The translations under genes and the position numbers were made by a program. From assembly GCA_039096225.1 (NCBI GenBank), contig JBBPEB010000024.1, positions 688,297 to 752,296 on the forward strand: 64,000 nt of DNA. Reading direction: 5' to 3'. Below, piece by piece: positions 1-64,000 of the stretch. How positions within the stretch are numbered: the stretch's first letter is position 1; every line of letters begins with the position of its first letter. The notes below the pieces were generated by a model. The model was not told the DNA's origin. It searched no databases and was given only the letters and a program-made list of their open reading frames with translations. Origin of the DNA: Blastocystis sp. Blastoise. Taxonomy: Eukaryota > Protista > Bigyra: Opalinata.

Positions 1-567
1 CTTTTCGTTGAGGTGTTATTAATCCTAGATATATATATAATATTATTTATATGAAATATTTATATATATACCATTAATAAATATTTTTTTCTCTTCTAAA
101 CTGAATAAATCCATAGGCATACGTGATTTAATATAATTACAATAACATCCACCTATATCATAATTATTGTCTTTCAAATATTTATAAAATATATCCTTAA
201 CATGATATAATAAATCACTTTGCATATCATTATCAATCGTAATTGAGTACCTAGCAACCGTTTCATATATATCATAACTATCCTTAAGATTTAATGAAGA
301 AACATCCTTGTTATCGTCCATTAACAAATCAATCACGTTTTTCATTGAAGAAGAAGGTATATCTATATAATAACTATTATCTTCATATTTCTCAGAGTGT
401 TGAGTAATATCATAAAAGGGTAATTGGTGATATCTCTCAATAAATTCTCTTGGAATCCACAGTTGCTTCTCATCTTGGAATGTAAATAAATCTGAAAGAA
501 AATAAATAATTTATATTCTTATTTGCATACATTTATCTTCAGATAACTGTAATTCAGCGTTTGACAT
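1..567 (-). CDS. 5' part of a multi-exon gene of a lineage-expanded family with an N-terminal BTB/POZ-like region; runs off the left edge
   Basis: ATG at 567. Spliced reading MSNAELQLSEDK/YLFTFQDEKQLWIPREFIERYHQLPFYDITQHSEKYEDNSYYIDIPSSSMKNVIDLL, with a GT-AG intron at about 492-530. Clear paralog of the gene at 30114-33882. Confidence 0.75.
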
Positions 568-848
568 GATAGTAATTTAACTATAATAACATAATGAGAT
601 CAAGAATCATGATAAAAAGCGGTTATATATTAAATATATGGTAACCGATTACTTAAATCTTACTCAAATAAATTAAGATTAATATAGGCTACCAAGAAAC
701 CAGAAAAATAAATTTTTATTTTTTTTTTTGATAGATTATGAAAATTATGAAAAATAACTGACAGATTATTTTATTCCTTAGATTATTTCTTTGCAAGTTT
801 TAGATACATTTTTATTTATATTTTCTTCATTTTTAATTATATTTTATA

Positions 849-3064
849 ATGATAAAAGAAGGAATTTTATTTGATTTAGATTCTTTGAATCAAGTTAAAG
901 AAGCTGTAAGTGGCTTAGATGAATTAATGAAGAAGATAGTTGAAGGATTCACTTCTATCCTTTCTTTGACACTTTACTCCGGTCAAAAACTTCAAAATGC
1001 TCTTAATAATCTAGATGAAGATTGTATTCAACGAGGAAGTGATAAATTCTCAAAGTTGAAACATTTTCTTGATAATGCTACAGGAAAAACTACTGCAATA
1101 ATGAATACGAGTGATACTAATGATACTGAGCTTATTCTTTTCACTGGAAATGGTCCTTTATTTTCATTATCAAAAAGAATTATCAATTCGATCCCTTATT
1201 CATATATTTATGAGCAATCTGAAGAAGAATTGAGAACAAACGATGGAAATATTTTCCTTGATTATCGAGGAAACGATGCGTGCGTTTATTATTTAATAGA
1301 TTACTTGAATGGTAAAGTTGTAGATTATAGTCAGATTGAGTCTCGAGAACAATTAAAGTTGCTTGAATTATTTGAATTTTGTAATTTACCAATTCCTATA
1401 GAATTATTAGATTGTAGAGAAAAAAGAGATAAAAAACAAAAAAAGTATGAAAAAGGTGATGAAGTCTCACTTTATATTAATGGAAAGAAAGATGATACGA
1501 TTAAAAATTATTTAATGAAGAATAATTTATGGGAAGATTATATAATGAGATATAAGAATGGATATGTTGATTATGATTATATAAATGATATTAGGTCTAT
1601 AAATGTTAGCTATAAGTATATGAAGTATATTAATGAATATATGGAAAATGGTTATCTTGATATAAAAGAAGAAGAAATAAAGAATATAGATATTAGTTTA
1701 TTAGAGAATGAAATGTATAACGTATTTGGTGATCAAGGAAGAGAAGCTACAAATAGAAATATGATGGGAAAACCAGATATATTTAAAAACTCAAAGATTA
1801 TTAATAAAAAATGCTATGAAACTCATTTAGTTAATTGGATAGGTCAAGAAAAGAAATGGAAATTAATATTTAGGTATGTTGATTATTATATCATTTATTA
1901 TATATATATATATATATAGAGCAAGTGACCATGATTTTAAAGCAAGTGAATTCCATAAATATTGTGATAATAAATGTCCTACTGTAACTATTATTAAACA
2001 CATAGGTCATGATAATAAGATTAATATATTTGGAGGATATACTACTCAATATTGGGAATCTAGAAAAGAATATGATTTTAAGTATGATGATGAATCTTTC
2101 TTATTCACTTTAAGTAATGAACATAATATTCCTCCTACTAAATATAGTTTATTAGAACATCATTTGGCAATAACTTGTAAAGAGACAAGTGGCCCTGATT
2201 TTATGGATATACATATCTCTGATGATTGTCATAATAATAGTTATAGTTATATTACTAAAGTTTTTAATTATTATGCTCATAGTCTTACTCCTCAATCTCT
2301 ATCTTTATATGTAAATACAGCTGGTCCAGAAAAAAAAAATTATTTTACTGTTGATGATTATGAAGTCTATGTATTAAAACAAAAATCTGATTTATATTTA
2401 CCTAATTCAATTCTTGTTACTAAAGAAATGGGTATTAAGTTAAGTAATTGGTTTGATGAAGATAAAGAATGGGAATTATTATATAGGTATGTTATATGTT
2501 GTTTTTATATTATATATTGTTTATAATTATATTATTATTATTATATATAGATGTTCTGATGAGAATAGAAGTGTAAAGAAATGGCATGAGAAATGTGATA
2601 ATAAAGAATCATTAGTAATTATACAAGGAAAAGGAAAAGATGGTCAATCGTATATATTTGGAGGATATACTAGTGTTGGTTGGGGAAAGAATCATAATGA
2701 TATGAAAAAAACACTTAAAATTGGTATGGGATATAGAGTAGATTCAAAAGCCTTTTTATTTTCATTAACAAATCCTCATGGACATAATTATACTAAATTA
2801 AATATTAATCCTGAAAAGTTAAATAGCGCATTACTTAGTAATGATTCCGATTATGAATTAACTTTTTGTAATGGTATATATTTACGTACTGATATAGGTT
2901 TAGATCGATTTATGGCAGGTAGTAATATATTTTTATGTGATAAAAACACAGTATATATATCTCCTTATCCTGAATTAGGTAATAGTTTTTTTGTTAATAC
3001 TAATCAATCTGATAAAGAAAATATCTTCGATTTAATTGATTTTGAAGTATTTACGAGTTATTAA
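849..3064 (+). CDS. BTB-like N-terminus plus two tandem TLDc domains (3 exons)
   Basis: ORFs 849-1919, 1876-2526 and 2453-3064 join via GT-AG introns after WKLIFR and WELLYR. TLDc motifs: RASDHDFKASEFHKYCDNK, IFGGYT, FLFTL, FTVDDYEVY; second copy KWHEKCDNK, IFGGYTSVGW, FLFSL, DFEVF. Confidence 0.85.
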
Positions 3065-3657
3065 AAATAAAATAATTATCAAAAAGTTTTTTTCTTCTTT
3101 TTTAAATCTTATTTTATTATTTGTTCTCTTAAATCTTTTTTATTCATATTAACGTATATGTCATTAATAGAATTTATATGTATACATATACAGTTCATAT
3201 ATATATTTTCTTTATTATATACTATATATTATTTATATCTATTGTTTTATGCAATATTTTCAATATTATTCTTATTAAAATGTATATTTTTCTGAATTAT
3301 TAACTTCACAAAGTAATAACTTTTTTTGTTATGATAATTATTTATTATATAATTTATTATTCATTCATATTAAAAATACATGAATTATAAATTGGATACA
3401 ACAATAAGGACATTAATATATTAAAATTTTATATTATTATATAAATTAACAAAAATGTTTAGATATCTTTTTTATGATACCAATGATATGTAGATTCTAT
3501 TATATATTTCACAACTACTAAACATATAAGAAACAACAACAAATAAAATTGATGATAAAAAGGTAATAAGTAAAAATACAAATATAAAAATATATATTTT
3601 CATAGTATCTCAAATAGACTCATTCATATAATAGAAAACAAATATATATATAATATA

Positions 3658-5246
3658 TTAATCTCTTCCCCATACTTCATAATCTTCAACTGTAAAGTAA
3701 TTTTCATTATCAGGACTATCTGTATTTACAAATAAGCAATTATTTTGAGGAGTAAGTCGTTCTGCATAACGTGCTGCCTTGCAATGAGAATTTAAGTTAG
3801 TATGACATCTATCAGATATAAGAATATCGAAGAAAAGTCCGAAAACTGGTCCATAAGTAGGAAAACAAGTTATACCAGTTGTTCGTATTGTACTATCATA
3901 TACATATTTAGTAGGAGGAATGCCATGCTCATTACTTAAGGTAAATAAAAATTCTTTTGAATAAGGTTTGATACCTATATATAGTGAATGAAATTTTCAT
4001 ATAATAATATATACATCCTGTTTTAGGGGATTCCCAACTTTGATCTGTATATCCTCCAAATATATTTAGATAATCATCATGACCTATATGTTTAATTAGA
4101 GTTACTGTTTCTCCTTTATTATCACAACACTTATGAAATGATTTTGCAGAATAATTGTGTTCACTTGCTCTATATATCATTTAATAAATAAAATATAACA
4201 TAGAATGAATACATATACCTATATAATAATTTCCATTTCTTTTCTTTACCTAACCAATTCACTAAAGGTATTTCAAAATGACTCACTTTATTAATAATGA
4301 TAGATTCCAAAAAATATCCACGTATTAAGTTTTTATCTGATTCTTCTCTTCCTTTTTCACCAAATAATTCAACCATTTCTTTCTCAAATAATTCCTTATT
4401 AATATCAATAAGCTTATCTTCTTCTATATCTATAGTTTCATTCTCTATATATTCATTTATATATTCAGTATATTCATATTGTTTATTCATAAATAATCTT
4501 TCATCCATAGGGTTACAATCAATATATTCATTATCATAATTCTTAATATATTCATTCCATAAACCATTCTTTACTAAATATTCTTTAATAGTATCATTCT
4601 TTTTGCCATTTATAATCAATTCTATTTCATCTCCTTCTTCATATTTCTTCTTCTTCATATTTCTCCTTTCTCTACAATTTATTAATTCTAAAGGAATCAC
4701 TAATCCACAAAATTCAAATAAATTTAATATTTGTAATTGTTCTTCATAAGAAAAAGAATCAAAATTTACTTTCTTTCCATTCAAATAATCAACTAAATAA
4801 TAAACAGAACCATCATTACCTCTATAATCAAGATATGCAGATCCATCATTTGTCCTAAGTTCTTCACTACGTTGTTCTTCTATAAAAGAACCTTTCAACG
4901 AATCTAAAACAGATTTCGATATTTGAAATATCGGACCATTATTCGTAAATCGTATTAAATCCATATCATTATCATCATTAGTATTCAAATTGACATTCAT
5001 ATCTTCATTATTCTTATCTTCATAAACACAATTCTTTTCAAATGCATTACTTTCCCCTTCCTTTTCAATACAATCATCTCCAATATGTTTAATAAGTCTA
5101 TTAATCGATATTCCAGAATGTATACCAAGATTCATTACAGCTGAGAAAACATTAACTACATCTTTCATCAATTCTTCATACACATTGATATCCTCCTTCA
5201 ATCTATTGAATTTATCAATATCAAATAACACCTTTTCTTTCACCAT
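3658..5246 (-). CDS. BTB-like + TLDc domain protein (paralog 2)
   Basis: Starts MVKEKVLFD. Motifs WKLLYR/ASEHNYSAKSFHKCCDNKGETV, IFGGYT, FLFTLSNEH, GPVFG. Ends FTVEDYEVWGRD-TAA at 3658. Confidence 0.85.
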
Positions 5247-5386
5247 TTTCAACAAATAATGCAATATAACGCATTAAAAATTTCAAAAAATTTCTCGTTG
5301 AAAATTTTCTTTTGAGTGTTGTAGTTTTTTACAAAAGATTTAGATTTTCATTTAATAACTTACATTTTCATATTATTATATAACCT

Positions 5387-8300
5387 ATGAACTTGTTGCA
5401 ACATTGTGAATATGAATCTATGGTATTAGATTTCCTTTCTGTTGCAAATGAAAAATGGTTTAATCTAGAAATAGTAATTTTGTTATTAAACTATATGTAT
5501 CAAATCATAAACATAGTTTATGAATCAGGAAGCAAAGAAATATTATAATTTGAGAACATCAGGTTTACAATTTGAGAAAGAAATGAGTCCAACCAAGTTA
5601 TGTGATTATTATATAGATGAAGGAGATACTGTATACATCTGCAATACACGCGGATTACTTACAGAATCCATATTCTGCAAAAAGTGTTGGAATGAGTCGA
5701 AACATATTGTATACTAATGTTTTATAATATTAAATATATATTTAGGGTCATAATTATAAAATATCTGTATCTCCTGATAACAGTAGTTTCTGTGATTGTG
5801 GTAGTTTTTCTATTAAATCTGATTGTTTTTGTCAAAATCATAAAGAAATATATGATAGAAATAATTCATCAATATCAATAGAACCGTTGTAAGTTTTTTA
5901 TAGCTATATATATATTATATATATATAGAATGTTAGAATGGTATGAAACCTATTGTCATTTCTGTATATATACATTATTTTATTATACAAGAATTTCAAC
6001 AGAAGAATATCGGTTCAATGTATATATATATAATATACATATATATATTATGTATAATAAAATAATTTCATTTCAATTCTCTATCTATATATATATATAC
6101 AATATAGAAAGCAACATCAATAATAAATTCATTAATATTATTATGTGAATCAGATTTATCTATATATACATATATATGTACCTTCTTCTCTTCCTCTATA
6201 AAGAAACATAATTCTTTATTTAATAAGAAAATAGTCGATATTGATCGTTCATTTTTAACTCTTATTAATATAAAAGATCAAGCACCTTATATATGTATAT
6301 TATTTATTATGTGTTCTATGTGTGAAGATCAATTATATCAAGTATGTATACTTATTTATACTACTGTTTATATATATATAAGGTATATTATATATATATT
6401 TTTTTTTTTTTTTTTAAATATAAAAATTAATTATTTTTTTTAATCATTTATTTTTAAAAACTCCAAGCTTGTTGGGTTTTTTGAAGAATGACTTTTTTAA
6501 TTATTTTATTTTTATGTTTAATTATTTGTATTAAAAATAAATAATATAAAACAAAAATATTTCTAACAAAATATTATTATTATCTGAGATATTATTATTA
6601 TTATTATTATTATTATAGAAAGTATATGGTAATTTTTTATTATTGCTTTTTAAAGATCCATTATTTTGTAATGTTTGTTGTTCTCTTTATCCTATTATAT
6701 TATGGTATTCTTCTATCTGCTATTTACATTTTGATGGTATATATATATATATATTATTATTATGTTTATGTTTATCATTATTATGAATATTATTATCATT
6801 ATTATGAATATAAATTACATATTTCTTCTTTTATTGTACAAAACAAAATAATAATATATATATAACAATTTTTAAATATATATATAGATACTAAACTTCT
6901 TTTTGATTCATTATGGTCTCATCAAGCTTTATTCTTTATTATGTTTATTTCTTATAATAAATATAAGAGTTATATAAATATATTTTCAAATGATTCTATT
7001 TATTCAATTATTCATATTCCTCTGCTTCATGATATATCGAAATATATTGATAATAATAATAATAATAAACAATTATGGGAATCTGAGTTATTCCTATATG
7101 TCGTCTTTAATTTGATTAATATTACTTTGCTAAATCAATGTATATATATTGTTTATATATATATATATATATATACAGTAACTATTTTGTCTACGTATTT
7201 AATATTCATAATTATATTATATTTATACTTATATTTATATTTATATTAGATTTGAATAAAGAACACAAAAGATTACTTGTTGATTATTTATTAGGATTTA
7301 TCAATTATTATATAATAGATTACGAAGAAATATATTTTTTCATAAATACAAAAGAATTAATTCTTGATAAATATGCAACTAAAGCACTTGAATCTATTAA
7401 TGTATATATATTAATTATTATAAAGATTTATTAAAATATTATTAATTAACATCATTTATTATATATATAGTCTTTTATATCAAGTGACTGTATTTCTGAA
7501 GATATATCATTATTATATTATAGTCAAAATAACATTCAAAATCAATCGTCTTTATATGAAGTGATTAAAGCAATCATTTTTAATATATATAAAGAAATAC
7601 ATTCTTTTATACAAGTATATATATAAAATTCTGATTTATTATTATAAGAATTACTAATATTATTAATAATAATAAAATTATTAGAAATCAACAAAAGAAG
7701 AATCAGTTACTTTCTTAATGAATATCTTATCTACTTATAATAATAGATTATTTTTTGATATAGAAAGATGCTATAATATAAATAAATATAAAGAACATTT
7801 TTCAATTCATCTTTTTATTATCTTTGCTATTATTACTCTGTATATATATATTTTACTATAAATATTATATACATATATATATAGTTCCGAGATATATTCA
7901 AATTTTGGTATTTTCTCTTTACCATCAGATGCATCTATTTTCTTTCTTTTTATTTATCATATATCTTTAAGTCAATTTCTACGTGTGTTTCATATTCAGA
8001 ATCAATCAGATAATAATAATAATAATAATAATAATATAGATAATAATAATAATAATATAGATAATAATAATAATAATAATAATAATAGTTATGAACCAAT
8101 TTCTCATATATTTATAGATATAATAGAAAGTCATTTTCTATCTATTTCTGAATACTATGGAATGATTCTCCAAGTATGTAATTATTATACTTATTATATT
8201 TATTATATTATATTTATTATATTTATTTATTATATTTATTTATTATATTTATTATATTAAATTTATTATATTTATTATATTTATTATACCATATTTATTA

Positions 8301-9480
8301 TATTATATTTATTATATTTATTATATTTATTATATTTATTATATTTACTATATTAAATTTATTATATTTATTACTGCTATACTATTTAAAAACGTATATA
8401 TATAGATATTTCCATTATATATAAATGAATATGATCCTATGTCTTTATTCTTATGGTATATATATAAGGGATATAATTATTTAGCCAATAACGAATCCTA
8501 TAAAGATATATATATATTATATAATGATATTTCTGAAGATATTCATTTATATACTATTGATACTATGAATAAATATACAAATAATTTATGTTCATATATA
8601 TCTATATCTGATATTATACGCTTATTATTATGTATTCAATGTGATCGATGCTTTGAACTTGATGATTATGTATATATATATATATATATATATATTAGTT
8701 TTATTAGTGAATAATATAAAATATATTAATATATTCATTTTAATTAAGAACAATATAAACTATAGAACACTAATCCAAATGATAAATATATATATACATA
8801 TATATATATAGATCATTCAAAAGAATAAGCTTTCAAAGCCATTTTTATATAGTCAATTACCTAATTATTCTATATTACTAACAAATCGTAATTCTACTAA
8901 TTATAACAGAGATATTCCTACTACTGATAATGTATATATATATATATATAATTCTTATTCTTATAATATATAGTATTATAGATATATATCTAATAATAAA
9001 ATAACAAAAGATAATGATAATTATACTCAATCATTGTATATATAGATATGATTTTTTATTAAATAATATAATTTATGTATATAGATATAATATTATTTCA
9101 GAAATAAATTCGACTGAAAAACAATATTCTTATAATATATATATATTTCAATTAATGTTTATTCAACATGATCTTTATTATTATGTATATATATATATAT
9201 ATCAGAATATCGAATAATTAATTAATATATACATATATATAGTATTTTTATAATAATGATAATGACTCCATTTTTATTCCTTCTCAAAATATTATTTCAA
9301 AGTATGTATATATTATATATTATATATTATATATTATATATAGACAATATGTGAATTCTCCTTTCTATTCCTCGTTTATTATTCAATATATTCAAGGGAA
9401 AACAACTAATTTTAATGAAGAATCTATAAACACAATAGAATTACTACATTTTATTTATTTTTATATTCGACGTATATGTA

Positions 9481-9528
<48 letters not shown>

Positions 9529-10329
9529 TTCTACTATTGAACAAAATGTATTATGGGGAAATGATATTATTAATACTGTATATATATATCAATTATTTAT
9601 TTATTTATTATTTAGTTGTTAACAGAATTAAGTCATCATGGAAAAACTCTTAATATTCAGCACTATTCATCCATGATTCAGCAATTACTCAATTCACATC
9701 AACTTTACTCACAGTATATATATTCATAATAATATATATTCAATATATATATACATAGAATGATAGAAGATTATGAAAATCAGAAAATAAAAGTATAATG
9801 AATATAATCCATTTACTATATATATATATATATAGAAAGAAAATATTTTACCAAATCTTCAATCATCAAATTTAGATACAAGTATATATATAGTATATAG
9901 CTATATGAGCATTTATATAATAATATTTTTCTATATATAGATGATATAATATGTTCTCTCTGTAATAAAAAAGGTGATATTTTTGTTATGCCTGTATATA
10001 TATTCTTTCAAAATCAACAAGGTATATTATTATTTTTATTATTATGTTTATAGTTTATTTATACTATTTCTTGTTGATTCTAATATATACATAGATTCAA
10101 ATGCATATCAATTTTTAATCTCAAAATATTTAGATAATATACGTATATATGAATATATTCTTTATACAATTATAACTACATATATGTATTCTTCTTTTCA
10201 TAGTGAATCATAATACTTCCGATTTTGAATCTTCCTATTCTATATATAAATCATTAATTGACTGCTATTCTTGTTTAATTACTGGAAGCGTATTTTATGA
10301 TTTCTCTATACATGTATATATAATGGAGA

Positions 10330-10417
<88 letters not shown>

Positions 10418-13400
10418 CAAATTATTATTTATAGAGTTGTAATCATCTATTTCATTTTAAGTGCATATATAATCTATATATAGAATACTTAAAGTCTCTT
10501 GTATATAATATATATAACTATATATATAACTATATATATAATAGAATTATGCAATGAAATGTCCTCTTTGTGGATCACTATATAATTTCATTATTCCAAT
10601 ATATGACACAAAAAGTATAGTTATATATATATACATATTTGATTTTAAATTAATGTGTGTATATTATTATTATATGCATATATATAACTTTTTTGATAAA
10701 ATATGATATAAAAAATATCTATAATAGATAAATTAATAATTTAAAATAACATATATATATAATATTATATATATAGTGTTTTATCATTCTGTTTCAAAAG
10801 AAGAAGAAACAAAAATATATAACAAATATAAATCAATTTATGAAGTAGATATATATATATATATATTTCTCAATTATTGATATTAACTTATATATATAGA
10901 ATACTACAAACAGTCATCGATCTTTTTATAGTTTAACTAATTCAGTATATTATAGATATACATATATAAATAATAATATTATTATAATTATTTAGAATAA
11001 CCCAAAAGATATTGATTTCAAATATTATTTATCACTCTCATATTTTCTTACAAATTTCTCAAGAACTGAATCTTATAAATATGCTGTAAATATATATATA
11101 TATATATATTAATATTCATATTCATATCTTTTTTTTATTTATTATTTCATTATATACATTATATATTATAGAATTCTATGATATATGATTTATTTTCAGA
11201 ATCAATACCTTCAATGGAATATACTTCTCGATGTATATAATCATAATTATTATCATTATTATCATTATTATCATTATTATTATTATTATATTAATTATAA
11301 TGATGATAATCATAATCATTTTTAGTCATACTATCAACTAATTTTCAATAAAAATATTATTATTATTATTCAGATAATCATAATTATATCATGATTATCA
11401 TATAATTATAAAGAATCATTATCATTGTCATTATCATAATATATAGTTTCATTAATAACGAAAGATCAACAATATCAATTATTATATACTCGCAATTTTA
11501 TGTTTATATTTTTAAGAGTTTTCCTTCATGTATATATATATATATATATATATATTTTCATTAATTTTGAAATATTTATATAAATAAAGATATATATAGA
11601 GTTGTTTTCTTCCATCTCATTGTATTCATTATACACCTATAATGCATTTCTATATATATAATTCGAAAACAATGGGAACACCTATAGGATTATTAGATAG
11701 AGGTTGTGTTAGTCGTGATTTATCGATTTCTCATTTCCCTACACATATGACAGATCTAAGTATAGAATATACATATGATGTACATTTAAGATTAATTGGG
11801 AATCTATTAGAATTCTATTATTTATGGAATGATAAAACATTATATAATAGAATGAAAGAGAAAGAGAATATTCAGAGAGATCGAGAAGAATTATATGTTG
11901 ATGAAAATGAAGTTGCATTTAATTATATTAATATACCTATAGATGATTATTATGAAGAAGAATATCAACAATATATACAAGATATAAAGAATAATAATAA
12001 TGAGTATTCTGAATATATGAATGGATTCACAACAGTTTATAAAATTCCATTATTTTATAAAGATTATAAGCCATCAATAATTAATAACAAAGAATATGGA
12101 TATATATTTGAAAGATATAGATTCAGATATTTATATATACTTCATTGTAGACAGAGAATATTAGTTAAAGTAATTGAAGATAGAGTACGTATTCCTTATG
12201 ATAATTATGATTCTATATATTCACCTATATTAGAAATATCTCCATTAGAAATCGATATATATAAATCAAAACATAGTATTATTAATGTAGATATTCAGAC
12301 TGAACTGAAATATGCTGAAAGTGTATTTAGAGAGACTCTTAGTTATCAGAATTGGAACATAAATATTATTATGAAAATGATGGAAAACTTATATATATAT
12401 TATGAAGATATAATATGTAATCATAAACAAAATAATGTTCGATATATATATTTCTTAATAGCAAATATTTTTTTTAACCTCCCTGGTCGTTCTGATAATT
12501 CTTGTTTTCCTTATACTATTCCCCGCGAATATACACGATTATCTACATTATATTCAAAACCATTAGAATATCATGAAATTATTAAGTATTGCTATATTAT
12601 GGAGGATTTATTATTATTTAAACCATTATTAACTCAAATGACTCAGAATTATATGTCTATTTTCTCTAAAGAATCTATTATTTCATTACTTATCAATCAT
12701 CAAATGTATTCATTTAAGAATAACAGAACTAATGTTACTAAAGAAAATATATCGAATTTCAATAATATATCTATATCAGAAAATAATAATATGAATATGA
12801 TGAATATTATTAATAGTTCTTCTGTTTCTGTAGAAAACTCAACTATTCATTCTTCTATCAATTCAATTCTTTCTTCTTCATTTATTGATGTTACTAGTGA
12901 TGATTATTATTATTTTATTTATTTTTATTTAATTATATTAATAAATATAGAATTATCTAAATTTACAATTCTGAATGAGCCAGAATATCATTATAATCCT
13001 GATTATCCTGTTATTTTGAGTCATAATAATCAAGTTGATAATATTCAATTAAATATAAATAAAGAAGAAAATAAATTAAATTCTAATACGCAATCTGATG
13101 AGATTCAATTGAATAACGACAAAGAAAATATTTTAAAAAATAATACTAATAATCAATCTTCTTTGTCATCTATATCAAATCTCTCTGTAAATGATTTTTT
13201 TATTAATTTAAAAACATTATTTTTACAACGTGTTCCTAGAATATTTCCAGATATATATAAAGAATTATATAAATCTCGTCGATATCCTTTTGTCGAACAG
13301 AATGGCTGTTGTTTATTTGAAAATTATACACAAGACTATAGTAAGAATCAAACAACTATAGATTTAGATCATTATAAACTGCCATTAAATTATTCTGCTA

Positions 13401-15798
13401 TTCAAATATCTTCAAATAGTATAATAGAATATATACAATTATTCTTTAAATTATATGAGATAGAAATAAATATTATTGATATATATGATCTTCTTTTTAC
13501 ATTATTTTCTGGTAAAAAAACTATAAAACAAGTGTTTACGTCTTATTCGATAAATCCATGTATATATATCTATTCTATATTATATTCTATATTATATTAA
13601 TTTATATCATATATAATATGCATAATATTATTTTATATGTATAATCTATATTATATAAATTTATATCATATATAATCTATATAGTTTTTGTTGATTATTT
13701 ATATCCATTTATTGGTTCTTTAACAAGATATTTGGAATGTTTTCCTTCTTATATACATGGTATTGCTCATTATTTATTGCTTTATTACTCTCCAGATGAG
13801 GTCATTGTAAACGATAATTGTATTGTAAATTCTATTAGAAGAGTTACAAAGAATAATGAAATAATCATAGATTATATAAAGCATGTTTTACAGATAAATA
13901 AACAGACTCTATCAAATCATGATATAGATATATTATCACATCATTCGCTTATTATTAAACCAAGAAATCTAATTAAAGAATTCATTGATTATTTATTTTG
14001 TCAATTTCCTCTTGGAAATAATGAAGGTATATATTAGATTTATTATGTTTACATATATATATGTTATTTGAAGTATTATGTTTATTGTATTGTATTTTTC
14101 TCATTATTATGATATATGTTTACGAAAGTTTATAATAATACTATTTATTATTATCTATATAGAAATGACAATATTATTATATAAGCATTTCAAAGAATTA
14201 TATCCACTTATATATATAAATAATAAATTAATTATATTACTTCAATTAATGATATTTATTCGATATAAGACATGTTGTATATATATTGTTCTTTTCTATT
14301 ATATTATAAATATTTTGTAAATATATTAATATTGATTATAAGCTATTTATATTTTTATAGTAAATCCATTATTTGTTCAAATTCAAGAGAATAAAACAAG
14401 TATTATATATATATATAAATCCTATTGAATATTTTATATATATAGTTGATAGTGATATATCCTGTTTTTTTAATTATGCAAGAAAATGGGAGAGACGTGA
14501 TGTATGTATATATGAAGAAATACCATTTGAAGAAGAAATCACTAATATGTTATTAGAACAAGGAGTATGTTTTTATTCATCATTATTGTATTATAATATT
14601 ATTATATATATGAATATATATATGTAGATTGAATATACAGTTCAACAATTATCAATTCCATTCATGAGATCTCTATGTATATATATTATATATATATAAA
14701 TCTATATATATATATAGATCTATTAAATATTATTCTTTCTCCTTCTTTTATTCCTTCTTCTGATATTTCTATTCCTACTTCCTTCTCTTCTTTATATACA
14801 TCCTTATCTCTTTCTTCTTCTCCTTCTCTCTCCTCTTTACTTGAAAAACAACCCTGTGAATATACTATTGAAGAAATATTAAATATTATTAATTTTAATG
14901 TATTAAAGTATGTATTATATATTCTTTACTACTATTATTATCTTTATTATAAATTTTATTAAATAGGTTATTTGAAATTCCTGATTATTTCTTTATTTTA
15001 AGTTTTGATCTGAATTTCAAACTATGTGAATATCCACTTCTCAAAAAACTAGTATAAAAATATATAATTTTTCTATCTATATACATATATAGTTTTATTT
15101 ACCTAAAAATGAATTAGAAAATATTTCTTATAATTATACATGTGACCAGTGTAATAGTAAAGATGCAAAGCATATATGTATATGTATTGCTTGTGGTCAA
15201 GCTGTATATTTTTATACTTATTATTATGAAGTTATTTTGATGTTTTAACATATATGATTGGATATTTATATTTTTTTATTCAACCATTACTTCTAAAATA
15301 TTAAAAAATCTTGAATAATTATATATTGTTATTTCTTTATTATTATTAGTATTTTAATATATTTATTATATTTGTTATAGATATGTTTCTTTGCAAAACA
15401 AAAAAGAGATTGTATGAAACAATATTTAAAAAATAATAATAACTTTTGCCATTGTAGTATTTTCATTCAATTATATACTGGTACTATATATTATTTTGGA
15501 AGAGAAGATTGGTATATAATCTTGGGTAACTTGTATGTAATAAATATATATATGTTTTTTTACCAAACATTTATATATATATATATTATATATTATAAAA
15601 AATGTTTCAAATATAGTTATTAGAATATATATATATAGAAATGATTTATCTCATTCTTTGTTATTAAAAGATATAAATATAGAGAATAAGAATGAAATAA
15701 AAATAAAAGAAATAGCAATACGAGAAATTACTTCACTTTTAAATACAAATGATATCAGTAATCGAAAGAAATATACAGAAAGAATGTACATATTATAA
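5387..15798 (+). CDS. Divergent UBR1/PRT6-like N-recognin E3 ubiquitin ligase (UBR-box, RING, C-terminal Cys-rich domain); many introns
   Basis: UBR-box-like C..C..CKKC..H/GH..CDCG..C.C.NH at 5600-5845. RING-like pieces CSLCNKK (~9952), SCNHLFHFKC (~10435) and KCPLCGS (~10557). C-terminal CDQC..CICIACGQ/IC..FCHCSIFIQL (15140-15530). Large central exon 11642-13560. Exon structure only partly traced. Confidence 0.65.
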
Positions 15799-16136
15799 AT
15801 TAATATTTTTTATTGTTATTTATATATTCAATAGTATTTTTTGTTAATTCTCTGTATTGTTATAAGTATATATTTCGTTTATTACATATTTGTTTAATAT
15901 ATATTTTAAGTCCTTTTAATATGATAAATAATAAAATGGATATATAAACAAATAAAAACAACAAACAAAAAATAATTATAAAACAATATTTGTTTATTTA
16001 CAAGAAAACAAAAGTTGAATATTAGAAAAATGAACTAAAATAATATATATATATATATATAAAAATTAATAAACTACATACAATCAATAATTTAAAAATA
16101 TAAATACAACATAACAATAATATATATATAATAAAA

Positions 16137-17927
16137 TTATATTGGTTTTCCCCAAACTTCATAATCATCAACTAAAAAGTTATTTTTCACTTGAAATGAA
16201 TCAGTATTAACAAATAAAGCACTTTTTTGAAATGTATTTACTTCAGCAAATGATTTAGCAATGCAATAAGATCGAGTATTATTATTACATTGATTTGAAA
16301 TAAATATTTCATGTGTTTTATACCCAAAACGAGGACCAAAAGTAGAATTATCATATTGCTTTCTATTACTATTATCACGACCTTTATTACCTTCATAACG
16401 TTTATTATTAATAAAATTATATTTAGTAGGAGGAATATCATGCTCATTACTTAGTGTAAAGATAAATCCACCATAACATAAATTGTCTATATATATATAG
16501 AAAGTATTATATGTTATATATATATATATATATATATAGAGAAAGAGAGAATAAGAGATAGATTATTATATGTTATATATATAATATATATATATATATA
16601 CCATCTGAATCAGCCCAATCTTGATCAGTATATCCTCCAAATATATTAATGTGACTATTATGACCTATATGCTTAATAAATACTACTGTTTCTCCTTTAT
16701 TATCACAATATCTATGGAATTCTTTTGCAGAATAAAAATGATCACTTGCTCTAAATAATATATAATATATAATATATAATATATAATATATAATATATAA
16801 TATATAATATATAATATATAATATATAATATATAATATATAATATATAATATATAATATATAATATATAATATATAAAAAATAACAAATATATATATACC
16901 TAAATAATAGTTTCCATTTTGTATCTTTTCCAAGCCAATTCATTAAAGAGTTTTCATAAGTTTTTTTCTCTATAATTTCAGATTCACTAAATATAGTTGG
17001 TTTTCCCGCTATTGCTTCTTTTACAGCGTTTATTCCATTATTGCCAAATATACTATACATTTCATTCTCTAATAAAGTTAATGTTTCATCAGTAAATGTA
17101 TTTTCTTCAATACTCATATATCCATTCTTTATATAATCATTAATATAATCAATATATTTATAATTCATATTCATATATAATCTATTTTTCTTTTCATCAA
17201 AATCAACATAACCATTACAATAATTCTGAATATAGGATCTCCATAACCCATGATTCTTCAAATAATCGCGAATATCTTTATTCTTATATTTATTAACATA
17301 AAGAGTAACTTTATCACCATCTTCATATTTTTTAGAATTATTAACACGAAGAGAACATCTCACTAGTTCTTCAGGAATAGGTAATTCACAAAAACGAAAT
17401 AAATCTAATAATTCCATCTGATCATTAGGTTGTAATTGATCTATATTAATCGATTTGTTCATCAATGAATCGATTAGTAAAGGTGCATATATATCACCAG
17501 AAGGAAAATCTAAATAAATAGTACCATATTTTGTTCGTTGATCTTCTTGAGATAATTCTAAAATATAACTACCAAATAAACTATTAACAACTTTTTTTGG
17601 AAGTGAATATAAAACATCACTACCAGTAAATTGAATGTAATCCATATCATTATCTTCATCTAGTTCTATTTCATCATTAGATTTCGGAATATATGAAGGT
17701 TCTTGAATAATTATTTTTGAATTATTCTCTTCACTTATCTCATTCAAATCTCCATTATTTAAATAATTGCTCAATAATCCATTGATTGAATCACCAGAAT
17801 GAATACAAAAGCTTATTGATTTACTTAAGATTCCAATTAAATCACTAATCAATCTTTCAAAGTGAATCACATCATTTTGAATATTGCTTATCTTATTCAT
17901 ATCAAAATGAACTTTTTCTTTCACCAT
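16137..17927 (-). CDS. BTB-like + TLDc domain protein (paralog 3)
   Basis: Starts MVKEKVHFD. Motifs WKLLFR/ASDHFYSAKEFHRYCDNKGETV, IFGGYTDQDW, FIFTLSNEH, FGPRFG. Ends DDYEVWGKPI-TAA. Confidence 0.85.
16756..16875. repeat. Intronic 7-bp tandem repeat (TAATATA)n
   Basis: Direct reading. It explains the spurious YILYIIY ORFs. Confidence 0.9.
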
Positions 17928-17968
17928 TTCGTTTTTGTTCTAACTCAATATGAAATGAAAAAATAAAT

Positions 17969-18491
17969 TAAAGTCCCTGGAAAAAACCGGTCCTCTGGAA
18001 AAAACCGGTCCATTTTTTTTTAATGTTATTTTCATGTAAATAATAATTTTTTAACGGCAAAAAAATATATAACCACGATTTTTAAATTTTTTTTGTTTTA
18101 TACACAGTTTTATCAGCAACATCATTAATATGCGAGTCATCTATATTTCCTTCCATCACTTTTGCAGCACATACCATGATAATAGTTGATTGTCACTTCA
18201 ACCTGACTTAAATTGACTTATCGAGAATAAATAAGATTACACTGTCAAAATATAATATTATATCGCAGATTTTGGTGATAATTACCACATAACAATTCTG
18301 TCAAGTGATATGGGAAGTGGATGACATATATAGTAATGATTATATAAACAAAAATGTTTATAAAACAAAAAAAATGAAAAATCGTGGTTATTTTGTTTTT
18401 GTGGTTAAAAAAAACCGTATTTACATGAAAATAACATAAAAAAAAAATGGACCGGTTTTTTCCAGAGGACCGGTTTTTTCCAGGGACTTTA
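17969..18491. mobile_element. Non-autonomous foldback/MITE element with ~200-bp inverted arms and a probable TA target-site duplication (Tc1/mariner-like)
   Basis: Ends TA|AAGTCCCTGGAAAAAACCGGTCCTCTGGAAAAAACCGGTCC and GGACCGGTTTTTTCCAGAGGACCGGTTTTTTCCAGGGACTT|TA. Arm similarity decays inward. No coding capacity. Confidence 0.85.
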
Positions 18492-18810
18492 TTTGTATAA
18501 AGAATCATCAAGCAATAACTCCTAAGAAGAAGTTATTAATCATCATAAAAAATAAAATTCCCCTGATTATTTCAAGTTTCTCGTTTCTATGTTTCTTCAA
18601 AATGAAATACAAACTTTTTTTAAAAACAAGTTTCATTTTTTCTATGCTTTTATTAAAATTCATAAAACATATGCATTTTATTTATAGAATATAGGTTTGT
18701 TCGTATATTATTGTTGATCATTTTTTTATAAAATACGTATTCTTTATGTCATTCTACCATTTGCATTTCTTTTATAGTCCTTTTCGTTGTAAATAAGTTT
18801 GTTCAACAAT

Positions 18811-23189
<4,379 letters not shown>

Positions 23190-23897
23190 TAGATTAATAA
23201 ACATTATGTAATATTATCTATATATATTTTGTAATATGTTTATATTTAAATACATTAACTATTTCTTATATATTTGGTTATTATAATACAATTGCTTGTC
23301 TTTCTTTAAATATATATTTTATCATCCATACAAAAAATGTTAGTTACTTTTTTTATTTCATTATGGTCCATTTATTATATATTTTTTTATTTTTATTTTT
23401 TATATTTAAAAAAAAATTCTCTTAATTTATTCTTGCCTTTATTTTTACTACTATTCGATAAATAATAATTCAAATTTCAACTTTTTTTATATTTTTATTT
23501 ACTTAGCTAATAAATTTACACAAAACATTAAGATGATTAACAAAATCAAATAAAAACAAACTAATCAAATTTTTTACTCATTTTCATAATTATCGTTTAT
23601 ATCATAAACATAATAATTTCTTTATTCAACAAAACAAACAATATATTTTTCTAAAAATCGATCACTTGTTTTATAAAATTTACATAAATTATTCTTATAT
23701 ATGATGGTACATTTGATATATATTGAATTTGAAATTAACTTTATCAGTATTAATTACTTTTATCATTCTGTTTTTGACGTAATAAAAGTATATAATTCAA
23801 TTTTTATCATTGCCAAAAAACTATATGAAAATATTCATTTGGCGTTTTGTTTTGTGAAAAAAGAAAATATTGACTCGTTTTATATTGTATATTTTTG

Positions 23898-25307
23898 AAT
23901 TTACTTTTATTCATTTATTATTTTTGATAAAAAAAAATAGAATTATTATAAATTTGATATAATATAATGATATATTATAAGCTGTTTAGAAATATCGAAA
24001 AAGTAGGAATAAGATCGAGAAAAAATAATTATTATTTTTAAATATTTTTTAAATGATAACAAATACTTAATAAAAACATTTTAAGAATAAAAAATAATGA
24101 ATAAATTATTCAAGATTAGTCTTTGAAATAATTAAAAAAAATAATAATAATAAAATATCATAAAGTGAATCAGAATTCTTAAAAATCTATTTGAATTGAA
24201 ATTAGAATTATAAACATCAAATTTTATATTTATTTAATAATAAATTCATCATCATTTATAATAATTATTTAAAGAATCATCAATTATAATTAGAGCGGTT
24301 CAAAAGTTTCGACAAAAATTGCGAAAAAGTTGTGACAATTTTTAAACATTATTTTTATAAACAAAACTAATTTTTAATAAAGAAAACATAAATAAAGCAT
24401 ATAAAATACAAATTATAAATTAATAAAGAAAAAATTTAATCAAGATTGATCTCTGAAACATTACTAAAAGTAAATAAATTATCAAAAGAAATTGATAAAA
24501 TATCATCAAGAGAATCAGATAAAACACTATTTGAATTGAAATTTGTACTTTTTTCTTCATTTTCATGTTCATTTGATAATATTTCATTATCATCTATAAT
24601 TGTCATTGAAGAATCATTAATTGTAGTATCTATTTCATCTTCAATAATAATTGAATTATTTTGAATTGAAACATTATCTGTTTGTGGATTCATATAGAAA
24701 AATAAATCTCTAAACAAATTATCATCAGAATAACCAAATTTATTCTTTGTAAATAAAATATTCATAAAAGAGAAATATCATTCTACACTAACAGTAGTAG
24801 AAGGTAATTGAAGAATGAAAGGAATTATTTTAGAAATAGAAGGAATTTGTTTAAGAAGAGGAAAATAGAATTTTATCATTTGTTCTTTACTTATCATATT
24901 TTGAGGAAAACATTCATTTTATTTCTTTTCAATATCTATAAAATCTTTCAATTTTGAAACACATAATAAATAATCTTTCTTTTCAATATTTAAAAATAAA
25001 GATAAAGTGAAAGAAGGAAATGAAGAAGACATTAAGAAAGGATTGAAATATTTTACTTCATTATAAAATATCATTTGTTTCTTATTCATTGTTTTGATTT
25101 CTTTCAATTTTAATAATGTATTCGTAAAACCTATTTAATATAAATAATAATAATAATAATAATAAATATACTTTTCTTATATTCTTGAATAAATGAAGAT
25201 TGAACATTTGATAAATTATTTTCTTCACATATTTCATTCACTATCATAATTATATTATCTTTTGAATTCTTCAATTCTTCTTCAATTCCATCTATCAAAC
25301 TAGAAAC
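23898..25307 (-). repeat. Left arm of an inverted duplication of 28046-29459 (3' part of hAT transposase, TIR and flank)
   Basis: Reverse-complement match. ORFs 24436-24765(-) and 24919-25107(-) mirror the C-terminal parts of 28460-28921 and 27836-28438. Confidence 0.92.
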
Positions 25308-27005
25308 TAGAGCGGTTCAAAAATTGCGACAAAAGTTGCGACAAGTTGCGACAAAAGTTGCGAAAAAGTTACGACAAGTTGCGACAGCTGTGACACATTT
25401 TATATGTTATTTGTAAGCCATATATTTATTATATTTTATATTTAAATTAGAGCGGTTCAAAAGTTGCGACAAATCGAGTTGCGACAAATTTCACAACTTG
25501 TCGCAACTTGTCGCAATTTGTCGCAACTTTTTTTAACCAAGAATAATGGCGAGAGTACCGTGAATATTTTATTAATTTGGCAACTAAAAAAGACTTGTTT
25601 AAAAAATAGATTCAGTGTCGCAATTTGTCACAACTTTGTCACAACTTTTCATTTAAACATATATTCAATTAATATTTTATATAATAGAATATTTCATTAT
25701 ATGAATTAAGTAGTGATGAATACATTTACAAAATTTCATTTTATAAAAATGAGAAGATCATATGAAATGAATTAAAGAAAGAATTCAAAATATTTTGAAC
25801 AATTTTTTTCCAGTCAAAAATTTGATTTATTTACGGGATAAAACTATTTTTGACTCATTTTTGAAATTCAATTTTTTAATGACAATTCAAATGAATTTCA
25901 ATTTTATTTTCTTCGCATTATTTATCCATTTTCAATTGAAATCATATTTTGTATTATTTATAGTATTTAATAATGTGAATGATTTCATTAATACATTGAT
26001 TTTAAACCATTTTGAACTGAATTTATTTTTATCAGCTCATTTTATCATCTAATTAAGATTATTATATTTATAATTGATTCTTAATTATCATATAGATACA
26101 TATTTATATCATAATGATTCATTATATGATGTTTAAGGAAGAATGTTAAAAATTGAATTTTGATGAAATGAAATTATTTGAATATATATGTTATCAATAG
26201 CTCATTATTAGCTCATTATGAAGAAATGAATCATTTTAAAAATACTTTTATACTTAATGAGTTCATTTTGTCTTCAATGAAGCTTTTATGACATTCAATT
26301 CTTCACTTTTTATATTTAATAACATTATTTTGATAATATAAAAATAATATAATACTTTAAAAATCGTTAAAAGATTGTTAAAATGATTAAAATAAGTATA
26401 TTTATCTAATGAATTTTTCTTATGAATTTCAAAAATTTCATTTTTTTAGTGTTTAAAACGCTTATTAAGGTTATTAAACTTATTATTAATTTATTTAAAA
26501 ATTATTTATGTAATCATCATGAAAATATCTTTATAATTATATATTTAAATATATAATATAATAAATATATGACTTACAAATGAGATATAAAAAGTGTCAC
26601 TACTGTCTTAACTTGTCTTAACTTTTGTCGCAACTTTTGAACCGCTCTATCTATGACATTCAATTTTTCACTTTTTATATTTAATAACATTATTCTTATA
26701 ATATAAAAATAATATAATATTTTTAAAATCGTTAAAAGATTGTTAAAATGATTAAAATAACGATATTTATAGAATAAATTTGACTTTAAAAATTCAATTT
26801 TTAGTGTTTAAAACGCTTATTAAGAGTATTAAACTTATTTTTAATTTATTTAAAAATTATTTATGTAATCATCATGTAAATCTGTCTATAATTATATATT
26901 TAAATATATAATATAATAAATATATGGCTTACAAATGAGATATAAAAAGTGTCGCAACTTTGTCGCAACTTGTCGCAACTTTTTCGCAACTTTTGAACCG
27001 CTCTA
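25308..27005. mobile_element. Non-autonomous hAT-family element(s) with TAGAGCGGTTCAAAA termini and TTGCGACAA subterminal repeats
   Basis: TIRs start at 25308 and 25448; inverted TIRs end at 26649 and 27005. The right end is tandemly duplicated (26287-26649, 26652-27005). 25308-25447 is an inverted copy of that right end. Confidence 0.85.
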
Positions 27006-29066
27006 GATATGCATATCTCTAATATGAATTCATTCATGAAAGAAAAGTCTGCTATTGTATCTTCTGTAAAGAAAACTAATATAAAAAATAGAATTATTGA
27101 ATCTAATGTGAATTATGTAAGATTTGAAAAATTGATAGAATTATTTTTAGAAGAATGTATTCCTATTAATAAATTCAAGAAACCTCAATTTAGAATGAAT
27201 TTGAAAAATATATTTGAAATGAATAATAATAATATACCTTGTTATAATACTATTCAAAAACGAATTATTCCTAAATTATATGATGAACGTCTTCAATATG
27301 TAAAAATGAATTTAGATAAATGTCCTCTAGCTGTTCTATGTGATTCTTCTACTTCAGATGCTGGTTCTAATTATTTATCAATAATCGTAAGAAGATTGAA
27401 TTCTTTCAATTTGAATGAACCTTTCTACTTAATAAACTTGAAAAGAATGGAAAATCAAAAATCAAATAATTTTCTTTCTATCATTCAAGATACATTAGAA
27501 GAATGGAATATTAAAAGAAAACAATTTAAATCGTTTCATACAGATAACTGTAATACTATGCGAAATGCTGGTAATAATTATGAATCGATTTTTTGTGATG
27601 GAATTTATTGTGGATGTTTTATGCATATGATTAATTTAGTAGCTGAAAAACTAAAAGATGGTTTTATTAATACGAAATCATTTATTAATCTCATTAATTC
27701 ATCATTTCGTTTCTTTAGAAAGAAAAATGATTTATGGTTATCCTTTTTAAAGATAAATAATATTCCTTCGTCTTCTTTCTTTTCTTATTTAAAGAAACAC
27801 GATGGATATCTTGGTATAAATCTTTAAGATATATTTTGAAATATTTTAAATATTTGAAATCATTCTATGAATATTTAGAAACATTGGATATGTTAAGTGA
27901 AAAAGATAAAGAAATATTGAATATTCTTCAAGATAATCAATTATCTTCTTCTTTACAAATCGAAATGTCGATTCTTTTGAAGAGTGGAATAATGTTTGAA
28001 AAAATATTAAAATTATTATCCAATGATAATTTTCAATGTTGTAATGTTTCTAGTTTGATAGATGGAATTGAAGAAGAATCGAATAATTCAAAAGATAATA
28101 TAATTATGATAGTGAATGAAATATGTGAAGAAAATAATTTATCAAATGTTCAATCTTCATTTATTCAAGAATATAAGAAAAGTATATTTATTATTTATTA
28201 TTCATTTATTATTTTATATTATATAGGTTTTACGAATACATTATTAAAATTGAAAGAAATCAAAACAATGAATAAGAAACAAATGATATTTTATAATGAA
28301 GTAAAATATTTCAATCCTTTCTTGATGTCTTCTTCTTTTCCTTCTTCCACTTCATCTGAATTTACAAATATAGAAAAGAAAGATTATTTATTATGTGTTT
28401 CAAAAATGAAATATTTTATTGATAATGAGAAGAAATAAAATGAATGTTTTACTCACAATATGGTAAGTAAAGAACAAATGATAAAATTCTATTTTCCTCT
28501 TCTTAAACAAATTCCTTCTATTTCTAAAATAATTCCTTTCATTCTTCAATTACCTTCTACTACTGTTAGTGTAGAAAGATCTTTCTCTTTTATGAATATT
28601 TTATTTATAAAGAAGAAATTTGGTTATTCTGATGATAATTTATTTCGAGATTTATTTTTCTATATGAATCCACAAACAGATAATGTTTCAATTCAAAATA
28701 ATTCAATTATTATTGAAGATGAAATAGATACTACAATTAATGATTCTTCAATGACAATTATAGATGATAATGAAATATTATCAAATGAACATGAAAATGA
28801 AGAAAAAAGTACAAATTTCAATTCAAATAGTGTTTTATCTGATTCTCTTGATGATATTTTATCAATTTCTTTTGATAATTTATTTACTTTTAGTAATGTT
28901 TCAGAGATCAATCTTGATTAAATTTTTTCTTTATTAATTTATAATTTGTATTTTATATGCTTTATTTATGTTTTCTTTATTAAAAATTAGTTTTGTTTAT
29001 AAAAATAATGTTTAAAAATTGTCACAACTTTTTCGCAATTTTTGTCGAAACTTTTGAACCGCTCTA
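27006..29066 (+). pseudogene. hAT-superfamily transposase, 5'-truncated and disrupted, followed by its TIR
   Basis: Motifs LAVLCDSSTSD, FHTDNCNTM, CFMHMINL (CxxH), ETRWISWY (out of frame, ~27795) and LQLPSTTVSVERSFS. Frameshift near 27785, in-frame TAA at 28436-28438, intron 28182-28226, TIR ending at 29066. Confidence 0.88.
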
Positions 29067-30113
29067 ATTATAATTGATGATTCTTTAAATAATTATTATA
29101 AATGATGATGAATTTATTATTAAATAAATATAAAATTTGATGTTTATAATTCTAATTTCAATTCAAATAGATTTTTAAGAATTCTGATTCACTTTATGAT
29201 ATTTTATTATTATTATTTTTTTTAATTATTTCAAAGACTAATCTTGAATAATTTATTCATTATTTTTTATTCTTAAAATGTTTTTATTAAGTATTTGTTA
29301 TCATTTAAAAAATATTTAAAAATAATAATTATTTTTTCTCAATCTTATTCCTACTTTTTCGATATTTCTAAACAGCTTATAATATATCATTATATTATAT
29401 CAAATTTATAATAATTCTATTTTTTTTTATCAAAAATAATAAATGAATAAAAGTAAATTAAATATATATATAAAAAACTAAACTGAAAACAATTTGTTTT
29501 GCTACAAATTTTTATGACAACTACTTTGTGTTCATTCCATCTAATGATCTGAGAGGGCACTATTTATATGCTAACTATTTGTTAAGATTTCACGATTATT
29601 AAAAATAATTTTTACAACTTTTAATAACTTCTTAACTCTTTTCAAAGAAACAGTACATTGTTCTTATAAAATGTTTAAAAAGGAAATTTTTGTTGATTCT
29701 TCCAATAAATTAAGAAAAATGAATCTAAAATATATATATATTTTCTTTGTATATTAAATAATAGTAGTCAAATTGTAACATATTCATGTTACAACTACTT
29801 CAGGCTATCATTGTGTTTAATACAATTTTACAGAAATATTTGATATTTTAAATGAAACTCAGTAAATAGAATATAATAAATGTATTCACAATAAACAAAA
29901 AAATATATACTGCATATTAAATAATATAGTATACTTGTTATCACAATATACATTATGTTTATTGATTATTATTCAATTACTTTTATAATAAGCAAATACA
30001 TTATTTGTCAGTTTAACTAATAGAAATACTTAGAAGGTAAAAAAAAATAAAAAAAAATAATAATTGAATATAATAATATAAAAACATTAAATATGTATAT
30101 ATTTAGAAAAATA

Positions 30114-30979
30114 TTATTCCAAAATATTCTCGAGTTTATAATTTACATGATTTTCCTGAATAAATGAAGAATCCTTTAATTGTTGTTTATAGATATCAAT
30201 TTGTTCATATGAAATACCTTCACCTAAATAATATAATATTGATATAAATAACTATAAAAATAACTATGTGCATACAGATGTTACAATCAAAATATTTCAA
30301 TTGAGGGACTCTTCCAGTAGTTATAAACCCAATAAATTTTGATAATTGTTCTTGACTATAAATATATATTTTTAAACTTTTAATTTTTTGAGTTTTATTT
30401 TCGTTTATACAGTCGAGTAATGTTTCTATCTCAAATTTATTAATCAATTGATCTATATATATAAATGCATAATACATGAGTTTAACATATATATACATTT
30501 TGTACCAACTAATGTATCTATACATGAATTAGTATCATATTTATATCGAAGAATAGAAGTATTAGGATTATATATATAATAATTATTATTAGAAACCATC
30601 GTATCTATATAATAATAGCATTAATAAATATGAATATAATAATTATTAGTAACATACTGATTATTTGAATAATAGTTGATTTCGGAAAATTATTATTATT
30701 AATTTTTTCAAATAACTTTTGAATAAAAGAAACAGTCCGTTCTCTATAGCAACGTTTATCTATATATATAATAATAATAATAAAATAAATATAATCATTA
30801 TATAATAAAAAATATATATAAATATGAATGATATATAAAATAAAAATACTAATAGTATTAATATATACCAAGTTTGATATATTGTAATTGAGGGAAATTG
30901 GTAGTAGTATATAGTTCACAAAAGCGATCACCAAGTATATCCTGAATTATTATTGGAATGAAGTAGTATTTTAAAAATA

Positions 30980-31011
<32 letters not shown>

Positions 31012-33882
31012 CGTAGAATGAATTTGGTTGTATTATGAAAATAACCTTTAGGAATTAATTGGTTTATAAAAAACGAATTACCTTTATATAATAATAGTTT
31101 AATTATATATATATATATAAATAATTACATTTTATTTTAACAATAGAAGCCTTAGGAATTAATTTCATCATAATATTTTCATATCCAGTTAAATATTCAG
31201 AAGATAAGTCTTTAATACGTACTATATATATATTCATATGTTTTATAATATAATATACAGTTAATTGTTAATTTTTGAATAGTATGAAACGTATTGTCAT
31301 TAAAAAGAGTTGAAATCCATGTTAAATATTCTATATTTATATCTCTAATAACTATAGATTTTAATACAAAACATAATAAATATATCTATATAAATAGAAA
31401 ATACATGTAACAGTTAACTTATTCAAATGGTGTAATATATTACTCTTGAAGAATCTTTCTAAAGAATATTTTGTGTTAGTATCATATTCATCAGGAACTA
31501 TATATAAGCATTAATATTAGAATTATTATTAATTATATATTTATTAAATATAAATGAATACATTTAAAAGTAATATCTAAACAATTAATATTTCGTTTAT
31601 AATTCTCAAAATAATCTAATTTTTTGATATTTACAATATTAGAAGTATCAACTATATAAAATATAATAATATATATATGTTATTATTAAAAAATGATTAA
31701 ATAAATATTATATACTACAAAGTGTATTAACTGATATAAGATCTTTCTTTAATAATTCTTTTAAATGTGGAAAATCATATATTAATTTATCTATATAGAC
31801 AAGCAAAGATATATATTAATTTCGTATATATTCTTAAAGTCTAAAATGTATATAATATATATATATATATACCCACTACATCAATATGAATTGAATGATT
31901 ATAAGTTAGAGTATCTAAAAGAAGAACTATCTTTTCTTTTTGAGTATCTTCAATTTCATATATGCGAATAGTATCAATCATAGATAGTAAATTATCAGGA
32001 AATAGAAACTCAAAATTGTTGATTTCTAAAATATAATATTATATATATATATATAAAATATTTATATATATATAGGAATACTTAATATATATAAATACCT
32101 ATATCAATAGTGTAGTTTATAAAATGTAATTTTGGAAAATATTCTTGTTTTATTAAAGATAATTGAAATAATTGTATATATCTACTATCATCATAGATAA
32201 GTTCAGTAACATTTGGAAATACATGAGTTGTCATTATTTTTATAAATTGATTATAATCAATTTCTTTAGTAAGATATATAACTATATTAAATAATAATAT
32301 TGATAATAAATAAAAATAAATAAATACTCCAATGGATACTTAATATAGTTAAAGAATTGAAAACACCTTCTTCTAATGCTTTCAGAATAATTATAGATTC
32401 ATAGGTTAAACAACTATCTATATATATTATTTAGTTTATTATATATATTTATATACATGGATTTATACCAATTTTTGAAATAGAATAATATGAAAATAGA
32501 CTTAATAATTGAAATATACCTTGTTCAGATAATACTTTAGTTATACTATTGAATATATATATATTAGAATAAACTTAAAATATGAAATAATTGAAGTATA
32601 TACAAAAATGTTTTATCATTTGTTTTATCTATATATAAAAATAATAACTTAAATGACTTATAGTATATATATATATACCATCATATTCAATACTAACTTC
32701 ATCCTTAAATATACATTCACCTTCTGTTTCACTTATATCTGAATAATCATTTGTATATATACATTCATTAACTATATATTTATATAATTTAGGAAACTCA
32801 ATCTTTCGTTTTTTTCCATTATAAGAATCAATCAATTTATGTGAATAATATAAATGATTCATATCTAGAGAAGAGACCTTATTATATTCATTCATATTGG
32901 ATTCTGTGTAATACTCATATTGTTCAGGATTATTTATTTTATAGTAATATTTACCAAATAAGCGAGAATATTCCATTATATATTCATCACTATTTGGATT
33001 TAAGAATTGATCAGTTTTCTTATAATGTGTAACTACTATATAATATATTGATTAATATATAATATATATATACCAATTATCTTAATCTCTTTTAATAAAG
33101 GAAAAATATCTTTAATACACGATGGACATATATATTCTAATGGAATACTCGAAGAATATTGATCTATATTATTATTTATAGTATATAATATATATATACA
33201 TTCAATATTAATTTTAGTAACATTCATCATCTTAAAAAGAAGAGAATAATATAAGAATTCATCTTTTCTTTGGGGTGTCAATAATCCTATATATATATGA
33301 TATCCTTTATAAATAATACTATATATATAATATTCTTTATAAATAATCCTATATATATAATATTCTTTATAAATAAATAATATAATTACCTTTTATATAC
33401 ATGATTTTTGATTTAGAATTAAATAATTCTACAGGTATACTAATTTTATTTTCATTATTACATTTAGATATATAATAATTATTTTCTTTCATATATTTAA
33501 TGAATAATTCTTTAACATGAAATAATAAATCACCCTGTTTCTCATTATCAATTACAACTGAATATTCAAGAAGTGTTTTATATATATCATAACTATCTTT
33601 CAAATCTAATATAGAAATATCGACGTTTTCTTTCAACAAGAATTGAATCACTTTTTTCATATTTAATGAAGGTATATCTATATAATAACTACCATCATCA
33701 TATTTATCAGAGTGTTGAATGATATCATGAAAGGGTAATCGAAGATATTTCTCAATAAATCCTCTAGAAATCCATAATTGCGTCTCATCTTGAAATGTAA
33801 ATAAATCTAAAAATAAAATATATATTTTTATCCATATTTAAATACATTTCTCTTCGGTTAATTGAAGTTCAGTTGTTGACAT
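30114..33882 (-). CDS. Multi-exon BTB-like family protein with degenerate LRR-like repeats (paralog of the gene at 1-567)
   Basis: MSTTELQLTEEK/YLFTFQDETQLWISRGFIEKYLRLPFHDIIQHSDKYDDGSYYIDIPSLNMKKVIQFLL. Repeated FPxLxxI segments. Last exon GISYEQIDIYKQQLKDSSFIQENHVNYKLENILE-TAA. Confidence 0.75.
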
Positions 33883-35231
33883 TACTCAATTCCAACTACA
33901 ATGATAGAAAGAATATAAATAATTATAATAAAAAAACAGAGTTATTTATACTATGTGATTTTTATTGATAAATTAATTTATTTTATATAGTTCATAGTGA
34001 ATCATTGAGATATGTATAATACAAAACTTGCAACTCAATTCTTTTATTGAATTATCGAAAAACCGTGAAAATATAAATTCTCTTACTAATATTTTGATAA
34101 TTATCAGGATGTTAAATTGTGTTTTTTTTTAAATATTTTTTTTCTTCTAATACATTTTATAAAGACTTGCAATAGTTGTTTTCCATTATATGCATTTTTT
34201 TATTTTCCCCCAACATATTTTTGCATCAAAGTTTCTAAGAATGTATATATTTCTTAGAATTCTCTAATAATCAATTGTTATTAAGATTTATTCTTTAATG
34301 TTTATGACAATGATACGGAGATTTGAAAATAACTAATTTTTATTCCTTTGTTATGATGGAATCATTTTTAAATAAAATACAAAAAGAATGAGGAATATTT
34401 GAATTAAAAAAATAGTCTATTTACGATATTATTAGTATGATTGAAGTTATAAACATATAACATTCATTCATATATAGTTTATAATGATATATATATATAT
34501 ATATTTCTTATTAAAAACAGTTTTTAAAAGAAATTTCAATGAATTATTGTACTACAAATGTTTCATTGCAAATAAATGAATCAGAATTCGATAGTTAGTA
34601 TGTGATAACGTATATTAAAATAATCTTTTGATATTATTTCTAGTTAAAATTTCATATTCTCCTACAAGTTAATTATTAATACGTCTTTGTGATCATTTTA
34701 CTTTTCTAAGCAAGATATAATGGCATAAAAAATAAATACAAAGAATATACAAGTTGAAGATCCGTATATATAAATTACAATTAGTAATTATTATTTTTGA
34801 TTTTTGCGATGATTATATATTTTATTGTTTATAAAAACAATATAGTTTTTCTTATATCTATATAATTATAGTATTATGAGAAAGAAATACATATAAAACA
34901 CTTTATAAATAGAATTTTAGATATTGTTGATTATGTTAGAATCTTGTTAGAAGAAATGGTATTTCCCATAAATAAAAAAAGAATACGAATTTTAAGGAAA
35001 CACCAGTTAAAAAGTATTTTATTGGTTTATAAAGAAAAAATCCAAAAACGATTGGTTTTCTTTGAATGGGAAGAAGAGGCTGGATAGGCTGCGCCTTCTT
35101 AATTCTGGAAAAATGATAGAGAATTGGTGATAATCTTAAAATAATCAAGAAATCTCGGTCTTTTATATGAAACAAAGATTACATTCAATAATATCATTTA
35201 CTTTATGTATATTGTTTTATAAATATAAAAA

Positions 35232-39403
<4,172 letters not shown>

Positions 39404-40141
39404 ATTTCTTAATATATAAATATATATTTTCTACTTCATAATATGTACATTATTTTCATTTATTGGATGGAATAAAAATATCATTATTTTCTTTTTATTT
39501 TATTTTTTTATATATATATTTATATATAATTTCTTTATATATATATAATATATATATTCATAGTAATTTCTTATTTTGTATATACAAGATTTCTTTGCAT
39601 TTTTTTTTGTTCTTTTATATATATAGTTATTTTCTTCCTTTTTTTTTGTCTATTTCTTTGATAATTATTCATTGTGTATGTATTTAACAGTATTCATTTA
39701 CTTTGCTGTTTTGTTATTTAAAAAAGAGTATGAAATTAATTAAACAAATACAAAATCTAAACATCTCTTTAATAATTATTGTGTGAATATGTTAATCAAA
39801 TAAATTTATTAAAAACGAAACATCTTTATTGTTATATGATAATAATTTAGAATAATAATAAAAGAAAAATATAAATTGAAACAAATAAAATACATACACT
39901 TAAAAATATTTTGTGTAAAATATATTTACATAGTGATGATGTACTTTTTTGTCCTATTTTGTTACGGTACATAAAAATGGAAAATAAAAAAATAAAAAAT
40001 AGAAAACAAAAAAATATGTACACGACAACACTTTAACAATGATAATTAAAATCACTAAACTACTGAATAGCATAATGATCATACAAATAAATAATAAAAA
40101 ATGAATGTTTTTCTTTTGTATATATATATAATATTAGTTTT

Positions 40142-43100
40142 TTAATAATTTTCTTTATTTTGTTCATAATATTCTTCAATAGATAAAATCTTTAAGAAAT
40201 CAGGTTCTTCCTATATATATAAATATATATAAATATAATGAAAAAAATAAAATATAAAATAAAAAAAAAAAAAAGAAAGAAATAATAATAATAATAAAAA
40301 GCATTCCATAATCTTTTTATAACCTAAAGCAAACTCAATAGCACATTTAACATTAGTAATAAGAGGAACACTGAAATCAACAGCACAACGTCTCATCTTA
40401 TAACCATCTGTTATAGCATCAGAATTACCATTAGGAACAATAATAGCAACATGAATTTGATTATTCTTTAAAGCATCAATAGCTAAATGATCTTTATGTT
40501 GAGTACTATTCTTATGAACTAATACAATTTGATTAGCAGGTAAATTCATTTGTTCTAAACGAGCATAAGTACCTTCTGTAGCATATATAACACAATTATG
40601 TTGAATTAAGAATTCAATAGATTCTTTAAATTGATCAAATTCTTTAGGAGGAATAGAAACTAATATATTTCTACCTTCTTTAGAACCAAATTTAGGGAAT
40701 GTAAATTTAAAGTTAGTAGATAAAAGAGCTTTAATAAAAGCTTCAGAAGGATCATTACCATAACAAGCAACTTCACCAGTAGAAGCCATTTCAACACCAA
40801 GTGTAGGATCTGCACCTTGTAATCTAGTAAATGAAAACATAGGAGCTTTACAACAAACATAATTAAGATCTTTTAATACAATAGAACCACGACGATGAGG
40901 TAAATGTACCATAACACGTGTAGCTAATTCAATAAAATTAAAATCAAATGTTTTAGACATAAAAGGGAATGTACGAGAAGCTCTTAAATTACATTCAATA
41001 ATTTTAATAGCATTATTTTTAGCTAACATTTGAATATTAAAAGGACCAGAAATACGTAATTTAGCAGCAATCTTTGAAGCAATAATTTTAACTCTACGTT
41101 CAGTTTCACTATATAATCTTTGAGAAGGTAATAATAAAGTAGCATCACCAGAATGAACACCAGCATTTTCTACATGTTCAGAAATAGCATAATTTAATAT
41201 TTCACCTTCTTCAGCAACAGCATCAAATTCAATTTCTTTAGCACCTTCAAAATATTTAGATAAAACAACAGGATAATCTGAAGATATTTCAGCAGCACGA
41301 CTAAGACATTTAATTAAAGAATTTTCATCATAAGCAACAGACATAGCAGCACCTGATAATACAAAAGAAGGACGTACTAAAACAGGATAAGGAGCAGAAC
41401 GACCAAATTCAAGTGCTTTTTCATTAGAAGTAACACTAACCCAAGCAGGTTGATCAATCTTTAATTCATCTAACATATTACTAAATTGAGAACGATCTTC
41501 AGCTTTTTCAATCATATAAGGAGAAGTACCAAATATATTAACACCATATTTACATAAAGGTAAAGCAAGATTATTAGCAATTTGACCACCAACAGAAACA
41601 ATAACACCTTCAGATTGTTCTAATTCATAAATATCTAAAACACGTTCTAAAGAAAGTTCTTCAAAATATAAACGATCACATTCATCATAATCAGTAGAAA
41701 CAGTTTCAGGATTAAAATTAATAATAATAGTATTCTTTTGAGCAGAACGTAAAGCACGAACACAACTAACAGCAGCATAATCAAATTCTACAGAACTACC
41801 AATAGAATAAGGACCACAACCTAATACTATAATACCATGATCATCAAATTCAACATCATTTTCATAACCAGAATAAGTAAGATATAAATAATTTGTATGA
41901 GCAGGGAATTCAGCAGCTAAAGTATCTACTTGTTTTACTACAGGTAAAACATTTAATGATTTTCTATATTCACGAACTAATAATTCTTCTTTAAGATGTT
42001 TAGGATTGTCTATATTATCAAAATGAACATGAGTAGCAATTTGTTTATCAGCAAAACCTAATACTTTAAGTATTTTCATAGAATCACGATCAATCTCAGT
42101 TAAATGTTTATTTTGAATAAGCATAGTAGCATTAGCAATATTATTTAATTTATTTAAAAACCATTTATCAATCTTTGTTAAATCATGTATTTCTTGAACA
42201 GTCATTCCATTCATTAAACCATAAGCAATAGCATATATTCTACGATCATCAGGTTCAGTTAATAAATGATGAAGAAGTTCTTTAATATCATTTTTAGGTG
42301 CTTCAAAACCATTAACTAAAGGATTAACCATACGTAATGCTTTTTGAATAGCTTCTTCAAAATTACGACCAATAGCCATAACTTCACCAACTGATTTCAT
42401 ACAAGAACCTAAAGTAGGTGATACTTTATGGAATTTCTTAAGATCCCAACGAGGTACTTTAACTACACAATAATCAAGAGAAGGTTCAAAACAAGCAGAA
42501 GTTGTATGTGTAATACTATTTTGAATTTGAATTAAATTCTTACCTAAAGCTAATTTAGCAGCAACATAAGCAAGAGGATAACCAGTAGCTTTAGAAGCTA
42601 AAGCAGATGAACGAGAAAGACGAGCATTAACTTCAATAATACAATAATCTTCACTTTCAGGATTTAAAGCATATTGAACATTACATTCACCAATAATACC
42701 TAAATGACGTACTACACGAATAGCAGTATCTCTTAATTTCATATATTCACTATTTGTTAATGTTTGTGAAGGGGCTACTACAATAGAATCACCAGTATGA
42801 ATACCTAAAGGATCAAAATTTTCCATATTACAAACAGTAATACAATTATCAAAACTATCTCTTACGACTTCATATTCTATTTCTTTCCAACCTCTTAAAT
42901 CTTTATCAATTAAAATTTGTTTGGAACCAGAAAAAGCTTTTTGAGCTAAATCTAATAAAGACTCATCATCTTTAGCAAATCCTGAACCTAATCCACCTAA
43001 AGCAAAAGCAGATCTTATCAATACAGGATAACCAATACGATGAGCTACTTCTAAAGCTTCATCTAAAGTTAAAGCAGGAGCAGATAAAGCTAATTTTTCA

Positions 43101-45231
43101 TTAATTTCTATTAATTTTTCTTTAAATAATTCACGATCTTCAGTATCAATAACAGTTTGAATAGGAGTACCTAATACTTGAATATTATATTTTTCTAATG
43201 TTTTAGATTGATATAATTCAATACCAACATTTAATGCAGTTTGACCACCCATAGATACTAAAATAGCATTAGGACGTTCTTTTTCTATTACTTTACATAC
43301 AAAATCAAAAGTAACAGGTAAGAAGTATACTTTAGAAGCTAATCCTTTTCCTGTTTGTACAGTAGCAATATTAGGATTCATAAGAATAACTTCCATATGT
43401 TCTTCTTTTAAAGCTTTAATAGCTTGAGAACCAGAATAATCAAATTCACCAGCTTGACCAATAGAAAGACCACCAGAACCAAGAATAAGAACTTTCTTAA
43501 ATTGTGGTGGTTTAAAGAAATTTACATTAAAAGTATTAGCAGGAGTATGTATACCTTTAATCATATCTAAGAAACGATCAAATAAAAATCTAGTATCAAT
43601 AGGACCAGCACAAGCTTCAGGATGGAATTGACTTGAGAAGAATGGTTTTGATTTATGGAAAATACCTTCATTAGTACTATCATTAACATTAAAGAATAAA
43701 GGAGCCCATCCTTCAGGAAGAGAACTAGCAACAACTTGGAAACCATGATTTTGAGAAGTAATATAACAACGAGCACTAGATAAATCAACACAAGGAACAT
43801 TACAAGCACGATTACCAAAAGGCATCTTTTCAGTACGAGCACCTGCAGCAAGAGCTAAAAGTTGATTACCTAAACAAATACCAAATATAGGTTTAGGTTG
43901 ATCTCTAGAAATAGCATATTTTAAACTTTCAATAGTATCTTTACACATCATTGGATCACCAGGACCATTCGAAATAAATAAACCATCATAAGTATCTTCA
44001 GCTTGTTTAATATCATAATTAAAAGGAACAACAGTAAGTTGAACACCTCTTTCTAAGAAACAACGTATAATATTATATTTCATACCACAATCATAAGCAA
44101 GAATACGAGGATAACCACCTTTATTATATACTTTAATTTCTTTAGTAGATACTTGTTCAACAAGATTATTTAAATTAGGATCAAATATATCAACATGTTC
44201 ATGTTCAAATTCTATCTTACCTAACATTACACCATGTTCACGAATCTTCTTAGTAAGCATACGAGTATCAATACCATATAATGCAGGAACATGAGAAGAC
44301 TATATAAATATATATATTTAAATATAAAAAATCTAACTAAGAATAAGAATGACTATAATATATATATATATTATTTTTAAAAATATTTATATAAATATTT
44401 AAAAAAATAAAATATAAAAAAATAAAGCATTCTATTCTACTCAAAGACTTTTAAATGTCAAGGAGAATTACTCAAAACGAGTGTTTCATTATGACAATAA
44501 TTAATCTTCCAAAACCGTAACAGATTCTCAAGGTTATAAAATACAATAAGAATCCTGACTTGGGTTTGGATATTTTTTTAAAATTTTAATATTGTTATTA
44601 ATATTAATTTTTAGAATTAATAATAAATATATATATATTTTATAAAATAAATATAAAATTATAATTATAACAGATATATATACTTTTAACCAATCAGAAA
44701 GAGAACGTTTAGCATTCCAATGACTATATTCCCAAGAATAATCAGAAACAATAACACCTGAAACATGAATTTTATCAGATTCAAAGAATTTAGGAATACC
44801 ATATTCATCAACTTCATCAAAACTAGGTACACCATAATTACCAATCATAGGGAAAGTAAATGTTAAAATTTGTCCTTCATAGGATGGATCAGTAAGAGAT
44901 TCAGGATAACCACACATAGCAGTATTGAAAACTACTTCACCACTTACAGAGGATTCATAACCAAAAGAAAAACTAAATATAAATAAAATATAAAAATGAA
45001 AACAAAACTATTAAAATCAATAAAATTAACTTTATTATAATAGAATATAGATATAAATATATATACCCTTCAAATACTGAACCATCTTCTAAGACAAGTT
45101 TAGCAATAGTATTATGTTTACCTAATTTTGTTTCTCCAAAAGGTTTATATACTATAGAAACACAGTAAGTAACTTGTCAATGAAGTTATAGGATGAGGGC
45201 CTTTACTAAACATACATTTAGGGGCTTCCAT
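40142..45231 (-). CDS. CPSII: Glutamine-dependent carbamoyl-phosphate synthetase II (fused small and large subunit, no DHOase/ATCase)
   Basis: Motifs [71 protein letters not shown] and a C-terminal MGS-like domain. Last short exon [25 protein letters not shown]. Confidence 0.95.
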
Positions 45232-47035
45232 GTTCTATAAAAGTAATAGAGAAAAAAATATGTGAAAAACAACAAACAAATCATTTTTTGAATTAAGGCT
45301 CTCTCTTTATATATGGATGGTTGATCGTAAATAATTATATAAATTCTTTACTTTATAAATCATTTGATATGGGTAGTGGCCCTTAATATTACTTTTTTGA
45401 TTTTTGAACCAATCATTTCTTGATTCTATAGGGAAAAGGGATGTTCACAATTGGTCAAACAAATGCTTTTTTTTTTGGTTTTTATAAAATAATCATGGAA
45501 AAACCACATAATCTCAACCACATAATGAATTATGATTTTTTTTCCACTGTAAAAGGTAATTTATTCATGAATCTTCTTTTCCTTAGTCTTCTTTGTCCCC
45601 AAAATAAAATAATCATATATCTTGTCGTCTATTTCTCGAGAAAAGTATATAATAATCATGATAGTCAATTACTACACACAGTTCCACAACTCATTATTTT
45701 TTGCTTGCGACTTTCTTTTTTCTTTTTTTACTAAATCCATCATATTTAACTATATACTTGGAAAACCTCAACAAAACGTAGTTATCTTGCTTTATCTAAT
45801 GAAGTACTTGTAAAAAACTTATTTTATTTTTCAAAAGCAACATGAATTTCTTTAACTCCATTATTATTTATATATATGTATTTCTAGATGTACTAATACT
45901 TGAAAGAGAATAAAATATGAATATAGGATGATGAAATTCTAAAAAAACAAACATTTAGGAATAGATTGATTTCTAGAAAAGGTATTCTTAGTCTATACAT
46001 GCTTTATTTGATTTCATTTTATGTGCATTGTTGAAAGAGAATTTATATTGATTTTGAATATGATTATGTGATGGTTCTCTAGATCATTTCTACTCCTCTT
46101 TATGATATTTTTGTAATAGATGGTTATCGATAAGGAATTACAGTATTATATGAATTGATATATAAAATATGTGAGTATCTATTTATTATCAAATCGATTC
46201 GTAGTTTTTTAGGTGAAAATTTAATAGAAATTATTATTTGTGTTTATATGAATAATAGATTCATTTATTAGATATAATAAATTATTTTGTATTCACTCTA
46301 TTTATTATTATTTTTTTTATAAATTGAAAACACTTTTTCAATATATTATTAAAAAGTTTTTTAAATGATTATATATTTTAATCGTTTATATTATAATAGT
46401 TTATATCTTCGAATGAAAAAGTATATATTTTGTAATATTTTCATCAATGAATTATCCTTTTCAATAAAGAGAATTATTTTTTTTAATTCTATTACAATAT
46501 TAGTTAGGAAGATATACTGTATTATTGATATGCATATATATATTAAAGAATATGTTGAAAATACCTAAAATCTATTATATATATATATATATCTTTTATA
46601 AATCATTTGCATTAATCATTCAATTCAATTCATTATATAGAAGATCGATATTCAAATTAGTATTCTATAAAAAATATCAATGAATGAATTATATATCAAG
46701 AATATATAAATAAAAGGATTATTTTCATGATCTCTACTACAGAAATTAACTCTAGACCATCCATAATTGATTTCATAACAAATACAGAGATTATTCACCC
46801 TTTTCACATACTAATTATCAAAAATAAATTAAATCCATGAAGAGTTTTACTTTTATATTAAATACCACTAGTAACTAGGATACTATTCATAGCTGATACT
46901 ATAAAATAACAAATCTGAAGTGAATCATCTGTAAAAACTCTTTTTAGCCATAAACATGTGATTTTTCCTTACGATTTTTGCGTCAAAATGACTTTATAAA
47001 CACAAAATAATTATTTATTATTTCTTTTGAAGACT

Positions 47036-50236
<3,201 letters not shown>

Positions 50237-50543
50237 TTATTTTATACATTTTCCCATTCTTTTATTATTCACTCGTATTTTTGTGATATTTTTATTTCCT
50301 TTTGGTACCAACTGTTTTACAATATATTTTAATCCGTCAATTTTGTATTTAAAAAAAGAATTATTTGTCATTCAGTTACTTTTGAGTTTGTATTGAATAT
50401 TAATATGTAAAATATATGCATAAATATAGCAGGAATAATAAATCAAATTTTATTTTATTTTTATGAATGATACTAATTAATTTATAAGAAAAAATGGTAA
50501 AACAAAAGTTTTGAATCAAATAAGCTAAATAAAAAAAAAAAAT

Positions 50544-50566
50544 AGCTCCATACGCGATTCGAACCC
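50544..50566 (-). other. Isolated 3' fragment of a tRNA gene (T-loop, 3' T-stem, 3' acceptor strand) followed by an oligo-T tract
   Basis: Minus strand GGGTTCGAATCGCGTATGGAGCT then ATTTTTTTTTTTT. No matching 5' half found. Confidence 0.6.
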
Positions 50567-50655
50567 TTTAAATATGTTATACAAAAAAATGGCGTATTTT
50601 TGTTTTAATTTTTCGTTAACTCTTCTCGTTAATTGATAACATAATTACATTTTTT

Positions 50656-52962
50656 TTAAGAAATTAGAATGTATGCTGCCTTTTTTATAGGACTAACAAC
50701 AGTATTTTGAGATGAAATAGACATTTTTAGATATAAAAACAAGTATTTATTTTGCGTTGTATCAAGATGAATTAGAGTTGGAAAAAAATGAAAAATTAGT
50801 TCATTAGAAGATAAATTATAATAGATGTTTTGATTCTGTATTTCATTTATATCATGTGCTTGTTTTAGACTATGAAAAGTGGAATTATAGATGGAGAAAA
50901 GGAGAAAAAAAGAAATAGGAGGAGAAAAAATACTAATTGTAGAAACATTAGCATATATGAGTACAGAAGGAGTAGTAGATATAGTATTATTTGTATTTGT
51001 TATATTTTCATCTTGTTCATCTTGTATGTAATTAGCAGTAGTATCCTTAGTAGTAATTCTCTTTTCTATAGTAATATTATCTGAATTTGTTTTTTCATTT
51101 GTAGGAGCTCTAATATTTCTATGTTTATTGTTATATATGTTTCTTAAGGTAGGTAATAAATAGAATAAAGTATTATTACTGAATTGAAGGAATAACATGG
51201 AGAATGATTTTTGGCGGGTGATTTTCTTAGGAATTCTAGGCCTATTTTTTCTTTTCTCGTAGATAAACATTAAAGTGAAGTGATTTATAAATTCCTTTAA
51301 GGATTCTATATTATTCCATTTCTTTCCATTTTTATGTTTTTTTATTGTGTTATAACCAATTAGAAATTCAGGTTTTGCCGGGAAAAGCCAATTAAATTTA
51401 GTAGGAAAATCTTTAGGAGGAGAAGTAATAGTATATATATTAGTAGGAAGAGAAAGAGTAAATTCATTATTTTCAATAGTATTTAGTATAGTTTCATTTG
51501 TAGGAATCTCATTTTCATCTATTATATCATTAGGAGTAAGTATAGGTATTTCTATATTAGAATCAGAATTCATATATATATCTTGATCCTCTTGTTCGGT
51601 ATTATTTAAATTGAGAGAAATAGGTTCATCTTCAGAGGATAGAGAAGAGTTAGTTTGTATAGGAGGATACATAGTTTCATTTCCAATGGGAGTATTATTT
51701 GTAATTGTAGCAGTATTTATTGTAGTAGTATTTGAAGATGTAGATAAAGAAGGAGATAGTTCTAGTGTAGGATTTCTTGCCCAAGAAGGAGGATTCGTAT
51801 CATTTGGGAATATTCTATTGTGTAGTAATTGACTAAGTGTAGGAGTAGGAGGAGAATCAGAAGATTCTGGAGAATTTGAGGATTCACTAGGAGTATTTTC
51901 GTTCATAGAGTTATCAATATTGTTTTCATTCAATTCCATATTTATATTACTTTTTTGTATCTCAGCATCCATTTTATCATTCCCATCAACTACTGTTGTA
52001 TCAATATTGATTACATTGTTTTCTTCAGTATTCATCAATACATCTTTCATTTCATTTTCATTTCGTATTTCTTTACTTTGAGAGGAATTAGGAGTAATTT
52101 CTTGTAGATTCTGAGTCGTTTCATTCATAGAGGGATTCATAGTAGTTTCATTCATAGTATCAGATTCATCTAAGGGTATTGTAGTAGTTTCATCATTCGT
52201 AGTACCAAAGTTCGTAGAGAATGTAGAAGTAGGTTTCATAGTATTTCGAGGATCATCATAATCAATCCAAATATTAATATCAGTAGACCAAGAGCTTTGC
52301 ACAGAGTAGTTCGAGGACCATGAAGTTTTAGTAGAGGAGAAATTCCAATCATTCTTTTTCATAGTATCATCATTTTTCATAGATAGAGAGTTTACAGCAT
52401 CCTTTGTAGACATAGTAGGTTCAACAAGTTCATCACCATCTTTCTTCTTTCTTAAACTCATAAAATCAGTACATACAGGAGACATCTTTCTCTTTTTCGC
52501 AAGTGTAGAAGTTTCAATGTAGAAGACTTCAGTTTCTAGAGGTATAGGACTGTTCTGGTTGTGTAGAGGTAGTGTAGTTGTAGAGATAGATGTAGAAGAA
52601 GAAATATCCTTTTCAGGATTATTTTTGGGTTGTAAATAACCGTTATTATTTGGTGGATCTTTCAAAGTAATAGAAGAACCACGGGAGGCTTCGGAATTTC
52701 CTGGGATTTCACATCCGGAGAAATTCTCTTTTTCCTGAATTGGAAGACCATTCTCAGCATATTTTATTTGTTTTTGATTTTTTGAAGCCCCAAGGAATTC
52801 TTGAGTATTTCCACCATCACTAATCATCTTATCATCTTCTCTAGCACACACAGAAGAAGAAACGGAAGAATTCTGACCTTTATCAACTGATTGTAAAAGA
52901 TCATGTTGGAGTTTTGACTCCGGAACAGAAGCATTGTCGTTTATTTGGATTGCTGATTGCAT
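50656..52962 (-). CDS. Orphan intronless low-complexity (S/T/N/P-rich) ORF, probably element-encoded
   Basis: Open for 790 codons. First ATG gives MQSAIQ at 52962. No introns or TA tracts, unlike host genes. Possible NLS KKRK. Basic, aromatic segment near the C-terminus. Confidence 0.55.
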   Translation of the reverse strand: MQSAIQINDNASVPESKLQHDLLQSVDKGQNSSVSSSVCAREDDKMISDGGNTQEFLGASKNQKQIKYAENGLPIQEKENFSGCEIPGNSEASRGSSITLKDPPNNNGYLQPKNNPEKDISSSTSISTTTLPLHNQNSPIPLETEVFYIETSTLAKKRKMSPVCTDFMSLRKKKDGDELVEPTMSTKDAVNSLSMKNDDTMKKNDWNFSSTKTSWSSNYSVQSSWSTDINIWIDYDDPRNTMKPTSTFSTNFGTTNDETTTIPLDESDTMNETTMNPSMNETTQNLQEITPNSSQSKEIRNENEMKDVLMNTEENNVINIDTTVVDGNDKMDAEIQKSNINMELNENNIDNSMNENTPSESSNSPESSDSPPTPTLSQLLHNRIFPNDTNPPSWARNPTLELSPSLSTSSNTTTINTATITNNTPIGNETMYPPIQTNSSLSSEDEPISLNLNNTEQEDQDIYMNSDSNIEIPILTPNDIIDENEIPTNETILNTIENNEFTLSLPTNIYTITSPPKDFPTKFNWLFPAKPEFLIGYNTIKKHKNGKKWNNIESLKEFINHFTLMFIYEKRKNRPRIPKKITRQKSFSMLFLQFSNNTLFYLLPTLRNIYNNKHRNIRAPTNEKTNSDNITIEKRITTKDTTANYIQDEQDENITNTNNTISTTPSVLIYANVSTISIFSPPISFFLLFSIYNSTFHSLKQAHDINEIQNQNIYYNLSSNELIFHFFPTLIHLDTTQNKYLFLYLKMSISSQNTVVSPIKKAAYILIS

Positions 52963-52991
52963 TAGGATATAAAAAAATGTAAAAAAGAAAT

Positions 52992-53015
52992 CGCCTGATA
53001 GGGGGATCGAACCCC
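52992..53015 (-). other. Isolated 3' fragment of a tRNA gene (resembles a tRNA-Lys 3' end) followed by T-runs
   Basis: Minus strand GGGG-TTCGATC-CCCCT-ATCAGGC-G then ATTTCTTTTTT. The expected 5' strand GCCTGAT is absent upstream. Confidence 0.65.
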
Positions 53016-56000
53016 AAGTGTTAGCCAATTAAAGTAACCATTTGTACCAGAGAGAACGGTACACAAACAGAAAAAGAACATAAAAAATTAAAATAAATTT
53101 AAAATATCATTTAATAACATTTGTTCATTTTGTTTTGTTTAAGTATGTTTTACCGCGGGGATATCACAACACATGTATTTCATATGCACCTTAAAATAAC
53201 CAATAGGACTCTCTGAATGGGATTTGTGTACTGATACCAGATCTAGTAACACAATTTTTACACCTCCCAAGCATTTCTGGGATATAGCTGATGTATAGGT
53301 ACAATATACCTTTCATATCACGACTATATATATAATTTAATTAATTTAATTCATATTGAAGGTTAATAAGTAATAGAATAATTTTTTAAGTAATAATTTT
53401 AAGATAAGAGTTTAATAAATAGTAAATAAGAGAAAAAGAGAAAATTCAATCTATAAATATATAGATATTCAAAAAAGAGCTGATTATAAATAAAATCAGT
53501 ATAAATAAGTTTTAATTAAATAAAATTAGAATAAGATATAAAGAAACAATTTCAATAAAAAGATATATATATAAAATAGTAAATTATAAAATAAAATAAA
53601 TATAATATATCCAATATAATATATAGAGGATAGGGAGTAGATATATATAGTAAGTATAATATAAAGTAGAATTATTAATATAATATCCATTGTAATATGT
53701 AGAGGATAAGTAGTAGATAAATTTCATCAATATAGTATAAGTAGTAGTAGTATATTCAATATAGTATATGGAGGATGAATAGAAGTATTATAGAGGATAA
53801 TTAGTAGTATATATTATTCCATATAGTAATATATATTATTCCATATTTCGTTGAGTTAATTCAATATGAGAAGCAGAAGAATGTAGTCTAGAAATATTTT
53901 TTGTAATTAGTCTAGAATCAGGAAGAGATAGTCTCCAATATTTATAAGCCCATTCTAAGACTATATCATTAATTTTTGATATTAAAAAGTATAAGTATCT
54001 TCCTTTGAGTTTTGAGACTTGAGATATATTATGAATAGTAGATTCAGGAATTGTCCCAGAGGCACCAAGAATAACAGTATAGTAGGAGATTTGTTTATTA
54101 GGGAAATCATGTTGTAATTTTTGTATAGCTTCATAATATGAATGATCTTTAGTATGTTTCATTTCTAAGAGAGTATCACGAGTTCCATCTACTTGTTCAT
54201 AAGTAACACCAATTTCTACCATTCTTATTTCTTTCTCACTTGTAATTATAATATCAGGACGACGATTAGCCCATTGTTCTTTATTCTTACCATCATATAG
54301 AATAGTATTCATTGATTTTTCTTGATTGACTTTAAAAATAGTATAAGGAAGAGTTTTTGCCAAAGATCTAGCTAAACATTCTCGTATTTCATTATGTCTT
54401 TTGCTAATCAGATCGTGTCCATTTTCATTTCTAGAAATTCTAGCACAAGTAGTCATGATGTGGGTTTGACTATGTATTCTTGATTCATTTTTAGTTTTCA
54501 AACAATAAGGACATAAAGCGACAGTATCCTGTAGAGTAGGTTTCTTTCCTTTTGGATTTTGTCTTCTATAAGCCATCTCACCAGTATATAGGGTTCTCAT
54601 TCGAAGATTCAATAAGGCACAGTATTTTGAAGGATTAATATGTTTTGTTTTGTATATCCATTTATTACACGATATATTATTATTTAAGTATTTAGTATAT
54701 TGCAAATAGGAGTATTCTTTCAGCATAGAAGCATGTCTTATTTTCAAAGATTCATTTAATAATTTGCACATTTTACGTTTCACATCTTTCGCTTCTATAA
54801 ATTTCGATATACTATTATCAGTACTTCTTATTCTTATTCCAGCTCCATTTTTCGGATTATTTTCATAGTAACATATGTCCATGTTTAACGCAACTATAGC
54901 ATCAATAGCTTTTCTTATATAAGGGAAGGGATGGTTCAGTGTTGTAAAGTCTATATCTAAAGGAATAACAGTATCATTTTCTTTCTTTGCTTTTAAGGGT
55001 TTGCTAATATTGTTGATAGATAGATTAAAGAATACCAAATCTTTCTTTCTATTTTCAGGGATTCCAGTAGGAATGTGGCCTCTCATATAGTTTATTGGAT
55101 CATTAATCACGTATAGAGAATTTTGTAGAGTAGTATATCTAAGAGCATAATATAAAGTATTTCTAATATTTATATCATTTGAATTAGCTATTCTTACCAG
55201 TAGAGAAGCTTTACCAATATAATACCTATCTAACAACGAAGTAACACCAAGTCCACCATCTCGTATTGAAGTGCTATAAAAGTCTTTAGGCCAGACAGAA
55301 GAACATCCATTCCAATTCTTAACATTATTTCTTATTAGTACATCCAGTTCTTTTATTTTAAGTATATTAGTATCACCATTTCTAGCCAAGAATTCAATAC
55401 AAGGAATAATATATTGACGAAGAGTTATTAATTTTTGATGAGGACTAATAGGAATTGTGTTCAATGAATTTATTTTTTCTTTGATTTCATCTAACGTATT
55501 CACCCAGAATTCTCTTCGTTTAGTAATTGATTCACCCATAGGACATCCTAAATATCTTTGAATTTCAGTATCTTTAAGTAGAGTAATCACTTCATTATTA
55601 TAAGTAGGAGGAGGAGGAGTATAAGTAAGTTTTCTATTTCCATCATTGGAGTATTTCATCGCTAAACACTTACATTTATTAACCGATAGTTTCATATGAT
55701 ATATATTAAGTATTTCTTTTACCTTTCCTAAAAGAACTTCCGTATCTTCTTTATTGTTAGCTAGCAGGACGATATCATCTGCATAAGCATAAGCATTACT
55801 TTCTGATATAACAATAGGATTATTAGGAGTAGTGTTATCTTTAATATTCATCATCATTGCTTGATTATTGTTCAGGTAATTCAATAAAGGATTAAGTATG
55901 ATATTGAATAGAAGAGGAGATAGGGGATCACCTTGTCTTATTCCACGCTTTAAGTATATAGGATCCGTATATGAATTTTTGGTTAATCTTATAACAGTAT

Positions 56001-57945
56001 TAGCAGAAGAGTATAAGGATAGAATAATATTTCTGAAGTCTATAGGGAAGTTCATATATTGAAGAATTTGATGCATTAATCTTTGAGGTACCGTATCATA
56101 AGCCTTCTCCAAGTCAAGGAAAGTAAAATAGGCAGCAGTTTTAGCTCTTCTAGATAGTTTAAAGTTAGCTATGTAGTTTTGTAGTATGAAATTAAGTTCT
56201 TCACAACCAGGTATTCCAGATATAAATCCTTTTTGATATTTTGACATAAAGTTTTGTTTATTGTTTAGTTCATTCATGTAAGTAACCATTATAGAAGAAA
56301 GTATTTTTGATTCAGTATTTTGTAAAGCCAAAGGTCTCCAGTTTCCTAAGCTACTAGGATCCGATTTATTTTTGTCTAGTAGGCAAGTGATAGAGGAACT
56401 CCAAGATTTTAGAGTAATACCATTCGAACGACATATTTCTAATATATAAGCCAATAGAGAACAAGCAGAAGAGGAGTATTTGTATACTTCATAAGGGAGA
56501 CCATTAGGACCAGGAGTACTGTTATTTGGTAAAAATTTTAATGCGTGTTTAATTCTTTCATAGGTTATCTTATTAAGGGCAGGAGGATTTAGTAATTGTT
56601 TAGTATTTGATTTTATAATATCTGGAAGTAATATATTATCTAAAGTTTCTTGTGAATCATATAGTTTCGTAAATTGTTCTTGTAAATCCTTAGAAGGTAT
56701 TTCACAATATCTAGGAGTAGTTTTAGAGAATACTTTACTTCTTAAGAAAGCTTTAGTATTCTTATCAAATTCAGATTGTATTTTCTTAGCATCATTAATA
56801 GAAGTAATTCTTATTTTAGCTTCTTTGAGTTGGTTAATATTCCATAAGCATGATTCTATCTCATTCATAATAAGATTTAATATCTCTTTCCATTGTTCTA
56901 GAGTAAGTAGAGAAGTATTATTGTTTTCATTATCTTTCTGTAAGATATTTAATATATTTATTTTTAATTCTTCATCTTCATCAAAGAGTGTAATAGATTG
57001 TAGTTTATTTTTCCAATTAAGGATAGACTCAGAAAGAGTAGAAGAGATAGTATAGGATTCAGTTTCAGGAATATTAGGTATTATAGTGTGATTCAAATCG
57101 TATTTTAGAGTATCTAGATTACTTTTAAGATTATTATAGTATTTCTTTAAAGCTTCAATTTCATTATCCGTAGATTTTCTGAAAGGATTATTATCAAAGA
57201 AATCATCATTCGTTTGTTTGAAATTATTATTCATATGTATAGTGTTCGTATTATTAGTAGGAGTAGTAGTAGTAGGAGGAGGAGAGGTAGTAGAAGTAGT
57301 AACATTAGTAGAGGGAGTAGTACCATTTATAGTAGTAGATCGATTAGTAGTAGTAGTATTATTGTTATTAGTAGAAGGACTTAAATCCATATAGTTCTTA
57401 TATTTATTATTCTTTTTATATTTATTTTTATTACTATAATTGTTTATAGGATGATTATAATTATTATTTCTTCTATTATATCTATGTTGATTATAATCAT
57501 GATTATTTCCAGGAATATTTTGAGTATCATATCGATTTTGAGTATTCCCGTGATTATTTTGAGAAATATCATGCGTATCCATATCATCCATATTATTAGT
57601 AGTATTCTGAAGATTATTAGGAGTAGAATCAATATGACTTCGATTTTGACCATAACCGCGATTATTTTGAGAAATCATTACTATATATATGAGAATAGGC
57701 AAAAAAATTCCCATTGGTCAGTTTTTGGAGAATGCATTTGATTGGCTACTATATACTATAGTTTGTCGCCGCAACTCCTCTAAACTTACGGGGAATTAAC
57801 TTTTGAGTGAAACACAGTTTAATAGGATATAACGTGTAGTTGTGCACCGTATATTTAGTTAAGCGATATTATTTATAATTAAAAAGTTATTAATAAAAGA
57901 ACAGAAAACATGATTTTTGAGTCGTTTTTGATTGGCTCTTTGGGG
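53016..57945 (-). mobile_element. Non-LTR retrotransposon of the RLE (R2/R4/NeSL-type) group; boundaries approximate
   Basis: Single long RT-RLE ORF. AT-rich repetitive and hairpin-rich 3' region ending at a tRNA fragment. 5' limit uncertain. Confidence 0.7.
53836..57714 (-). CDS. Reverse transcriptase + CCHC zinc knuckle + restriction-like endonuclease polyprotein
   Basis: RT motifs STPGPNGL, NWRPLAL, QKGF, FLDLEKAYDTV, GIRQGDPLSPLLFN, YAYADD, RYLG, GGLG. Knuckle CPYC..THIMTTC. Endonuclease RHNEI and RPDIII..EIGVT..K. Uninterrupted 1292 aa. Confidence 0.95.
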   Translation of the reverse strand: MGIFLPILIYIVMISQNNRGYGQNRSHIDSTPNNLQNTTNNMDDMDTHDISQNNHGNTQNRYDTQNIPGNNHDYNQHRYNRRNNNYNHPINNYSNKNKYKKNNKYKNYMDLSPSTNNNNTTTTNRSTTINGTTPSTNVTTSTTSPPPTTTTPTNNTNTIHMNNNFKQTNDDFFDNNPFRKSTDNEIEALKKYYNNLKSNLDTLKYDLNHTIIPNIPETESYTISSTLSESILNWKNKLQSITLFDEDEELKINILNILQKDNENNNTSLLTLEQWKEILNLIMNEIESCLWNINQLKEAKIRITSINDAKKIQSEFDKNTKAFLRSKVFSKTTPRYCEIPSKDLQEQFTKLYDSQETLDNILLPDIIKSNTKQLLNPPALNKITYERIKHALKFLPNNSTPGPNGLPYEVYKYSSSACSLLAYILEICRSNGITLKSWSSSITCLLDKNKSDPSSLGNWRPLALQNTESKILSSIMVTYMNELNNKQNFMSKYQKGFISGIPGCEELNFILQNYIANFKLSRRAKTAAYFTFLDLEKAYDTVPQRLMHQILQYMNFPIDFRNIILSLYSSANTVIRLTKNSYTDPIYLKRGIRQGDPLSPLLFNIILNPLLNYLNNNQAMMMNIKDNTTPNNPIVISESNAYAYADDIVLLANNKEDTEVLLGKVKEILNIYHMKLSVNKCKCLAMKYSNDGNRKLTYTPPPPTYNNEVITLLKDTEIQRYLGCPMGESITKRREFWVNTLDEIKEKINSLNTIPISPHQKLITLRQYIIPCIEFLARNGDTNILKIKELDVLIRNNVKNWNGCSSVWPKDFYSTSIRDGGLGVTSLLDRYYIGKASLLVRIANSNDINIRNTLYYALRYTTLQNSLYVINDPINYMRGHIPTGIPENRKKDLVFFNLSINNISKPLKAKKENDTVIPLDIDFTTLNHPFPYIRKAIDAIVALNMDICYYENNPKNGAGIRIRSTDNSISKFIEAKDVKRKMCKLLNESLKIRHASMLKEYSYLQYTKYLNNNISCNKWIYKTKHINPSKYCALLNLRMRTLYTGEMAYRRQNPKGKKPTLQDTVALCPYCLKTKNESRIHSQTHIMTTCARISRNENGHDLISKRHNEIRECLARSLAKTLPYTIFKVNQEKSMNTILYDGKNKEQWANRRPDIIITSEKEIRMVEIGVTYEQVDGTRDTLLEMKHTKDHSYYEAIQKLQHDFPNKQISYYTVILGASGTIPESTIHNISQVSKLKGRYLYFLISKINDIVLEWAYKYWRLSLPDSRLITKNISRLHSSASHIELTQRNME

Positions 57946-58269
57946 TGACCCCGATAAAAATTGTTGACCAGACAATTGGAAAATAAACATGGGGTAAACT
58001 TGATTTTTTCTCAATCCCACAATATACGTTATCCGTGTTTATTCTTTATATTTATCTACTTTTTAATACTTTTTCATATTGAACACGTGAGGCCATAACG
58101 GTCAAATTTAGATTCTCAATTTGACATCATATTCTGATTCAGGAGGTCAGAAAACCTAGGTGTACCAATTTTGAGCTCCTGAGGACGATTTTTGAGTGAT
58201 CGATATTTTCTTCGATCTTCTTATAATCGACTAATATTACAGCGTTGTAATCAATAGGTCATCAAACTA

Positions 58270-59600
58270 CTATAGTAGAAACAGAGTCTTAAAATAACAA
58301 GTTTGAGTGTCACAATTTTGAAAAATGTGAATTAAGTGGTCTTAGAGTGAGAGATTCAATATAATGACTTTTAATTAGTAAACTAGACTTATAACTCTAT
58401 ACTATGTTAAAAGAAGAGTCAAAATTATGAAGGTCAAAGTGTATGACCAAATGACAAAATGTGTCTTAAAAAGTAAAATGGTTTCTATATGTGTATAGAA
58501 TCATATATTAAGTCTATTTTATGAATAATAGCTTTAAATAAATAGTTTAAGGTTGTCAAATTTAAAAGAATGTATAAAACATAGTCTTAAACTATGAATA
58601 AAAAATTTAGAGATATTAATTAGTGTACAGCTGTAGTAGCTCTACAACATATCAAAAGTACAGTTAAAATAATTTTTAAAGAGTGGATGTGTGAAGGGTT
58701 GTGACTATTATTTAAAATTTATTTTTACTTCAGTTTGAGCAAAATTGTGAATTTCGTGCACTATAAAAAAATTGAGTCAGAATATCAACTCTAAGGGTCT
58801 TAAATTTAAAAAAACGTAAAAATGAGTGACTTAGAGGACGAGATTCAAAATAAGAGCTTTTATTCATTAAACTAGAGTGTATGACCTATATTATGTTAAA
58901 AGAAGGGACGAAAATATGTTGATCAAAGTGTATGACCAAATGGTAAAGTGTCTTTAAAAGTGTTATGATGATGACAGTTGTGTTTACATGTCTGAATCAA
59001 GTTTATTCTTAAAATATTAGCTTTAAATAGCAAGTTAAAGGTTGTCAATTTGTCAAAATGTTTTAAAGACTATCTTAAACAAAGAGATTCAAGAAGTTGA
59101 CTTTCATTTTATATATTATATGTCTATATAAACACTTTACTAAAAGAACTTTGGAAAATATTGTGGATGAGTGTTTTGTCAAATGGTAAAGTTGTATCAA
59201 GAGTGAATTGTTTCCATTCCTTTTTGTTTAAATCAATGTTTTATGTCCACTCTATAAAAACTATCTTTTAATACTGAGTTTAACGTTTTAAAGTCAACAT
59301 GTGTGTTTGGTTTGCTTACTTTTGAGAGTTGAAAATCAGTTTAAATTGATAAATTATGTCATAGACGTCTATATTAATTGATTCAAACAGTTTTGAGATG
59401 ACTTAGTTGTTTGAGTTAAAATGGATTTGTTCTCATTGTGACTGTTGTTGAGAAGAGGAAGTCTAAAAAAACTATAAACAGTTAGATATATGTATATAAT
59501 GTCAAAATTTAAAAGGTATAATCTAAAAGAGATAAAAATAAGTTTAAAAAAAGAGAAAATATATATATATATATAATATGTAAAAAATATTAAAGAAAAA
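58270..59600. repeat. Degenerate tandem repeat with ~244-bp monomer and 489-bp higher-order period
   Basis: GAGATTCAA at 58351, 58840 and 59084. CAAAGTGTATGACCAAATG at 58435 and 58924. TAGCTTTAAATA and AAGGTTGTCAA also recur 489 bp apart. Confidence 0.75.
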
Positions 59601-59610
59601 GAAAAATAAG

Positions 59611-59678
59611 ACTTCATGTCAGGAATTGAACCTGAAAACAATCTATAATGATTGTTTCTCTCCTTCTAGAGCATAAAG
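59611..59678 (-). ncRNA. tRNA-like cloverleaf, copy A (non-canonical)
   Basis: CTTTATG / CTCT-AGAAGG-AGAG / AA / ACAATC-ATTATA-GATTGT / TT / TCAGG-TTCAATT-CCTGA / CATGAAG-T, followed by T-runs. Confidence 0.6.
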
Positions 59679-59700
59679 GGAGTTTATAAATAATAATAAT

Positions 59701-59750
<50 letters not shown>

Positions 59751-59802
59751 ATATATATATATATATATATATAGATATAGATATATATATAGATATATAA
59801 TA

Positions 59803-60260
59803 AGGAGGAAGTAGGAAGTAGGAAGTAGGAAGGAAGAAGGAAGAAGGAAGAAGGAAGGATGAAGAAGTAAGAAGGAAGGATGAAGAAGAAGGAAGAAAGA
59901 AGGATGAGGAAGAAGGAAGTAGGAAGAAGAAGGAAGAAAGAAGGATGAGGAAGAAGGAAGTAGGAAGAATCAAGGATGGGGAAGAAGAAAGAAGGAAGAA
60001 GGAAGGAGGAAGAAGAATGAAGAACCAAGGTGAAGAAGAAGGGAGAAGTAAGAAGTAAGTACGAAGAATGAAGGAAGAATGATGAAGAAGGAAGAAGGAG
60101 GAAGAAGTAAAGAATGAAAAGAAAGAAGGCAGAAAGAAGAAGGAAGAAGGAAGAAGGAAGAAGGAAGAAGAAGGAAGGAAGAAGAAGTAAGTAGGAAAGA
60201 TGAGGAAGAAGGAAGAAGTAAGAAGGAAGAAGAACGAAGATAGAAAGAAGAAAAAAAAAA
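59803..60260. repeat. Purine-rich (GAAG/GGAAGAA/GGAAGTA) simple repeat
   Basis: Direct reading. Source of the spurious F/L/S ORFs. Confidence 0.9.
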
Positions 60261-60339
60261 ACTAAGAAGAATATTAAACCTATATACAATAAATAAACAT
60301 AATAAATAAATAAATAAATAAATAAATAATAAACAATAA

Positions 60340-60370
<31 letters not shown>

Positions 60371-61232
60371 ATTAATAAATAAATAAACATATAAAAAAGA
60401 ATAAATAAATAATAAATAAATAAATAAATAATAAAAAAAATGTAAACAATAAATAATAAAAATAATAAATAAAATATAAATATATACCTTTAAAATAACC
60501 TTGAACGACAGATTAAAGAAGGAAAATATTTAGCAACGAAGACCACAACACATCCATTGAAGTTTCTTTCCTATAGAATAAAAATTATTAATAATATATA
60601 GAATAAATTATATGTAAAGACTAAATAAATAATATTGATAATAAAAATAATAAATAATAAAAACGAATTAACAAAAAGAAAAACAGATCTTAAGAAATAA
60701 ATAATATATTTATATACCTGATCATAAATAAACCATTTTACACAGCCAAGACCACTTCAAGAACACTTCAACACCACAACCAAGGAAAATACAAAACAAT
60801 CCTATAGAAAAGTGTATTATTTTAAATAAATAAATATATACATACAAATATATATAAAAATAATAACTAAACAATATCAAATAAATAAATAAAACATACT
60901 CAGTCAATCAATATAATTAAATATTTAAAAAATGTAAAAAACTATGTTTTTTGGGTACCCTAAATGTTTTTAATAGAAAATGACCCAATTATTACTTTTA
61001 GAAATAAATCAATAAAAACTCAAGGGTTTTTTAATTTCTATTAAGTTTTAAGAAGCATATTTTTAAAATAGACCCTATTCTTTAAAAGTAGAAATATAAA
61101 CACAATTTTTATATTAAGAGAAAACACTTATTTTTTATAATTAAATTGATATCTAAGATGCCTCAGAAGGCATGATGCTATCAAGATTGAAGTGTGTAGA
61201 TGGAAAAATATACTTTTTTTCAAAAATTTCAG

Positions 61233-62330
61233 GTTCTTCTACTCAATAGGATCCAGTTGTGTATGTTCTTAGTCTTGGTGTTACTTGCTCTGATGGTCTT
61301 AAAGGTATATATTTTCCATTTTCTTTTTTTTTTTTAATTATTTATTATATTATTTTAGGTTCTTCTATGTTATTTGTATCATACGGAGGCTGTGATATTG
61401 CCTGTTATGCTAACTGTGAAGGTTCTTCTGTTGTTTTAAATGATGCTAATGGTTCTAATGATGTGATTGTAGGTTCTTCTTATTTTATTGAAGGTATGTT
61501 GCCAATCATTTAATTTATTTTTATATTTTATTATTATTTTATTATTATTTCTATATATATATATAGGTTCTTCAGTTGCTGTGCATGTTGACAGTGGTGT
61601 TGATGATAGATGTCTGTGTGGTGTTGAAGGTTCTTCTGATGCTTTCAATACTGCTGTTGATGTTGTTGGTGATCAGATAGACTGTTCCTATGGTATTAAA
61701 GGTATATATATATATTGTCATTCATTTATTATTATTTTTTTTTATTTATTATTTGTCTATTACTGTTTCTTTATAGGTTCTTTTATTGTTGTGTGTGTGG
61801 TTGCTGAAGGTGTTAATAATTAAGGTATGTCTTTTTTTAATTTAATTTAGTTTATTTTTATTTATTATTTATATATAGGTCCTTCTATTCTGATCGAGTC
61901 TTCTATTATAGGTAATGAAAGGTATATACTTATTTCTTCCTTTCTTTTTTTTTAATTTATTAATTATCTTATCATTATATATAGGTTCTTCAAGTCAGTT
62001 ATGATATGATACTTATTTTTCTGTTCCTTCTTTAGAAGGGATATATATTTTTATTGTTTATATATTTTTTATTATTTATTATATATAGGTGTCTTTTCTA
62101 ATAGGGGATCTTATCACCCTAATGTTGGCTTTTATTTTAATAATAAAAATATATCTAAAGGTATATATATATATATATATATAACAAATATTTATATTTC
62201 TTTTAATATATATATCTATATATTTTATCTATATAGTGATGGTGTAAATAGTTCTTTAATGCTGAAGGTATATATATATATATTTATCTTTTATTTCTAT
62301 AGGTTCTTCTAATTTGGTTGGCATACTTAA
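61233..62330 (+). pseudogene. Multi-exon unit of repeated GSS-starting exons with in-frame stops (pseudogene or spliced ncRNA)
   Basis: About 8 exons bounded mostly by AG|GTTCTT and AAG|GTAT. TAG at 61247 and TAA at 61821 in the GSS frame, and one GG donor near 62039. Confidence 0.45.
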
Positions 62331-62699
62331 CATATTATTTTATTTTTGTTTTGTTTTGTTTTGCTTTGTTTATTATTATTATTTTTTTTTTTTCACAGAT
62401 AATATCTTTCTATTATCTGCTTTCTTAGTATTATTTATTTATTTTTGTTTTGTTCGTTTTTTATAATTTTTATTGTGCTTAATATTAAGATAATTTTGAA
62501 ATTAGTTAATGTTATTAGTATGTGGTCCTTAATATTGTTTTAATTTATAATAACATTCATTTATCACCTAATCTGATATAGACTAGCGATATAATTACAT
62601 CAATGATTGAGTTATTATTAAGTTTTGTATTCTCCACTTTCATTTATATATTTAATTATGTGTAAAATTGTAAGCAATAAGAAATGTGAAAAAATAGGT

Positions 62700-63726
62700 T
62701 ATTAAATTAAGAGATTTAAAATTATAGAAATTGTTTAATATAGAACAATATGTACTCTACAACATATTAAAAAATAAGAGAATTTCATTTTTGACAAGTG
62801 AATTAACAATGCGTTTGAGTTGTTCAGAAATTTTAAAGAGTTAGTCTATTCTTTTAAAATTGTGTTTTTGTTATACTATGAAAATTTTGACTTTTAAAAA
62901 CAAGTTTAAAGGGATTACTTTTTTAAAATGTAGAAATGAATTATCCAAAGGACGAGATTCAATATAAAACATTTTATTTATCAAACTATTATTTATAGTC
63001 TGAATTATATTAAAAGGAGGGACAAAAATACTCTTGACAAAGTGTATGACCAAATGAAAAATGTTTATAAAGAGTGTCAAAATGGTAGCTAATGTATTGG
63101 CAGAGTTATGTCGAGCATAGCGTTAAAATATAAGCTTTTTAAATTAACTATAAGTGTGTTAACTTTTCAAAATGTATAAAAAAGGGTCTTTAGGTCAGAG
63201 ATTCAAGACATTCAACTATAAGTAATATATGACATAATGAGATCTATATTGTGTGAAAGTTATGTCTAAAACTATTTTGATACACTGGATATCAAAATGG
63301 TGAAGTCTCTTTACAAGCGATATTGCTGACACTTTTATGTATAGAAATGCTTTTTAGAGTGACATTATTAATATTAATTCTAAAATTATGTGTTTAAGTC
63401 GTTAAAGTGAAAATGAATGTTGACTTTGTTGTGTTAGATTCGTTTTAGTTTTATGAAATGGTTAAAGAAAGTGTAAACTACCTTATTATAATCTATTTAA
63501 AATGATTTTACATAATAATGACTTTCAATACTTAACATTGTGACCCATTTCTAAATTTATTAGCTTTAGAAACTCCATAATAATTAAAGCAGTAACTCAA
63601 CTATTTATAAATACAAAATATATTTTTAAAATAATAAATAACAAATATAATGATTCAAAAACGATTTCTTATTTTTTTAAGTATTGTTTTTAGTTTTTCA
63701 GATACTATTCAAAAAATTCAATTTAA
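62700..63726. repeat. Diverged direct copy of 58590-59610
   Basis: Anchors GAGATTCAA (62954, 63198) and CAAAGTGTATGACCAAATG (63038) are each offset 4114 bp from the first copy; CTCTACAACATAT is at a similar offset. Confidence 0.75.
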
Positions 63727-63795
63727 TTCTTATATCAGGAATTGAACCTGATTATAATCAACAAATGATTATTACTCTCCATATAGAGTATAAGA
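63727..63795 (-). ncRNA. tRNA-like cloverleaf, copy B (non-canonical)
   Basis: TCTTATA / CTCT-ATATGG-AGAG / TA / ATAATC-ATTTGTT-GATTAT / AA / TCAGG-TTCAATT-CCTGA / TATAAGA-A, with T6 about 10 nt downstream. Confidence 0.6.
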
Positions 63796-63957
63796 AGTGT
63801 TAATAAAATAATATATATAATATATAATATATAATATATAATAAATAATAAGTAACATATTATAGATAATATTTAATAAATAATATATATTATATAATAT
63901 ATAGTAGATAATAAGGAAAGAAAGTGAATAAAAACAAAACACTTATTATTCATTGCA

Positions 63958-63994
63958 GCCGCGGTCCGGTGCCGTTAGGCCCCGGACCTGCGGC
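63958..63994. other. GC-rich stem-loop at the window edge
   Basis: GCCGC-GGTCCGG-T-GCC-GTTA-GGC-C-CCGGACC-T-GCGGC in an otherwise extremely AT-rich context. Confidence 0.7.
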
Positions 63995-64000
63995 GTGACC

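Follow-up and report, generated by a model that had tools for sequence, protein, structure and literature searches.

Do four tRNA-like sequences and two long open reading frames (ORFs), lying on one strand within 13 kb of Blastocystis DNA, belong to a single mobile element, or do they come from different sources? The window, i.e., the whole 64-kb stretch analyzed here, is the final part of its contig in the assembly of Blastocystis sp. "Blastoise" (33.3 Mb, ~21% GC), a tortoise(-gut) isolate; a carbamoyl-phosphate synthase gene is also encoded in it. The initial annotation took the locus for one composite system. We found that it very probably consists of two unrelated mobile elements of the nuclear genome, one inserted into the other, i.e., a tRNA-Lys-targeting RLE retrotransposon and a non-autonomous Helitron (Table 1), and that the four "tRNA modules" trace back to three different sources. 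The parts described earlier were recovered, namely both ORFs, two cloverleaf folds, the ~244-bp repeats and GT-AG introns (present on both strands), but the tRNA pieces fail as tRNAs, as neither ARAGORN at default settings nor Rfam with a cutoff as loose as E ≤ 10 calls any of the four. A scan for exact and one-mismatch B-boxes confirmed that all four motifs lie on the minus strand and that the first 50 kb contain none.

Table 1. Features of the two mobile elements and of the tRNA-like motifs (window coordinates).
Feature	Position	Strand	Remarks
R2-like (RT + RLE) non-LTR retrotransposon, two partial units head to tail	57674-51003	-	
Unit 1, RT-RLE part (unit position 3971 to stop codon)	53836..57674	-	5' side apparently removed by the Helitron
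Unit 1, 3' UTR	53016..53835	-	22-76-bp tandem repeats (TRF); terminates ...CTAACACTT
Copy of the tRNA-Lys(UUU) 3' part ("tRNA fragment 1")	52981..53015	-	T-arm, acceptor 3' strand, discriminator, T-rich terminator
Unit 2, 5' part (low-complexity N-terminal region of the single ORF)	51003..52980	-	Homology ends near 51003
"Fragment 2": one-mismatch B-box, then T12	50530..50565	-	Single-copy DNA
Non-autonomous Helitron	57675..64000	+	~6.3 kb; 5' end TC... at 57675 after host A; cut only by contig end
GC-rich 3' hairpin of Helitron	63950-64000	+	Adjoins contig end
~244-bp diverged tandem repeats	58300..59300	-	Downstream of cloverleaf A
Block related to the 244-bp repeats	62925-63100		Downstream of cloverleaf B
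GT-AG exons (60822-60500), AT-rich spacer, 450-bp polypyrimidine (CTTCCTT)n tract, (AT)n run	59705..60822	-	Read from sequence, TRF; runs into cloverleaf A
Predicted multi-exon gene, Helitron sense strand	61264..62400	+	Exon boundaries read from sequence
Cloverleaf A, 68 nt	59611..59678	-	Acceptor and D stems without linker; 6-nt 'anticodon' loop
Cloverleaf B, AT-rich tRNA-shaped fold	63726..63796	-	Antisense to Helitron

The retrotransposon is represented in the genome by ten full units (in contigs C10, C13, C14, C29, and C33) with a period of 8591 bp. A full unit of ~8.6 kb has a 5' UTR of just ~20 nt and one ORF of ~2,568 aa, in which a low-complexity N-terminal half (1,300 aa) is followed by the RT, a CCHC knuckle and a PD-(D/E)xK endonuclease. 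No recognizable zinc finger or Myb domain was found in the N-terminal half, and no HDV-like ribozyme was detected by Rfam. The RT ORF of the window is an intact 1292-aa frame (57714..53836, minus strand) with a Pfam RVT_1 domain (E = 2e-32) and the CCHC knuckle and PD-(D/E)xK domain at its C-terminus; its residues 1-13 are Helitron terminal sequence and not part of the retroelement. R2 proteins are both the best solved relatives of the RT by sequence (E = 1e-39) and the best predicted-fold match of the C-terminal endonuclease region (E = 1.6e-8), and the label R2-like stands for these sequence and fold matches, not for an assignment to the NeSL, R2, or Utopia branch. The RLE motifs are kept across two families that share just 36% identity.

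All ten complete units are located directly behind tRNA-Lys(UUU) genes, five of the six such genes being occupied. The element always points in the same direction as the tRNA, and every array is headed by a full tRNA-Lys(UUU) gene (ARAGORN; Rfam, 64 bits). At 11 of 11 junctions the unit ends with ...CTAACACTT, followed by the 3' 24-mer of the tRNA and its terminator; this 24-mer has 17 genomic copies, six in full tRNA-Lys genes and 11 behind element ends. The tRNA-Lys piece measures 35 bp in the window and 34 bp at the other junctions. The empty C1 site and the filled C10 site have the same downstream flank. At the other end, the 5' boundary of the unit is uncertain by ~11 nt, with ACATTTTTT recurring in the tails of two arrays, C14 and C29. 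We conclude that 52981-53015 is most probably a target-site duplication between units and the mark of an integration site. The earlier proposal that the tRNA motifs serve as integration sites is borne out for this duplicated tRNA-Lys(UUU) 3' part but does not extend to the other modules, which are of Helitron or probable chance origin.

The element inserts only into tRNA-Lys(UUU) genes, co-oriented with the tRNA, and its junctions are compatible with target-primed reverse transcription. The bottom strand would be nicked where the T-stem begins and the top strand ~34 bp downstream, just beyond the Pol III terminator. Such staggered nicks would duplicate the last 24 nt of the tRNA together with the terminator, so that a complete tRNA gene stays ahead of the insert. 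Since the regenerated gene could be hit again, units would stack head to tail, and older ones would be displaced from the tRNA.

Tandem arrays might, alternatively, go back to one insertion multiplied by segmental duplication or unequal crossing-over rather than to repeated retrotransposition into the regenerated tRNA. Units of one array can indeed be nearly identical (99.97% for the two C10 units), and the flanks common to C1 and C10 imply that duplication of such loci does happen. We nevertheless consider this origin unlikely, as the occupied genes represent five separate tRNA-Lys loci with differing flanks; moreover, in C14 and C29 the units most distant from the head belong to a diverged subfamily (95-96% vs. 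100%), while the proximal ones are of the common type, which is the order expected of new insertions at the head.

Another reading would make the 34-bp piece a tRNA-derived leader or tail of the element itself, inserted without any duplication where the T-stem adjoins the variable loop. Taken alone, the junctions would fit both this and a target duplication, the filled and empty sites suiting the two equally, and with a lowered threshold ARAGORN folds the last 50 nt of the element plus the piece as a 'tRNA-Val'. The latter fold is noise, however, as a call also results for 28% of the shuffled or random sequences placed upstream of the same tRNA half. Furthermore, the piece does not differ from the target at any of the 11 junctions and spans the terminator and flank, which would be superfluous for an RNA-derived tail. 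Early-branching RLE elements (SLACS/CZAR) typically make long target duplications, which also speaks against an element-borne tail, and we regard the latter as improbable.

Within the window, the retrotransposon contributes the 3' 4.7 kb of unit 1, whose RT-RLE part shares 97-99% identity with the ten full units, and the initial 2 kb of unit 2, with the 35-bp tRNA-Lys copy between them. The orphan ORF (790-aa frame, 53028..50656, minus strand) is the N-terminal part of the single 2,568-aa ORF of unit 2; its TTG start falls within the tail of unit 1, and the true ATG is at 52962. It was thus rightly grouped with the RT ORF, being the N-terminal half of the same element in the next tandem unit. 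Region 54232-51003 matches the third unit of C14 at 92% identity, and unit 2 gives patchy matches to a C10 unit (positions 57-2068). Unit 2 breaks off near unit position 2100, with no recognizable cause, and is followed by single-copy DNA; unit positions 2100-3970 are present solely in the ten full units. Fragment 2, the second putative tRNA 3' fragment, is most likely a chance B-box match. It shows no fold signal (z +0.33) and has no second copy in the genome; allowing one mismatch in the B-box adds two matches, at 53003 and 50555, and ~1.3 per window are expected by chance.

Upstream of unit 1, the sequence belongs to the Helitron. Its terminal 645 bp are found in at least 144 candidate copies with 95-100% identity, all stopping at one base, with unrelated flanks beyond; the 60830-64000 stretch has at least 40 copies in the genome, and the spliced-unit stretch (60830-63700) at least 30 near-full-length ones. 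The last 673 bp share 95% identity with the terminus of an 11.6-kb relative in C14, which encodes Helitron_like_N and Pif1 helicase in one 1559-aa frame and ends with hairpin-CTAG/T. Both cloverleaves are parts of the Helitron, and so are the 244-bp repeats and the spliced units. The repeats form direct-repeat families D5 and D6 (spacings 244, 489, and 4114; identities 66-77%), in agreement with BLAST self-matches, and the polypyrimidine/spliced arrangement precedes the cloverleaf in all copies examined. The predicted gene at 61264..62400 has a signal-peptide-like exon 1, phase-1 exons each opening with Gly-Ser-Ser, and a hydrophobic C-terminal exon.

The junction at 57674/57675 suggests that the Helitron split a full unit. 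An intact unit reads GATA/TTTCTC at the break, placing the insertion between A and T. The CTAG end of the window Helitron falls past the contig end; as the contig stops at the 3' hairpin, the remainder of unit 1 and the tRNA-Lys gene at its head are unassembled, and neither was found in the assembly. Unit 1 could instead be an ordinary 5'-truncated insertion abutting the Helitron end, given that 5'-truncation is common among non-LTR elements and that the missing half is absent from the assembly. This is very unlikely, since the break coincides exactly with the conserved 5' terminus of the Helitron and with an A/T of the unit, and a truncated insertion should be preceded by a tRNA-Lys gene and not by a Helitron end.

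As for the cloverleaves, the exact B-box (GGTTCRANTCC) occurs in the window solely at 59622 and 63738, two matches against 0.04 expected. Both A and B are four-helix folds with 22 pairs, 100% paired. Four compensatory pairs distinguish A from B (0-1 in slid controls), indicating that the fold is conserved, and A, A', and B retain the full set of 22. The 16-nt T-arm recurs at 305 genomic places, compared with none in the reversed-pattern control. ARAGORN takes cloverleaf B for tRNA-Gln(UUG) only at 90% of its threshold and never calls A.

A single composite retroelement system, made up of the cloverleaves, the repeats, the RT-RLE ORF, the orphan ORF, and the two tRNA fragments and using tRNA motifs as promoters, boundaries, or processing marks, is scarcely tenable. 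The four motifs and both ORFs do share a strand over a span of 13 kb and are absent from the remainder of the window, and the C14 Helitron with the same cloverleaf likewise sits inside an RT unit in antisense. However, a cloverleaf or 244-bp repeat lies close to just one of the ten full RT units (in C14, through a separate Helitron landing), the two Helitrons lie at different unit positions (3971 in the window vs. about 7821-7889 in C14), the T-arm recurs genome-wide in a separate Helitron family whose C14 relative owns a Rep/helicase gene, and by our own estimate ~0.6 Helitron hits are expected at random in 103 kb of RT-element DNA vs. two seen. The common strand follows from the constant co-orientation of the retroelement with the tRNA and from the Helitron happening to lie antisense to the retroelement.

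Trypanosomatids carry spliced-leader-gene-specific RLE elements, SLACS/CZAR/CRE, which resemble the Blastocystis retrotransposon in targeting a small multicopy RNA gene with a target duplication of tens of bp, and differ from it in target, host, and ORF organization. The TREs of Dictyostelium have an APE endonuclease; recognizing Pol III factors, they integrate some distance away from tRNA genes of any kind. Like TRE5/TRE3, the Blastocystis element adjoins tRNA genes in a compact AT-rich genome and leaves them intact, yet it cuts inside one specific tRNA sequence. It shares with R2 (8GH6, 9NL2, and 9DOU), its best RT and endonuclease match, site specificity for a multicopy RNA gene; its target, in turn, is a tRNA and not 28S rDNA, and its target duplication is long, whereas R2 makes small deletions or duplications. 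The locus was initially held to be unlike described RLE elements; however, tRNA-gene-specific RLE families are known, i.e., NeSL-1_TV of Trichomonas (tRNA-Pro) and LIN15_SM (tRNA-Arg) and LIN25_SM (tRNA-Glu) of planaria (PMC4640811), and the architecture is not new for RLE elements. These families likewise have an RT followed by a CCHC knuckle and RLE and are specific to one multicopy tRNA gene family. The Blastocystis element is distinguished from them by its stramenopile host and tRNA-Lys(UUU) target, by the single ~2,568-aa ORF with a 1,300-aa low-complexity N half, by a 34-bp duplication that spares the tRNA and by head-to-tail arrays at five of six genes.

The second element has the hallmarks of Helitrons and of their non-autonomous derivatives with internal repeats (e.g., the DINE-1/HINE type): 5' TC, a GC hairpin before 3' CTAG, insertion at A/T, internal tandem repeats, gene-like cargo, and an autonomous relative (C14) with Rep and Pif1 helicase. 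It differs in bearing, antisense to itself, a covarying tRNA-shaped fold in two copies, a feature of which we found no description for Helitrons in the literature searched. The fold resembles mascRNA-type mimics (MALAT1/NEAT1) in being tRNA-shaped, non-decoding, and located downstream of a long, probably non-coding transcription unit, although it is unrelated to mascRNA in sequence and is transposon-borne. The cloverleaves are conserved tRNA mimics of a Helitron family, which may act as a putative RNase P/Z processing signal or a Pol III/TFIIIC site.

We determined that the locus consists of two nested transposons, both within known classes and each interesting by itself, and not of the one composite retroelement system with four co-oriented tRNA-derived modules that the initial annotation had proposed for positions 50544–63795. 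The observation behind that proposal is largely real: the listed features exist, i.e., B-box motifs and open frames of 1292 and 790 aa, all of them on the minus strand. The exact B-box consensus has two matches in the window, at 59622 and 63738 (0.04 expected), and one-mismatch versions are also found at 53003 and 50555 (1.28 expected over the whole window), all four on the minus strand of DNA with a GC content of ~20% and asparagine-rich ORFs. The two elements explain three of these four matches, and the leftover one is in line with the ~1.3 expected by chance. As for the four "tRNA modules," the motifs are present, but their tRNA status did not hold up and differs from case to case: ARAGORN at its defaults reported no tRNA gene in the window, and the Rfam tRNA model had no match there, nor in the locus region even at E ≤ 10.

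Features of the locus and its surroundings, with window positions and strand
Feature	Position	Strand	Remarks
Retrotransposon unit 1	57674–53016	−	piece of the 8.6-kb RT-RLE retrotransposon
Retrotransposon unit 2	52980–51003	−	piece of the 8.6-kb RT-RLE retrotransposon; contains the "orphan ORF"
Fragment 1	53015–52981	−	between units 1 and 2
Fragment 2	50565–50530	−	
Helitron	57675–64000	+	carries both cloverleaves, ~244-bp repeats, and spliced units
Helitron 3' hairpin	63950–64000		
Cloverleaf A	59678–59611	−	antisense to the Helitron
Cloverleaf B	63796–63726	−	antisense to the Helitron
GT-AG exons	60822–60500	−	upstream of cloverleaf A on the minus strand, then a 450-bp polypyrimidine tract and an (AT)n run
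7-nt-unit array, 450 bp	59802–60252	AAGGAAG on +, polypyrimidine on −	upstream of the cloverleaf in every Helitron copy examined
Multi-exon gene	61264–62400	+ (Helitron sense)	small phase-1 exons, each starting GGT TCT TC (Gly-Ser-Ser)
Carbamoyl-phosphate synthase gene	40211–44260	−	intact: GATase, two ATP-grasp halves, and MGS

Ten further genomic copies of the retrotransposon, with 97–99% protein identity, were found on contigs C10, C13, C14, C29, and C33 of the assembly, where they are arrayed head to tail and recur every 8591 bp exactly. The open frame in the arrayed units spans ~2590 aa, and its first ATG lies ~20 nt inside the element. The RT copy of the window matches the full units only from unit position 3971 on, the first 13 codons of its "RT ORF" being derived from the Helitron end. 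In turn, the "orphan ORF" matches unit positions 57–2068 and is the N-terminal, low-complexity portion of this giant ORF as carried by the following unit; it is closer to the third C14 unit, with 92% identity over window positions 54232–51003. The homology of unit 2 ends near 51003, and the DNA beyond is single-copy. In the arrays of C14 and C29, it is the most distal unit relative to the head tRNA gene that has diverged (95–96% vs. 100% in the middle part), which is the order expected from repeated insertion into a regenerated head tRNA gene; the window copy falls in the older, diverged subfamily of these distal units. Terminal repeats (LTRs) were not seen besides the target copy.

The 1292-aa frame contains an RVT_1 domain (Pfam, E 2e-32). 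In a comparison that covered solved R2 and LINE-1 proteins only, the best relatives of the RT were R2 proteins (E 1e-39), with LINE-1 ORF2p behind at 1e-21. A word search for RT relatives retrieved distant matches only, with identity not exceeding 30%. By Pfam, no exo/endonuclease-phosphatase (APE-type) domain was detected, and the full ORF showed no domain except RT. Since a sequence-only search with the last 253 aa against solved structures gave no match, a fold comparison was needed. The AF2 model of the last 293 residues, which is moderately confident (mean pLDDT 57, core 70–89), returned R2 proteins as top Foldseek matches (E 1.6e-8, TM 0.55), followed by nucleases with the PD-(D/E)xK fold, both cap-snatching and restriction types. 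The C-terminal motifs CPYC..H..C, RHN, RPDI, E/D-x-G-x-x-YE, and K..KDH are kept in a second RT-RLE family that is only 36% identical. The element thus shows the features by which RLE non-LTR retrotransposons are recognized, i.e., the RT type and a C-terminal CCHC knuckle with a PD-(D/E)xK endonuclease, along with the absence of an N-terminal APE domain, and on the basis of sequence and predicted fold we assign it to the RLE-type (R2-like) non-LTR retrotransposons.

We observed the second RT-RLE family at C15:722–750 kb and C4:2408–2422 kb, as well as at two places on the contig that carries the window, C23:74385–78089 and C23:268628–272440 (loci L012–L020). Over the protein, it has 42% identity to the window element. 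Its copies are 96–98% identical to one another and tandem, with a period of ~10 kb, and the longest open frame has 2,787 aa. The family was considered as a source of fragment 2 and as a relative that also targets tRNA genes. One copy (L017) breaks beside a GGTTAAATCCC motif; other copies run past that point. Among the Rfam matches listed, there was no tRNA gene near the arrays of this family.

The insertion target of the first family could be read from its junctions. An intact tRNA-Lys(UUU) gene precedes the C10 array, and one 3' end, ...CTAACACTT, is common to 11 of 11 junctions and joined to the same tRNA base each time. After each unit end come the last 24 nt of tRNA-Lys (T-arm, acceptor 3' strand, and discriminator) and a TTTCTTTTTT terminator. 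Of the 17 genomic occurrences of this 24-mer, six belong to complete tRNA-Lys genes and 11 stand behind element ends. The tRNA-Lys(UUU) body has only six occurrences, all scoring 64 bits with the Rfam tRNA model; arrays are headed by five of these six genes, and the sixth, C1:374804, is empty. All ten full units and the window junction are located at the T-stem boundary of tRNA-Lys(UUU), which characterizes the element as target-specific. Fragment 1 is one of these junctions, longer by a single A, and stems from a genuine tRNA-Lys, of which it represents the 3' 24 nt. The idea put forward in the initial annotation that tRNA motifs mark integration sites is therefore correct for this fragment, the one point in which the single-system interpretation finds support. 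The architecture had also been regarded as unrecognized among RLE elements, yet RLE elements specific for tRNA genes are already known, e.g., NeSL-1_TV, LIN15_SM, and LIN25_SM (PMC4640811). The tRNA-Lys element joins this group and is not a new kind.

Downstream of the empty tRNA-Lys gene (C1:374804–374920) and behind the C10 array (C10:52380–52482), at least 45 nt of flank are identical, so that the C1 and C10 loci, empty and filled, respectively, are either duplicates of each other or alternative haplotypes of a single locus; together they provide a clean site pair. The net effect of insertion is the gain of the element and a 34-bp target copy, the front tRNA gene staying whole. It seems likely that integration proceeds by target-primed reverse transcription, starting at a nick made in the bottom strand where the T-stem begins; second-strand cleavage would occur ~34 bp downstream. 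Some array tails repeat ACATTTTTT, so that the 5' end of the retroelement can be placed only to within ~11 nt. A tRNA-like 3' end of the retroelement itself was considered and rejected: ARAGORN at the 80% threshold folds the last 50 nt together with the tRNA-Lys piece as a "tRNA-Val," but calls were also obtained when the upstream sequence was shuffled (276 of 1000) or random (290 of 1000).

The second element, the Helitron, starts on the plus strand with A|TCATTAC..., and five further copies share this 5' A|TC with it. Its terminal part (57676–58320) has at least 144 candidate genomic copies with 95–100% identity; copies align with the window from 57673/4 to 59727–59821, and all stop at the same base, beyond which the flanks are unrelated. 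For 60830–63700, at least 30 near-full-length copies (77–96% identity) were detected, and 63640–64000 is matched in full at ~37 places. Copies of stretches of the 60830–64000 region adjoin the same terminal segment, e.g., on C20. Helitrons insert between A and T. At the break point, the sequence of an uninterrupted RT unit is ...GATA|TTTCTC..., and the Helitron therefore inserted between A and T. The 3' hairpin stops at the last base of the contig, the CTAG and the 3' flank of the window copy being beyond the assembly; CTAG should be the next four bases past the contig end. The window copy has no Rep/helicase gene and is therefore non-autonomous. We infer that unit 1 was split by a putative non-autonomous Helitron of ~6.3 kb and conclude that the assembly stops in the repeat; the other half of unit 1 was found on no other contig of the assembly. 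At C11:39311–40589, two oppositely oriented copies of the 645-bp Helitron terminal segment meet precisely at their 5' ends.

A larger relative was encountered on C14, where an 11.6-kb insert (C14:684.4–696.0 kb; loci L002, L024, and L047) breaks the third RT unit within its 3' UTR. The last 673 bp of the insert are 95% identical to window positions 58347–57675, and its other end consists of a GC-rich hairpin and then CTAG|T. It encodes a Pif1-like helicase (PIF1 domains, E 3e-35) and, in one 1559-aa frame with it, a Helitron_like_N Rep domain (196 bits; C14:687212–687781). With this RepHel arrangement, which is that of autonomous Helitrons, the insert is classed as an autonomous Helitron. The Rep has 51 matches genome-wide. 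The C14 Helitron is antisense to the RT unit, as is the one in the window. When the 3' hairpin of the window copy is set against that of the C14 relative (L002:5362–5420), the outer stem GCCGC/GCGGC and the loop CCGTTAGG are kept; the inner stems differ, yet stay complementary.

Cloverleaves A and B are conserved tRNA mimics and not tRNA genes. All 22 pairs of the four-helix fold are kept in cloverleaf A, its C10 variant, and cloverleaf B, and at four of these pairs both partners are substituted, three times in the acceptor stem and once in the anticodon-like stem, compared with 0–1 in slid controls. The 16-nt T-arm occurs 305 times in the genome, compared with no occurrence of the reversed-pattern control. 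The fold has zero nucleotides between the acceptor and D stems, and the "anticodon" loop of cloverleaf A is of 6 nt vs. the canonical 7 nt. ARAGORN calls only cloverleaf B, at 90% of its threshold, so that neither qualifies as a tRNA gene. Diverged 244-bp repeats are located downstream of each cloverleaf. In both spliced units, the exons were taken singly from the sequence; in the multi-exon gene, the first is signal-peptide-like, and the last is hydrophobic, followed by TGTTTTGTTTTG.

Fragment 2 lies in single-copy DNA for which a second genomic copy was not found, the nearest pattern match, with 2 mismatches, being elsewhere. It has no fold signal and no ARAGORN call even at 80%. We considered it as a relic of the target tRNA; being a sole, unfolded copy 440 bp from the end of homology, it was treated as a chance match. 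Elsewhere in the window, the deposited model of carbamoyl-phosphate synthase has 1476 aa, so an upstream exon exists. The product of this gene is 100% identical to a protein of Blastocystis sp. Blastoise, by which a dictyostelid source with TRE-type elements, a possibility suggested by the base composition, was rejected. In the rest of the assembly, the small contigs C9 (16–26894) and C12 (4721–19013) are rich in high-scoring tRNA genes, whose order is mirrored between the two, and probably represent the organelle (MRO) genome in two copies or orientations.

We also considered, as a doubtful option, a joint reading in which both elements exploit the host tRNA machinery in ways undescribed so far, one through its cloverleaves and the other through its mRNA. 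The Helitron cloverleaves would be selected, mascRNA-like processing signals cut by RNase P/Z, and the cutting might end the antisense spliced polypyrimidine transcript or trim read-through RNA. In turn, the retrotransposon mRNA would arise from read-through on the tRNA side, with the ATG ~20 nt behind the regenerated terminator, and could be freed by tRNA 3' processing. Such tRNA read-through of the Blastocystis element would parallel R2, which is co-transcribed with rRNA and cleaved by a ribozyme.

For the genomes of Blastocystis tortoise isolates, transposon content is given in bulk only, with families unnamed (PMC12129017), and in the searchable literature there is apparently no detailed description of any Blastocystis transposable-element family. 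The locus is an example of how nested insertions can produce a striking layout, and an apparent new architecture resolves here into two tractable objects. The Helitron cloverleaves represent a conserved structured module of ~300 copies. The tRNA-Lys element is a clean natural case in which the gene cut by a retrotransposon is an essential one and is nevertheless rebuilt: five of the six tRNA-Lys gene copies are filled and none is destroyed. With R2-like enzymes currently of interest as site-specific insertion tools, its empty and filled sites and its arrays with ordered subfamilies are useful for studies on R2-like target choice.
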